Positions 1 through 64,000 of a stretch of 64,000 nt of DNA are shown in pieces. Made by a program: the position numbers and the translations under genes. Under the pieces are notes generated by a model. It saw only the letters and a program-made list of their open reading frames with translations. It did no database searches and was not told the origin of the DNA. Each line of letters opens with the position of its first letter. Within the stretch, counting starts at the first letter, position 1. The DNA is taken from positions 1,178,001 to 1,242,000 of the forward strand of contig CDRNST010000233.1 in assembly GCA_977016875.1 (NCBI GenBank), given 5' to 3'. Origin of the DNA: Pavona decussata (lineage: Eukaryota).

Positions 1-12300: not shown

Positions 12301-15300
12301 GCTGCTCTCCTTCTTTGAAACTTTTCTTTGACTCGCTAAAAGTTTCTTTGCGATCTTGACCCTCCCTTGCACCCCCCCCCCCCCCCCCCCCACTCCCCAC
12401 CCGTCTCCCAAACCAACTTCTTTGCTGGAATATTCTTCTGATTGCCTTAAATATGCTTCCGTATGGATCTGACTGGAGTGACTCTCTTATTTTTCTCAGG
12501 GATAGCAGAACGGAGCGGGCAGTAGCAGTAGTTTTCCCTTCTGAGAGCGCAGGAGGCTTGTGAAGACCTGATGCGCGAAAAGGAGCACTTTTAGCGAAAA
12601 TTCCGTTCGTTTCACGCGCTTGCTTGGAAAGGAAACGTCTGCTACGGAGGCTAATGGAAACGCGATTTTCACTCGCACGTGAGAGAGTAAAAAGACAGTA
12701 CGCGTGTTCAAGCACGCATCTCTCCCACTCCTCTATCTTTGGCCTAATAAATTTGTCTGGATATCTCTGTCTTGATATCAAACAAACCTTTTGGCGTTTG
12801 ATCTATCGACATCATCCCCGCTGAGAGATTCCACCGAGCCTTGGTTCCCCCAAGTATCCTCAGGACCGGGTTTCCGTCTCCGTTTCACGTACTTGGACAT
12901 CTGTGAGCCTTGCCGCAACACTTTGGACTTGCTCTAAAAAATGTGACAATGAAATGCAACTAAACAAGGGCAGATCGGCAATGATGTTTAACCCTTTCTA
13001 GAGGCAAACTATGAGTGACATCACGTCTTTACAGCTTTCGAGTCTGTGGATAAAATCTTCAAGTATTACATATAACATTCTAATGAAAGTTCCTAAGCAG
13101 TATTTTCCTGTGGTGCTGTTTTATTACGCTGTACAAGGTGGTTCTGATTTTTGAGCCTGTGAATAAAAGTCTCAAGTGTAACCGTTTAAATGAATGCCAC
13201 ACTGAGCATCACTTTCATGTGGTGTTGATTATTAAACCGTACAAGTTGGTTCTAACCTTTGAGTCTATGGGTGAAATCCTGAAGTGTGATCACTCGAATG
13301 AAAGATTTCAGCAGTATTTTCCTGTGATCCTGTTTATTACGCTGTACAAGATAGTTCGAACGCTTGAGTCTGTGGATGAAATCCTCAAGTGTGATCAATG
13401 GACCAGTACATTTCCGTGATTCTCTTTACTAGACTGAACAAGGTGTTCTAACGTTTGAGCTGTGGATGAAATCACTCAAGACTGAGCAGTACTTTCCTGT
13501 GGTGTTGTTTATTACGTAGTGCAAGGTGGTTCTAACTCTTCAATTTGTGGACACAATCTCACGGGTGTATAATTTGGCTCCCTTGGAAAAATGTGGTTTT
13601 AAGCTTGCCTCTCGATTTACATTAAAACATGATTGATTCAAAATACGTACGAACAAGGAGTACAAAGGAAAGATTCCAGGAAGAGATATAACAGAAAAAG
13701 ACCAATGTAAGTTCTTAGAAGTAGTTGTTTTTAATTTAAAAAAGAAAATTTCTAAATTATTCACTACTTCTTTCCATGCCGTTTATTCCACAGAAATTTT
13801 ATTCACTGTAATTAATCTTTTAAAGGCAATTTTAAGACAATTCATGCAGCTTAATAACTTAAGTTTGTGCGTTAATTAGGCATGATTACATTAGATTAAC
13901 AGTATTTGGCTTGGGCTATATTTAATGTTTTCCAACCGTTCTTACAAAGTTTTCAACCTTACACGCAAGATAAACAGGAAGAGGATCTTACACTCAAGAT
14001 AAACAGGAGTTTAGAATTGCGCTTCAATTAAGAGCGATTTTGAAAAGATTTACAGCTCTCAGCAGTCAGAAGCAAAGCCAAAGCAGGCTTTGGCTTTGGC
14101 AGAATTGTTTTTCTGCGCTCGGCATCGGTTGCACGTTTTCCCGCGCTTGACGCCGGTTGCACGTTTTTCCCCCCGTTTGTCATGCGTTACGACACCGGTT
14201 TCAAGTTTTAGCTCTGAGTTTTGATTGGTAATGTTCGCGATTACTTTCACTCCATGACACAGTGAAGATTGAATACCAATGTTCGAAATTGATCCAACTG
14301 CATAAGTCTGGCTAAACAAAGAGCGTCAGAAAATAGACCATTTTAAAAGATTTGGTCGTAATGAACCCGGAAAAAAAGGAATAGTAAGCGTTTATGCAAT
14401 TGCTTGAATAAGAGATATTTGCACTGAATGCATAGACGCCTGCCTGTCAAAGCTCTCTTTGAAGGCATTCATCCAACTGTTTTGAGTTCAACACGTTCAA
14501 ATCTGGTAAAACCTGTTAATTCCCGGACATTCTTTCACGTAGCTGGCACTGCTTGTCGATCAATTTCAAACACTCGCACACAGTTATTCTGTTGATTCTG
14601 GTGTGAGGAATAGTCATTGTAAAACAGCTGTACATGAAATTTTTAGGTAATAAATCGGTTTAGAGCATTTACTAAATGCTCTAAACCGATTTATTACCTA
14701 AAAAGAAACAAATTACATCTTTTAAGCCTGTTTTAGCTTCTTACCTCAGCTTCCTCAATCTCATCGCTGAGACTGTGTCCTCGTTCCTTTTTCTGTTTAA
14801 TAATCAGCAATTATTAGACAATTTACTTTAAATTACCATTTAGGTTTATTCGCAGTTCATTTTTGAAACGAACATAACTTAAGATAAGGCTTTAAAATTA
14901 GGAGTAGTTTAAAATTTTCATCGATTAACTTAAAATATTATCTAAAGCGTTAAGTATCTCCACAGGCATCCCAACAGAGCAATACAGTGAATAAAAAAAA
15001 TGATTTGATATCATTTTCTGTTTAGAGGCGAAAGATCACAGGTTAAAGGCAAGCCTTTTGTTATTCTCGAAATCTATTGTTGTTGTTCTCAGTATGTATT
15101 TCGAATGACGAACCGAAAGAGAGAACGACGACCTTGACAATGTTTGGGATGCCTGTGCATTGTATAGCTTGGAGACTGTACGTGTTTGGTCCGAAAAAGG
15201 TTAAGTTAGGTACATAGACGAATAACGCTAACGCGAGCAAAATTATTATTTAGCGATAACCCATTATCAAGGGAAAAGTTATGGAACGTAAATGAAAGAC

Positions 15301-18300
15301 GCAAAAAAAATGTTAACATTTAGTTTTACTTAATACGTTCACAGAAAAACAGTTATTGAACAGTGCATCACGGAAGTTTTAGTAGATTAAAATTAGGAAT
15401 TCATGGTTTATCTTTATGGCGGATGATCTTGATGGCGTGTTTTTGCCTCATGCTAGTCATTAGTTAAGCAACCTTGGTGGGTTATGCCGTTTTTTTCTTA
15501 GATCCGGTTGTTCAAAGGGTGAAAAACTTTATCCAGTGGAAACGTCGCTAGCAAGCGGACAAAATTTACTCCAATTGCCACATTCTGTCCACTGGTAAAA
15601 GCTCTACGCTCTTTGAATAAGTAGGACCAGAAGAGACGACTTAAAAGGCGTCCAAAATAAAAGCTGTCAAAGAAAGAAAATCTTACGGGTAAAAGTATCA
15701 ATTACTGAGTTTAAAACTCGCCCAAAACTAGACAAGATTATGAGAGGATTTTGCTGGTATACCTTAGGGTAAAATTTCGAAATTATGTTAAAGTCAGGTT
15801 TAAAGTTATCACTCGTGAAAGTTCATTTTACTTTGGTGTTAACTGTTGCAAATGACCCTTCGATACTATAAGAAGCTTCAAAATAAATACTATGGTTATA
15901 AGAAAAGCTGTAAGCAAAGAAGTTAACAAAAATAAACAAAACAAAAAAATACATACAGCCATTAGCATCTGTGAAGAATCCAGAAGGAGATCCAGCACAT
16001 GCGCAGTAAGCATTGGCAAAAACAAGTCAGTCAGTTAAAGAATATTATTCTCATTATTATTGGTATTAGAATTTTATCCAAAAAAATACATTCTGTAACA
16101 ATTAAAATTACAAGAAAGGGGGAATAAAGTTGAGTGTACAAAGTAAAGCGACGTACGAGGTGGATATGCAAGGTGCGTTGTTAATAACGCAATGTAGAAC
16201 GCAATGTGATAAATTTGAAAGTCCTGCTTTGTCCCAGGTCGGCAAAGAAAGGGAAAACAGGAGGCGCGGGGCGTGATGGTATTTTTCTCTGCACCATTTC
16301 CAGAAATCCATGCATATTGTTCTGGATTAAGGAGAAACACCTAGGGACAAGGCAGGAGATACACAAAACCTTTCCAAACAAGTAACGACATTTTAGGGTT
16401 ATTATTTCAGCAGAATTCGAGTGCCATTCTTTTCCTTAAGGATATCGCGCAAGGAAAGTGGATCGTGATAAGCGCGCGAAACTAGTCTCGCTGTCTCACT
16501 GGGCGCGCAAAAGACATTACAGAACGTGTTTTTTGTCATCAATGTAAAACTGACCAAACACTATACTCAAACGCGAAAAACTAATTCTGTAATTACAACA
16601 ACATAAAATAAACACAAAATTGCGTGTTCATGAGTCAAGTGATTGAGCCATAACAGGCCTTATTACTCTGGGTTATCAAGAACATCAAGGAGACAAGCTT
16701 ACCGCTTCGTGCGCAGCCTCAATAGCATCCTTGTCGTCTCTCAGTTTCTGATTCATGTCCCTTAAACAAAAATAGTCATTAGCAGGCTGTTTGCAGCCAA
16801 CATAGAATTTTATGGGGAACAACTTTTCAGGCCATATACGTTTAGACGGACTAGTTACAACTCGCTGCACTTCATCCTGGACCTCAGAGAACTTACACGA
16901 GGCAGATGATAAAGGTTCTTAACATTCACTAATTGCTTTTTTTTACCTGAGGATGTCTAGCTGCTTGATGAGGCTCGCTTGTTCCTTTTGCATACCCTGT
17001 GATACCCGCATGGCCGCCCTACAAAGAGAAAGTATCTTCGGTTTAGTGAAAGTTGAAAGCTATAAAGCTACCCTAAGGTATGGACTAATAGCCTTTCTCC
17101 TCCCACGTGATTGCAAGAAAACTGGAGATTAAATTTTATTGTCACGGCTCGCTTCCAGTTTCCATACGACCATTTATACTGTCACCTGTTTCCCGTGTTT
17201 CTCTGTGTAGCAACCACTACAGTTTTTTTATTGCAAGTAATGAAATGGTACCGCCAGATAAACCCTTGTGAATACAGCCGCCTTTTATTTCTCCCTATCC
17301 GGGATGCGATTGGACAAGGGCGATGAGAGACGGGAGGGTATTTGCAAGAAAAGGCAAAACAAACTGGCGAAGACGATGGACGTAAGATATATTTACACCT
17401 ACTATCGTCAATGCTCATTTGATAGAAGAGTTTTTGTAAACAAAAGAGTATGAGAAAATGAGCGCTCTTTTCCAACAAGAAGAAAACCAAAAACGGTTTC
17501 TTTTCACGAATATTTTCGGTGAAAAACCAGGCATTCAATCCAAACAAAAGGTTACTTACAGGACAACAAAAGATAAACTGCGACAGAAAATGATACAAAT
17601 GACAAGCCAAAATAGTGAAAACATAAAACAAATACCCGTTCTGAGGGTCGCTTGAGACGCTTGAACAAGTGTTCTCGTTTTGAAGCTCATCAACAAAATG
17701 TCCACAATGGCATAGCACGGCTTGACAGCCAATCTCAGAAAACGCTACTGGAAGAACAAAGTCTGCTGGTTTAGATGCTAATTCAGCAGAAGTTTGACAG
17801 AGCTCAGTATCATTTAGGCCATCCCGCGAAGTAGATTTAAAGCGGAATACTTCAGGTTCGTCGGGACTTTTCCCGTATGTAGAAGGACGACTAGCGCCCT
17901 GGAGGGGTCCCATTTGTGGAGAGCAGGGCGTATTGACATACTCTTCGACCTCCGCGTCGTTAAAGAGCTCCACGTCATTGGAGACTTGTATCTGTCCAGC
18001 GAGCACGTTCAGGTCGTCTAAAGTATATGCTACTGTCTGGCACTCCTTAGATGTTGCGACATACATATCACCGTCAGGTGATGTCTGGCTTTCTCTACTG
18101 TGATATTCAATGGCGGATTCCAAGTTTGACGTCTGACAGAGTTTTGAAGACGAAACAGTGGTGGCTGTTTGACATGCTTTAGTACCGTAGGTTGGCTTGT
18201 TTCTTTCAAGACTATCTGTGGTCTGGTTGTTGTGTGCAACCGAATCTGCTTTCGCTAATTTCAAGGACAGAGTCGACAAATAATAGTGGTCGTTCATTAG

Positions 18301-21300
18301 GCCAGGATCCGTTTGACATTCTTTGTTGTTGTAGACAAAATACTTACACTGGTGGGCTTGAACCTCAGTTGGTGTCTTAAAGGAACCATCCGCGACAAAC
18401 TTTGGCATTGTCTGGGTTTCTTTAGAGGACACTGCTGGTAACCCAATTTCTGTTTGACACTCTTTGCTCAGGGAGGATATTTCGGTCTCTTTTCCCAGCT
18501 TTGCAATATCTCCAGAGTCGTTATACCACGAAGTCTGACATTGCTTCGATGTAACAAGGAGAAGGTCAGAGTCCAGAATTGTTTGACACTCCTTGCTCTC
18601 ATAGAATATTTCAGTCTCTACTTTTGCCTTCTCAATCTCGTCAGAGGTGTAAGACCAGAAAGAGGTTTGACATGCTTTTGACGTTGCAAACAAAAGATCA
18701 GTGTCCAGGAAGGTTTGGCACTCTTTGCTCTCGTAGGTCTTTTCAGCTTCTTCTGTCAGCTTTGTAATCTCTCCAGAAGTATTGGACCACGAGGAGGGCT
18801 GACATTGAATTGACATTGCAGGAATTAGGTCAAAGTCAAATACTGTTTGACACTCTTTGTTCTCGTGGGAGTTTTCGGCTTCTTCTCTCAGGAATGTAAT
18901 CTCTCCAGAGGTATGGGTCCACGAGGAAGTCGACGGAATAAAGTCAGAGTCAAACAATGTTTGACCCTCTTTGCTTTCGTGGGACATTCCGGCCTCCACT
19001 CCTGTCTTTTTGGTCTCTCCAGAGGCATAAGAAAAGGAAGAGTTCTGATATTCCTTCAACGCCGCAAGAAGAAAATCAGTGTCCAGTAATGTTTGACACT
19101 CTTTGCTTTCGCAGGGTATTTCAGTCTCCACCACAGCCTTTTCGTTCTCTTCAGAATTATGGAACCACGAGAAGGTCTGACATTCTTTTGACGCTACGCG
19201 AAGTAGGTCATTGTCCAGTACCGTTTGACACTCCTTATCAACATAGGAAGTGAACCGGGATGTGGAAATTTTCTTTACAGCAGACTCATCTGCGGCACCA
19301 CGAATGGTCAATATCTCGCACTGCGTTGATGACGTTACAAGTACATTGTGAAGTGATGTTTGGCACTCTTTGTTTGTTAGGGACACCAAGCGAGACGGAC
19401 CATCTTCTGCAGTAGAAGTTCCGCAATCACCGAATTCATGCAGGTTGCTTCCTGTTGTCTGGCATTCCTTGTTGTAAAAGGAAATGTGATTTGCCGATTT
19501 AGTAGTGTTAATCTGGCATTCCTTTGATGATGTCAAAACCAGTTCATAACCAGGTGACGTTTGACAGTCTTTGTCGACATGTTGGCAGTCGTTGATTCGT
19601 GCTTGAACCTCCTCACCACTATCGCCATCTTCGCCTAAAGCAGTCTCCCTCTGCACGATTTTTTCTTCAGAGCGAGGGTTGGGGAGTTTCACCTGGACAC
19701 CCACACTGGCAAAGTCATTGGTTTGCAGCTCTGTCTGGCATTCAATGCTTTGTTGTAGGAATGCTTTTCGGGGAGAACTGACTTCAAGGGTCTCGTTCGT
19801 TTGACATGCAGCATTGACGCTTTTGTATGAAAAGGACGTCTGGCTTCCTTTAGTTTTACACTCTGGTGGGCTGCCACTTCCCTTTAATACATCTACTTGA
19901 CGTTGTTGATCAGTACCCTCCCTGATGACATTACCCGAGTGAAATCTGCCAGCTTTGAATGTGCCAAATCCCTGTTTGCCGTTGTCAGATTCCGCTTTCG
20001 AATAAGAATCAAGTTTCTGCGTTTTGGCTGAGGCCATTGGTCCTTTGTGAGAATTTCCCTCCTCGTCTCGATTTCCGTCCTGGAGCAAATGATGTTGGAG
20101 ACGGTCACTTTTATCAAGATGTGGTTTTCCAAATGGTACCCAGGTTGAGGCCCGCAAATCATCTTGAGTACTGATTTCCACATTTGACCTCTCTTTCTGT
20201 CCTTGAAACGTGAAATAGTTGTTTTTAGAGTAAGTCTGCCTTATTTCACCGGCATTAAGTCCTTCGTAACTGCAGACGACTTCTTCCACCTCCACTTTAC
20301 TTGATCCATTTTTACCATTTGAATCCAATTCCTTGACTTCAACTAAGTTGGCGTCTTTGCTTTGAGTCCCGACTTCAGCAAACATGGGGTCAGTAATGTT
20401 GTCTGCTAAGGCTGTTTTGCCATCTAAACAGTCCGCAGTCTCATCAAGGTAGCTTGAAAACATCGCTTCCGTGGTAGGCAAAGCTCCATCTTCAAACGGA
20501 TTATCGTTGACGTCCAAGGCTACAAAACAGACATCTTCAGTTGCAACATGCCTCTCGGCTGCATCTTGTACTACTCTTAGACTAGTGATATCCGAACCTT
20601 GGTGGTGGCGAAGTGCATTATCCGTCAATGCCAAGGGCTGGAATTGTTCCTCGGGTAGAAGGTCTATTTTTGTCACGTCTTCAAAAGAATCTGCATTTTC
20701 GTTTTCATATGTCTTTTCCGACATATCAAACACTATCTCTACTACTGGAGTCGCTTTGCCAGACAGACTCGTAATTGCACTTGGCTGCTGGATAAAATAT
20801 TGAACTGCTTTTTCGCAAGCAAAGCCTTCTTCGTGAACAGAAGACAATTTGGTTTCACCAACTAAATCCTCAGATTCATCTACGAGGGAAGTGATATTGT
20901 CAGAAACACCACTGTTTCTTTCTACACTTTTTCGCAAACTGGTATGGAGGGTATTGGTCAGTTCTTCTTGAGTGGCATGATCTGTTTTACTGTCTTCATG
21001 AGTAACGTGTTCGGAAATGGGGGAGTCCATTGTAGAATCCTTTGGTTCGTTTTCGTCCAGGAACAAGTCTTCCTTTTTCACGCCTTCATCTGACTGCCAA
21101 AGAGTTGAACTGGTCTCTAGGGTCTCCACTGTAGAAGTCTCATTCTTTTTATGAATGTCCACGTCAAAATTCCCACAGGGTTTAAGGGACGCTGCGGTTT
21201 CTAGGGGTTCAACTGGCAACATCGGAGAGACATAACGTTTACCAGTTATCTCTGGAAAAGAATTGGCACCTCTAGTGTTATGAGTAAGGGCAATGCTTTG

Positions 21301-24300
21301 AGCCACTGGTATTCCTGACAACAATACAGGAGAAACTGTTTCTTCACTCTGGAGTGTGAAATCAGTTGAGCTCGAATCGACATTTGCTTTCTTCTTACCT
21401 CCATTGAGAGGTTGCGCCCTTCTTTGTTCCGTTTCCTTGACGAAGTCTCTCTGATATATTTTTGCTTCATTGGATGGTTCCACATCATCCAAAGATTCTA
21501 ATGCCTTTGCCCAACTTTCTTTAGGTTTGTTTGAGGTCGTCTCTTTCTGTGAATATGGTTCTCTCGTAGGGTTAGGCAGGGCATCAGCTAACTGTAGATG
21601 ATCACCATTTGTAGACGCTTCGCTTGTCTTTGAAAGAACTGCTGCTTGCTTTTTGCGTTCGGGAATACGCCTTTGTCTAGGTACATGGGTGTAACTTCCT
21701 TCCTTTGAAGAAGGTGAATTGGAGAGCTGGGTTACGTTTTTTCTGAAGCGTCGCATATCTGTCTCACTTAGATGGGTTCCAGTGCTTTTGTCGTTCATAT
21801 TATGAGGGCCATCATAGTTCTCATCCGTTGGCTGAAAGTGGGCATCAAGTGCACTTTTTGTCTTTCGCATGGTCCTTCCTACTTCGTCATCTTGGCAACT
21901 CTGATTAAGTTGCTCATGTGTAGTAATGGTGTCAGCTTTCTCCTTTGAGATTACTTCCTGACTGCCACCTTTCTCTTGTTTTTCCTTGAAAACAGGAACT
22001 AAAGAAAAGTAGTTGTCGCTGTCGATGTCACCACTGTTACAGTTGCCGTCGTCCTTGTCCTTGTCATTAAAACGAAGAATTTTCTCGATACTTGGATGTT
22101 TGCTGTCGTCGTCCAAGGAGAGCTGTAGTTCTCGTTCTGCTTTCTTGGTGGAATGCCTCTTAGACTCGTTCCCCTCAACTGCCATCTTACTTTTCTGTAA
22201 TAAGCGTTTTGTAGTCTTTGCCAAACTTTCGTCAGCTGCACCGGAAGACCGTCTCCTTGCATGTGGTTCAGTAGCCGTGCTAGGACGAGGCAAATCACCA
22301 GTTAACTTAGAGTGTAGTTCATTGTGTTTCGGTGATGTTTCAAAAGGACTTTTGCTTTTCATCGTGGGATTCTTTCCCTGTCTTTCGTTCTCGTTGTATT
22401 TTCGTTTGGTCACAGGATTGTACGTTCGTTGCTGTGTAGAACGTGAAGTGGGACGCTGAGAAACGTCTTTCCCGGGACGTCCATTGTCTTTCTCAAGTAG
22501 CTGGCTATCAATAATTCCGTCCTTTGCTTCTGTGTCAGTGCACTCCCCTTTTACTTCATCTTTCACCAAACAAGTATCCTCTCTCACCCGTTTCGCTTTG
22601 AGTCCACGTTTGTCAGTTGTCTGATAACCTTGCCGCTGCTTGTAAGAAACAAACGCCTCTCCGCCTGTAGGTTCCAAAGTTAAAGAGCCATCAACCGTGT
22701 TTTTCATTTTACCTCTGTCGGGAAGGTGTTCAACAGGCCCACGATTCAAATCTTTATGTGGTCGATTCTTCTCTCTCGCCGGCCACCTTGGGTCCGTTGC
22801 TTGAGATATTTTTTCTGCATCTCCCATTTTCAGTTCTGATCCATAAGCGGCGGGAGCCATCGTATCTTTGACTTCCTGCTTCTCATTGTCTTGCAGATTC
22901 TCCTCCAGCCTTTCACCCTCGGAAGGCGATTTACGGCTCGTGTTTGAAGTTACTTCTCTCTTGATTGAACGTATCTTTATAGGAACAACCTTTCCCTGAA
23001 CATTTCCATGCCCAGTAGGTCTTGTCATTGAATCCTCTGGTATCAGTTTCTGCCATGCAGGATAAGAAATATTCTTTACTTCCTCTGACCCATAAAACGG
23101 ACTTTGATCGCTTGGTATCTGTTTAGACAATTGGCCAGACTGCAAGGTTCCCTTTGACCGCCTAATCAGATTACTGCAGGGAATACCATCCAGTTCATCT
23201 TGGCTAGACCGTTGATAGTCAAATGTTGTGTCTCCTGGGGCATTCGGCATTACGTTGACACTTTCATACTCAGTGGACAAATTAATACTGCTGTTCAGTT
23301 CATAATCGAACTCTGCACCGTGTGAATTGCCACGCTTTGAAGGTAAATCGTCACATTTGGCAGCAGGCTTGTTTGTCACTCTCATCTCCGCTTTGGTAGC
23401 TTCAAGGTCATTATAATATTTACTCGGCGTATGATTTCCAGGATAGCCAGCTGAAACTCCTTTGTCCGCTTCGACCCCTGTCGCACCTTGGAGCATCACT
23501 CCCTCTGTGTCCCACTTTCCTTCAGGTTTGCTTCTTTGCTCATCCCTCACCAAAGAAATAGAAGGGGCAGCCGTCAGGGCAAATACAGAATGGCGATCAC
23601 TTCTTCCACCACTATGGTGAAACTGTGACCCTTTCAAAGCATCGTGGTCGGTAGAATCACCATCGGTCCTTCCAACGTAGGGCAAGGCACCTTCGCGCTG
23701 ATATAATGACCTTGATTTTGATTTTATTACCCTGTGCGAATCTTCATTGCGAAACACTCTTATTGCTGGTCCTCCAGAAATCCCAGGCACCACACAAGCC
23801 ATAAGCCCACGATCGCTATCTTGGCCTTCAAACTCAGGTCTCTTCAAAGAATCCCCGTCATTATGTCTGTGTTTCTTATGTCGCTCTGCACGGCCTTCCT
23901 TTGAAGCCATCTTTCGTTTCGTTCTCTTGTCATCTTGTTTGCCAACAAGTGCAAAACACATAAAGCCGCTATCAGCGCTGCTTGTTGATAAATAGTCATC
24001 TTCGATCACATCTGGAACGTAGCCTAACTCCGAAGCTACAGAAGACAAATCTTCGAAACTATCAGCAATCTGGCGTGACGTGCCCTGCGGGTATCCAGAG
24101 ATGACCTCTTGATCACCGTCACGACGCCTGGAGGTCGGACTAATACTTTCATTCCACCGACAATCCTTGCCAGCGAAAAACCGTGCGGTATATCCAAAAT
24201 GCTCCAAAGACCCCTCTGTTTCATTGCGGTATCTGAAACTGCCTTCCGAATCAGCCTCGCTCGAAAATGAGGCCATTGGAAGGCGATCTAATGTCTGTCG

Positions 24301-27011
24301 TTTGTTCGACACGCCGGGTATTTTTTGTAAACACTGATCAATTTTTTTCTCCCTACTGTGCGAACGCTCATCATCTCCTTCGCTCCAAAAGACGGAATCG
24401 TCCTCAAAACAATCATTCCGGATTCCATCAGGACTGTAACGTTGCTCCGAGCTACTGGTATTTTGTGGATCGTCCCTCAAATTGGGAGATGTCGAAGTGC
24501 ACGTCGCAGTTCCAATGTCGTGAAAGGACGTCTCACTTTCACTGCTGAGAATATTTGCGTACTCCAAAAACAATTCAGAAACTTGTCGCCCCATACTCGG
24601 GCTTGGAGGCCAGTTTTCTTCTGTGTAAGCGTCGACGGAAATGATGTCTTTGTTTAACTCGGGGCACGAACTCGAAGCCAAAGATACCGCTCCGTCTTTT
24701 GACAAATCGTCGTTCGAAGCGGACGTGTCCGACGAGGGGTACACATTGACAACGTTGACAAAACGCCGAAACTGGGGATCCAATCGAGAAACATACGACG
24801 TTGGGGACTTGGACATTTGGATTTCTTGAATCTGTTGGGCCCAATGCAAAGGTCACAAGGCAGTTAATCAAACTGTGAATTCCATCTATTCTGTTTTCGC
24901 ATGGCGTGTGTACGGCTGCGTGAGGGATTTACAACGTTTACAATTCCACGCCAATCATCTATCAACCGGTTTTATGGTCTCGTGTTAAGTACGCACAAAC
25001 AGCATACACTGTGCAAACATCGTCAGACAGTTTGATAGGCAGAAGTGTTCATTATTCCAGCAGCAGACAAATACTTAAAATTTTTGAATAAATCTGACGA
25101 CGTTTACTAGCTGAACGGAATTTGCAGAAATTTCTCGACAAACTTACACGAAACGTTTCCGAAAAATTGTTATTTCAATAACGCATTGAAGGCTAACAGT
25201 TTGTCAAATTTTACCGTCGCAAGTTATGTCGAGCTCAGCAATGATCTTATGTTTTTTGTCAGTCTGCAGCCTTCAAGACGCCCACAAATGGTTCAAATGA
25301 CGTGGGGGCCGACAAGATTATTTTTCAAAACAATACACCAATTATACGTGAAACATAATTCGCTCAGAAAGCTAATTTCGGCTCCACTCGAACATAAACA
25401 AGACAAAACAATTATTAACTCCTCAGGTAGTTTTTCTTGTTATGAAACTCAAATAGCAAAAACACTCCATCTTTGCTGCTTATACAAGTCCCATTAGCTT
25501 TGAGTTGCGAAATAATGTTTAATTGCAAAGATTAAATTCTGTTTGTAAATCTTTTTCGTTCATTCGGAAGCAATTGGTTGTCCTAGTAATTCAGTTCAAT
25601 GACCTTTTTCACAGCGAATTTTCGCGAAACGATTTCCTGAATAATCCATCAAATTTTTCATTATAAAAATCACGAGAATTCGCTTCAAATAAAAAGAAAG
25701 CACATTAGTTGTAGTCGCAAATGGAAAGAGTTTAAGTTGGACAGACATAAAAATCGAATTATAAAACGCGACATGTCAAATGCCTTATCCCTGATTAGTG
25801 AACGATAATGAAGCTGGAACCTTATACCCTTGAGCAGTGCATACTTTTATAGTCTAATAACTTTGCACGAGACAGTTTCTAAATTTAGTTCAAGCTTTGT
25901 GTATCTTTACGTGCAAAATTAAGCAATGCAGTGTAGACGTCAAGGAAAAGGAAAACACTCCACAACCACATCTGTTCAACACTATAACGCGCAAACAAAC
26001 CTATTTCCCCTACTTCGCTTGGCAAGTAGCAATTATTCACCATAGTTTTTCATGTCAAAGTCTCGATAAGAAACATTCAGTGATAAAAATTTGCATTTTT
26101 AATATGCAAACTCACGCCGTGTTGACACAGAAAAACACACATAAGAGTAGTAAATGGCAAGACAGTTGTGTTTTGTCATCTCATGATGTGGGGTTAGAAA
26201 TTGATGTCAACTCAAACTCATTCTTTTAGTCCTTTGAAGGTTGCATGTCTCAGGATATGGGAATGAGCGATACCAGAAGGCGGAAAAAGCTTGTATTTGG
26301 ATTATTATTGTACGCACGACGGGAAGGTCCCATTCACACCAAAACATTTTCAAAAGTTTGGATTTCCATTGAAAAACAAGTAAACGTTCTGCTTCCACAT
26401 GACCATTTTTAGACCGTTTTTTCCGCCCACACAAGGACGGCACGAACATGAAACCTATACAAGCGATAAACCGCACTTCTGTATACGTAATATCAGTCGA
26501 CAAGTCGTTCTTTTCGCTGTCCACACAGTCTGCATTGTTACGCTGTCCAGGCGGATGCGTTTTGGGAAGACTACACGCTGAAAAACGGCCGTTTTATTGA
26601 AGTTGGTGTTTTCAATGCGCATTCGTATGGACGGAAATGGAAACGCAAAGAAAAGTTTCCGGTTTCAAACGCATCCGTGTGGACGGGGCCTCTGAAGTCT
26701 TCAAAGAACAAATCACATGACTGCAGTCAGTTTGCTCCATACCAGGCTAAGGATAAGGTAAGGGAGATTCTGACTGGTGCCGTATGGCGATATTCCACTC
26801 CATTCACTTCGCGTCAAATGGGGGATCGGGATAAAGATTGCCTGCGGTACGGGACGAAATAAACTTATATAATCACACCAACGACCAACTGAGAAAGCTG
26901 CTCTCCTCGCCAACCCTCTCCACTCCACTGACACACAAATTCACACGCTTCCCGCTTATAATAATAATTCTACTACTAGTAATACTACTACTACTACTAC
27001 TAAAAATAATA

Positions 27012-27049
<38 letters not shown>

Positions 27050-30000
27050 AATCTTACTAAAGATTTTTATACGCATTTTAAGATGAAAATTAGCGATAAG
27101 AAAATCCGAAGTTTCAGAGACTCCATGTCGTTACTATCAATGAATATGCAAGGTAAGCTCATACAATGACGACATGGGAGTAGGATTTTGAAACGAAACG
27201 TAACATTTTGCTTTGGTTCTCGTGCCACTTTCGCAACCAATAAGAATAAAACTTGAAAGCAACCGTGAATATTTCGCACGCGTTTTCCCGCGCCTGGCGC
27301 CCCTCTTACATATCAAATTCTAATTGGTTCATTGCGCTGTTTAGGTCTGTTTTGATTAACCAGAGTAATTACTTTGGTTTTGGTTCCACGACACTCAACA
27401 ACATGCAAGCGAGCAACATCTTCGCATTTCCTTTCGGTGGAGCGCCAAAGTAAAAGAGATTGCGGTGGTCTAAACCTACCGTGCCCTCTCTTTCTTTTCC
27501 ATCGCCGTTTGAGCTTGAAGTTGGTTCACGTAACTTTTCGTGTCTTCTAAGGAGCTGACGGAAGAACTCAACATCTCTTCCAGGTACACCGTTTTCTGAG
27601 TGGATCATAAAATTAAAACTGTGTCAGTAGCGTTGCCATTGTAAGTAGCTCAACTCTACAACGAACAGATAAAGTCGTCCCTCTTCCTATGGAAAGTTAC
27701 AGGAGCATGCACCTTTTAACGAAGAATTTTTAGTAAAATTCGGCGAGAATGGTTATTTGGGAGAACTGCTGTCACCTTTTTAAGATTCTTGTGCTAGAAA
27801 ATATTCCGGAAGGGAGGCTTTGGAAGGGATTCTTATTGTCGAGCCCTTTTTTCGATTCGCGCTGGCTGCTTTAGCAAATTTCCTACGTGGCCTTTTGACC
27901 CCTGCTCCCAATCCCAGAAAGAAAAGTTGAAACAGTGCTTTTCCATGTTACCATATAATAGTCCGAGGCAACATTTGCTAAGGGGAGCACTGTAATTGGC
28001 TCTTGTTGTAGTGGCTCCCCTGCCTGAATGTCTTCTGTGTAGCTATTTCAAGGGGAGCTCAAAAAATAAATAAATAAATAAATAAATAAACAGCTGGCAC
28101 TACTTTGGTCTACTTTTTTTTGCCGTTAGGGAACTTTGCGACACTTACCGACTACAAGCATAACATTGTTCCCACATACTAAAATAATTTTTAAAAATAC
28201 AATTCTGTATTTTAATAGAAAACTATCCCGTGATAAAGACCCATTTAGTGTACGAGAAGAGTTTAAATCAGTACCCAAAGCGCAAAAATTCCTGGCGTAG
28301 TCCCTTTAAAAGTGTTCACATGTTTGTACTGCACGCTGTGAGCGAAGCACGTACGATGCCTTTTGACATCTCCTAGAAATCCATAAATCTCAAGTCATCT
28401 TTTGCCGCTCTTGTACTAACCTGATAAAGTTTTTCGTTTTCACTCTTTATGTCTTGTTCCGTGTAATTTTTCTTTTGAATTTCTTCTTCCAGCTAAAAAC
28501 AAACAAATCAACAAACAGAATAACTAGTGACATTATAACTGCTCTGCATTTTTCCATTTTATATGGTCGCATTTAAAGTTTCAGCTTTGCTGTAGTTAGT
28601 TTAAAAGCCGCTTTGTTCTGCGGGGGTCATGCGGGGGCAAATACATGACTTTATTTAGTGGGCCACAGCGTTACTAAGCCTCAGCGAGCCCAGTTTAGCT
28701 GGCTATTTTATGCCGGGCAATAGAAAACAAAGTTGTTCTACAGCTCTATAACAACTATTGTAATATTATGTAATTCACTGACCGACTTCTGCTTTTGTAA
28801 AAGATGTTGCATCTCTAGTTCCTTGCTTTCCAGTTCTCGGATCAGCTCATCTTTCAAAGCTTTTTCTCGTTTTATTTGCTGAAAACAACACACAAGCACT
28901 CTGTTAGTTAACGCTTTCATTTCCAAGACAAACTAAACTCAGAAATTATTCAAGAAAAATCTCAAATTCAATTCTCTAATATTTAAACACTGACAAACAG
29001 ATGGCACCATAGGGAAGCACATATCCCAGTGGGGTTAGCACTCAGTGATAGGTCAAGCCTGAGAATTTTCTCCAAAAAAGATCTCTAGTCTGTAATGAGG
29101 TATATAGACCTAGACACACAATGTGTATGCATTTATACCAACCCTCCTGGAATATCCAGGAGTTCCCCAGTTACAGAACAAATTTCCTCGTCTCCTGTAT
29201 GACTCCGGTACCAAATCTTCCAGATGAAAGCCATTTTTAATGCTTTCTCTATAATCAACTAAAACTTCAACATCAAATTTTCTTACAATTATCCTCCAAA
29301 TTTTGGTTTTCCTTTTATTTAGGTTACATTTCTTGGGCACACCTTTTACCCAATCTGTTACAACGCTAATACGAAAACCCTTGGAAATGGGGTACTAGAT
29401 TTTAAGGGGAGGGGATGGGATGGGTTGGCTGGCCATTTTGGAGGGCTGGTGCGTACAAGGAGAGGTGGCCGGGTTGGTGATGGGGACTGGCCCTAAAGAA
29501 AAAAAAAACAGAATTCAGACCACCACAGGTTATCTCTTATCTACAGGAATCTCTGACTATGGAAAGCCAGGCCTGATATGTGGGCAGGGAAATGTCCCTC
29601 CCCCACCCCCAAGAAATTAAGGGACTTGCAGTATTACAACCTCCCTGATGGGATGCCAGCTCTTTGCAGCATTATCCCACAGAATATGAAAAGCCTGGAC
29701 TCTGAAGCCCAGAGAGTGATCAGGATCAAATTTCTCCTCACAATATCACATGATCCAACTCAGTCAGTGCATGAGACAAATGGAAAAGATCAACTAGGTA
29801 AAAGTTTTACGCAAAGTTTCATGCAATAATGATGGGATTAAATACTGAGATCCTGCATTGTCTTCAATTCATACAGCAACACATTGTGATCAAGTTAAAA
29901 ATACATTGAAATTTTGAGTTGTCATATTTTCAAACCACAATGACCAACACCTTTCATGACAAGAAATTTCACTTCATTAATTCTTTCTCTTCAACCAAAG

Positions 30001-33000
30001 GTCATGATTACTTTATGAGCATTATTAAATCAGGGATGCTGAACCCATTTATGCAGTCAAATAAGTGAAACATTAGATAAGTGCCAGAGGGCTATTTGGT
30101 TCAAAAACTATTTAATTAATATTTAATTAACCTTTATAAGTGTCACACCTCATTACATTAAATTATTATAATTTTTAACCTTTTATAATTGTCATACCTC
30201 ATTATGAATTCTCTCTTTCTCAGTTCTAATTTGTTGCTCCATCTCCTCATATAACCTTTGGACTTCTTTGTCATGAGAGTTTGATTTACTGCGATAAAAC
30301 AAACAAGAAATATGAAAGACTTATAAATGCTGAGAAGAGTTTAGGACACAAATGTGGAATTCTAGGAGCATAATTAATTAAGTAATTAGTTTTAACTTCA
30401 GCACAATTTTGATCCAAAAACATACAAATGACAATATAATAACCCTCTAACAGGCTGTATGTATAACTGGAATTAGCCTGGGTACAACTGCCCACACACA
30501 TCAAGCAAATCGGAATTAAGTTGAGGAAAGCAGGCTACTGCATACAGGATACCTAGCCAGGATAAATCAGCATTTACTATTCTTGAGAAATAATAATTGT
30601 TAAAGAAACCTCTTACTGAATTAATTATCTGATGAATCTTGCCAACATACAAATTCATGATATAACTTGTATTTTGATGTTCTGTGCCTCAAAAATTATC
30701 ACTGATTACAAGGAACTGTGATTCTAACTCCATGAAATATTGTATCTATTTGGATGAATTAGGCTTTTGCTCAAATTCTAACATCTAAAACTTAACACAT
30801 GTTTAATTTAAATGTTTCATTGATTTCAAACCTCAAAATACCTCCTCTTTCTCCCCACTCACATTCTAAATTTGAATAATTTCAAGATATTATAATAAAA
30901 CTGTTATAAACCACTTTTCAATATTTTTCTGTTTCCAAAATGTATGCCATGACAAAAGAAATGCATAAGTTGACCCTATTTTGAGAACAAATGGACAATC
31001 TCCCATTACATAGACAAAACTATAATATTGCTTTTCACAAAACAACTTAAAATTTAAATATTTTGGCTGTAAAAGAAGAAGCTTGCTCAAACAATAAACA
31101 GAACTAATAGTTTGTCTTCTATAAATAATTATAATTCATTAGTAGATAAGCAGGCTATTAGTAAAAGTGACCAAACTGAACCAGGATACTTGATCATTAA
31201 GAAGGAAAAGGAGAGGCTTATAATGTTATATAAAATGTATAATGATCTGGTAGACTTGGCTCTAAAAGCTACCTCCTGCCAGCAGGGCACCAAAGCCACC
31301 AGCACTCTGAAAGTACCTGCAATTTATTTTCCTTTTTCCGTAAGACAACAAGGGAAGGGAACACCTTACCACTGGATGTAATTGAGTCGGATTCTGTTTC
31401 TCCTTTCAAAGTTAAACTGGAAAAATTGACCTTAATTTACTTATTATTCTTAACTTATTGTAATGACTGCTGACCACATGTGAAAATCTTCTGTACAGAA
31501 GAAGACATGTATATGGAAAGAAAAAGAAAGAAAGAATGTGAAGTATTTTACATACCTTTTCAGGGCACTCTCGAGTTGCTCGGATTCTACTTTAGCTCGT
31601 CGAATCTCGCCCGAAACTTTGCCTAAAAACTCCTCGAATTTCTGCAATCCGCGCACGTCGTTTTTCCGAAGGGCTTCCCATAAGTCGCGCAGCTGGTCTT
31701 TGGTCAGAGATCTAGCACAGGAGAATTACCGGTAATAATCTTAAGTGCAATCGCTTAAAAGGATTAAAGATCTTGTTGATAAGATTAATACCCCAGCAAA
31801 TTGCCCCGTTTAAAAAGTCTTGAATTAAAATCACCAAGGGGCGATTTTTTTTCCTGCCAGGTGTGAAGGATTGTTGTTTGTCTACACCTCGCTGCCTGAT
31901 CGCTGTCAGCACATTTACATCGCGAATATGAAATGCGCTAATTAAATATAAAGGAAAATAATAATTCGACAGAGCTTGCCAGAAATACTTTGTCGTTGCG
32001 TTTAGACGTTCAAAGGGTTTAACGGAAAAAGATTATTGCCTTTTTTTCTTCAAACAATATGACAAAAGTCCAGCTACTTTGTTTGGTCTGATGTGCAGTC
32101 GAATAATAAATGTTTACAATACGGACTTGAATAATTATAACCAAGATTTTTCCGCTTTTTTGTTAACGATGATTTTATAAGTACGCTAAATACCTTTGAG
32201 TGCAATAAAAGCAAAGAATAATGTATTACAGATCCCATCCCTAAAAAAAGTAGTGTAATATGATATCGAACGTCCGATCGTCTGTTCGAAAATGGATTCA
32301 AAATCTCGCTGAATTTTTTGCGGGAAAATACAGATGTAAACAAACATTCACTTCCTAACCCCGGGGGATTTGGTAGAAAGCGACAGCAGCACTTAACCAG
32401 TTTCATAACAGCTGAAGAGAATTTCCACAACCAAGAACGTCAGAAAACGCGGTTAAAAGATATAAGTGCCCGTAATCATAACAATAATAACCCTCAGCTG
32501 TTATTGTAAGCCAGCCAAGGCGCCAAATTTGATATGCCTAAGTACAAACATGACACCATATTAAAATCAAAGCAGGATCGGTGTGGGCTTAAAAAGCACA
32601 ATCCACAAAACCGATAGCGGATCAAATTGTTACCCCGTGAAAATGTCTTCTCCGACGCTTTCCACAATTTCCCGAAACAGCGCATCTTCCGAAGGGTGAT
32701 TTGGTGATGCTAGGCCAGTCTCCAAACTTTCGAAGATATCCAGCTCCGCGTGTCCATTGTCCTTCGTGAATCCATCGCTCAAATCATGTTTCGACGAGTC
32801 AAATTCTGTCGAGCCGTTACCTTCGTCCAGAAACGTCCCAAATCCTTCGACAAATTCATCCATAGTTAATTGACCGTTTTTATCGATGTCTAGCTTATCG
32901 AAGATAAAATCAAGTTGCTCAAAATTCAAGTTTAAGTCTTCGGCGACCCGCTCCAAATCTGCCTTGGTGATGTATCCCTTCCCTTCAGGGTCGCACAAGA

Positions 33001-33319
33001 AAAACAGCTCTCGACCAGGGTCGCTGATTGACGTGATTTCCTCCAGTTCGCTTTGGCTTTCATCGTCCGAGCGTATGCCCAGGAAAAGCCCAAAACCTGC
33101 TGTGAACTCCTCTAAAGTCAAGTAGCCATTCTGATCTTCATCGAGTTCATTGAAAGTCTGCTTAACTTGCGCTGCATCCAGAGGCAGGCCAAGTTCCGCG
33201 ATCACACTCTGTAATTCATTCTTGGTAATATAACCTTTGCCGTCGTGGTCACATAAGTTGTAGAGCTCTATCGCTCGCTCCTTTAAAACCGTTTTCAGCT
33301 GATCTGGGTCTTCGGCCAT
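5304..33319 (-). CDS. CRACR2A: Large Rab GTPase gene, CRACR2A/EFCAB4B (Rab46)-like or RASEF (Rab45)-like: 4 EF-hands, coiled coil, acidic linker, Rab domain, C-terminal CC; ~893 aa
   Basis: GT-AG, phase-consistent exons: 33319-32634, 31711-31556, 30288-30198, 28878-28783, 28492-28421, 27595-27480, 17018-16947, 16760-16703, (15968-15957), 14792-14745, 12933-12788, 11694-11599, 10758-10613, 9926-9813, 9334-9183, 8438-8279, 7802-7721, 7240-7126, 6487-6377, 6232-6156, 5391-5304. Family motifs: [92 protein letters not shown]2A versus RASEF orthology is not resolved without a tree. Confidence 0.88.
6156..6232 (-). CDS. CRACR2A: Rab domain exon: G5
   Basis: [25 protein letters not shown]; GTAAGT donor. 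Confidence 0.9.
6268..6333. repeat. (AATC)n(AGTC)n compound microsatellite
   Basis: Direct reading. Confidence 0.9.
6377..6487 (-). CDS. CRACR2A: Rab domain exon: G4 (SKVD)
   Basis: [37 protein letters not shown]. Confidence 0.9.
6625..6830 (+). mobile_element. tRNA-derived SINE
   Basis: A-box-like GCAGTGGTGAG, B-box GGTTCGATTCC, then a non-tRNA body (TGTGGGCTGAGTTTGT...TTTTCTCCGGGTACTCC). Confidence 0.7.
7126..7240 (-). CDS. CRACR2A: Rab domain exon: switch II / RabF
   Basis: [38 protein letters not shown]. Confidence 0.92.
7721..7802 (-). CDS. CRACR2A: Rab domain exon: G3
   Basis: [28 protein letters not shown]. Confidence 0.92.
8279..8438 (-). CDS. CRACR2A: Rab domain exon: P-loop and switch I
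   Basis: [25 protein letters not shown]...FTATI; tandem CAGCAG acceptor. Confidence 0.92.
9183..9334 (-). CDS. CRACR2A: Large Rab gene pre-Rab linker exon
   Basis: [12 protein letters not shown]...[21 protein letters not shown], resembling the SSPRGQPVGK motif of CRACR2A; GTAAGT donor. Confidence 0.85.
9813..9926 (-). CDS. CRACR2A: Large Rab gene acidic linker exon
   Basis: [21 protein letters not shown]...GAAA; GTGAGT donor; phase 1-1. Confidence 0.8.
10613..10758 (-). CDS. CRACR2A: Large Rab gene linker exon
   Basis: [18 protein letters not shown]...CVQPT; phase 2 to 1. Confidence 0.8.
10907..11025. repeat. Imperfect inverted repeat (~54-bp arms), MITE-like
   Basis: GGAGCAGATAGTTGGGTCGGAAGGAAGTCAAAACGGGTAAGTTTACAAGAACGA versus reverse complement GGGGCAGATAGTTTGGTCAGGAAAAAGTCAAAATGTCTAAGTTTATGAGAACGA. 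Confidence 0.7.
11599..11694 (-). CDS. CRACR2A: Large Rab gene linker exon (symmetric, 96 nt)
   Basis: [31 protein letters not shown]; GTAAGT donor; phase 2-2. Confidence 0.75.
12788..12933 (-). CDS. CRACR2A: Large Rab gene linker exon
   Basis: [48 protein letters not shown]; phase 0 to 2. Confidence 0.8.
13040..13560 (+). repeat. Degenerate ~105-110 bp satellite-like tandem repeat (~5 units)
   Basis: GAGTCTGTGGATGAAATCCT...AAGTGTGA...GCAGTA.TTTCCTGTGGT..TGTTTATTA..CTGTACAAGGTGGTTCTAAC recurs at ~13040, 13153, 13261, 13366, 13457. Confidence 0.8.
14640..14704. repeat. Perfect palindrome, 32-bp arms around a single C
   Basis: TTTTTAGGTAATAAATCGGTTTAGAGCATTTA-C-TAAATGCTCTAAACCGATTTATTACCTAAAAA. 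Confidence 0.92.
14745..14792 (-). CDS. CRACR2A: Large Rab gene 48-nt linker exon
   Basis: [16 protein letters not shown]; CAG acceptor, GTAAGA donor; phase 0-0. Confidence 0.75.
15957..15968 (-). CDS. Candidate 12-nt microexon (MLMA) of the large Rab gene
   Basis: TTCTTCACAG|ATGCTAATGGCT|GTATGT; frame-preserving in a phase-0 intron. Confidence 0.5.
16703..16760 (-). CDS. CRACR2A: Large Rab gene exon 8
   Basis: [19 protein letters not shown]; GTAAGC donor. Confidence 0.88.
16947..17018 (-). CDS. CRACR2A: Large Rab gene exon 7
   Basis: [23 protein letters not shown](R); strong TTCTCTTTGTAG acceptor; phase 2-2. Confidence 0.88.
17636..24831 (-). CDS. Giant (~7.2 kb) alternative coding exon in intron 6 of the large Rab gene: ~2400-aa disordered region with KECQT motif array
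   Basis: Part of uninterrupted ORF 17182..24849 (2555 codons). Phase-2 donor GG|GTATTT at 17636 matches the phase-2 acceptor of exon 7. 5' end is either a CAG acceptor (exon start 24831, phase 0) or the first ATG at 24816. No transposase or RT motifs. Confidence 0.75.
18400..19260 (-). repeat. Coding tandem repeat, ~132 bp / 44 aa, ~7 units
   Basis: GTTTG(A/G)C anchors at 19223, 19091, 18959, 18845, 18713, 18581, 18452 (spacings 132, 132, 114, 132, 132, 129). Confidence 0.85.
26960..27050. repeat. (TAA)/(CTA)/(ATG)n trinucleotide microsatellite
   Basis: Direct reading; the source of the spurious poly-M/poly-I ORFs. Confidence 0.9.
27480..27595 (-). CDS. CRACR2A: Large Rab gene exon 6 (coiled coil)
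   Basis: [38 protein letters not shown](R); phase 0 to 2; joins exon 7 as a continuous helix. Different frame from the ORF-track call 27369..27608. Confidence 0.82.
28421..28492 (-). CDS. CRACR2A: Large Rab gene exon 5 (coiled coil)
   Basis: [24 protein letters not shown]; phase 0-0; GTTAGT donor. Confidence 0.85.
28783..28878 (-). CDS. CRACR2A: Large Rab gene exon 4 (coiled coil)
   Basis: [32 protein letters not shown]; TTTCAG acceptor, GTCAGT donor. Confidence 0.85.
30198..30288 (-). CDS. CRACR2A: Large Rab gene exon 3 (coiled coil)
   Basis: [30 protein letters not shown]; CAG acceptor, GTATGA donor. Confidence 0.88.
31556..31711 (-). CDS. CRACR2A: Large Rab gene exon 2
   Basis: TAG acceptor; [18 protein letters not shown]...LESALK; donor GTATGT; phases match neighbours. 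Confidence 0.85.
32634..33319 (-). CDS. CRACR2A: Large Rab gene exon 1: two EF-hand pairs
   Basis: ATG at 33319. Loops [48 protein letters not shown]. Phase-2 donor GG|GTAACA. Confidence 0.9.
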
Positions 33320-36040
33320 TGTTTAAACCACATCGACAAAATCCAAGCCATACAAATGCGCAGTCTGGTGTTAATATGCTGAAAAATCCCTTTGCGCTTG
33401 AACCAACAACGGCCGTCTCAATATCGTCCCAACATTTTGTCTCAGCGCAATACTCGACGATAATAAATTAACCCGTCCGGTTTGGAAGTTCTATTAAACT
33501 GAATAATTATGCAAAGTCGTTTCAATTTCTTTTTACAGTGTTGACTTTCGACTCATCACAATTTTACCAATATGCATGCATGCCCTAACAGTCAGCTACC
33601 TAGATACGTGCCAAAAGGTACTCTCTAGGGAGGGAGGGGGGCGCAATATCAACCAGCCCGGGGAATCTTCCCGAAGCCGTGACGTTCTAAATCAAACATC
33701 TTAAAAGAAGCATGGATTACCGAATCAACAATCTAAGGAATGCTAATCCCTACCAGAAAAATAAAATATTGCTATTAATTGCATTTGTGTTTAATGGCGC
33801 AGCACAGTGCTATGTTTTATTCATATCGGTGTGTTAATGTTGCTGTGAGCGAAAATCACTTCAGCCGGACATGAAACAACCGTGAATGTTTTGTTTTCCG
33901 TAGTTCATTTTAGCCGCCAACAGGCGAAAAAAAAATGTGATTAGCTTTATTGTAGTACTTTTTGACGGTCTTGTAAAATCGAATATAGTTCAGTTCTCCA
34001 TTTTCACGTCAAAAATAGTTACTAACCCACTCAAAATATCGGCCTATATTGGCTTTGCCTAGCATTGTTACGTAAGGGACGAGAAAAACGTCATCCATTA
34101 AAAAATCAGTTTTAATGTAAATAGCCAGTTCAGCAGGTTTAATAATTTATATAAATATCATGTAGCAAATAAACTATTAGTGTGTGAGTGTGTGTGTCTC
34201 GAGTCCAGTTGCAGAATATGAAGCTAAGGGGGTTAATTAAAATGAAATCATATTACTTGCCCCGGTTTATGCCTCGTTAGTTATATCAGCTTATATCGGA
34301 TCGTTTTCTCGGTCGCGACCCATATTTCTCCTCTAAAATTAACCCGCTTAACATATGCTCACGATCCCAACCGTTTCCGTGAGAAAAATAACAGAGTTTG
34401 TCCTTGAACAAAAAAATAAATTGAGTGACATCTTGGCATCTTGGATGACATTTAAACTCAACAAGAAATAAAACGACTGCATTTTAAGTAGAGAGAAAAC
34501 AATGTGGTTCCCTTGGTTTTAAATGACCTATGTCAATAATTTAAAACACACACACGATTCGCTATTGTTTTTTTTTTTTTTTTTACAAAACCGGATAGAA
34601 GAGGGAAAGGTCATTGTCTCCTTGATTTTTTTTTCCGCCAAAAAATACTATCACGTACGTACGTCAGCGCGTATGACGTGCGCGTGGGCATGTGTACCGC
34701 GGACATTATTTTACTTATTTTTCAGATTAATGCCAACAGTACTAGTATCCAGTAAGTTGTTTTTTTCTTTACAAAAATCGGGGTTTTTTTCCTGCATATA
34801 AAAGGATCGGAATTATGTTCCCCTGCTCCCAAAAACCTTCCTTGCTATACCAAACAGCAAACCAAACCAAACCAAACCAAACCGAGAGGTTTTTGCTTTG
34901 GTAGAAATGTTTGCCACGAGAAAGGTGTCTATTAGCCGAAGACAAGAGAGGATGAGGTAAAAACAGTGGAAGGGAATAAAACAACAGAGCATAAACTTTC
35001 AGTCCTTAAGATTGCTGTAGGGCAAATGAATCGCGAACTTTAATATGATTAGCGAAGATATTTTCTTGGTCATGAATAGATATTGGCAATCAACAATAAA
35101 TCTAAGAGCATGAAATGCAAGCAAACAAAAAGCTTTCTGGACCGTGCCTCCTCCCGTCTTGCTACTGAGCGCACGTTCTGCGCATCTCGAGATGGACGGT
35201 GCGTACAAATTGAAAGGTATTTTTGCGCCGTGTATGACTATGCGAGATGAGAAGAATCTTAGTAAGTGTTTTTGAAATCTGAAAAGAAAACTGGGGGTAA
35301 CTATAGGGATTTTTCAGGGATAACCAAGCTTCAACTGAGAAAAAAAAATTCATACATTGTTTTGTAATTTTTAACAGCATTATTGTCGCTTAATTATCTC
35401 TGTAAAATGCAAAGTTACCCCCGATTTTCTTTTCGGGTTTAAAAAACCCTTCCTAAGATCTTCTTTGCCCACATAGTTATAAACTGCACTACCCTGGGTA
35501 CCAGAGGTTATTTTTTTTCGCGAGACAACGGGCGCCAACGGGCCCGGCTTCTGGAGCCAGGGTAAACTGGGCAAAACTACATTTCTATTAGGGGCACCGT
35601 CCTGATCAATATCGATTTGTCTCTTTACAATATACTGCTGGGGGTTTATATCAGTTGTAAGTTACAGATTAATGTATAGTTCGGGAAACACAAGGCTGAA
35701 AGGAGGATAAGGCGGGGGAACCAACCGATCAGATTTCAGACTAAAGACCAACAGTCTTTCACATTAACGTGCAGGGTGCCGAAAAAATTAAGTCACCCCT
35801 TCTTGTTACTACCACGTCGTGGATACTTAAACACTCAAAATTCCTAATATAATATATTTCAATCAGCCCCAAAGTGCCAATTAGGCATTCCGTCTCCAAG
35901 GACTGATCCAGCCCTTTGGCGGGAGCAGTGCAATCTGAAACGTCCCCTTCAAAACCGCATTACAACCTCATTCAGAGTCCCTGGCTGCATTTCAGGGCTT
36001 AGCTGATAAGAATTTTCCTGAACCAAATTGGCCCGAAAAA

Positions 36041-36310
36041 AAAGCGTGCATTTTATTCACCGGAAATGGTGTCGTTTTCGGGAACAAAACAGTTCTTTTT
36101 AAGTGCTCAAAAGCACTTTAAAAAAATGCCATTTCATACACGTAAGAAAGGTTGAATATTGGCTACTCCAACGAAAGCGCGCATTTTATTCAACGAAAAA
36201 GTGTCGTTTTCGGGAACAAAACAGTTCTTTTCAAGTGCTTCAAAAAGCACTTTAAAAAAAATGCTTTTTCATACACGTAAGAAAGGTTGAATATTGGCTT
36301 CTCTTACGAA
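36041..36310 (+). repeat. Tandem duplication of ~133 bp
   Basis: AAAGCG.GCATTTTATTCA...GTGTCGTTTTCGGGAACAAAACAGTTC...CATACACGTAAGAAAGGTTGAATATTGGCT occurs twice. Confidence 0.85.
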
Positions 36311-37470
36311 AGAAATTGTCCTTTTGTGTTCGGATGTTGTCAAGAGAGTATTGGAAGGAGAATAAGTAAAATTATAATTCCCTAAGATTCAAATCACCAA
36401 AATCCTTGTTGTGTAGCTATATAGTCTAGTATGAAACAAACCGCGATCGATGTGAAGCTAAATACATCTACACTACGCCATGTAAAATTTAAACTGAAAA
36501 TGATTCCATTATTTTTTTTTTCGATTCCATATGGTCAGTAATTTTTAGGGTTAAATTCGAATGGGTTTCCTAAAATTGCAAATATTTTAACACGTACTTT
36601 TCAAAATCAGGAAAATATTGAATTTCTGTTAGTGCTCCGGCCCGATTAAGTTATCGGGACTTTAGATAGTAGGGGCCCACTCGACACATGCTGCAAAGAG
36701 ACGGCCGCCTAGCTACATTCTCACATAACGTTACCCAAACAACCTTTTACTTCCTTTTCGGTTTGCATTTCCTCAAGAGAACAGACCAAAACGAGAAAGA
36801 GTAAAAAATGACAGACTCATCGCAAGGTGACCTGAATAGTTAGGGAACAATGGTATGGGATCTGGAACCACAAGCTGAAGCCAATAATGCTATATATAAA
36901 GAGCACATAAGTAAAATGCTGGTAAACGAAAAGATGGGAAAAAATGAAATCCCTCAATTGTAAAGCAACTTACTACAAAACAGAAAAAAAAATGTAGCAA
37001 CATCTCAGAGTCCAGTATTCTGTGAGGGGCGACATTTCATGTATGCTACAGATCTGTTTCGATAAAAATGCTTACGCTTGACCAGTGAGTTGAAAACATT
37101 ATTATGTATCCTGGAATCTCGTGGGGTGGGGGTGGGGATTGAGGGTTAACGTTTAATTCCCTTACATAAGCTTGTAGTATGCGCGATGTATCCTACAGGG
37201 CTTGGGTTTGGATCCGATTTGGTCTCAAATTGGTCAGGATATGTTTGGCTTTTTTTAGTGAGAGAAAGGTTTTAGATTTATTTTCATCTATTCATTTGGG
37301 CTTGATTTTAAGGTTTGGTCTGAAATAAGGAGTTAGGAAAAAATCACGTTTCGGACATTTACGGACAAAGGTTCATCTTTTATAATTTTCAGTAAAAAAC
37401 ACTGGCTTACTAACAAACTACCAACTAACTACATGATGCAATCACGCCTAAATTTAAACTGTGTTGTAAA

Positions 37471-37945
37471 CCCGGGGGGGGGGGGTACTCCCCTATATAA
37501 GGTATATAGGTATGTGCCGCCCCAAAGGGTATGGTTTTTGAGCCTTTTTGGTCTGAAAACGGGTGTAGATTTTGACAATTACGGTCTGAAATCGGGTCGG
37601 GTTTTTGGGGCCGGGAACATTTACGAAGCTTACAAACATATTTTTCTTCTCAGTACGTAACTGGATCGACTAACTGATAGCGAGAAAAAGAAATAGATAA
37701 ACTTTGTCATTCCAGCTTACTTTTACTCCTTGCATCAACTTCCGTTCGGCACTGATGCATAATTATGTCTGAAAACGGGTGTATATTTGCAAGTTCAGGT
37801 CTGAAAACGGGTATGAATTTTAGAGGTCAGGTCTGAAAACGGGTGTGGAAAATGGCATGTTTAGATCTGAAATAGGGTCGGGATTTGAAGACCCGGGCGG
37901 CACACCCCCACCAAGAATTCCGAGGAGTACCCCCCCCCCCCCGGG
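37471..37945. mobile_element. MITE (475 bp) with CCCGGG-polyG-TACTCC TIRs and 8-bp TSD GTTGTAAA
   Basis: GTTGTAAA at 37463-37470 and 37946-37953; inverted termini; several internal GGTCTGAAA sub-repeats. Confidence 0.82.
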
Positions 37946-38029
37946 GTTGTAAACATCTCAAATGAACTCGCCTTGACTCTGCACATCGCGTGTGTCAAGA
38001 TCATGTCTGAGTAGTAGGTAAGTAAGTAA

Positions 38030-38162
38030 CTAACTGACTGACCGACTGAATGACTGACTGACTGACTGACTGATTGACTGACTGACTGACTGACTGACGG
38101 ACGGACGGACGGACGGACGGACGGACTGACTGTCTGACTGACCGACTGAAACTAACTAACTA
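38030..38162. repeat. (GACT)n(GACG)n compound microsatellite
   Basis: Direct reading. Confidence 0.9.
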
Positions 38163-38551
38163 CTTGACAAGATCACGCCTAATTTTATGTTAAAACTAAC
38201 CTAACAGGCCAACTGGTCACAAGAAACAGATAACAAACAACCAAACAGGTTAAAGAAGGGTTACGTGTTTCTCCCAATTCAAGTGTTTGAGGAGGCCTTA
38301 GCTCCGGGGCATTGACAAACCTGTTTACAAGCACAGCTTACTTTTATTTCTAGGAGAAACAGGACAACGCCACAACCGGTACCGACGCCCTGTTTTTACA
38401 GGTCCGTACATGAACCTCGTTCACAGGGATTGGGTCCTTTCCCCAGGGAGGAACAGAGAGAGAACGAAAGACTCGATATCTACACTGTTTTTGGTTTATC
38501 GTAAAAGTTTACAAGTGGTTTGTTTGTTTGCTTTTTCTCAGTTCGTTCAAC

Positions 38552-38790
38552 AACTCATTAATAATTCATAAGCCCATTGACCTATCAAATGGTTAATAAA
38601 ACATCACGTGCAGTGCTTTTAAAACCCGATAAAACCTCCTCCTTATGAACTCTCTTGACACACACTTTTCCAGGAATGTTTTTGAAACCGTTCAAAAAAC
38701 TCGCAGCATGTGTTTTATCGGGACCACTCGGATGCGCTTCGTGGTTTTAAATCCCGTTAAAACACTGCTGCTCGTGTTTTAAACATTACG
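38552..38790 (+). repeat. Interspersed repeat, same family as 1790-1960
   Basis: Direct sequence similarity within the window. Confidence 0.75.
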
Positions 38791-41769
38791 GAAATAATTG
38801 CCAAGGTTTATATCATAGATTGTGATAAACCAAACCCAAAACAAACGCGATCATGTATTTTTTTTTAACAACACTTTACAAAAACAACGCTCTAAAAGTG
38901 GGACGCTAACAATTACTAACCTTGATCGACAACTAGTTCAGTAAATATTGAAGTTTCATCCTCAACAATGTGAATTTCATTCATTAGCAAGCATCTTAGA
39001 GATATTGGTTGAGGTAACACATTGCAAATTTTGATCTGACTTTAAACTGAAATTTGTAACAAAACCTCAATTGAAAGCTCTTAATTGCATTGCTTAAAGA
39101 AATGAAAACAAAAACGCCAAAACTAACATTCCACATATTCAGGGAGATGTACACGTATTTTGTTTCACTGGGGATGTGGCATCCAAGCAGGCTTATCGTG
39201 TCTGACAGTTTTTGCTACCCGGGTGTGCTCTAAGCAATTATTTTGTGTGTTTCAGTTATTTGTAGAGGGCAGAAAATTAAAATAGGGGGTTTCACTTGTC
39301 CAAAAGCTGACAATTTCGCATATAATTTTCGTCGGTTCCTCCGACGCATTGTCAAAACTCCACATTTTACTGTTTGATAAGGGGGTTAGTATCTTATGGA
39401 CAGTGTAGGTGCTGCTTCGGTGAGGGAGTGCAGTGGAAACGAATGTTTGATTTTATCAGCAGATGATAAAACAAAAGATTCATTTTACTGTTCGGTTTAT
39501 AATCTGGGGAAATTGATCAACTCGACTATCCATCTAAGGTTCTGTCGAGGGAAAATTTATATTTTTCTTCTCAGTTATGGAAATTCGGTAAAATCGGTTC
39601 ACAAGCCGTGAAACTTATGGATGATGATGATCATGATGATGATCCGCATGATGACGATGACGGTGACAAAAATCGGTCACACGTGCAAACCCACTTGTTT
39701 CTCTACAAGTAAATCTGCTATTTCCTTGTGTAAAATTGACCAGTGTAATCAAAGTTCATGGTATCGACACTATCACTGTTTCAACGTCAATTTATATGCT
39801 GGTGTAACATTCACGAGGGGGTAGGCGAGTATTCCTCGATTTTTTTTTATGGAGTCACGGTTAGGGCTCTCTTATTCTTCAAACCCTGTTGGCTGTAACG
39901 AGCACGCGTTTTCAAAGCAACATCCGGGACCCTGCCAACACATGATCCTTAACCTTATCTACCTTTAGACCTGGTGCGCATGCTCGCTTCCCAAATAACC
40001 GATAACAGTTACGGGGTCCAATACATATAGATTTAAAAAGAAAATTCTGTTTTCTACTGAATCGATTGTTTTTTAATTTTTAGTGTGGAATTTCTTTATG
40101 GGTCTCATCAAGCCCCCCCCCCCCCCCCCCCTCCCCCATAAAGTTACTGTTTTTTTTTTCTATTTTAAAATGAAGCTTTCGAAATAAATAAATATAGAAT
40201 TTCTGTTCAGGAGCATTGTATCGAGGACCGGTAAGTAATTAGGACTTCCAAGAAACGGGCTCCGGATCCTAACTTGAAGTTGTCTTCTTTTCAATCAAAA
40301 TGACACAAACGTAAGCCCAATTTCAGACTAAAGAGCCGACCAAAACTGATGCCCGCTTTCAGAACAGCTTGGCAACAGAATGACTCTAAAGCCATACCCG
40401 TTTGGGGCGGGGCACATTCGTAGGAGCTCGTGAAAATTATTTTGAAAGTGAAGACGATCCCGTGATGGCTTGGTTCTGATTGACAGCATTGGTCAGCATT
40501 TATCGTTGTAATCAACCCACGAAAATTAATCTCTGAGAAGAAATGAAGAAAAAGTGAAAGAGAAAGAGAATATTATTAAAGAGAAATGCCTGAGAAAAGT
40601 GACATGCCCTCATTTCTTTCCGTCGTGGCAGTGCTTTAAATTGAAATAGTTTTTCTTTATTTAAACTTGTTCTTCTGTAGTGGAATTCCTTTTAGTGGAC
40701 CGGAAGCGTCATTTTACACGATCAGTTTTCAGTCGCTATTGGGCGATTTTCACGATGTCGTTATTTTATTACATTTACCACTTTCCTCTTCGTTTTCCTT
40801 TCTTATTTAAATTTTGTAATCCCAGTGAAGTTTAGATAACCGTATCCCTAATGTAATTTGCAAGCGAAAACAACAAACTGAAGTATTCTGGAGTTGTACT
40901 GAATAAGTAAACATGGCCTCAGTATTCTGTGCACATTAAGTGTTTTGTTTATAGTAAAACATCTGGAAACGTGAGATAAAAAAAAAAAGAAAGAAAGAAA
41001 GACAGAAAGAAAAAAGAAGAAGCTTCTTTTAACTTCCAGAGGATACAGGTGCCAGTTGTATATATCAACACATCAGCTATGTTGCCCCGGTTACAAATTC
41101 TGTTGCAAATCGTGTGAAATTTATTATGACTTTGATAGAATACATAAAATTCCGGGTAATTGTTTTGAGCTTTGACGCATCAAATTTGGTCGTCCAGCCG
41201 CCGGGAAGAGTTTGAAAATAACAGGGGAAAATAAGAATACATGACGTCTTCCTTTCGAGTTTTTCATCGATTTCTTGAAGCATTCAAGCTATGTGCTTCA
41301 TGGGGGGACAAGTCAGAAGCAGAAGAAATAATGTATTTTTTGTGGCCGATAGTTAATTTTTTCTTGAATTATTTATTGGCCACAGCTCTATATTGTGTTG
41401 GTAACTACACTCAATTTTGAATAATTTATACTGAAAGCTTTATTCATTTTAGGCTTGGGTCTCAAAAACTTCCCCTGGTCTAAAAACGAAATAAAGCTAC
41501 GATGAAGAAATACATTTGATATATCGGTAAAAACTTTGGTTTCAATTTGTTTTTGTTACCTGACAGAAACGGCGCCACTCTCGTGCGATTCTACCGAAGG
41601 AGAATACCGTACCTTGGCTCGGCTGTCTCGCGATATTTTTTACGTGCTGCTTTCGTGAAATGGAGATATCGACGTGACTTGTTGCAGATTATTTCCTGTT
41701 TAATGAACAGATAAAAGCTACACAAATACAAAAATGTAATCCCTGTTTTGTTTTGATTATTGAGTGAAG

Positions 41770-41950
41770 AAGTTTCCGGTCATTTCCAGACGATTTGACG
41801 TCATCATGACATTACCCGCCAAATGTGCGCCAATTTAATTCAAGGAATTTCATTGGTCAAGTCTTCCCACGCAATCCCACAATGCCTCATTCTTAACGAC
41901 AAAGCACTTGGCGGCCATTTTGGATTGGAAAGGCGAATGTATGCAAATCT
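41770..41950 (+). promoter_or_regulatory. Putative KIF21 proximal promoter
   Basis: Within ~180 bp: ETS-like TTTCCGG, perfect CRE TGACGTCA (41796-41803), E2F-like CCCGCCAAA, CCAAT/ATTGG boxes, YY1-type GCGGCCATTTTG (41911-41922), octamer ATGCAAAT (41941-41948). Lies 360-540 bp upstream of the ATG. Confidence 0.5.
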
Positions 41951-42311
41951 AATGAGATTCATATTCGTGTGAAATCGTTCAAGCAGCGAAGCGCATTTAC
42001 CTGTCCTGTCCATTTCGCTGGTATTGAAAGCCTTTGACAATGACTTCGACGCAGTGAACCTGTACATCGATCGGCAGCGATATTGACGATTTATGGCTTG
42101 AAAGGAGAACAACGTTTATTCGCAAGTGACAGTCCATCCGCGCGATTTTTCGGACGAACTTCGAGCACAATTTTTGTCCATTCGTGTTTTCGCCGGCGAG
42201 GAATTGGATATGAATGAAGTAGTCTATCGCTGCGGTGCATGGCTTTGTGGAAAATCGGCCGTCGTTCCTGGTAAATTAATATTGTTTTCATAGCCAAAAA
42301 CACTTCTAATC

Positions 42312-42346
42312 ATGGACGACGAAACGTCGGTTCGCGTTGCGCTGAG
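42312..42346 (+). CDS. KIF21: KIF21 exon 1
   Basis: [11 protein letters not shown](R); GTGAGG donor. Confidence 0.88.
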
Positions 42347-45300
42347 GTGAGGTTCCTTGATACTTACGATGATAGACGAGTAGAATCTCTGGCTATCCAC
42401 CCAGAGTTTATTATTACACGATCAAGTTATGTAGACACCCTGCCAAGCGTTCAGCAGCGTGGCTTTCTATTAAATCTTGTCTTTTTGTTGCGTCCTTTTA
42501 GGATTCGTCCACAGAGCGCCGCCGAGCGAATTGACATGTGTAGAGTTTGTACTTATGTTACCCCAGGTCATCCTCAAGTCGTCCTCGGAAAAGACAAGGC
42601 ATTTACGTTCGATCATGTTTTCGATAAGGAGAGCAAACAGTTTGCAATCTATGAACAGTGTCTTAGAGGACTTGTCGAAGGGTGAGCTAATAACCAAATA
42701 TTCCTTTTACGACTTTTAAATTTTTTCATCTCTGCTGTGTTATTCTCCCACTGCGATGTTGTACTTTTCAAACGCCGACAAGTCATTTTTCAAGACGAGT
42801 GCCAAATTTTAATTTTATAAGAATATTTTGAGGTAACAAGTACTTTCTCCTTATTGCAGATGCCTAGACGGCTACAATGCGACGGTTTTGGCTTATGGAC
42901 AGGTAAAATATTACTCATTTGTTGGGCGCTTAAAGATTTTCATAGTCCGCAGTAAAATGCAGTTTGAGCTTACAAGGCTATAATCAACATGGTTTCCGGT
43001 TGTAACTTTTTAGGTTCATGGCTTTAAATAGCCGTCACTTTGTACAAAAATTTTCCACGGTTCACTTGGCGTATTTTGTGATGTTAAATCGAGATCTCGA
43101 GTGTTCTTGTTAGATATAAGCAAGTCTCAAGCACTGACAACATCCGAGACAGTATGTTCCATAAGTTAGTGTACAGGAACTTAACACGCAATCTGCCTGT
43201 ATTTATTTTTCATGATGCAAGATTATTATTGTACATTCTTGACGTCTGAGTCTTTTATCTACGACTTATCACAAAAAGGATTTTGGTTTTGTGTAATGCA
43301 GTAATCGAAGTGTAATATAGATTGTATTGTGTTCATTTTGTGCATCTATTTCTCTCTAGGACCCCAAAGAGTTTTAATATATTTTTTCTGCTCTCTGCTA
43401 TTGCCGAGAAATAAATAATTGCGGCTATGGTTATGATAATTCATCGGTGAACTGGAAATTTGTAATTACAAAAGCTAGTATATTAATGCAAACCACAAGA
43501 ATTCTGCATCAAGATAACTGATCTCAATATGTTCTAGTGTATTGTGTATTTCTGAAATCGATAATTTAAAAAAAAAAATCGTTGAATTACTTCTTCGTGA
43601 GACTTTTTTTGGCTTTGTTTTTTTTTTTTTGACAAAATGTATTTTATTGTTCTCTTTGTTATAGTTTTGGAAAGCAAATAAATTGGCTTTTTCTGACTGC
43701 CATTACCCTGAATACATTTGTAGTTGCCTTGTGGTAAGATTTCTGGCACTGCATAAGATTACAGTGTCTAGATATCTCGTTGTGTGATCAAGTGAATAAT
43801 TGGCATCAGTGAATTTAAAATTTTGCTTCAAAATAAGGAATATAGGGAAACTACTCTGCAGGAGATTATATTATTGAACACATGCATATCATTAAACTTG
43901 TGTTCAAAAACTAATCTACACTATCAATGACCAAGACAGGTCATAAACCTACACAATGGCTCATTTTAATACTTTCTACTGCCACAATTAATTGATTTTA
44001 TTATTTTTTAAAGTACTTTTTCAGCTTCAATATTACAAATTTCTTTTTTAGCTGACTACTTTACTGTGCATCAATTTTTTTGTTGATTGTTTATATAGCT
44101 ATTTTTAGTTGAAACTAGGAATAATCTACAGCATCAATATTATTTCCCTTTGAATAAATTATGCAACATTGAGCAAAAACAGAAAGAGACAGCAACTGAA
44201 AAATCTTTCAACCCAAAAATCAAGGTTGTTTTAGGATGAATATTATAACTTTAAAGCAATAACGGATAACCCTGTGTAAATAAAATGTAAATTGGCAAAA
44301 TATATTCCCAAGTTTGAAACTGAATTTCAGTGTAATTAATGGAAATTGGTTTAGGGCAGAAATGATCAAAATTAGGCTTTGCAAACAAAATAACAACATT
44401 TAAGTAGACCTGGCAAACTGCAAATAAACTAACAGTAATTGTGTTGTCCCATTCATTGATGGGGTATGACATGTTCCTTGTCACATTTGTGATGCTGTTC
44501 TTTCCCTTTGATGTGCATTTTTTGCTATAACTTTAAATGATGTTGTGCCCCAGGAAATAAAAAGCTATTGAAATTACCAATAATATATTTATTGTGAGTG
44601 CCCTATTAATGCAATTTCAAGTAACCTATGAATAAATTAGCGATGCTTTTAGGGTAATAATTTAAGGAACTTTAATATGTCTTTTCACAATCAACAGTTA
44701 TTATTATTTTTTTTGGAAGTGTTCACCCCAAAATTTTACACTTGACCATTTGTGTACAAGATACGTTTTGTTAGTTTGGCTCCATGGTACATTTGACAAT
44801 AATGTTATTTTAAATTATATGCTGTAATCAGGGTTGCCACTGTCAGGGCAAAGTCAGAGAAAACAGTTTTTTTTTCAAGCTCAGGAAAAAGAAATGGAAT
44901 TCTGTATCAAGTCCAGGAAAAACTAAATTCTGCCTCAAAGACAGTGAAGAGTCGGGGAATTTTATTTTAGGGTAGGGACTTGGTTTGGAAAGGGGTTTCC
45001 TTGTTGACAAGGTTTGGTCGTTTCAAAAGGCAGTTACATGTACAAAGAAATTGATTTCTGTGATGTCATCACTGGTTTATTGGGAAATAATTTGTTTCCT
45101 GTGGTTATCAGTCAAAACTGGTTTTTGGTCAGTGAAAGTCACTGGCAACCCTAGTATTATTTCTAACCATTTTTTTGTGTGCTGCTGAATGTTGTAAAGT
45201 AAGCATGGTCCATGTGTTTTACAACTGAATCAACAAGACCGATTTAGATGGTGTGGTTTTGTTCTATGCGACATACTGACAACAAGCCGATGAAACAAAT

Positions 45301-48300
45301 TGTTTGGTGTAAATTAAACCTATGTCATGTCGTACAGGACACATAAAGTGTTGTAGGAGTTGGAACATGTTTTAAAATGCTATCACAGTTATAGTGTAGG
45401 CAGTGTTAAATGATGAGTTGTGTGATTATGATTTTTGGATGATGTCAGCAGTGTGTGCACTACAGTCTAAGTTATAACAACATTTGTTTGCTGCTTAAAT
45501 CCTTTGTTTAAACACGAAAAGATCCAGCCATGTTGCTTGGATTGTACAAAGCTTATAATGCACACCTGCCAGCTGACATCGGGCTTAATCTAATGAACAT
45601 GCATGCATCCATTGGCCTACCGTGGGTGTAAATTTAACAACACATATTGTAACAAAGTTGCTCATGACAATAATTGTAAGCAAAAATAGATTTTTCTGAA
45701 TCAGCATTGATAATGAAGTTTTTAACTGTTTTCTTCATTTTGTAATCTTACAGACAGGGTCAGGTAAGACCTATACCATGGGGACTGGCTTTGATATTGC
45801 TACATCTCCAGAAGAAGAGGGAATTATTCCACGAGCTGTTGCACATCTATTTGAGGGAATTGACAAGAGGAAACATGAGGCCAAACAAAGAAATGAACCT
45901 TCACCTGATTTTAAAGTCACAGTGCAGTTTATGGAGGTAAGGATGATTTTCCATGGCTGTTTTTATAATTTCTGGAAAAGTTCTGGCAGGAATATTTAAG
46001 CCTTCAGTTGTTTATCCAAATTTCCTTCATTGAGACCTGGTAAGGTTGTAAATGTTGTGGTTCAAAATTTCAAACCTGTTTGATTTTTAGTTCCCTTTGT
46101 CTCAGATTATGGTAATGAATACTCTACAAGGGAAAATAAAAATTAAACTGGTTTGAAAAATTTTAAACCAAAAAAAAAAAAAATAAATGAATATTAAATA
46201 AATTAAACCACAACATAAACATGCAAGTAGCTTTAATTCTACACTTAATAGTCAATTACATTAAAAAAATATATTATATTCAACTACAAAAGGTAATTAT
46301 GAATATTTATTTCTCCATCTTTAACTATACCCCATCTCCAAGAACAAACAAACAAACAAAACAACAACTGTCAGAATTTCACTACCTTATATAATATTAA
46401 AAGCATGAATCGATTAAACCTGGCCCTACTCCAAAATTTTATAAATGTTCATCACTTTTTAACCTGAGTTACATTGTAGTCACGGCACAGCGAAGACTCA
46501 AAATCCATCCTTAGCAGCTAATAACCCCTCTTTTGTATGCATTCAGCCATCAAATTTGTTTCTATTGTTATTTTTGCAGCTCTACAATGAAGAACTAATG
46601 GATTTGTTTGATTTCGACAATAACAGGGTATGACTTGCAATTAAGTTATCAGACTGTTAAACTTATCTTGTGGCGTGGAGGTATTTAGACTAGTTGATGT
46701 GTAAATATAGAACGGACACAAAAGGCAGATTTACATGTCATGGGAAAAAATGGTGTGTTGTGAAATAAGAATGTAGGTAAAGAGAAACAGGGTAAAATTA
46801 ATGCCAGATCTTTTTTGTAACACATTTTTGCCAAGTCTTTGTCCCTGCATGAGTTTGCATTACTAAACCCAGTGATGTGTGCTTTATTGCTTGTGAACTG
46901 AATAATTGTATGTTATTGTTACAGAATAATTGAAGAGTTTTGGGCAAGAATGGCATAAATGACTTTTCGCCTTAAAATCGAAATTGCTTCGAATATGTCC
47001 TGTTTTGGTACAGACAGGTTGTCATATAAGAAACTAAGTTGTGTATTTAAGTTTTGAGTAAATGCTACATAAAAAGAAACACTGTAGCTTGTTATGTTTC
47101 TAGAAAGTGCAAGCAACCTTATACACAAAAGAGGTACTGACGCTTGACTGATTTCATTTGTATACGAGACTGAACCAAGTTGCAGCAAAGCACGTGAACA
47201 AAAGAAGGCAGTCAAATCGTCTGCATCTCTTTTGTGTGGGCCTCTTGTATTTTCTACAAATTTAAAGTAATAAGCTAATTCTTTGACTTGCTTATTTAGC
47301 ATTTAAATCAAAAATTAAATATGCAAGTAATTATTAAGTTTCTCACACAACCGGGCTCTGTGCCAAAATGGGGCTTATTTGGATCAATTTCAATTTTAAG
47401 GCAAAATACACACTTACCCAGGCTCTGTTGCCCTAAAGCCTTCTTTCAATAATTCTTTATTAGTTTTCCTGTCTTTCCCTTGATTATCTAGTCTATATTT
47501 TAATAGTCAGTGTTGGTGAGTTTAGATAGAAAAAATACTGGTATTATTTAAAATTAATAATGTTTTGTTGTTTTGTAGGGTCATAAAAGCAATGTCAAAA
47601 TTCATGAAGATGCAAATGGTAACATCTACACCATGGGTGTAACCATGAAGCCAGTGAACTCAGCGCAAGATGTAAGCATTCAGCTTTCAGAATTGTTTAG
47701 AAATCTTTTCACTGAGATCATTCATTTAAATACCCATATTTTATTATATATGAATAAATGATTGTATTTATCAGGTTAAGGTCATTTCTCGCTACTTCTG
47801 CCTTGATTAATCTCTTATTGAATAGACAGATGTTTTCTTTTTTCACAACAGTGACTAATTCTTAAATTTCCTTTGTTTTACTATTTAACTTTTAGTTAGA
47901 TGTTAGTACTGGTTTTGACAGCTATGTTTTTAAAATAAACATTTTTATCAATATGATGTCAATAATATTTATTTGTATGCTTCCCTTCGCCCAGACTTTA
48001 AATTGTTTGCAACAAGGAGCTCTATCTCGAACTACTGCCAGTACAAACATGAATGCGCAGTCATCAAGATCCCATGCTATATTTGCTATTCACGTCAAGC
48101 AGCAGAGGGTTGTGAAGGTACATTAGCTTCAGCCTATTGGTTTTTAGTCATTTCTTCCTCTAAGGAGAGTTGATAACTAAAGGTAATTTGGCCACCGTAA
48201 AGATATTCAAGTGCTGACATTCTTAGCATTAGCCCTTTGTCGAATTGCCAATTTACCTTTAGTTATTAAACCAAACATTTGTTTCTACTCTCAACCAATG

Positions 48301-51300
48301 CAGCACCACAGTTTCTTTTAGAAAATAACCTTGTTATCTCTTCTCTAAGACTGATATAATCGAGACCAACCTCTACTGTCCAGATTCGAAGGGTGTCTGC
48401 CTCAGGAGAGTCATAATAGTATTGCAAGACTGCTGGGATGTTTTTTTTTTTTGGTAGTTTCACTGTTTGGGTGGAATTTAATATCAAGTTTTGAGTTTGA
48501 ACCAGTGTCACTACTGTGAAATAGTTGCAACCTTAAGTTAATCTCAATGCAAAATGTAAACTGTTAACAGAACAGTAAGTCACCCCTATCCCTTCCAGTG
48601 CCTATAAATCCACGGCCTAACAAGGCCATTTAAAGCAGTAAAAACAATGCAGAAACAATGAGTAGATGTAAATCCTTTTTTGTTCTAAATTATTAAGATC
48701 TATTTCTAGATTTATTTTTTGCATGTACATGTAAATTATACATATAAATTGTATGGGCAAACTGTGTCACTTATAAGAGCCTAGCTGGATTGCTGTCATC
48801 CTCACTTGGACTGCCTGTTGTTTTCAATAATTATGTAGCCTTTTTTGGCAAGTAGCCTTACCTCCTTTTACCCTCTGGCATCCATCTGAGGACCACTCTC
48901 TCCCCTGAGTGGCACTGATGGTTATTATATTGTAATTTATTATTTTTTTGGTTTATGTAGGTTGGTGGTGACGAGGACAAGCCTTCATCAGACAACATCA
49001 ACAGTTATGAATATGAGATGCTTTCAGCCAAGTTCAACTTTGTGGATCTTGCTGGCTCTGAGAGACTTAAACGAACGGGTGCTACAGGAGACAGAGCAAA
49101 GGAAGGCATTTCAATCAACTGTGGTTTGGTAAAAAAAGTTTTCTTCATGAAATTAACTGGGAGGGAATTTGCCATTGAAAATGCTGTAGGACATTGGGCA
49201 GTGGTGTCAAGTTGTTGCCCTTTGTCTTCTTCATCTTCTCTCACAAAATTAGATGGTGGTGTCCGAGAACCTGCATCACTGTTGAGAAAGGGTAGGGGAT
49301 GTAATCTCCTGTGTTGCGGTCTGGTCTTTCATCCTTGGGTGGTGTGAAGGGGCGGGGGTGGGTGATTAGAGGGCTCCATTGTGTGGACACCTTGCATGCG
49401 ACCCCGGAGTCCCATATTCCAATTTGTCCTGTTTGAGAGATATTCCCTGCTGAGAAATACAGAGATCTCCATTGCAGCTGCTTGTACATAACTAGGCTCT
49501 GCCCCTATAGTGCATTAAGAGTTTTTACAGGCTGTATGTTACATGTTTTTAGTGTACAAACTGGTTAACTGAATACAGATGTCTTTTCTACAGTTGGCCC
49601 TTGGTAATGTTATCAGTGCTTTAGGAGACTTGACAAAGAAGGGTAGCCATGTGCCTTATAGAGATTCCAAACTCACAAGATTATTACAGGACTCTCTTGG
49701 AGGCAACAGGTACAGAGCCCTAGCTACATGTAGCTAGCCTGTAATTCATAGCTGTGTTGTGTGTTCTGCCTTTTTTCAATACACACCTTGATTTACAATT
49801 CTTCACCAACACCTCAACCTCAACACCTTTTAAAAGTGTTCTTCATACATTTTGTCTCTTCACATTATCTGTTTGTGTATCAAAATTACATTTCTAACTT
49901 GTTCATTCAATATCTACCCTAATCCTGTAATTCTTGCTTGGGCATTATTTTGGTTTGTTAGATTGTAAATATGCATCAGGAAAATGAATGTACATCAAGG
50001 GAATGTAAAGGGGTTACTTGCCATGGCACAAAATTTGTGTACTTCCAGAAAATGTCCTTATCCCTCCCTCATCACAGAAGGGGTTAGAAATTCCAAAGGG
50101 TGGGGGAGGGGGGTCTTCAATAGCCAAAAAATGCCACACAGAAAACATTGCTCTAATGTTTTATCCATTGCTTTGTGCTTCGTTTTGTGATAAAAACGGA
50201 AATCTTGCCCATAATGATAGCTTTTTATATTTGTACAAGAAGCGCAAAACAGCAAATAAAACATTAGAGTGACATTTGCTGAGGGAATTCAAGGCCACAT
50301 GCAAATTTAAACTCCAGTTAACTTGAATGAAAACAACAAAATGCTATTTGAAATGCACTTATGTCAGTTATGCTCTCAGCACTTCAAATGTTCTTGTAGC
50401 CATGGCAGATAAAATGGTTGCAACTTGGAGGGTTAGATCAGGTTAGCAGAAATAATTTGAAATCAAAATAATTTGAAATCATCCGATTTTTGTGTTAGTT
50501 AAAAAATGCAACATAAATGCATTAATTTTATTTTCCTCCCTTTAGCCGAACCTTGATGATAGCTTGTGTGTCACCCTCCGATAGAGACTTCATGGAAACG
50601 CTAAACACGTTGAAGTACGCCAACCGAGCCAGAAATATCAAGAACAAGGTAAATGTACATGGGATGTAGTAAGTGTTCATGCATGTATTTTGGGGGCTGC
50701 AGTTTCTCTTAACCCACAGTTTTGTACAAAAATATTGTAATTTTCATTTTTGTCAAGTTCCTTCCTGAAGTAGACCAGGAAGAAGTATGGAATTATTTTT
50801 AACCATTTTTCCATCTCTGGTCTGTCAAATTTACCGCTGATGAGGATGGATGTAAAAAAGGAATACACTCCCGAAATAGGGAGGGGGGAGGGGAAGAGGG
50901 CTAGTAGGCATGGGTTTCTACCTTGTTTGACATATAATAATTTTGGGTAAGGCAGAGAATTTGAAAATTAAAATGAAAGCTAAATGCCCTGCCTCCCTTT
51001 CCCAGCTTTATTGTGATAGGTAGGGTTGCAATGTCGCCCCTACATACCTGTACACCAGTTTCTACTGATGCTGATGATTACTTTAGTCTCCTTAGGGAGG
51101 GGAGGGAGAGGAATAGCTAAAATGTTGGATTATTGACTGTTTATATTGTGCAATTCTTCAGGTGGTTGTGAATCAAGATAAAACCAGCAAACAGATAGCT
51201 TCATTAAGACTTGAGATTCAAAAGCTCACAATGGAACTGACGGAATTTAAACAGGTCTGTACATCATCCCAACCCCTTGTCCTACATGTACATGTGTAGA

Positions 51301-54300
51301 TAGTCACAGTGGGTGGTCAACAGGCCAAATAAGGGTCTTGCTGGACTGGGTTAAGTATGTTGGGTGATACAGTAGACATGAAGGCCTGTCTAGAACCCTA
51401 AAAGTGAGCTAATCACCCATTTAATGGATGATGGCAATTATAGAAGCTTTACAAGAAAACCTTGAAAAGGGATTTTTGAAAGACTTATGGCCCTACTTGA
51501 GATGAAATGGACTTAGAGATAGAGAGAGAGTCCACCAGAGATAGTACAGGAACTAAAAATATTAATAAGAATCTGTCAATGGCTCTAGCGTAAATTTTGT
51601 GAGATGCACACAACAACTTATACAAACACAGCTTACAGAGTAATTTCTAGAAATAGACTGAAACAATTAATTAACTTCATTGTTATCATTTTTGCTGACA
51701 CTGGAGCCAGCTTTAGCAACATACTGATTCTTTGACCTTCAATATTCAGTTAATTTGTAGATCCTACTTTACAAGCATACGCTCCAGGAGTTAATGTTTT
51801 GTATCTTAGTCTGCAAATCCACATTATTTATTGTTTTTATTTTGACTGTCAGGGAAAGAGAATGTCTGGAGTTGAGGATGGTCAAATTAGTGATGTTTGT
51901 CATGAGAATGTTATGCTGAAAACTGAAAATGACAAGTAAGAATACAAATAACATATAATGATTATTGTTATTGCAACATATTCTCTGAAACAGGCATTAT
52001 TTTGAGTTTGTGAAAATCTTGACATACCAATAATTGTCCTTACCAGTAAAGCCAACCCTCTTACATGTACATTAGGTGTGAAAAAAATAAAATGTTATAG
52101 CTGAAACTATAAGTAAAGGTGATGTTTTTGTTGAATATATTTCTGGTAGTAATATGGCAAGTTTATATGAAATCATGGGTTTTATAGGGGCTAATGAACA
52201 AATTTAAGTGAAGAGTTAATAGCTTATAATTGAAGGTCTGAGAGCATAACCGACTTATGTCGAATTTTAGCGCAGCTTTCGATTTCGCACGGATTTGTAC
52301 AAATTTTGGCTCTCCCTGCTTTGGAAAACATTTCGCGGTTTTACAATCGTGGACAAAACTCCTTGAGAAAACCAAACACGAACAGAACAAAAACCACTTG
52401 CTTACTTCTCCCTCCCACCCCCTCCCCCTATGCAATGAGAAGCGAACACAGACAGCCAAAAAACCACTCACTTACTGTTTCTCCCTTCATAATTCTACCA
52501 CAGTTACTTCTCCCTCCCCCCCTCCCCCTTATGCAATGTTGATGTGGGAAGTGATGCTTGCCAGGAAACTGTTCGTGACCCAAAAGACAACATTGAGTCA
52601 GGAGGAGGGGGAGGGGGATTTGGTAGTTTGCTTGTCTACAAGTGAACACGCTTGGAAGGCAAATTTTTTTGTAGGTTTTGTCCACGGCAGACTCGTTTTC
52701 CAAATTATCGGTAGGCTAAAAGTTTACACTGTCCACGAGCCGTGTTTAGCCTCACCAGTTGTTGTTTCTATAAGTAACGTTTGAGATGATATCATGGTTT
52801 GCTTTTGCGGGTTGTAACAAGCCCAAAATAGATCAAGGCAGTCGGGATAAACAACTTGCGTATCGTACTGGCTAGTAGGTTTCGCTTTTGTTTGGTGAAG
52901 TTTGTAAACGCACGACATCTATGGATCTTTTGAAAAGTTATGAAATTGACGAATGCAGTTCACAGGAACTGGTGGAAATGTTGTTCAAAGAATCCCTCCT
53001 TGGTAGTGATGACTGTGCCGTGGCGAATTTTTCAATTCGATTATCAAATCCCGCGGGAGCATCAGAGACAAATCCCGCCATGTGCAAGGTGTTTTGCAAG
53101 CCTTAGTTGTGGTTTGCCAGGCTTGAAATTCGGTATGTAACGATTAACTTGACAATTTCAAGGCAATGATTCAATAAAAGTACGATTAACATAGATTTTC
53201 AACGGTTAACACCGACTGCTCTTAAAAATAATAGATAGTCTTTACCTTTTAATAGAACTGCCGTTAATCGTTGTTAATCGTTGAAATGACTACATACCTT
53301 CCTGTTAATCGTGTAGAATGCTAGTATTTTGCGTTATCAAGAGTGATATGCTGACAAACGGGACAAAGCTGGATTTTACGCCAGGAAATGGACACATTTT
53401 CTCTTGGAGAATGTAACTGTTTACATTTCGGACATTCCTGTCACGTACGCATTAGTTTGTAACAGAATCAAATAAAAGCGTGACAGCATTCTTTTCGTTG
53501 CTCCCGCGGAAAACACCGCTTTCGAGTGCCGTGTTTCAAAGACAACAAGTGTATATTGAATACAAGTATTTAATCCTCAGTGCATTGTCCTTTTAATCAT
53601 CCAGTGTCTATAATGTTACCGATATATCTTTACAAGATGGTAAAATTTCTCAATGGCATTAATACGAAACACAAAGCGGCGTGAAAAAAATACTGGACAA
53701 TGGTTTTCAATCGAATTGCAGTTCACATGCAACAGTTTGGACAAATCCGAGCTACATCGAAAAACGGGCTGAAGTTCGACATAAGTCGGTTATGCTCCCA
53801 GCCCTTCAATTTGGCAACCATAAAGTCTATGTTTAATTTTCCAGGCTTCGTGTGCGTATCAAGGCTTTACAGCAAACAATCGACACACAGTCGGCCAGAA
53901 TAACAGATCTAATCTCTTCACAAGTGTTGGCATCAGTGGATGGTATGGGTAGAGTAAATCATACTAAAAATGCTGAGTGCAGGCTGTTTAGAAAAGTTTA
54001 GAAATTCACTATGTTTAAGTGTCAATTGAAAGTACAGTACTTACAATACGATACTGAACATTACGATACAATGCAATGCAATATGCTGCAGTGTAGTGCT
54101 GTGGTGTGCAGTGCAGTGCAATTTATTATTCCATCCAGGCAAATGAATTTTTTGGAACTAATTTACAATCAAATATTGCATGTAGAAACAAGCTTATTAT
54201 TAATAATAAAGATAAAAAAAGTCATATTCCAAGGAACAAAACAAAGCATTACAGACCTGTTATTTCCTTCGAAATTTTCATCACGCACTGTCTCCCCACA

Positions 54301-57300
54301 ATATTATTGTCACTCTAAAGAAGTTTTGTAGAAACTGCAACAAATTTACTTGTTTGTACACCATGTTCTGCAAAATCTTTCCACACAGGCAAGCTTGAGA
54401 TACATACAGATTTCCAAGAATTAAGACAAATTGGTACTCACATGTAGTATATATACAGATTTAGTATTTTTTCATGTACAGATTTAGTTTTTTTGTGTTG
54501 AACTCTTCTGGCAATCAGCTATTATTTCAAGGTTGTATCTCCTACATGTTTAGGTACATTCATGTACGTACATGTGTGCAATGTTGTTTTGTTTAACTTA
54601 GTAACTTACCCAGTTCATGTGCTCTCATTTTAAGGGGATGTTGATGGTGGAGTGGAGGAGCTTATTCAAAAGTACCTCAAGGAAATCGAAGAGTTGAGGT
54701 AAAATTAGTGCATGTCTAAAAATTATTGGGATTTATTGAGTATTGCATTTATAACCAATTTTCAATAAATACTAGCTTTTATTAACTGTAAGGCTGTATT
54801 GAGCAGGGATGTTGCTATTAGAGCCAGCTAACAGCAGATTTCACCATCTGAAAGGGATCTTATCACTGGCACAAATTTTAACACTCGAGAACACAAATAT
54901 TTTAGTCTAGTTTTAAAGGAGCACAGTCCAAAAGAGCTGGCTAGGTTTATAAATGAGCCTGCTGAGATTTTTCTAAGCTATATCCCTGATTGAGCCTATA
55001 AATCCATTAAGCCCCATCTTTTTTTTGTCATAGTCAGATAACCTATCAAGCTTCCCCCTTCCTTCATTCATCATGGTCATTGTCATCATTTGTATATAAC
55101 CTAATGCCTACAAGCTAATAGTTTGTTCATAATGCACATGCGTGAAATAAATTTCTCTCTTAAGTGGTTTGCCTTACTTGGTGCATGGGCAGAATGAGAT
55201 AATGATTAAAGCAATAAAAAAATGCAAAAGGCAATAAAAAATGTAAATTACAAAAGTGTAGAGAGCTTGTAAGAATAGTCCATTTTATACTGGTGGACCT
55301 AGTGACCTGGCCTTTGAGTGAAAGCAAGGAAGTAGTTGTCTCAGTGCTTTTGAAATGTAAATGCAAACTAGTTAGCATGAGAACAACATCTCAAAAGCAG
55401 TGAGGTTTGCATCATAACATAGTTAACTCCTGCCTTGATTCTACTCAAAGGCCAAGTCAATAAATGCACAACTGTAAAATGGGCAATACCAATCTCAAGG
55501 ACCTTTCTAAAATCTTTAGAAACAAGCTAACAGAGAGTGAAGCAATGGCAATGGCCATTACCCGTCATGCAGCACTCAAGTCTCGTATGGCATCAGCACC
55601 TGCTCCTGAATCCACAGCCTCAGTCCTGGAGATGGCAAAACAGGATGTAGCTAAACAGCGACAAAAAGCACAGGTGGTATTACGTAATCCTTCTCTCTCA
55701 AAAGTCAAATGTGTTAAGCCAATTAAGCCTCGGGGAGGCAGTCTCCATTCAACTATGAATGGGGTGAAACCTTCTAACATTCCAGTTAATTCATCTCGAC
55801 CTCAGAGTAAGTCTTTTCTTCAAACAAATGGTGGCCGGCTTAAGCTAGTGACGCCTCGGCTTCCTTGGAACGCTGGCAAGGTTCAATCTAAAACTGACTC
55901 TGGGCTTTATAACAGGACAGTACAGCGAGCAAGTCTTGTTATTTCCAAGGACCCCTGTCCTAAACCTCGGAGACCTAGTAATTATATAATACCAGCTGAC
56001 CGAGACAAACCTCTGAACAACTCAACATCAAACATTCCTAGTGATGTAGTGATGCGCAGATCTAAACAAAAATCTGCTAATTCTGAGGTAATAACAGAAA
56101 AGCGAAGATCTCGCAGTTTGGAATCTCTAATGAACAGCAGCTCTGCAATGGATACCTACCCTACTCCAACACAATGCTTCAAATGTAGGAAAGACATGAG
56201 TCGTGTCCTAGACTCGAGTGCGTCTGATAGGTTTTCTGATGCCAATAGCTCAACAAGTGACATCAATTGCTCCTTACCAGAGCTTCCGTTTGACCAGAAC
56301 AACAACGTAGTCGTTCAGGTCACTAACCATAAGTTCTCAGTGCCAAGAGCAGAGGTGCTTAAAGCAGAAAAGTTAATTCATCATCCACCGCCAGTGGATA
56401 TAGTATCTGACACGGAGTGTTATCAATACCACTTTGAAAGCGACAGCCAGGCGGAAAGTGATTATGGCACAGCTGTTGCCTCTGACAGCGAAGTCTACAG
56501 ATACAGGTCTAAAATAAAAGACAAGAGGAACCTTCATTTAGATTCCCCTAATCCTCATCTTTTACGGGAACACAGAGCTGAATCAGCTGGCAACATAAGA
56601 GAACGTAAGATTCAAATTGAACAAGACCTAGACTCACTCCTTGATTCCATGGCTTTTGCGTTAGGCAACTACCAGTCAAACACCAAAAGTGATCCTGATA
56701 ATGTTGGTGGTTCTGAAGATTCCCTGTACACGCCACCAGCCTTTTTCAGGCCAATATTTGAGGTTAAGATTTGAATGATTGCTCTAACCATTTTAAGCCT
56801 AAAGTTTAACAGAAATGATTTCTGACTTTTTTTATCACTATCACTTCTGAGCACTCAGTGGTACATGGTGCAAATTGTTCATATACATTTATAAGGGATC
56901 ATATGTATGGACAATTTCCCAAAGCTAATGCATGACTGCTTTTGTCACCACCTTTCTTCTTCATGATGTATTGATTAGTTATCCAGAAATATATGATTTT
57001 GATAACTCTTGGGTATTAAAGGATAAAAGGTAACTAAAGATAATATAAATTTACAATTAGGATCTTGATAATTAGAGTATGAATACCTGGATGTGTAAAT
57101 CATAAATGTGATAAGATGGATTGTTTGACTTTCTGTGATAGGAAATCTTGTTTGAATCTAAGAACAATGACAATTGACAGACGAGTGTAATTTTTACATG
57201 CATACAGAATGCAGAGAATGAAATTGTTGTAATTAAGGAGGCAGTTGATGCACTTTTATTTGGATAGTTAACCTTATTTAAGTGTGAAACAGTAAAATAA

Positions 57301-60300
57301 AATAAAAATTAGATTTAATTGTAAATAGTCAAGACTAAAGCTATAGATAAAAATTACAAAATTTCCATTGAATATGGAGAAGATAATATGAGATTGTGCT
57401 TAAGATAAGTACTTGAAATTTGAATTATGCTGCAATTTGTTGGCAGTTTCAGTTGAAGGTACTCCCTGGTGGAGGCCTTAGTAATATTTAACATTGAAAA
57501 GGCTTGTTTGATGGTGAATGATATTTTTTGCACCATTTGATGAGGAATTAAATTATTACTCCTGTACTGGGGGTTAAATCTTCAGTTGGTTAAAAAATTT
57601 AATGCCTTGCGATGGACATTATTGAGAGATTTACATTTTTATTTTTATTGTGAATACATTTGTACTCTGTACAGTGTACTTTGAATGTTTTTGAATGTTA
57701 GATTACAAATTAGAAATATTTAATCATCATTTAAACATTAAATGAAGAGAATTTCAAATGCTTTTAGCGATTTGGGAAGTTATTTAACAACTACAGTAAA
57801 ATATTTATTATTTATGCTTTTGTCCAAGACGTTGAATCAGATGCCTAATTGCCTGTTAAACTGAGACTATATAAATCTACAACATTCAGATCAGACCTCT
57901 TTAACGACAAAAACTTTAGAACTAGCATGTTCTAATACAGAGGATTTCCATTGCCAGATTAAATATTGTGAAGTTCTCTTCAGTGAAAAAATGTAAAACT
58001 TAAATTAACTTCTTGATCTGTTTCTTTACATGCTGTCCACTGTACATCAAAAACTTAAATCATAGTTAACTTCTTACCTGCATAAAGACTCCGTGAACTT
58101 TTAACAGTCTGTGACTCTCAAGATCTTTTTTACAAAAATAAAAGGAGATTGAAACTTGTTCCATCCGTTGTTGGATTTCTTCAGTTCTGTGTAGAGTCAG
58201 ATTCTTCAGTGTCTGCTGGTTCAGTTTGCTTTTTGGCTTTGTTCAGTTTCTTTGTTGCTCTTCTCACACTTTGTTATTTTATGCTTTGCTGCTTACACTG
58301 CTTGCCGTACGTTTGGTTCATTTCATTTCACTTCCTTGCATTTTTGTTGATTTTGTTTTCACTCTCTTGATTTCATTTACTTCCTTTATTCGTTTATTTT
58401 GTTGTTTTATCTTTTATGACATGTTTGTGTGACAATAAATTAGGATTTTATTTTGCTTGTCAACTTAAATAGCAGTTCCTGTCTTCTCTTTCCCCTAAAC
58501 CTCTCCCTCTCTCCTCATTAATTGTTGATGTTCCCACCCAGGGCAATTTTCTTGCACCATGTGACTATTTAATTGTGAAATAATCAGAGGATGTTTAACT
58601 GTACCTTTCAAAAACATGTGAGCTCTGAACTTTATCGCACAGCTAATGCTTGAATATTTTTCATGCCAGTAACTGCAATTACATTAAAAAGCCAGCAGAC
58701 CTTCAAAAAGAAAGCAGTTTAAATTCCACCAATCACAGGTTATGGTTGTAACCTATTGAAACTCTAAACTTCTTTCAGTGTTTTCTGATACTCTGATGAT
58801 TGCTGGCAGTGAAAAATGTGACGGTTGGTTGAGACTTGAGATTCAGTGTTTGGAAGTTAGCTAAAGGCACAGTTAGATGTTTATTTAATCCCATGTAGAA
58901 CTCTGTTTTTCTTCCCTTTAGACAACTGTAAACTCTACCTCCCCCTTTGGAAACTTGCTCAGAGTTTAAAATTAATATGAATCATGACACATTAATCGGT
59001 GCTGTCATTAATGTTTTGGCCACATGTTGCATTAAGCTTCTCACCCATAACAGTCTTGTTGCTTTATGAGTAAAATGACCCTAAAACTGTCAAGATCATC
59101 CATAACATCAAGGTTCTTTCAAGGATATTCAGTCGTAACAGGTGTTACAGGTTATGATCCTTAATGGCAGCTCTGAATTTCATCCCACAGCACAGTTGAA
59201 GGGCTCAGTAAGAAAAGCATAATTTGGCCTGAAAATCAAATTAACCCCTCAAATAACAAGCCCTATTTAGGCATAGATCAAGAGAGGGTGCATGTTCTGT
59301 AAGAGATGTAGTTGTATATGAGAGTTGAATGAATGGTGGAGAAGTGCCAAAAATGTGAAGAATTTCCAGACATTTTTGGCTTTTGGGCTTCCTCAGTGGA
59401 AGGGCTAAGCCGAAAACATCTGGACTTTCACTGAGGAAGGGTGAAGCCCAAAACATCTGGCATTTTTTCAAACATTTGGCACTTCTCCACCATTTACTCT
59501 ACTTTTATAGCTTTTGTATGAGTACCACGCAGCTGATGTTTTCATTTAACCTTTTATGCTTGTGTATGAATGTTAGTTTTGGACCTGGAGGCTGATTACT
59601 TTTTGTCTAAACTTGAAGCATGAATGGGGGGAGGGGGGTGGGGGGAGGGTCTGGATGGAATGATGGTTTTTGTGTCTACGGCTTCTAGAGAAGCGTAGAC
59701 ACTATGTCATCGGGTTGAGTGAAAGAGTGAAAGAGTGAAAGAGTGTAAGAGTGTAAGAGTGTAAATGCCACAGGAATCCCAAATGGAATCCTATCGAAAG
59801 CCGACGCTAATCCTCGACTGACCGAGATCTAAGCGATTGTTTTTCCGGATCAGGACAATGGCGACAATACGGTAAATGATGTTTTCCGATGTTGGTTTGC
59901 TTTTTACAAATAGTTTAAGTGATGATTTGAGCCAGAATTCTGTAACTTCTGTAATTTTCATCGCAAACGTGCCCGAATTTACTGCAAGAGATCGCTTTGA
60001 ACAAACACAGAGTGTCTTCAAATTTTACATGCGTGTTTGCACGCACGCAAAAAAAACTGAAAGTTTTCTGCCTCTAATAGCAAATGCATTGTTTATCTCA
60101 ATAAAACGTTTTGTTGAAAAAGCTTCTTGTTGATTTTTGTGGCTTTGTCAATTCATATATGCGTAAATGCTGCAAATGCGTAATCGAGGACAATTTGCAT
60201 AAGCGGGTTGAAATTTGATATGCCAAAGGTCTTCATCAACATGCCGTGAATTGTGGCAATTTTTGCGTTCAACTGTGTTTTTCGGCAAATGATTAATAGG

Positions 60301-63300
60301 TCACCATATTATTTTACACCAGAAAACATTTGTTTAATCATTCTAGTTTAATATGCAGTTAATTTTGGAAGCCAACGACATTTGTTTATCTACTACTTTT
60401 TATTTATGCGAAAACTATGGAAACACGACAGGAGTCAAAGGGTTAAAAAATGATACTTGCCATTCATAAGTTCAGTATAGATTAATTAACAGTTTCTGTT
60501 GCATTTTATGCCTACGTTTCAGATTACAACTTTGCTTTCAGTGCTCAGTTATGTTTAGAACTTTGCTGCATTGCTTTCAGTACAAAGTTGTGGTTCACGT
60601 TGTAAGATTATATAATATATTGTTTATGTTAGAATAAAGTTACAGTTCTCTTCATACAAAATATTTGTGGTAAACGATACCAGCTTAATCTCCACTCACC
60701 AGTATTCTGTGCAACATTTTTACAACCATTTTTTTTATCTCTATCCTATTTCCACTCCTCCCTCTTCGTTTTCATTTCAGTCTTATTTCCCTTTTCTTCA
60801 ATTCTTTTATATCACATTTCTATACCAGTACTGCAGTAGACACATGCAGTCTGAGACTGCCTATTTTTTAAAAATCTCTTGGATTCAAAATGTGTCGCTC
60901 CAGAAAATATCCATATGCCATATGGAAGGTTGGAAATTCTGAAGAGGGAAGGGGTGTATTAAATGGGTCAATTTTTTTTTAAGGAATATGTGAAGCTTAG
61001 AACTTTCAGAGGGAGGGTGGTCCACATCAAAACACCATCTCTGGGAGGGGTAGGGTATAGATATTTTCAGGAAGAACACAATTTAAGACTGCCGTCTGAC
61101 ATAAGCTCAGATTGGTATGTTTAAAAATTTTGCTCAATTGGATTAAAAGACAGAAATGATAGGCTAGCTTCTAAAAACAGCTTTAAACGTGGGGGAGGTG
61201 GATCTAAGCTATCTCATTTTGTTAGTACCCAGTCCACCTTTGCTTCTGGAGTGGGGACACATTAGACATTATTACACAGAGTAACTAGAGATCTCTAACT
61301 AGATGCTGGGGATGATGTCCATGACTTAGCTCGGATAAAACCAATGGCTAGAAGATTGTCCAATAAAATAACACTTGCTCAAGAAGGGATGGTTTGATTT
61401 AAACTGTGACGTTTGTATAACTAAGGGTATTATTCACTACTTACCAGCAAGCCACAAAGAGGTGTGGTTTTGGGTACCAGTCACACGATTCTGTCACAAA
61501 TATTTAATGAGATGTCATTAAAAACAAAAAACAAAACAAAACAAAATGTAATTAAGAATCAATGGATTTATAACGTGCTATCATTAACTTGGAAATAGTA
61601 CAGTACAAAGAACATCACCAGGGGATGGTTGGATTTGTTACATCTTCAGATAAGAAAGTTTACTATGTGAGGTGACCTTAAAAATGTAGGATTTCACCTT
61701 TGCACAATTTACTTGGCATTCAGTGGTCAAGTGAACTGGTCATTTGTTATTTCCTTTTCTTTCATACTGTGTACAAAATGATAATCTTTGTCTTCCTGTC
61801 TGTCGAACATTCTGTTTTGTCTTACGTCATGGTCTTTTGTACATCACTGCATCTCATGCATACGCTGTTCATTTGTCTAGTGCTCAGTCTGTTCTGGTGC
61901 TTTACTGTGAGTTGTACATCATTATTCCAAGATTGTTCCTTGTCCATTCAGTTTCCAATTACCTCCTCAAACTCAAACAGTCTTGTAATATTAACAATAA
62001 CAAATTAACCTTTATGATGCTTCAATTTACCACTTCACATACCATGGATTGCAAAAGAGGTGTTGCACAGCTGAGCTTCTCTTCTTTCACTGTCTTATCT
62101 TCGACGCAGTTTCTTCTTGGTAAGGCAAACTTGCAATTATTACAGCATGCCTGACTTCTACTGATAATCTAGATCTTTTTAAAAATTACGTTAATAAACC
62201 ATTTAATGTTGTTAAAATAAATGTTATTTATTTTTAAATTACTAGTAAAATGTGACCTGCAGACCACTGTATAATGATTATATCATTGTGTGAAAATGTG
62301 GTTGTCTTGTTGATTGATTGGACAGGTTCTTTGTCATTGTTAAAGGCATTTCTAAGAGTTAACTTATAAATAAATATTTCATTATAAAAGAAAATCAAAT
62401 TCATTACTGGCTACATTTTGAAATAAAATTTAAATGAAGTGAAATTATAATAATAAATCAAAATATTATTGAGGAGCTGTATTCTTTCTTTAAAGATTAT
62501 AGGTAGTACAAGATGATGACAAAAACAGCTTGTTAGTAGTAAAATCAGTGCATTTGCATCATTGCAATTTCAGTACATACATACATTGCTGAAAAACTGC
62601 AAACTACCTTCACTGATTTGATTTTCAGTTTAATCTAAGATTGTTATGTTGCTGGGAGACTTCATGTTATCTGATAAAATGTTTCTCCTTCAAGTAAAAT
62701 TGAGCTTTTAGACTTGGTGTCTACCTTCAGGGTAAAACAATTAAAGTAAAAAGTCTTTTTCTTAAATATCATTTAATATTCAAATTTATCAATATGATCT
62801 TAATCATGGTTCTATTGTTAAGTTAATATTTTATTTTAATGAAATTTGCATTGTAAATTATATTTGGCAGACAGACGTTTTGCTTCAACCATTTTAACCT
62901 GGTGATGGATGCTTAGTGCTTTAAGATTTTACTGTTAGAAAAACGTTTTTTTCAAATAACACGATTTCTCCAGTTTGTTTATATTTATCTTGTGTTTATC
63001 TGTGTGCACTTGTCAGCTGTTGTAGTTGCCAAGACGTTTGGAAAATCACTGCAGTAAAAAATATTAAACTGTTGAAAAGGTTACGATAGCCCAAATTTAA
63101 TTTGTCACATAGTTTCATTTGCATCAAATTCAATTCAAGGAAGTGGTAGCAATCCAATTTGGCATAATTTGTACTCAAGCCAAAGTCGCGTGTAACACCT
63201 GTCATTTTTTTGTGGTTATTGTAAGGATGATTAGCTGCCATATTGCAACAAACAATCAAGGCAAAGCAAAAATTCAAAACAACCTAGGATTGAACATGCG

Positions 63301-63943
63301 GTGGTTAAGCTTGTGTCCTGTTTATTGTGTATTTATAGCATATGTTTCCTGTCACTTTGTAACATTATGGTCTTTTGCTGTTGTTTATCAGAAGTTAAAC
63401 CGTCATGATGAAGAAGCGAAGGATCAACCCTGGGGTGAACAAAGCAGTGATGAAAGCAGCACTGAAGAAGATGAGGTATGAACCATTTGTGTTGTACATT
63501 AAACCTTATTAAATGTGGAAGCACCGAAAATCAAAGCAAGGGAAGACAACAGAAAAATTCATTCAGCAGAACACTGAGGAACAAAAGTATTGCTCAGTTA
63601 TCAACTGATTAAATATCATGTTTTATCAATAAAGGGGTAAATATGTCAACTATTTTAGTGATACTTGAAAAGGGTACAAGACATATTGTAATCAAAGGAA
63701 ATTGAAAAACAATTGATTTTGTATGTGAGTGAAAACTAAATTGAATTTTGAACTCGATCGTTCTAGTGGAAGAATGGGCTGTGAGATAGACAGTGAGTGG
63801 ATTTTATGTGACCAAGCTGTGATTTTATTTTGATCATTTCTCATTTGTTGTCCAGGAAAATGAAGAAGGTACCGAAGAGCAAGGAGATGAGGATGAGGAG
63901 GATGATGATGATGATAACTCAGATGATGATGAAATAGCTCAAG
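42312..63943 (+). CDS. KIF21: Kinesin-4 family KIF21A/B-like gene, 5' partial (motor domain, first coiled coil, acidic linker); continues beyond window
   Basis: Exons: 42312-42346, 42502-42681, 42860-42902, 45754-45936, 46580-46627, 47579-47671, 47995-48117, 48961-49128, 49594-49709, 50546-50648, 51162-51254, 51853-51935, 53845-53942, 54635-54698, 55520-55673, 63392-63475, 63856-63943. Motifs: [32 protein letters not shown] (KIF21-like), [64 protein letters not shown]. Confidence 0.92.
42502..42681 (+). CDS. KIF21: KIF21 exon 2
   Basis: [41 protein letters not shown]...LVEG. Confidence 0.92.
42860..42902 (+). CDS. KIF21: KIF21 exon 3
   Basis: [14 protein letters not shown]. Confidence 0.92.
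45754..45936 (+). CDS. KIF21: KIF21 exon 4 (P-loop)
   Basis: [14 protein letters not shown]...GIIPRAV...VQFME. Confidence 0.92.
46580..46627 (+). CDS. KIF21: KIF21 exon 5
   Basis: [16 protein letters not shown]. Confidence 0.9.
47579..47671 (+). CDS. KIF21: KIF21 exon 6
   Basis: [31 protein letters not shown]. Confidence 0.9.
47995..48117 (+). CDS. KIF21: KIF21 exon 7 (switch I)
   Basis: [41 protein letters not shown]. Confidence 0.92.
48961..49128 (+). CDS. KIF21: KIF21 exon 8 (switch II)
   Basis: [36 protein letters not shown]. Confidence 0.92.
49594..49709 (+). CDS. KIF21: KIF21 exon 9
   Basis: [12 protein letters not shown]...[20 protein letters not shown]. Confidence 0.92.
50546..50648 (+). 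CDS. KIF21: KIF21 exon 10 (end of motor)
   Basis: [34 protein letters not shown]. Confidence 0.92.
51162..51254 (+). CDS. KIF21: KIF21 exon 11 (neck coil)
   Basis: [31 protein letters not shown]. Confidence 0.9.
51853..51935 (+). CDS. KIF21: KIF21 exon 12
   Basis: [27 protein letters not shown]. Confidence 0.88.
52232..53807. mobile_element. Non-autonomous DNA transposon (1576 bp), ~40-bp TIRs, AATT target-site duplication (Sola-like)
   Basis: Left AATT|GAAGGTCTGAGAGCATAACCGACTTATGTCGAA; right TTCGACATAAGTCGGTTATGCTCCCAGCCCTTC|AATT. No long ORF. In KIF21 intron 12. Confidence 0.8.
53845..53942 (+). CDS. KIF21: KIF21 exon 13
   Basis: [32 protein letters not shown]. Confidence 0.88.
54635..54698 (+). 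CDS. KIF21: KIF21 exon 14
   Basis: [20 protein letters not shown](R). Confidence 0.88.
55520..56774 (+). CDS. KIF21: KIF21 exon 15: internal donor at 55673 (canonical isoform) or read-through to TGA at 56774 (alternative terminal exon, 366-aa new tail)
   Basis: NKLTESEAM...[17 protein letters not shown]|GTGGTA donor is in phase with exon 63392. The frame stays open 1.1 kb further to ...FEVKI*; AATAAA at ~57296-57306. Confidence 0.75.
59674..60446. mobile_element. Probable non-autonomous element: terminal hairpin plus (GAGTG[AT]AA)n microsatellite
   Basis: GTCTACG-GCTTCT-AG-AGAAGC-GTAGAC hairpin at ~59674-59700, six 8-bp units at ~59717-59765, CpG-richer body. Right boundary uncertain. Confidence 0.4.
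63392..63475 (+). CDS. KIF21: KIF21 exon 16 (acidic linker)
   Basis: [28 protein letters not shown]; CAG acceptor, GTATGA donor. Confidence 0.8.
63856..63943 (+). CDS. KIF21: KIF21 exon 17 (poly-acidic)
   Basis: [29 protein letters not shown]; GTAAGT donor; like the acidic stretch of vertebrate KIF21A. Confidence 0.82.
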
Positions 63944-64000
63944 GTAAGTTAGACACTGATTCATTTGAGTACCAATGTACCTGGAGAAGGCATCTTACTT

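Follow-up and report, generated by a model that had tools for sequence, protein, structure and literature searches.

A 7.2-kb exon in a Rab45/Rab46 family gene of Pavona decussata encodes an array of ~24 short motifs at which, most likely, the LC8/DYNLL dimer docks, and comparison with other corals points to this exon as an alternative first coding exon found in stony corals only. We judge this reading as a whole to be correct with a probability of slightly under 60%. If the motifs are LC8 sites, the array would be the largest of the LC8 type described. The window, i.e. the complete stretch of 64,000 nucleotides that was analysed, carries the gene on its minus strand, and the coordinates of its features are collected in Table 1. 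The original prediction had stated that no such large-Rab isoform is known; no paper describing it was found, although RefSeq models annotated as 'uncharacterized protein' do exist.

Table 1. Features of the Rab45/Rab46 family gene in the analysed window.
Feature	Positions	Strand	Basis
EF-hand pairs frame, N-terminus of the canonical Rab45/46-type isoform	32633..33322	-	Pfam EF-hand_7, E = 1.3e-26
116-nt exon, last coiled-coil exon of the EF-hand isoform	27480..27595	-	spliced contigs
Conserved non-coding block, putative promoter plus 5′ UTR for the array isoform	24817..25150	-	alignment
Probable start codon of the array isoform	24814..24816	-	homologous Met
Giant exon, 7,196 nt, entered in phase 0 and left with 2 nt of a codon	17636..24831	-	ORF, splice sites
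LC8-like array, 24 sites, consensus [S/N/D]-K-[E]-C-Q-T	17791..19851	-	motif count, conservation, dN/dS
~Six 44-aa units in tandem, every one holding a site pair (spacing 16 aa), an LDxDLL stretch and a Trp	18451..19242	-	TRF
Cys cluster GCQA[VM]LC.CG, 30 aa ahead of the exon end	17701..17730	-	conserved, several columns invariant
Next exon, opening the short coiled-coil segment common to both isoforms	16947..17018	-	tblastn of RefSeq orthologues, splice sites
Rab GTPase exons overall, tail ending KKKCCK	5307..8447	-	orthologue comparison
Rab exon with P-loop	8447-8277	-	
Rab exon with DTAGQE	7806-7720	-	
Rab exon	7242-7126	-	
Rab exon	about 6487-6390	-	
Rab exon with ETSAK	6235-6155	-	
Rab exon, tail	5393-5307	-	

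The array occupies the last ~700-740 aa of the minus-strand exon (24831..17636), in which 19 CQT and 11 exact KECQT copies were counted. Altogether, 24 LC8-like sites on the minus strand match [KR]x[CTSG]Q[TI] or xxCQT, from the K of KGSQT at 19851 to the T of ELCQT at 17791; beyond 17791, IGCQA and the Cys cluster extend to 17701. The original prediction was accurate with respect to the 11 exact copies, the start at 19851 and every listed variant (KETQT, KACQT twice, KQCQT, KDCQT, KLCQT, KEGQT, RESQT, KGSQT, AACQT, IECQT, ELCQT, KECQI, VGVQV, SSTQC and IGCQA), and it had rightly pointed to Tyr/Ser ahead of many motifs, Tyr at -5/-6 and Ser or Asn at -4 being common. Spacing from Q to Q ranges from 12 to 81 aa, most commonly 16. 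When the 759-aa region was subjected to 20,000 composition-preserving shuffles, CQT occurred 0.20 times per shuffle on average (maximum 3) and KECQT 0.001 times. The remaining 1,639 aa of the giant exon were free of CQT in a motif search. In the P. decussata genome, the array is single-copy. The proposed location of the motifs in disordered linkers is supported: the giant exon contains no Pfam domain and is predicted to be disordered throughout, and the AF2 model built with a 13-sequence alignment displayed no fold in the array (mean pLDDT 29.5; 36.9 for the N-terminus).

Within this predicted disorder, the short motifs of the array are conserved and under purifying selection. In the aligned array of 13 coral orthologues, motif 5-mers were 66% identical versus 31% outside the motifs, a level reached by 0 of 5,000 permutations, and dN/dS amounted to 0.19 for motif codons versus 0.55 for the rest of the array. 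Conservation in orthologous exons thus falls preferentially on the motifs, as the original prediction implied. The most conserved motif positions were Q0 (0.79) and T+1 (0.77), with flanks at 0.25-0.35, and the invariant columns of alignment A1 were mainly Q, T, K and C of the motifs. Among 516 CQT sites from 32 orthologues, position -4 was occupied by S (60%), N (21%) or D (10%), -3 by K (79%) and -2 by E (65%). Two orthologues (P0010 and P0012) contain up to 26 CQT. Outside stony corals no array was detected, the profile search matching coral orthologues only.

These data make it highly improbable that the array is the functionless product of tandem-repeat expansion in a stretch that evolves fast and may be untranslated. 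Admittedly, part of it is a tandem repeat with a 132-nt period (TRF, 18653-18922), the middle of the giant exon is nearly neutral (dN/dS 0.65-0.98), and contigs from the 'RNA?' runs of this species are colinear with the genome and contain no splice joints. However, the 7.2-kb frame is open in ~30 coral clusters at identities down to 29%, the donor site is kept in every species, and purifying selection is stronger on the motif codons than on their surroundings. The stretch of 44-aa units is kept to a differing extent among orthologues, the sites at exon aa 1910-2096 being gapped in 7 of the 13, and outside this stretch 12 or more sites keep their position in nearly all 13. Furthermore, synonymous codons vary among the motif copies (AAA/AAG, GAG/GAA, TGT/TGC, CAA/CAG and ACN), which indicates that the repetition is held at the protein level and not by recent DNA copying alone.

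The identity of the motifs was judged against the known preferences of LC8, which are a polar residue at -4, a large or basic one at -3, a non-aromatic one at -2, Q at 0, mid-sized hydrogen-bonding or hydrophobic residues at -1 and +1, with hydrophobic residues disfavoured at +2 (PMC6607443). The array consensus meets these rules at -4, -3, -2, 0 and +1. Taken qualitatively, all rules are passed by 16 of the 24 sites, while the other eight, including the first site of each 44-aa unit, fail solely on a hydrophobic +2. The sites are also close to the LC8 site of the coral dynein intermediate chain (VLYSKETQTQ, VLYNKETQTQ or VLYNKEIQTQ), as illustrated by FYNKECQT and TYESKECQT, and the common pattern is Y-[S/N]-K-E-x-Q-T. 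Whereas the intermediate chain has one such site, its -1 position being Thr or Ile, there are 24 in the array, with Cys or Ser. Coral LC8 itself shares 93% identity with DYNLL2 and does not differ from it in residues 33-82, and its specificity should therefore equal the characterised one.

A Cys at -1 seems compatible with LC8 binding, as judged from a crystal structure and from LC8Pred scores. The peptide MKSVECQTE of SAO-1, crystallised in the LC8 of C. elegans (DLC-1), binds with a Kd of 0.5 μM as a β-strand in the LC8 groove (PDB 7Y8W), and it shares the E-C-Q-T core, Ser at -4 and Glu at -2 with the array. SAO-1 is nevertheless an unrelated GYF-domain protein with a single CQT site beside a VAT site, and has Val at -3 instead of Lys. 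LC8Pred gives high scores to human CQT sites, such as RDRECQTE of the axonemal dynein intermediate chain DNAI1. In addition, LC8 binding has been validated for SQT sites in Bassoon and KIBRA, and the MTCL1 site VKDMACQT is an LC8 binder predicted by AlphaFold. Complex prediction with two coral LC8 chains and one 42-aa repeat unit scored 0.56, compared with 0.30 for the best of three controls; the runs shared at least 62% of contacts with a partner pLDDT of at least 46. Among solved complexes, 51 of 78 attained the mark used, as did 2 of 108 mismatched pairs; at scores of 0.60 or below, it was attained by only 5 of the 78 solved complexes and by all 4 passing mismatches (of 180), so that the score lends weak support to LC8 binding by the repeat unit.

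Conceivably, the KxCQT sites could be conserved short linear motifs for another role that needs the Cys, such as reversible oxidation or disulfide cross-linking, S-acylation, metal binding or recognition by a coral-specific reader. Thr, the residue preferred by LC8 at -1, is nearly missing from the array, where a strict TQT anchor is found at 1 of the 24 sites; at -1 of K.xQT sites among the orthologues, Cys (410) far outnumbers Ser (73) and Thr (8). This hints at selection for Cys and possibly at another partner or a chemical role. Moreover, 19 of the 32 Cys of the array region fall within CQT, a distinct Cys cluster, likewise conserved, lies past the array (invariant columns C730, Q731, C735 and C737), and the LC8 complex prediction is weak. 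Against this idea, conservation peaks at Q0 and T+1 and not at the Cys, which is freely replaced by Ser in orthologous sites, and the S/N/D-K-x at -4 to -2 is an LC8 pattern like that of the coral dynein site. To our knowledge, K-E-C-Q-T fits no other motif class. With ECQT also seen in the LC8 groove, we regard a role other than LC8 docking as unlikely. Redox sensitivity conferred by the Cys at -1 is speculative.

Next, the position of the array within the gene was considered. The open frame spanning the giant exon extends over 17185..24849 on the minus strand, the exon is bordered by an AG acceptor at 24833-24832 and the donor GG/GTATTT, and ~2,393 aa are encoded from the Met at 24816. The orthologous ORFs in ~30 coral clusters all diverge directly past the same G/GTAT donor. 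At the other end, almost every full-length orthologue starts at the homologous Met, and so do the RefSeq isoforms that are full-length. Exon-bearing RefSeq models were found in Montipora (two species), Acropora (three, full-length), Orbicella and Stylophora; most start at a Met within the giant exon, with shorter Stylophora and A. millepora models starting further in, and neither the EF-hands nor the long coiled coil are present in any of them. The block upstream of the Met is conserved between the Pavona window, L010, L011 and Orbicella (L005) and contains two inverted CCAAT boxes (GATTGG and CATTGG). Hence, the giant exon most likely serves as an alternative first coding exon and has a promoter-like block of its own. 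The 5′ end of the array isoform is placed by RefSeq models of other corals and by sequence conservation; transcription of the exon and the use of this promoter in P. decussata are presumed.

Alternatively, the giant exon might be used internally, as a cassette spliced in place of the 116-nt exon, and this would place the array inside an EF-hand/coiled-coil/Rab adaptor that activates dynein. The AG acceptor does open the frame in phase 0, and both exons have identical entry and exit phases; read-through past the 116-nt exon leads immediately to a TAG and a short EF-hand/coiled-coil product. However, none of the exon-bearing RefSeq models from four coral genera reaches upstream of the exon, and the full-length ones start at the internal Met. 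In Orbicella, the frame contains stops 14-16 codons ahead of the array-isoform ATG, and annotation treats the EF-hand unit as a neighbouring gene of its own (415 aa) with EF-hand and EFCAB4A_helical domains. The 330 nt upstream are conserved and promoter-like, and all EF-hand-to-Rab mRNA contigs found skip the giant exon, the junction KKERAR/AAMRVSEG being present in the spliced coral contigs P0071 and P0073. An internal cassette is thus quite improbable. Both isoform types occur in corals, and a giant first exon would mean that the array isoform replaces, rather than accompanies, the EF-hand and long coiled-coil module of the dynein adaptor. The original prediction of a dynein-adaptor Rab gene is sound as to the gene, which encodes a RASEF/Rab45-like Rab ending in KKKCCK (best PDB match of the orthologous domain RASEF 2p5s, 1.5e-50), but not as to the array isoform, which, given the RefSeq starts, the conserved block and the Orbicella stops, is probably not a dynein-activating adaptor.

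On the alternative-first-exon reading, the array would form the last third of a coding exon driven by its own promoter, and a disordered arm of ~2,400 aa would take the place of the EF-hand pair and ~300 aa of coiled coil in the canonical isoform. The array stands directly N-terminal of a coiled coil, and the giant exon would be spliced to a retained coiled coil of ~45 aa, an acidic/basic linker and a geranylgeranylated Rab domain. The sites would imitate the LC8 site of the coral dynein intermediate chain, with Cys, sometimes Ser, replacing Thr. By analogy with KANK1 L2 and ASCIZ, each LC8 dimer could hold two chains together at equivalent sites, so that a parallel ladder is built. Such zipping would regain the dimerisation lost with the coiled coil and might turn ~700 aa of disorder into a stiff rod of tens of nanometres, spanning from the Rab at the membrane to the conserved motifs at the N-terminus.

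ASCIZ/ATMIN, with 11 LC8 sites in human and 7 in Drosophila, had been taken as the benchmark of LC8 multivalency, but it is exceeded by linker L2 of KANK1 with at least 15 (bioRxiv 10.1101/2025.07.16.665182). For such multivalent regions, conversion into a duplex ladder or rod by LC8 dimers has been proposed or shown (bioRxiv 10.1101/2025.07.16.665182; PMC10046861). The coral array resembles both in its long disorder, many LC8-type sites and short linkers, while it has no sequence homology to them in the profile search. It differs in having more sites, which lie much nearer to one consensus, in its systematic CQT rather than TQT anchor and in its fusion to a prenylated Rab; its LC8 binding is predicted.

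Within the Rab family, Rab45/RASEF and Rab46/CRACR2A are EF-hand-containing dynein-dynactin activating adaptors (PMC6504896). The coral gene belongs with them by its RASEF-like Rab and its upstream EF-hand and coiled-coil exons, and the EF-hand/coiled-coil/Rab isoform occurs in corals and sea anemones. The array isoform, in contrast, most likely lacks the EF-hand pair and most of the coiled coil, so that activation of dynein by the known route is not expected of it. Large-Rab isoforms with a differing N-terminal part and a retained Rab domain are known from mouse Rab44, whose long and short forms localise differently (PMC8016136), although Rab44 has neither a giant disordered exon nor a motif array. 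Finally, the Rab45 effector SHIP164/BLTP3B binds DYNLL1/2 through a short motif in its disordered tail (PMC9067936). In mammals, Rab45 membranes are linked to LC8 in this way by a single site on a separate effector, whereas the ~24 predicted sites of corals are on the Rab polypeptide itself.

The giant exon is bounded by an AG acceptor and a GG|GTATTT donor, and its last ∼740 amino acids contain 19 CQT and 11 exact KECQT copies, together with every motif variant named in the original prediction. Scored with the pattern [KR]x[CTSG]Q[TI] or xxCQT, the array comprises 24 sites over 683 amino acids, with Q-to-Q distances of 12-81 amino acids and a distance of 16 amino acids seen six times. Composition shuffles yielded a mean of 0.20 and a maximum of 3 CQT (n=20,000), and there was no CQT in the remaining 1,639 amino acids of the exon. 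The canonical TQT anchor of the strict consensus K-x-T-Q-T was found at one site only (KETQT), while 19 of the 24 sites are anchored by CQT and the rest by SQT, GQT or CQI. Synonymous codons vary from copy to copy, the array is single-copy in the P. decussata genome, and the window is free of any N. Beyond the tandem stretch of 44-aa units the sites are dispersed. Multivalent LC8 clients are a class set by motif, not by descent, and the array displays the layout of this class, namely several sites on one disordered chain joined by short linkers. Within the 44-aa units, [LFVI][LF]D.D[LF][LI], which we take to have a DLL or acidic di-leucine look, comes after the first site, and the second site has Trp at +4 or +5; these extra motifs may represent a second motif class.

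Coordinates of the array, its gene and the coral LC8 genes (window positions unless a contig is given)
Feature	Position	Strand	Remarks
EF-hand open frame	33322-32633	-	Pfam EF-hand_7, 1.3e-26
116-nt coiled-coil exon	27595-27480	-	last of five upstream coiled-coil exons
Conserved non-coding block	24817-25150		∼330 nt; two inverted CCAAT boxes
Open frame of giant exon	17185..24849	-	
Giant exon	24831..17636	-	probable Met at 24816
N-terminal 400 aa	23557-24816	-	50-59% identity
LC8-like array	19851..17791	-	24 sites
Tandem stretch	18451..19242	-	∼six 44-aa units; TRF period 132; two sites per unit, 16 aa apart
KETQT site	18409-18423	-	only TQT anchor
Cys/His cluster	17701-17730	-	GCQA[VM]LC.CG; 30 aa ahead of giant exon's end
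Coiled-coil exon	17018-16947	-	reads [23 protein letters not shown]
Coiled-coil exon	16765-16703	-	with 17018-16947 encodes ∼45 aa coiled coil
Alternative linker exons, coiled coil to Rab	14718-14804 and 11604-11657	-	only in some RefSeq isoforms of other corals
Rab exons	8447 to 5307	-	last residues KKKCCK
LC8/DYNLL gene L002	G000:C318:1535109-1535360		intronless; tandem with L001, 1.6 kb apart
LC8/DYNLL gene L001	G000:C318:1536744-1536995		intronless

Word-indexed searching returned the identical ∼31 clusters for the array and for the first 400 amino acids of the exon; all named ones belong to stony corals. When 1.84 billion representatives were searched exhaustively with a profile, 11 coral orthologues or fragments were recovered and nothing else; homology to a known multivalent LC8 client of the ASCIZ, KANK1 or Nup159 type was not among the results. 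Array-type sites were likewise absent from the sea-anemone orthologues of the gene. At an overall identity of ∼35%, each orthologue has kept 9-26 CQT and 5-19 KxCQT, and the donor ..G|GTAT, which encodes GY when read through, is kept in every species. In a 14-sequence alignment, identity was 66% in the motif 5-mers as compared to 31% elsewhere in the region, a difference reached in none of 5,000 permutations. Identity per position was highest at Q0 (0.79) and T+1 (0.77) and amounted to 0.25-0.35 in the flanks. Against one relative (dS 0.23), dN/dS was 0.19 for motif codons, 0.55 for the array codons outside the motifs, 0.65 for the exon middle and 0.46 for the N-terminus. The expectation that the motifs would be preferentially conserved in orthologous exons was thus borne out. 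At least 12 dispersed sites hold their position in nearly all 13 aligned orthologues, and the tandem part, which aligned in 6 of the 13, is confined to roughly half of them. AF2 modelling with a 13-sequence alignment gave the array no fold (mean pLDDT 29.5), a Pfam search with five pieces of the giant exon found no family, and a PDB sequence search with a 128-aa piece of the array gave a chance match only (E = 1.3). Since conservation peaks in the motifs, dN/dS is lower there, AF2 predicts disorder and no Pfam family was found, the array has the sequence signature of a disordered region that harbours functional short linear motifs.

In no other part of the exon is conservation as high as in the N-terminal 400 amino acids, and yet these are predicted to be disordered: AF2 assigned the first 420 amino acids a pLDDT of 36.9, with a single hairpin at residues 338-356, and an ESM Atlas search with 395 amino acids reached a top score of 0.82, within noise. 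Invariant islands in this part include [35 protein letters not shown] and the hairpin GLMACVV.GISGGPA.RVFR. The conserved Cys/His cluster close to the end of the giant exon might bind metal or be acylated.

We next consider LC8 as the reader of these motifs. A logo of 516 sites displayed S (60%), N (21%) or D (10%) at position -4 (together 91%), K (79%) at -3 and E (65%) at -2, followed by C-Q-T. According to the published rules for LC8 (PMC6607443, section 9), -4 is polar, -3 has a large side chain that is often K or R, -2 is not a bulky aromatic residue, 0 is Q, -1 and +1 are mid-sized and hydrogen-bonding or hydrophobic, and +2 is preferably P, D or E and not hydrophobic. The array sites follow these rules from -4 to +1, with C, S or T at -1 and Q0 and T+1 as the most conserved residues, and they lie in an intrinsically disordered region, as LC8 sites do. 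All qualitative rules are passed by 16 of the sites, and the other eight, among them the first site of every 44-aa unit, fail at +2 only (V, F, L, I or M); in the remaining 1,639 amino acids of the giant exon a single site passes. A nearly identical core with Cys at -1, MKSVECQTE of SAO-1, was crystallised in LC8 with a Kd of 0.5 μM (PDB 7Y8W), and the human LC8Pred list includes CQT sites such as RDRECQTE of the axonemal dynein intermediate chain DNAI1. For Bassoon and KIBRA, LC8 binding through an SQT anchor has been validated, and VKDMACQT of MTCL1 is a binder by AlphaFold prediction. In the dynein intermediate chain of the coral, the sites are VLYSKETQTQ, VLYNKETQTQ and VLYNKEIQTQ, from which array sites like FYNKECQT differ essentially by a T-to-C exchange. 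Coral LC8, the potential partner, shares 93% identity with DYNLL2, and residues 33-82 are the same in both.

Two features argue against LC8. Thr is the residue that LC8 prefers at -1, and it is almost never used at the sites (C 410, S 73, T 8); in addition, a hydrophobic +2 is frequent. Weak support for LC8 came from modelling. A complex of a single 42-aa unit and two copies of LC8, in runs with a contact agreement of at least 62% and a partner pLDDT of at least 46, scored 0.56 against 0.30 for the best of three controls. Of the 78 solved complexes 51 passed the mark applied, as did 2 of the 108 mismatches; with a score of ≤0.60 it was passed by only 5 of the 78 solved complexes and by all 4 mismatches, of 180, that passed at all. 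Altogether, we predict that the array sites bind LC8, with a probability of roughly 0.65.

To place the array in its gene, the downstream exons were located by tblastn of coral RefSeq orthologues and the upstream coiled-coil exons by tblastn against the Orbicella locus L005; search queries were natural RefSeq and Logan orthologues, and the window exons were taken one at a time, with no spliced model joined. Several linker exons separate the coiled-coil exons from the Rab exons; two of these linker exons are alternative cassettes, as they are carried by only some RefSeq isoforms of other corals. The best PDB match of the orthologous Rab domain was RASEF/Rab45 (2p5s, 1.5e-50; next match 1e-43; Pfam Ras 2.4e-53). 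As in large EF-hand Rabs, this subfamily Rab domain ends in a Cys prenylation motif (KKKCCK), and an EF-hand pair and coiled coil upstream are spliced to the Rab exons, a junction that we infer for P. decussata. All five upstream coiled-coil exons are on the same strand as the giant exon, and the 116-nt exon has entry and exit phases identical to those of the giant exon. When it is spliced to 17018, the frame is maintained (...KKERAR|AAMRVS). Since read-through of its donor meets a stop at once (CGG TAG), this site yields either a short EF-hand/coiled-coil protein, resembling CRACR2A-c or CRACR2B, or, upon splicing, an EF-hand/coiled-coil/Rab protein. The ...KKERAR|AAMRVS junction was present in 3.3-4.8-kb Logan contigs of other corals that encode proteins of 826-846 amino acids with EF-hand, EFCAB4A_helical and Ras domains, an architecture shared with sea-anemone RefSeq proteins (Nematostella EFCAB4B and the Actinia RASEF homologue). 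Because of this junction, we conclude that a canonical Rab45/46-type isoform that skips the giant exon exists in corals.

Which isoform carries the array was judged from RefSeq models that contain the giant exon in Montipora foliosa, M. capricornis, Acropora muricata, A. palmata, A. digitifera, Orbicella faveolata and Stylophora pistillata, and, in shortened form, A. millepora. None of these models reaches upstream of the exon; the full-length ones begin at the counterpart of Met 24816, and those with multiple isoforms continue into the Rab domain. In Orbicella, in-frame stops lie 14-16 codons ahead of this Met, and the annotation assigns the EF-hand unit to a gene of its own (415 amino acids) that ends 2.6 kb upstream. 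The non-coding block directly upstream of the ATG is more conserved between P. decussata and Orbicella than most of the coding exon and is, judged by its sequence, a likely internal promoter. Since no model extends upstream, Orbicella has the stops and a separate EF-hand gene, and the upstream block is conserved, we are fairly confident that the giant exon serves as an alternative first coding exon under a promoter of its own, the 5′ end being placed from other species. It is possible that the giant exon is instead an internal, mutually exclusive cassette, which the matching phases of the giant exon and the 116-nt exon would suit. As an alternative first coding exon, the giant exon would give an array isoform without the EF-hand pair and all but ∼45 amino acids of the coiled coil. 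It is these parts through which CRACR2A and Rab45 activate dynein-dynactin (PMC6504896). The original prediction had joined the array to such an adaptor, and this probably does not hold, as the LIC-binding EF-hand pair and the long coiled coil are missing from the array polypeptide in the RefSeq models of other corals.

Among the 19 sequencing runs found to contain the region, none is on record as RNA. Contigs over 19000-24999 from four of these (X1, X6, X8 and X15, whose kinds were guessed) were fragmented, colinear with the genome through 24831 and without splice joints. The contigs continue beyond 24999, and their 'loose end' at 24996 is plain reference sequence (24997-25026). The model P0043 ('EFCAB4B-like isoform X8') was rejected as an EF-hand isoform, as it is a shortened model beginning inside the giant exon, and the Logan giant-exon proteins were rejected as proof of RNA: all of them read through the donor, and they are therefore genomic or unspliced.

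If each LC8 dimer engages equivalent sites of two chains, the 24 sites just N-terminal to the short coiled coil would allow LC8 to zip two chains in register, which would make up for the dimerisation lost from the array isoform together with the long coiled coil. The ∼700 amino acids would be stiffened into a putative rod of the kind shown for ASCIZ and for KANK1 L2, in which 15 or more weak sites within 600 amino acids form rods of 35-50 nm (bioRxiv 10.1101/2025.07.16.665182). Such a rod would part the geranylgeranylated Rab from ∼1,650 amino acids of further disorder, the N-terminal 400 of which bear the conserved motif islands. Buffering of LC8 would be a variant of this rod or zipper. In mammals, the link between Rab45 and LC8 is indirect, via the effector SHIP164 (PMC9067936). 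The near-universal Cys at -1, buried in the LC8 groove, might have been selected to make the whole ladder redox-gated, which we regard as improbable. Oxidation, glutathionylation or disulfides at ∼20 Cys, triggered for example by symbiont-derived reactive oxygen in heat stress, would then release LC8 and collapse the rigid Rab-anchored tether, and stony corals would hold a redox-switchable membrane-traffic device and LC8 buffer not known from any other animal.

Neither the giant-exon protein nor a large Rab bearing LC8 motifs was the subject of any paper found in a literature search. The earlier statement that no such large-Rab isoform is known thus stands for the literature and not for the databases, since models are already in RefSeq as 'uncharacterized protein'. 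New here are the largest and most regular array, the CQT anchor, the direct fusion to a Rab and the confinement to stony corals, with LC8 binding as a prediction. Should the sites bind LC8, no other known LC8 client would be as multivalent or as regular as this one (24 sites here, up to 26 CQT in relatives), and it would be the first with a CQT anchor and the first joined directly to a Rab GTPase. It would represent a lineage-specific redesign of a large Rab, in which a Ca2+-sensing dynein-adaptor module is replaced by an LC8-zippered disordered arm with the membrane anchor kept. It would also be a natural system for studying the influence of linker length and anchor chemistry on ladder rigidity, and a candidate tether or LC8 buffer for coral cell biology, in stony corals only. 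Should they not bind, the array would be a clean case of a strongly conserved orphan motif array in need of a reader.

Besides the tandem LC8 genes, the genome holds two partial LC8-like matches, on C1132 and on C176, the latter with an internal TAG. A PF11540 match below its cut-off led to three copies of the dynein intermediate-chain exons (L006, L007 and L008, on G000:C180, C194 and C541) with Tctex and LC8 sites, the latter reading YSKETQT, YNKEIQT and YNKETQT. Their intron flanks are similar, and the three loci could be paralogues or uncollapsed haplotypes.

Follow-up and report, generated by a model that had tools for sequence, protein, structure and literature searches.

A conserved 7.2-kb exon in intron 6 of a coral large Rab GTPase gene probably opens its own transcript

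Intron 6 of a large, CRACR2A/EFCAB4B-like Rab gene, on the minus strand of the window (the whole 64,000-nucleotide stretch of Pavona decussata DNA analysed here), contains a 7.2-kb open frame that is, judged from comparative sequence, a real and conserved exon. Most likely it starts its own transcript, whose protein would carry about 2,400 residues, predicted to be disordered, in place of the calcium sensor and the greater part of the coiled coil. We consider it quite probable that the locus is orthologous to the large calcium-sensing Rab GTPases (the CRACR2A/EFCAB4B, Rab46 / RASEF group) and encodes at least two proteins, and, as part of the same reading, that the long isoform comes from a second promoter in intron 6, has the giant exon as its first coding exon and is spliced to the Rab exons.

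The host gene and its giant exon

The host gene begins with the EF-hand exon (33319) and ends with a stop at about 5304 on the minus strand, and its exons were mapped by tblastn with transcript-derived coral proteins of 826-846 aa. Exon 1 (32633..33319, with its ATG at 33319 and its true end a few codons further on, near 32630) carries two EF-hand pairs, recovered as an EF-hand_7 match in Pfam (E 1.3e-26) that falls into two stretches, and belongs to the short isoform only. Exons 2-8 align with coral, Nematostella and other EFCAB4B proteins bearing PF27574, which is annotated on the orthologous products of Orbicella, of coral genome L004 and of Nematostella; exon 2 alone (50 aa) gave no match when searched against Pfam. 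RefSeq names the cnidarian orthologues EFCAB4B. Protein mapping placed exon 5, which ends in phase 0, at 28421..28492, and exon 6, a coiled-coil exon of 116 nt running from phase 0 to phase 2, at 27480..27595; the latter is used by the short isoform and would be skipped by the giant one. Exon 7 (16946..17018), which was mapped in the same way and carries a coiled-coil remnant, is the first exon common to both. The Rab GTPase domain is encoded within 5304..8447, where tblastn located exons at about 8447-8277, 7806-7720, 7242-7126, 6487-6375, about 6230-6155 and 5393-5304, and where an exon-by-exon search returned Pfam Ras matches on three separate exons. The Ras domain of the window is 80-100% identical to the Ras domains of coral RefSeq proteins, and the gene closes with a C-terminal double-cysteine motif predicted to be prenylated (...KKKCCK-stop at about 5304).

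An upstream promoter would give the canonical short protein of ~840 aa, with EF-hands, coiled coil, linker and Rab, and this isoform is attested by spliced transcripts of other corals. The same transcripts contain the exon 6|7 junction (...KKERAR|AAMRVSQG), bearing out the original prediction that these two exons already join. Its phase arithmetic was also right, as either exon 6 or the giant exon alone keeps the frame while both together shift it.

All the elements that had been claimed for a giant exon in intron 6, namely the open frame, a CAG, an ATG and a donor, were found. In the window ORF analysis the stop-to-stop frame covers 24852..17185 of the minus strand, or 2556 codons, and by our own estimate, which assumes that ~5% of random codons are stops, chance would produce so long an open frame with a probability near 1e-57. 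The genome carries one copy of it. As the coding exon of the long isoform it would run, in one piece, over 17636..24816 on the minus strand, with 2393 codons, 2 further nt and a phase-2 end; counted from 24831 it measures 7196 nt, which is 2 mod 3, the same as exon 6. The GT donor of the giant exon (phase 2, 17634..17635), which reads ...AACGG|GTATTT after 17636, would join exon 7 at 17018, a junction that is also present in gene models. Homologues of the giant region comprise 25 proteins with E down to 0, and residues 1-2281 of the Orbicella X1 product map to one unbroken block of genomic DNA, that is, to a single exon. The giant frame is unbroken in all six other coral genomes compared, free of the frameshifts and stops that had been named as fatal to the exon, and the order of EF-hand exon, giant ORF and Ras exons is kept in these six genomes. 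The dN/dS comparison suggested alongside gave 0.56-0.77 across coral relatives, as for a fast-evolving and probably disordered sequence; despite these values, we count the intact frame as support.

Transcript models for the giant isoform

Homologous gene models and conservation show the start codon and the splice pattern predicted for the giant isoform. The Met at 24814..24816 (minus strand), which opens a conserved N-terminus of the form MS.SPT(S), is residue 1 of every full-length homologue found (about 30 scleractinian proteins), and the RefSeq and GenBank models of Acropora, Montipora, Orbicella and Stylophora begin at this same Met. The predicted models of these four genera also join ...G|AAMRVSEG, which corresponds to a 17636>17018 splice in the window. 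The RefSeq models measure 2635-2667 aa in Montipora foliosa/capricornis, 2577-2633 aa in Acropora muricata/palmata and 2737-2769 aa in Orbicella faveolata, while the Stylophora GenBank model PFX17651 measures 2739 aa; all of them contain the giant region and a C-terminal Ras domain, and no EF-hand. In Orbicella, the EF-hand-less product of 2769 aa is the longest of its gene, and the annotation gives the EF-hand unit a gene of its own, with a product of 415 aa. The comparative evidence as a whole (the conserved Met, the models in four genera, the separate Orbicella gene and the non-coding character of the upstream sequence) agrees with an internal start at ATG 24816, one of the two models first put forward. 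The product expected from that model was likewise upheld: it would be without the EF-hands and coiled-coil exons 1-6, would keep the Rab domain and the CC prenylation site, and would measure about 2,830-2,885 aa by exon arithmetic only. Transcription would thus start a second time inside intron 6, most likely within about 150 nt upstream of the ATG, with the 7.2-kb exon as first coding exon; translation would begin at the conserved Met, and the splice from 17636 to 17018 would lead into exon 7, the linker exons, the Rab domain and the CCK prenylation site.

The DNA ahead of the ATG has a promoter-like character, and we infer a promoter there. A conserved non-coding block found by alignment (24817..25137, minus strand), a candidate promoter with a short 5′ UTR, forms a stretch of ~320 nt that is the only long alignable one in the 2.65-kb upstream part of intron 6 when the window is compared with Orbicella. 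Within this block are two CCAAT boxes in inverted orientation (ATTGG, at 24951-24955 and 24841-24845), which are retained in four of five lineages and are both degenerate in a Montipora-like genome (L006). About 1.3 kb upstream of the ATG lies a palindromic octamer-like pair, TTTGCAT...ATGCAAA (26089..26110, minus strand), a candidate enhancer whose 18-nt core is invariant across four distant coral genomes. This element contains no ORF and no conserved splice site, on which grounds we ruled it out as an exon.

A variant of the internal start, which we regard as improbable, would leave the giant exon as the first coding one yet place another exon ahead of it. That leader, either a non-coding exon farther upstream within the intron or the host gene's own 5′ exons read in a non-productive frame, would splice to the CAG at 24832..24834 (minus strand), the acceptor proposed earlier, and the conserved block would be a splice-acceptor region plus 5′ UTR and not a core promoter. 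Indeed, the AG stands 15 nt before the ATG in six of seven genomes with a conserved T-rich stretch ahead of it, and a second conserved element does occur 1.3 kb upstream. However, that element is without a conserved GT donor or exon-like features, the aligned AG is missing in Orbicella, and conservation over ~320 nt far exceeds the need of an acceptor. Use of the CAG is unsupported, and it may be idle or serve a 5′-UTR intron.

The other model first put forward, a mutually exclusive internal cassette in which exon 5 would be spliced to the CAG at 24832 in place of exon 6, giving a protein of ~3,200-3,250 aa with EF-hands, fared worse, and we consider it very unlikely. The frames of the window do fit it, since the phase-0 end of exon 5 can be followed by either alternative, each being 2 mod 3 in length; the AG is at the same place in the six genomes mentioned, and the five codons after it are open in the window and in genomes L001, L002, L004 and L005, so that occasional splicing from exon 5 to the giant exon would be frame-compatible in the window and its close relatives. 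Yet no protein linking EF-hands to the giant region was present among the 25 matches in the fitting length range or the listed cluster members, all homologues start at the Met, and the EF-hand-less form is the longest Orbicella product. The pyrimidine tract before the CAG is modest (11 of 20), and the 15 nt between CAG and ATG evolve as non-coding sequence: in L006 an in-frame TGA, in the very frame that the cassette requires, immediately precedes the ATG (-3), while in Orbicella an 11-nt (non-triplet) deletion within the 15 nt downstream of the CAG removes the site. An independent nested gene, the outcome named at the outset as contrary to the giant isoform, whose stand-alone protein would stop at 17182 in the intron and never be joined to the Rab exons, is scarcely credible, for although the window frame stays open for 150 codons beyond the donor and prokaryote-style gene callers give the stand-alone form, the read-through tails vary by species in length and sequence, cross-species DNA conservation ends 11-19 nt beyond the donor, both the phase-2 donor and the junction with exon 7 are conserved, and the relatives' models splice the giant exon to exon 7, the junction being used by all eukaryotic models that reach it, including partial ones of Acropora digitifera and A. 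millepora.

The CQT motif array and candidate LC8 binding

The giant region encoded by this first coding exon is rich in Ser/Glu/Thr/Asp/Lys and has no Pfam domain and no PDB relative. Its N-terminal roughly 430 residues (23527..24816, minus strand) are the best-conserved part, with short conserved blocks, a mean column identity of 59% in the alignment and dN/dS of about 0.37-0.58. AlphaFold2, run with an alignment on the N-terminal 450 residues, gave a mean pLDDT of 38 with a weak hairpin at 338-356 only. Disorder was thus modelled for these 450 residues, and for the motif array it was judged by composition and absent domains.

The array fills the last third of the giant exon (17782..19854, minus strand; residues 1655-2345) and consists of 19 motifs of the form [D/S/T/N][K/R]x[C/T/S]QT, candidate LC8/DYNLL sites, where shuffled sequences hold 0.08; CQT triplets in the exon also number 19, against 0.2 expected. 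The motifs mostly read SKECQT or NKECQT, neighbours are 12-82 residues apart, and the array includes a 132-nt (44-aa) tandem repeat. Every coral homologue checked has CQT copies, from 9 to 26 of them. Motif anchor residues are 66-91% identical across species versus 26-68% for non-motif residues, figures that may partly reflect alignment anchoring and recent tandem duplication.

An LC8 motif comprises eight residues, with Gln at position 0 flanked (-1 and +1) by small or beta-branched residues and, in most cases, preceded by K/R at -3 and an H-bonding residue at -4 (PMC6607443). The motifs of the array meet every defining position except -1, where Cys is non-canonical; a CQT anchor of Caenorhabditis elegans SAO-1 has been crystallised in the LC8 groove and validated by mutation (PMC9630320; PMC12797016). 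A canonical 89-aa LC8 gene is present in the genome. One copy in the array, SKETQT, is of the canonical KxTQT type and matches what we take to be the dynein intermediate-chain site. The CQT array fits the LC8 consensus, which suggests that LC8 binds it. Beyond the scleractinians, the giant exon is absent from Nematostella, and the octocoral orthologue has an alternative, TQT-bearing N-terminus that likewise meets the shared exons at the boundary of exon 7 and contains 8 [T/S/V]QT against 0.89 expected and 4 TQT[D/E] against 0.06 expected. We see this N-terminus as analogous to the scleractinian giant region and count it as support for the LC8 reading.

That the new N-terminus functions as an LC8 tether is put forward tentatively, from the motifs themselves. 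LC8 dimers would bind them in register on two chains, and such zipping would yield a stiffened duplex directly before the short coiled-coil remnant, standing in for the lost coiled-coil dimerisation. The membrane-anchored Rab would then carry a long LC8-decorated tether or spacer and would not act as a Ca2+-gated dynein-dynactin activator. It is also conceivable, and we hold this with similar reserve, that the KECQT array is not for LC8 and forms a cysteine-dependent repeat (for metal or redox sensing, or S-acylation) or the site of another partner, the giant region acting as a plain long disordered spacer or scaffold on the Rab. Across scleractinians, nearly all motif copies have Cys at -1 where Thr is usual, a fixation that hints at a Cys-specific role, and Cys at this position is rare among known LC8 sites; the strongest repeats have a second conserved element after the motif (hydrophobic-L-D-x-D-hydrophobic-L), and a Cys cluster, GCQA.LC.CG, closes the giant exon in every species compared. 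On the other hand, all LC8 positions besides -1 are satisfied, CQT is a proven LC8 anchor in SAO-1, one copy is a canonical KETQT, and in the octocoral counterpart the triplet is TQT.

Comparison with known systems

The host gene resembles CRACR2A-L (Rab46) in having two EF-hand pairs, an EFCAB4A-type helical region, a coiled coil, a linker, a Rab domain and a CC-type C-terminus. Ca2+-regulated dynein-dynactin adaptor activity is known for human CRACR2A and Rab45 (PMC6504896), and in mammalian CRACR2A it is mediated by the EF-hands and the coiled coil; by analogy, the coral short isoform may be a dynein adaptor as well. A counterpart of the Rab-less CRACR2A-S can also be recognised, as read-through of the exon-6 donor stops at once and the 415-aa Orbicella product is annotated as such a form. 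A review of the large Rabs (PMC8303950) describes no mammalian isoform that has, as predicted for the corals, a giant disordered N-terminus. In the mouse, the EF-hand domain is missing from both Rab44-S and Rab45-S, and Rab44-S is also without half of its coiled coil (PMC8303950). The coral giant isoform, from the same family, would be similar to Rab44-S and Rab45/RASEF-S in that it loses the EF-hands and keeps linker, Rab and prenylation site, and similar to Rab44-S in that the N-terminal part of the coiled coil is lost and the distal part kept. However, the mouse forms are merely shorter, whereas the coral form would gain about 2,390 residues from one exon, making an isoform more than three times longer.

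Arrays of short LC8-type motifs in a disordered chain, as the coral exon is predicted to encode, are found in multivalent LC8 clients such as Drosophila ASCIZ, with seven motifs (PMC10046861), and the KANK1 L2 linker (bioRxiv 10.1101/2025.07.16.665182). Two chains of a known client are held together in register by LC8 dimers, which makes them stiffer. Human ASCIZ has about 11 LC8 sites, and Nup159 is another multivalent client. To our knowledge, the 19 candidate sites of the window, with up to about 26 in other corals, exceed those of any described LC8 client. Unlike known clients, the coral array has a CQT anchor instead of TQT, its client would be a prenylated Rab and its sites are candidates. 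SAO-1 shares the same C-Q-T triplet, mutation of which weakens SAO-1 binding, but it is unrelated to the coral protein, and a 24-residue peptide contains both of its sites, VAT and CQT (PMC9630320).

A last likeness is to the giant ankyrins, where, in some of the transcripts, one huge exon lengthens a membrane-associated scaffold by a long, mostly disordered stretch. The two have no sequence relationship, and, whereas the giant-ankyrin exon is an internal cassette, the coral exon most likely opens the coding sequence and brings a start of its own.

A large Rab gene and the open frame in its sixth intron

Few cargo adaptors link calcium directly to dynein, and large Rab GTPases belong to them. 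The minus strand of the window carries a gene of this family, whose cnidarian orthologues go in RefSeq by the name 'EF-hand calcium-binding domain-containing protein 4B', a synonym of CRACR2A. Its exons were mapped with transcript-derived coral proteins of 826-846 aa (database proteins P0061 and P0063-P0067), which can derive solely from spliced mRNA since their single ORF spans about 28 kb of genomic DNA. On this strand, exon 1 (ATG at 33319) codes for two EF-hand pairs (Pfam EF-hand_7, E 1.3e-26) and exons 2-8 for the helical and coiled-coil part; several small linker exons come next, and the Rab domain exons lie between about 8447 and 5304, with a C-terminus ending in ...KKKCCK-stop. Two of the linker exons, at about 14739-14786 and about 11600-11700, match cassette exons that separate RefSeq isoforms X1-X7 in other corals. 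Intron 8 contains a conserved intronic element of about 150 nt (15916-16068, minus strand) which has 80-83% identity to Orbicella and to the comparison loci L005 and L006, and no open frame. A short element repeated several times in intron 9 (13082-13551, and again at 4027-4103), with multiple matching sites in the Orbicella and L005 loci, probably belongs to a dispersed or tandem repeat family.

Intron 6 (27479 to 17019, minus strand) holds one open frame of 2556 codons (24852-17185), which by our estimate would arise by chance with a probability near 1e-57. The ATG (24816), the CAG (24834-24832) and the GT following 17636 are all found where the original prediction had placed them, and its frame arithmetic is correct: phase is 0 at the end of exon 5, the lengths of exon 6 (116 nt) and of the giant exon (7196 nt, counting from 24831) both equal 2 mod 3, and the base missing after either one comes from exon 7. 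The existence of the giant exon, which is present once in the 602-Mb genome, is confirmed by its open frame, start codon and splice signals and by coral homologues. Isoform sizes were obtained from sums of exon lengths and from homologues, the searches having used single exons or database proteins; the predicted product would be about 2,830-2,885 aa with an internal start at this ATG, or about 3,200-3,250 aa if exon 5 were spliced to the giant exon. The Logan contig L001, one of the comparison coral loci, does not count as transcript evidence, its sequence being colinear with genomic DNA, introns included.

At the exon 6 donor, read-through (27477-27482, minus strand) gives CGG TAG and stops at once, so that a transcript retaining intron 6 or polyadenylated within it would encode an EF-hand and coiled-coil protein of about 400 aa without the Rab domain, resembling mammalian CRACR2A-S. 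In the Orbicella RefSeq annotation, a Rab-less 415-aa product is recorded as a gene of its own (L003 1-7348).

Coral homologues and the composition of the giant exon

Among 5.8 billion protein clusters, 25 relatives of the giant region were found, and all the named ones are corals. The RefSeq models measure 2635-2667 aa in Montipora foliosa and M. capricornis, 2577-2633 aa in Acropora muricata and A. palmata, and 2737-2769 aa in Orbicella faveolata; A. digitifera and A. millepora are represented by partial models, and Stylophora pistillata by a 2739-aa protein (GenBank PFX17651). In these models the giant region is followed by a linker and then by a Ras domain, an EF-hand is absent from all of them, and all open with the same Met and the same N-terminal motif. 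Run exhaustively with residues 1-427, phmmer gave 12 clusters whose full-length members all start at that Met, the single apparent N-terminal offset being an internal duplication in the model concerned.

In every model the giant part ends in ...G and continues with AAMRVSEGMQKEQ, which is the 17636>17018 junction of the window. Gene callers that ignore introns run on into the intron, where the read-through tails are unlike in each species, and DNA conservation with distant corals ends 11-19 nt past the donor. Because the junction is common to all models, the tails are variable and conservation ends near the donor, we infer that the ORF forms an exon spliced to those of the Rab; the outcome that the original prediction had named as its refutation, an independent nested gene, is highly improbable on the same grounds.

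EF-hand-less isoforms of large Rabs are known, if poorly understood, and the giant isoform is already in public databases as uncharacterised predictions ('uncharacterized protein' in RefSeq); a description of it was not found in the open-access full-text literature on coral large Rabs and LC8/CQT. The coral version is extreme in that the alternative N-terminus is a single 7.2-kb exon, open in both major scleractinian clades.

Ser, Glu, Thr, Asp and Lys abound in the product of the giant exon, which matched no family in a Pfam search; a PDB sequence search with the repeat region gave chance hits only (E at or above 0.38) and no solved relative. Its best-conserved part, residues 1-450, is predicted to be disordered (mean pLDDT 38, AlphaFold2 with a 14-sequence alignment). 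The dN/dS comparison proposed with the original prediction gave 0.77 with the congener L002 (93-95% DNA identity), 0.69 with L001 (91%) and 0.56 with the more distant L004; values were about 0.4-0.66 in the first 300 and last 900 codons, and for the two closest relatives they came near 1 in mid-exon. The frameshifts or stops that were to be looked for in relatives did not appear, the frame being open over 2,100-2,540 codons in all of them. Selection evidently acts on length, frame and short motifs. Just before the donor (17650-17720, minus strand) lies a cysteine cluster, GCQA.LC.CG, which is kept in all coral homologues and is distinct from the KECQT repeats.

A probable internal start of the giant isoform

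The original prediction left two models, a cassette mutually exclusive with exon 6 and an alternative first exon, which we compared in seven genomes (the window and six loci, including the Montipora-like L006 and Orbicella L003). The 15 nt from the CAG to the ATG translate as IQEIQ, IQGNQ or FQEYQ in the clade of the window; in L006 they read ILEI-stop, with a TGA right before the ATG, and in Orbicella the stretch falls inside an 11-nt deletion. This segment evolves like a 5′ UTR, unlike coding sequence. The 2769-aa protein of Orbicella is the longest product of its gene, the upstream EF-hand unit being annotated separately, and no database protein was found that unites EF-hands with the giant region. 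The window and Orbicella can be aligned over about 320 nt just before the ATG (24817-25137), whereas almost nothing aligns in the rest of the 2.65-kb upstream part of the intron. This block contains two inverted CCAAT boxes, at -25 and -135, kept in four of the five lineages. A second island 1.3 kb upstream of the ATG (26089-26110, minus strand) is a palindromic octamer-like pair, TTTGCAT-ATTAAAA-ATGCAAA, whose 18-nt core is invariant in four distant coral genomes; it lacks exon features and looks like a POU/Oct-type enhancer or transcription-factor site cluster.

The UTR-like stretch, the split of the Orbicella gene, the lack of a protein with both EF-hands and giant region and the conserved upstream block together favour a putative internal promoter with a short leader. 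Mouse offers family precedents for such an EF-hand-less product: the EF-hand domain is missing from both Rab44-S and Rab45-S, and Rab44-S is also without half of the coiled coil (PMC8303950).

Six of the seven genomes keep the AG at 24832, and the RefSeq models were seen as CDS ranges only, so that we leave some room for splicing onto the giant exon. It is unlikely that a spliced non-coding leader feeds it; the block at about 26100 is not that leader exon, since it has neither an ORF nor a conserved donor. Genuine splicing from exon 5 shares the conserved AG and is frame-compatible within the window's clade, but the TGA in L006, the Orbicella deletion and the missing EF-hand and giant combination make it very improbable. 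Of the original prediction, then, the alternative first coding exon stands, with its conserved Met and UTR-like upstream sequence, while the mutually exclusive cassette is unsupported. For annotation, the locus merits two overlapping transcription units and not a single gene with a 10-kb empty intron.

A CQT array as a candidate LC8-binding region

Residues 1655-2345 of the giant exon (17782-19854) contain 19 matches to [DSTN][KR]x[CTS]QT, where 0.08 are expected in shuffles, and 19 CQT triplets against 0.2 expected. The array is partly a 44-residue tandem repeat. Every coral homologue examined has 9-26 CQT triplets in its C-terminal third, mostly as SKECQT or NKECQT, and when five relatives are aligned the K, C, Q and T positions show 66-91% identity, against 26-68% for the rest of the region, a difference to which alignment anchoring may contribute. 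In the strongest 44-residue repeats (18450-19240, minus strand) a second conserved element, hydrophobic-L-D-x-D-hydrophobic-L, comes right after CQT; its sequence resembles acidic-dileucine sorting signals, or may simply mirror recent tandem duplication.

By the published rules, LC8 clients have Gln at position 0 flanked on either side (-1 and +1) by small, buried residues, a basic side chain at -3 and a hydrogen-bonding one at -4 (PMC6607443), and the window motifs agree with all of these save at -1, where Cys stands in place of Thr. The same CQT triplet is the anchor of C. elegans SAO-1, where a crystal structure places it in the groove of LC8 and mutation bears this out (PMC9630320; also PMC12797016). 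The canonical SKETQT occurs once in the window. The same genome carries two tandem, apparently intronless LC8/DYNLL genes (G000:C318:1535109-1536995, L007 and L008) with full-length Pfam Dynein_light matches, the L007 ORF being a canonical 89-aa LC8, and partial LC8 matches occur on contigs C1132 and C176. A complex prediction for two LC8 chains of this genome with two copies of a 35-residue KECQT segment scored 0.33 against a mark of 0.34, and one control scored as high. From the motif rules, the SAO-1 precedent, the SKETQT copy and the presence of an LC8 gene, we tentatively suggest that the array may bind LC8.

If so, LC8 dimers would bridge two chains in register beside the short coiled coil left in exons 7-8, replacing the lost dimerisation domain and stiffening the arm, much as bridging and stiffening have been described for ASCIZ (PMC10046861) and KANK1 (bioRxiv 10.1101/2025.07.16.665182). 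A more speculative possibility is that promoter choice switches one anthozoan gene between a Ca2+-gated dynein-activating Rab and a prenylated, roughly 2,800-aa Rab; the disordered arm of the latter would carry more LC8-binding sites than any array seen so far (about 19-26 K-x-C-Q-T) and be zipped by LC8 dimers into a long rigid membrane rod, where the buried invariant Cys at -1 might add sensitivity to redox state or modification. What makes the gene interesting is how large the exon is, together with the conserved CQT array of a Rab that has its other isoform in a dynein-adaptor family. Were the array to bind LC8, it would offer a natural test case of very high valency for LC8 making rods from disorder, and one gene could swap a coiled-coil and EF-hand motor-adaptor module for an LC8-zippered one while the Rab membrane anchor is kept.

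Beyond the stony corals, the equivalent intron of Nematostella is 178 nt long and contains no giant exon, the longest of seven annotated isoforms being 882 aa. The octocoral Dendronephthya gigantea has a 21-kb intron at the same position of the same gene, in which (L011 16851-31053) about 12 kb of acidic, disordered-type, Pfam-free open frames are spread over more than one reading frame. Part of this is annotated as a gene of its own, with a 981-aa product that has no Pfam hits, and a much larger isoform may use these frames as additional exons. A 1028-aa RefSeq isoform of this species has a 577-residue alternative N-terminus which joins the exon 7 homologue at the same boundary and contains eight [T/S/V]QT (0.89 expected) and four TQT[D/E] (0.06 expected). 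Comparison of the scleractinian giant exon with the octocoral intron 6 ORFs gave nothing below E = 1, and a 15-residue octocoral match to the N-terminus of the giant exon was dismissed as chance, its frame being full of stops. Since sequence similarity is not detectable, we regard the octocoral arrangement as analogous to the scleractinian one; the likeness could go back to a shared ancestor, the anemone having lost the exon, or could have arisen by convergence. The microsynteny of the Rab gene appears old: a KIF21-type kinesin gene adjoins it in the octocoral (L011 1-5476), and a UQ_con gene is next after it in both Orbicella and Nematostella.

Follow-up and report, generated by a model that had tools for sequence, protein, structure and literature searches.

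A conserved coding frame past a weak splice donor in a coral KIF21 gene: probable composite terminal exon of a WD40-less kinesin

KIF21 motors control how microtubules grow in neurons and at the cell cortex, and the way autoinhibition regulates them underlies a human eye-movement disorder. The KIF21 gene of Pavona decussata lies partly within the window, the whole 64-kb stretch of DNA that was analysed. In this gene the segment 55674-56771 probably supplies the coding portion of a composite terminal exon of ancient origin in cnidarian KIF21, read when a weak donor is left unused and the transcript is polyadenylated inside the intron. The frame past the donor is genuinely coding and evolves under purifying selection. 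The conserved core of the tail that it encodes is C-terminal, comprising LDSPxP, one helix and an [IV]F[ED]xxI end; it is not SxIP.

The KIF21 gene and its exons

The gene is a true KIF21 (kinesin-4), with the motor encoded upstream of the tail and KIF21A-type stalk and WD40 exons downstream, and the gene call of the first-pass annotation was correct. Kinesin motor exons of KIF21 were located upstream of the tail, on the + strand, by tblastn with P0039 and P0040. All of them align to P0040, the motor of which scores E=3e-94, and conservation of the motor and neck exons against L017 is confined to the exons. Exon-wise Pfam matches to PF00225 (kinesin motor) at 42.3, 45.8 and 49.0 kb establish an N-terminal motor. 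PF23204 (KIF21A_2nd) matched the exons 53843-53947 and 54640-54699 with E=6e-4 and 0.04, values that per exon are below the cut-off.

Downstream, PF25764 (KIF21A_4th) matched exons in L005 with E=9e-26 and 3e-12, indicating a KIF21A-type stalk. WD40 repeats in the same orientation were found at L005:9276, L006:356 and L006:1833 (E=5e-5 to 7e-4; taken exon by exon, each piece scores less than the 27-bit cut-off). They lie about 9-12 kb past the window end, with more stalk exons at 64.5-71.7 kb, and this colinearity suggests that the WD40 exons and the motor belong to one transcript. The last exon before the donor aligns with P0040 residues 455-506 and is kept in all homologues. Because the exon at 63392 starts in phase 0, both junctions are in frame. 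L012, which is very divergent, has the same order of KIF21A_2nd exon, exon plus tail and acidic exon.

Table 1. Coordinates of KIF21 exons, tail features and 3' end candidates in the window. A slash marks a splice junction; HSP limits are approximate exon ends.
Feature	Position	Strand	Remarks
KIF21 motor and neck coiled-coil exons	42497..54699	+	approximate HSP limits; Pfam Kinesin and KIF21A_2nd matches; tblastn
Same exons, list 1	42497-42685, 42861-42905, 45751-45936, 47591-47671, 47980-48117, 48979-49131	+	HSP limits
Same exons, list 2	49594-49729, 50544-50660, 51159-51254, 51835-51936, 53843-53947, 54640-54699	+	HSP limits
Constitutive KIF21 exon, common to both isoforms	55520..55673	+	acceptor tttag/A at 55519/55520; 51 codons and 1 base; ends AKQRQKAQ
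Read-through donor CAG/GTGGTATTA, doubling as Q-V-V-L codons	55671..55682	+	consensus +4A, +5G and +6T all absent
Tail coding sequence	55674..56771	+	366 codons, then TGA; read only with donor unused
SxIP site 1 (SNIP)	55773..55784	+	basic, acid-free, Ser/Pro-rich context; resembles MACF ligand KPSKIPTPQRK
LPWN within ...LVTPRLPWN...SKTDSGL	55860..55871	+	invariant columns in alignment A1
SxIP site 2 (SNIP)	56028..56039	+	acidic residue (Asp) at +2; only part of stony corals
KRRSRSLES, candidate basophilic-kinase or 14-3-3-type phosphosite	56100..56126	+	K143, R144, S146 and S148 invariant
PTQCFKCRK with invariant CxxC	56166..56192	+	P165, Q167, C168, F169, C171 and K173 invariant
LDSPxP motif, then sole predicted helix (tail residues 295-331)	56538..56666	+	AlphaFold2; conserved in P0035 and P0036
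C-terminal FRPIFEVKI and TGA stop	56745..56774	+	near-invariant in all homologues
Overlapping AATAAA pair of the first-pass annotation	57296..57306	+	AATAAA at 57296 and 57301
Conserved 3' block, triple UGUA (57661-57679) and ATTAAA (57737-57742)	57619..57742	+	candidate conserved polyadenylation site
Next long-isoform exon	63392..63475	+	acceptor ttatcag/AAG, phase 0; 3' end approximate; conserved in L015 and L017

A selected coding frame past the donor

The open frame at 55464-56774 comprises 436 codons and is the longest on the + strand of the window. The first-pass annotation had described a 366-codon frame after a weak donor at 55673, and its coordinates and length were verified; it ends in a TGA stop. 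Given a local stop-codon frequency of 0.062, the probability of 366 codons without a stop is ~8e-11, and the GC content is 0.41 across the frame vs 0.29 in the following kilobase. The donor at 55673/55674 reads CAG/GTGGTA; GTGGTR is found in six hexacorallian loci, GTGGTT in Actinostola and GTGCGG in L012. Its strength relative to the gene's other donors is an approximate comparison. The KAQ/VV junction is invariant in the proteins that reach it (27/27). A selected coding frame crosses a 5' splice site and runs to an in-frame stop, which is the arrangement of a composite terminal exon.

The first-pass annotation had proposed conservation of the frame as a check, and the tail is indeed kept in about 30 cnidarian sequences (29 of them full-length), conserved end to end at 95-34% identity. 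Two distant relatives, P0035 and P0036, were matched by hhalign with E=1e-12 and 5e-9. Six species pairs, with dS reaching 1.4, give dN/dS ratios of 0.12-0.19 for the tail. In every species compared the frame runs on from the upstream exon, and the complete tail frame is intact in Actinostola. The position of the stop is fixed, the codon itself being TGA, TAA or TAG by species. Similarity to L017 and L015 at the nucleotide level does not extend past the tail stop; at high divergence it is confined to the exons and the exon-tail block, and the tail stays conserved between lineages with introns too diverged to align.

The possibility was considered that the frame is a chance or relic opening in a retained intron, without protein function. 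The tail matched no Pfam family, a PDB profile search gave noise only (E=0.67), and the structure prediction is mostly disordered, all of which would suit such a relic. The open-frame probability, the dN/dS values and the conservation where introns no longer align speak against it; the selection analysis refutes this reading, and its probability is negligible. The tail bears no resemblance to the stalk of the long isoform and has no detectable relatives outside the cnidarian-type sequences found here. It is single-copy, and a paralogue or donor gene was rejected, none being present in the genome searched. Sub-threshold ESM Atlas leads (<=0.85) to the serine-rich microtubule-associated CCSER2, MTUS2 and NCKAP5 were treated as compositional and not as evidence.

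Coral and anemone annotations treat the locus in three mutually inconsistent ways: as a truncated gene, as a separate gene and as a spliced-through model. The first is GenBank KXJ16022.1 of Exaiptasia diaphana ("Kinesin-like protein KIF21B"), a 900-aa model with motor, KIF21A_2nd and a tail ending in FRPIFEVKI, and it matches the architecture of an ~894-aa motor plus tail that had been predicted from the coral sequence. It shares the orthologous tail and a junction reading ...KQRAQ/VVMRKN..., although it comes from a sea anemone, a member of another order, and has a basic half without SxIP. It carries a best-hit name, the missing WD40 half is unremarked, and no describing paper was found in the literature searched by accession and by KIF21 in cnidarians. 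The model may be an ab initio prediction that halted at the first in-frame stop.

In Acropora millepora, NCBI annotates the 3' two thirds of the homologous frame as a separate uncharacterized 258-aa protein, XP_044174813.1, which implies that the tail is an independent gene nested in the KIF21 intron with its own promoter. However, where that protein has its start Met the window has Leu (LNNSTSN), and the Met is not conserved. Furthermore, the homologues aligned share no Met in the tail or the upstream exon, with Ile instead in P0029 and Actinostola, and in every species the conserved stretch starts with the KIF21 exon and continues in frame over the junction. A nested gene is therefore improbable.

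The third treatment is that of Actinostola, where the models KAK3701852.1 and KAK3701860.1 enter the frame, leave it again and proceed into the KIF21 stalk, as expected if all or part of the tail were an internal cassette of full-length KIF21 spliced out via a donor within the frame. Against this, the exit donor GAA/GTGAGT is species-specific and the conserved frame runs on to FRPIFEVKI and the stop. Seven GT dinucleotides are conserved in seven species, all of them accounted for by codons for invariant Val or Ser-Asp. Apart from 55674, none of the conserved GTs has a good donor context, and CGTAAG at 56603, which resembles a donor, is not kept in the other species. Moreover, since the stop is fixed and conservation is strongest at the C-terminus, the frame appears to end at a true protein end. 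The internal donor was rejected, and a cassette is very improbable.

Word searches and an exhaustive profile search of the protein collections returned 0 transcript-derived spliced frames of either isoform, and the collections are uninformative on expression. The word-search queries were the tail, P0039 residues 283-438 and P0040 residues 430-620; apart from P0040 itself, everything they matched was a genomic ORF call, and the N-termini of the matched sequences were all intron-derived or internal Met starts. Literature searches on KIF21 with intronic polyadenylation, on KIF21 in cnidarians and on the accessions gave nothing relevant. Judged from the sequence, the short isoform is presumably expressed in Pavona decussata.

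The first-pass annotation had pointed to AATAAA at 57296-57306 as following the stop. The pair is present but is not conserved, an 8-nt deletion having removed it in the closest relative, L016. Because A[AT]TAAA hexamers occur in the intron at 3.5 per kb, a chance density, the presence of AATAAA alone carries no weight. The block at 57619-57742 is 82% identical to L015, where the flanking intron no longer aligns (alignment A2). Its triple-UGUA pattern occurs a single time in the window, both strands included. In three species the triple UGUA lies 834-887 nt past the stop, with a PAS-type hexamer 41-58 nt farther downstream. The UGUA element and ATTAAA near 57.74 kb are a better candidate for the 3' end than the AATAAA pair.

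The tail and its conserved C-terminal end

The first 150 residues of the tail are basic, with 30 K+R vs 8 D+E and a pI of 11.3, and the remainder is acidic (pI 4.9-5.5), in agreement with the earlier description of a basic, then acidic tail. In the AlphaFold2 model the helix has a pLDDT of ~80 and the tail is otherwise disordered, with a mean pLDDT of 47. KRRSRSLES, which may function as a phosphosite, has the counterpart RRLSRSLDTLL in the distant P0035, and PTQCFKCRK has the counterpart VCCAKCRKEM in the same sequence.

The first-pass annotation held that the tail serves mainly for EB-dependent plus-end tracking via two SxIP motifs, in the manner of KIF18B or MCAK, and that EVKI could be a PDZ ligand. 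Both SNIP motifs are where it had placed them, but SxIP is lineage-specific and the conservation that was expected of it did not hold. Site 1 is present in many stony corals, has been lost in P0006, P0012, P0013 and P0014, and is absent in anemones. In the basic half, [ST]x[IL]P is missing from 11/31 homologues, including the 900-aa Exaiptasia protein and several stony corals, though conservation is strong elsewhere in the tail. The positions of SxIP shift between lineages, and the motif is not retained among orthologues.

By context, a [ST]x[IL]P ligand is expected in a basic, Ser/Pro-rich, acid-poor disordered stretch. Site 1, assessed by published SxIP ligand rules (PMC12695022), has that context and its likeness to the MACF ligand favours EB binding; site 2 is doubtful, its Asp at +2 counting against it. 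Across the basic halves of the 31 homologues, 30 occurrences of [ST]x[IL]P were observed vs 8 expected by shuffling. The enrichment is nevertheless marginal (p ~0.05, a rough estimate) because the 30 occurrences represent about 4-5 independent sites. The distant relatives have canonical motifs of their own, RRSHIPV in P0035 and RTLIPG and KSRIPV in P0036, which also favours EB binding. A complex prediction pairing two copies of the coral EB homology exon (L018:1471-1623) with a 34-residue site 1 segment scored 0.27 vs a mark of 0.34, a value that speaks neither for nor against binding, with an EB piece that does not include the C-terminal tail; this tail is needed for ligand locking (PMC12695022).

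At the C-terminus the last ten residues are conserved, with Ile at 0 and Phe at -4 invariant and position -2 varying between V, A, L and E in relatives. The V-K-I-COOH end is presumably compatible with the class II PDZ pattern of hydrophobic residues at positions 0 and -2, and was counted in favour of the EB and PDZ reading. Conservation over ten residues rather than four, with a variable -2, argues against a PDZ-only end and against EVKI as such a ligand. Overall, EB-dependent tracking as the main role of the tail, with EVKI as a PDZ ligand, is unlikely.

A proposed two-output locus and its known counterparts

With the composite terminal exon as the preferred reading, the short output would arise when splicing fails to join the weak donor at 55673/55674 to 63392 and cleavage and polyadenylation take place inside the intron, the best candidate for the cleavage site being ~57.75 kb, downstream of ATTAAA and of the UGUA element that is conserved. 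The donor bases would be dual-coded, since they also specify the invariant Val-Val. The product would be a kinesin-4 of about 870-900 residues, a length estimated from exon mapping vs P0040, with the motor, the neck coiled coil (KIF21A_2nd) and a mostly disordered tail. It would be without the autoinhibitory coiled coil segment of the stalk, the second microtubule-binding stalk region and WD40. The autoinhibitory coiled coil and WD40 have been located in KIF21A/B (PMC5383399), and the region so placed is absent from the short product, as the first-pass annotation had anticipated. Because these parts are missing, the short form should, by analogy with KIF21B MD-CC1, be dimeric and constitutively motile.

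Functions of the tail at the protein level are suggested by composition and analogy. The basic Ser/Pro-rich half would most likely add microtubule affinity, and EB binding via SxIP may occur in some lineages, Pavona decussata included. The acidic middle could be phosphorylated. The deeply conserved C-terminal module, with LDSPxP, one amphipathic helix and [IV]F[ED]xxI-COOH, is a putative docking site for a partner or regulator. More tentatively, cnidarian KIF21 may have been a two-output gene since an early time, possibly before the split of anthozoans and hydrozoans. The dual-coded weak donor would then switch between two motors, an autoinhibited kinesin with WD40 and a short one that is constitutively active and has a tail ending in an undescribed docking module that recruits a specific partner. 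If this is true, a natural conserved isoform without the autoinhibitory and WD40 parts shows an early animal lineage retuning KIF21, and the conserved peptide module of the tail is a ready-made bait for new kinesin partners.

In the classic composite terminal exon, that of the secreted vs membrane forms of immunoglobulin mu, splicing competes with an intronic poly(A) site. The coral locus similarly has a weak donor, beyond which the coding frame continues to a stop and candidate intronic poly(A) signals, but its presumed switch is read from sequence conservation and its donor bases are dual-coded for Val-Val. Vertebrate KIF21A and KIF21B have motor, neck coil and stalk domains orthologous to those found here, and WD40 as in the long form, whereas the tail is without detectable relative outside cnidarian-type sequences. 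We know of no WD40-less KIF21A or KIF21B isoform produced by intronic polyadenylation at this position, and no such KIF21 isoform was found in the literature searched. KIF18B and MCAK/KIF2C also combine a motor with a basic, Ser/Pro-rich disordered region bearing SxIP-type motifs; they belong to other kinesin families, however, and the coral motif is not conserved among orthologues, its EB binding being putative. The engineered KIF21B MD-CC1, a motor with part of the first coiled coil and without the CC2/rCC autoinhibitory region and WD40, is a motile, non-autoinhibited dimer and makes microtubules grow more slowly (van Riel et al. 2017, PMC5383399). MD-CC1 falls off plus ends (PMC5383399). 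It is artificial and has no added tail, whereas the 366 extra residues of the natural form could alter its behaviour at the tip or towards cargo.

An open frame contiguous with a KIF21 exon

The longest plus-strand open frame in the window (Table) begins in an intron end; the exon proper starts at the acceptor tttag/A and terminates at CAG/GTGGTA (55673/55674), after which the frame, as the first-pass annotation had claimed, stays open for 366 codons; a TGA closes it. At the local stop-codon frequency of 0.062, the chance of 366 stop-free codons is about 8e-11, and the GC content is 0.41 in the frame vs. 0.29 in the following kilobase. The encoded tail is basic over residues 1-150 (pI 11.3) and acidic over the remainder, as had been described, and the two SNIP motifs and the AATAAA pair were likewise found where that annotation had placed them. 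The second-longest plus-strand stop-free run showed no conservation in the relatives compared.

The same contig was examined for 60 kb past the window. The stalk exons carry on there (KIF21A_4th match, E=9e-26), and WD40 repeats lie approximately 9-12 kb past the window end. The host is a KIF21 gene, and the open frame sits in one of its introns, contiguous with an exon. The phase of the next exon places ...KAQ/KLNRHDEE... in frame.

Features in and around the KIF21 open frame (L015, a more divergent locus; L016, the closest relative; L017, a second more divergent locus)
Feature	Position	Strand	Remark
Kinesin motor exons	42.5-50.7 kb	+	
Neck-coil exons	51.2-54.7 kb	+	
Second-longest stop-free run	52242-52784	+	180 codons, upstream KIF21 intron
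KIF21A_2nd exons	53843-53947, 54640-54699	+	Pfam matches
Longest open frame	55464-56774	+	436 codons
Exon preceding tail	55520-55673	+	
Tail	55674-56771	+	
Conserved 3' block	57619-57723	+	82% identity to L015; surrounding intron unalignable
Intronic stretch alignable to L015	58103-58401	+	69% over 312 nt; neighbouring intron unalignable
Conserved intronic block	62010-62125	+	common to window, L015, L016, L017
Next exon after tail	starts 63392	+	phase 0

With only the tail as query, a word search retrieved 29 proteins spanning its whole length at 95 to 34% identity, all of them plain genomic or metagenomic ORF calls except one NCBI Acropora millepora model of 258 aa labelled "uncharacterized". 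None of the contigs examined had the look of human DNA. For six species pairs (dS 0.26 to 1.4), the tail dN/dS was 0.12-0.19. Against L015 and L017 the introns are unalignable; nucleotide similarity is confined to the KIF21 exons and the block of exon and tail, where it ends 4 to 40 bases from the stop codon. The stop position is constant across species and the codon itself varies (TGA, TAA or TAG). The tail is single-copy in the Pavona decussata genome, with no paralogue there. Because of the dN/dS, the exon-limited similarity, the fixed stop and the single copy, the tail is, as judged by sequence comparison, protein-coding and under purifying selection, and the expectation that the frame would be conserved in other corals and anemones held.

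Two homologues from Logan assemblies, P0033 and P0034, correspond to the tail ORF translated after C-to-T conversion of the DNA (P to F/L, S to F/L, R to C/W, A to V, T to I; CGN to TGN included). They apparently come from bisulfite runs; if so, the tail exon CpGs read as unmethylated in those samples.

Deposited models and age of the arrangement

The junction KAQ/VV is invariant in 27 of 27 proteins that reach it, with the frame continuous with the upstream exon. Among the homologues compared, neither the tail nor the exon before it has a conserved Met: the start Met of the Acropora millepora model is Leu in the window, and the exon's Met is Ile in the homologue P0029 and in Actinostola. A search over long proteins alone turned up the 900-aa Exaiptasia diaphana entry GenBank KXJ16022.1 ("Kinesin-like protein KIF21B"), in which the kinesin motor, KIF21A_2nd, ...KQRAQ/VVMRKN... 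and the tail, ending FRPIFEVKI, follow in that order. This is the predicted product, a motor joined to the tail without WD40, already in GenBank; no description of it was found in the literature. Exon mapping against the protein P0040 gave an estimated length of about 870-900 aa for the short isoform. The protein collections searched hold no transcript-derived ORF of either isoform and are therefore uninformative on expression.

The possibility was considered that the frame is spliced through, as in two Actinostola models that splice into the ORF and out again. These are regarded as prediction artefacts: the full tail ORF is intact in the Actinostola genome, the donor by which the models leave it is peculiar to that species, and the conserved GTs inside the tail ORF are all accounted for by Val or Ser-Asp codons. 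The two models (locus L014, contig JAUJYZ010001508.1) are mutually inconsistent, and both conflict with the conserved ORF. Additionally, the stalk of the Actinostola model protein P0039 includes a lengthy Asp/Gly-rich repeat (...DDDGGNDGDGSGGI...), apparently a simple repeat that has been translated.

When 1.84 billion representative proteins were searched exhaustively with a profile, only 11 matched, two of them very divergent. P0036 (506 aa, Tara coral metagenome) begins with a KIF21-like exon (...ILELAKQDL...KKAK/V...) and ends ...FYQPVFEAVI; its contig carries a KIF21A_2nd exon upstream and the acidic exon 4.4 kb downstream, a layout that matches the window. Its source may be a hydrozoan fire coral, a guess for which the kind of sample is the only ground. 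P0035 (276 aa, 5'-truncated contig) ends ...VFDLAI. In hhalign, P0036 (E=5e-9) and P0035 (E=1e-12) both align to the tail profile over its C-terminal 90 residues. The exon and tail arrangement is at the least no younger than the split of stony corals from sea anemones; probably it predates that split.

Splice donor and 3' end

At the 55673/55674 donor, six hexacorallian loci have CAG/GTGGTR, Actinostola has GTGGTT, and the very divergent locus L012 has AAG/GTGCGG. The exon side of the hexacoral donor is perfect and +4A, +5G and +6T are all missing; by an approximate comparison, nearly all other placeable donors of the gene carry one or more of them. The donor bases also code for the invariant Val-Val-Leu-Arg, which makes the site dual-coded. 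It may serve as the switch between the short and long isoforms. In L016, RVT_1 and Phage_integrase ORFs (4456-7145, a DIRS-like retroelement) sit in the KIF21 intron that precedes the exon; the corresponding place in the window lacks them.

A poly(A) site at the AATAAA pair, as initially proposed, is unsupported as stated: the pair is lost through an 8-nt deletion in L016, and such hexamers occur at 3.5 per kb in the KIF21 intron. The conserved 3' block is, on sequence grounds, a better candidate. It includes TGTACTCTGTACAGTGTAC, a triple-UGUA pattern with a single occurrence in the window, both strands counted. In three species the triple-UGUA lies 834-887 nt past the stop; 41-58 nt further downstream comes ATTAAA or a variant of it, which in the window is at 57737. 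UGUA elements promote cleavage in mammals, and by analogy they may be used here.

The conserved intronic block, located in the KIF21 intron that also houses the tail, opens with ATGATGCTTCAATT, includes CAGCTGAGCTTCTCTTCT and closes with a strong donor, TTG/GTAAGG (62119/62120). A short ORF within it, M(M)LQF...LSFSS...LL, is interrupted by a stop in L016 and open in the other three of the four species. The donor is in phase 1, and hence out of frame with the next exon; the block may be a poison exon, a U1 decoy or, for a transcript without the motor, an alternative first exon or 5'UTR exon.

The tail protein and its possible function

The proposed architecture is right, and the tail exon itself is genuine and under conservation. 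AlphaFold2, run with the alignment, predicted a disordered tail (mean pLDDT 47), the sole exception being one helix at residues 295-331 (pLDDT about 80). Conservation sits in short islands: a stretch with an invariant CxxC, two SD[ST]ExY repeats, LDSPxP, a following stretch and the C-terminal FRPIFEVKI. Only the last three remain in P0035 and P0036, which marks them as the ancient core of the tail.

The first-pass annotation centred its mechanism on EB binding through SxIP motifs and named their conservation in other corals and anemones as a check. SxIP-type motifs numbered 30 vs. 8 expected from shuffling; these occurrences represent four or five independent sites that do not align with one another, and 11 of 31 homologues, the Exaiptasia protein among them, lack the motif. 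The expected conservation was not borne out and the EB-centred mechanism is unsupported as stated, as is the PDZ reading of the EVKI end. Judged by published rules for EB ligands (PMC12695022), the first SxIP site of the window resembles the MACF ligand reasonably well; the second carries Asp at +2. For the Pavona decussata tail, EB binding is possible, if rather doubtful, and from the distribution of the motifs it is not what kept the tail conserved.

The short form would be a KIF21 isoform produced through RNA processing of a known kind, and its conserved tail was previously undescribed. The KIF21A/B stalk contains an autoinhibitory coiled coil and extra microtubule-binding sites (PMC5383399), and the truncation point of the short isoform precedes this region. 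The tail would add new lattice, tip or partner contacts. Because the cut precedes the autoinhibitory stalk, the short isoform would be active without any need for release from autoinhibition, by analogy with KIF21B MD-CC1, the engineered equivalent of this truncation, which is a motile dimer that slows growth and leaves tips (PMC5383399).
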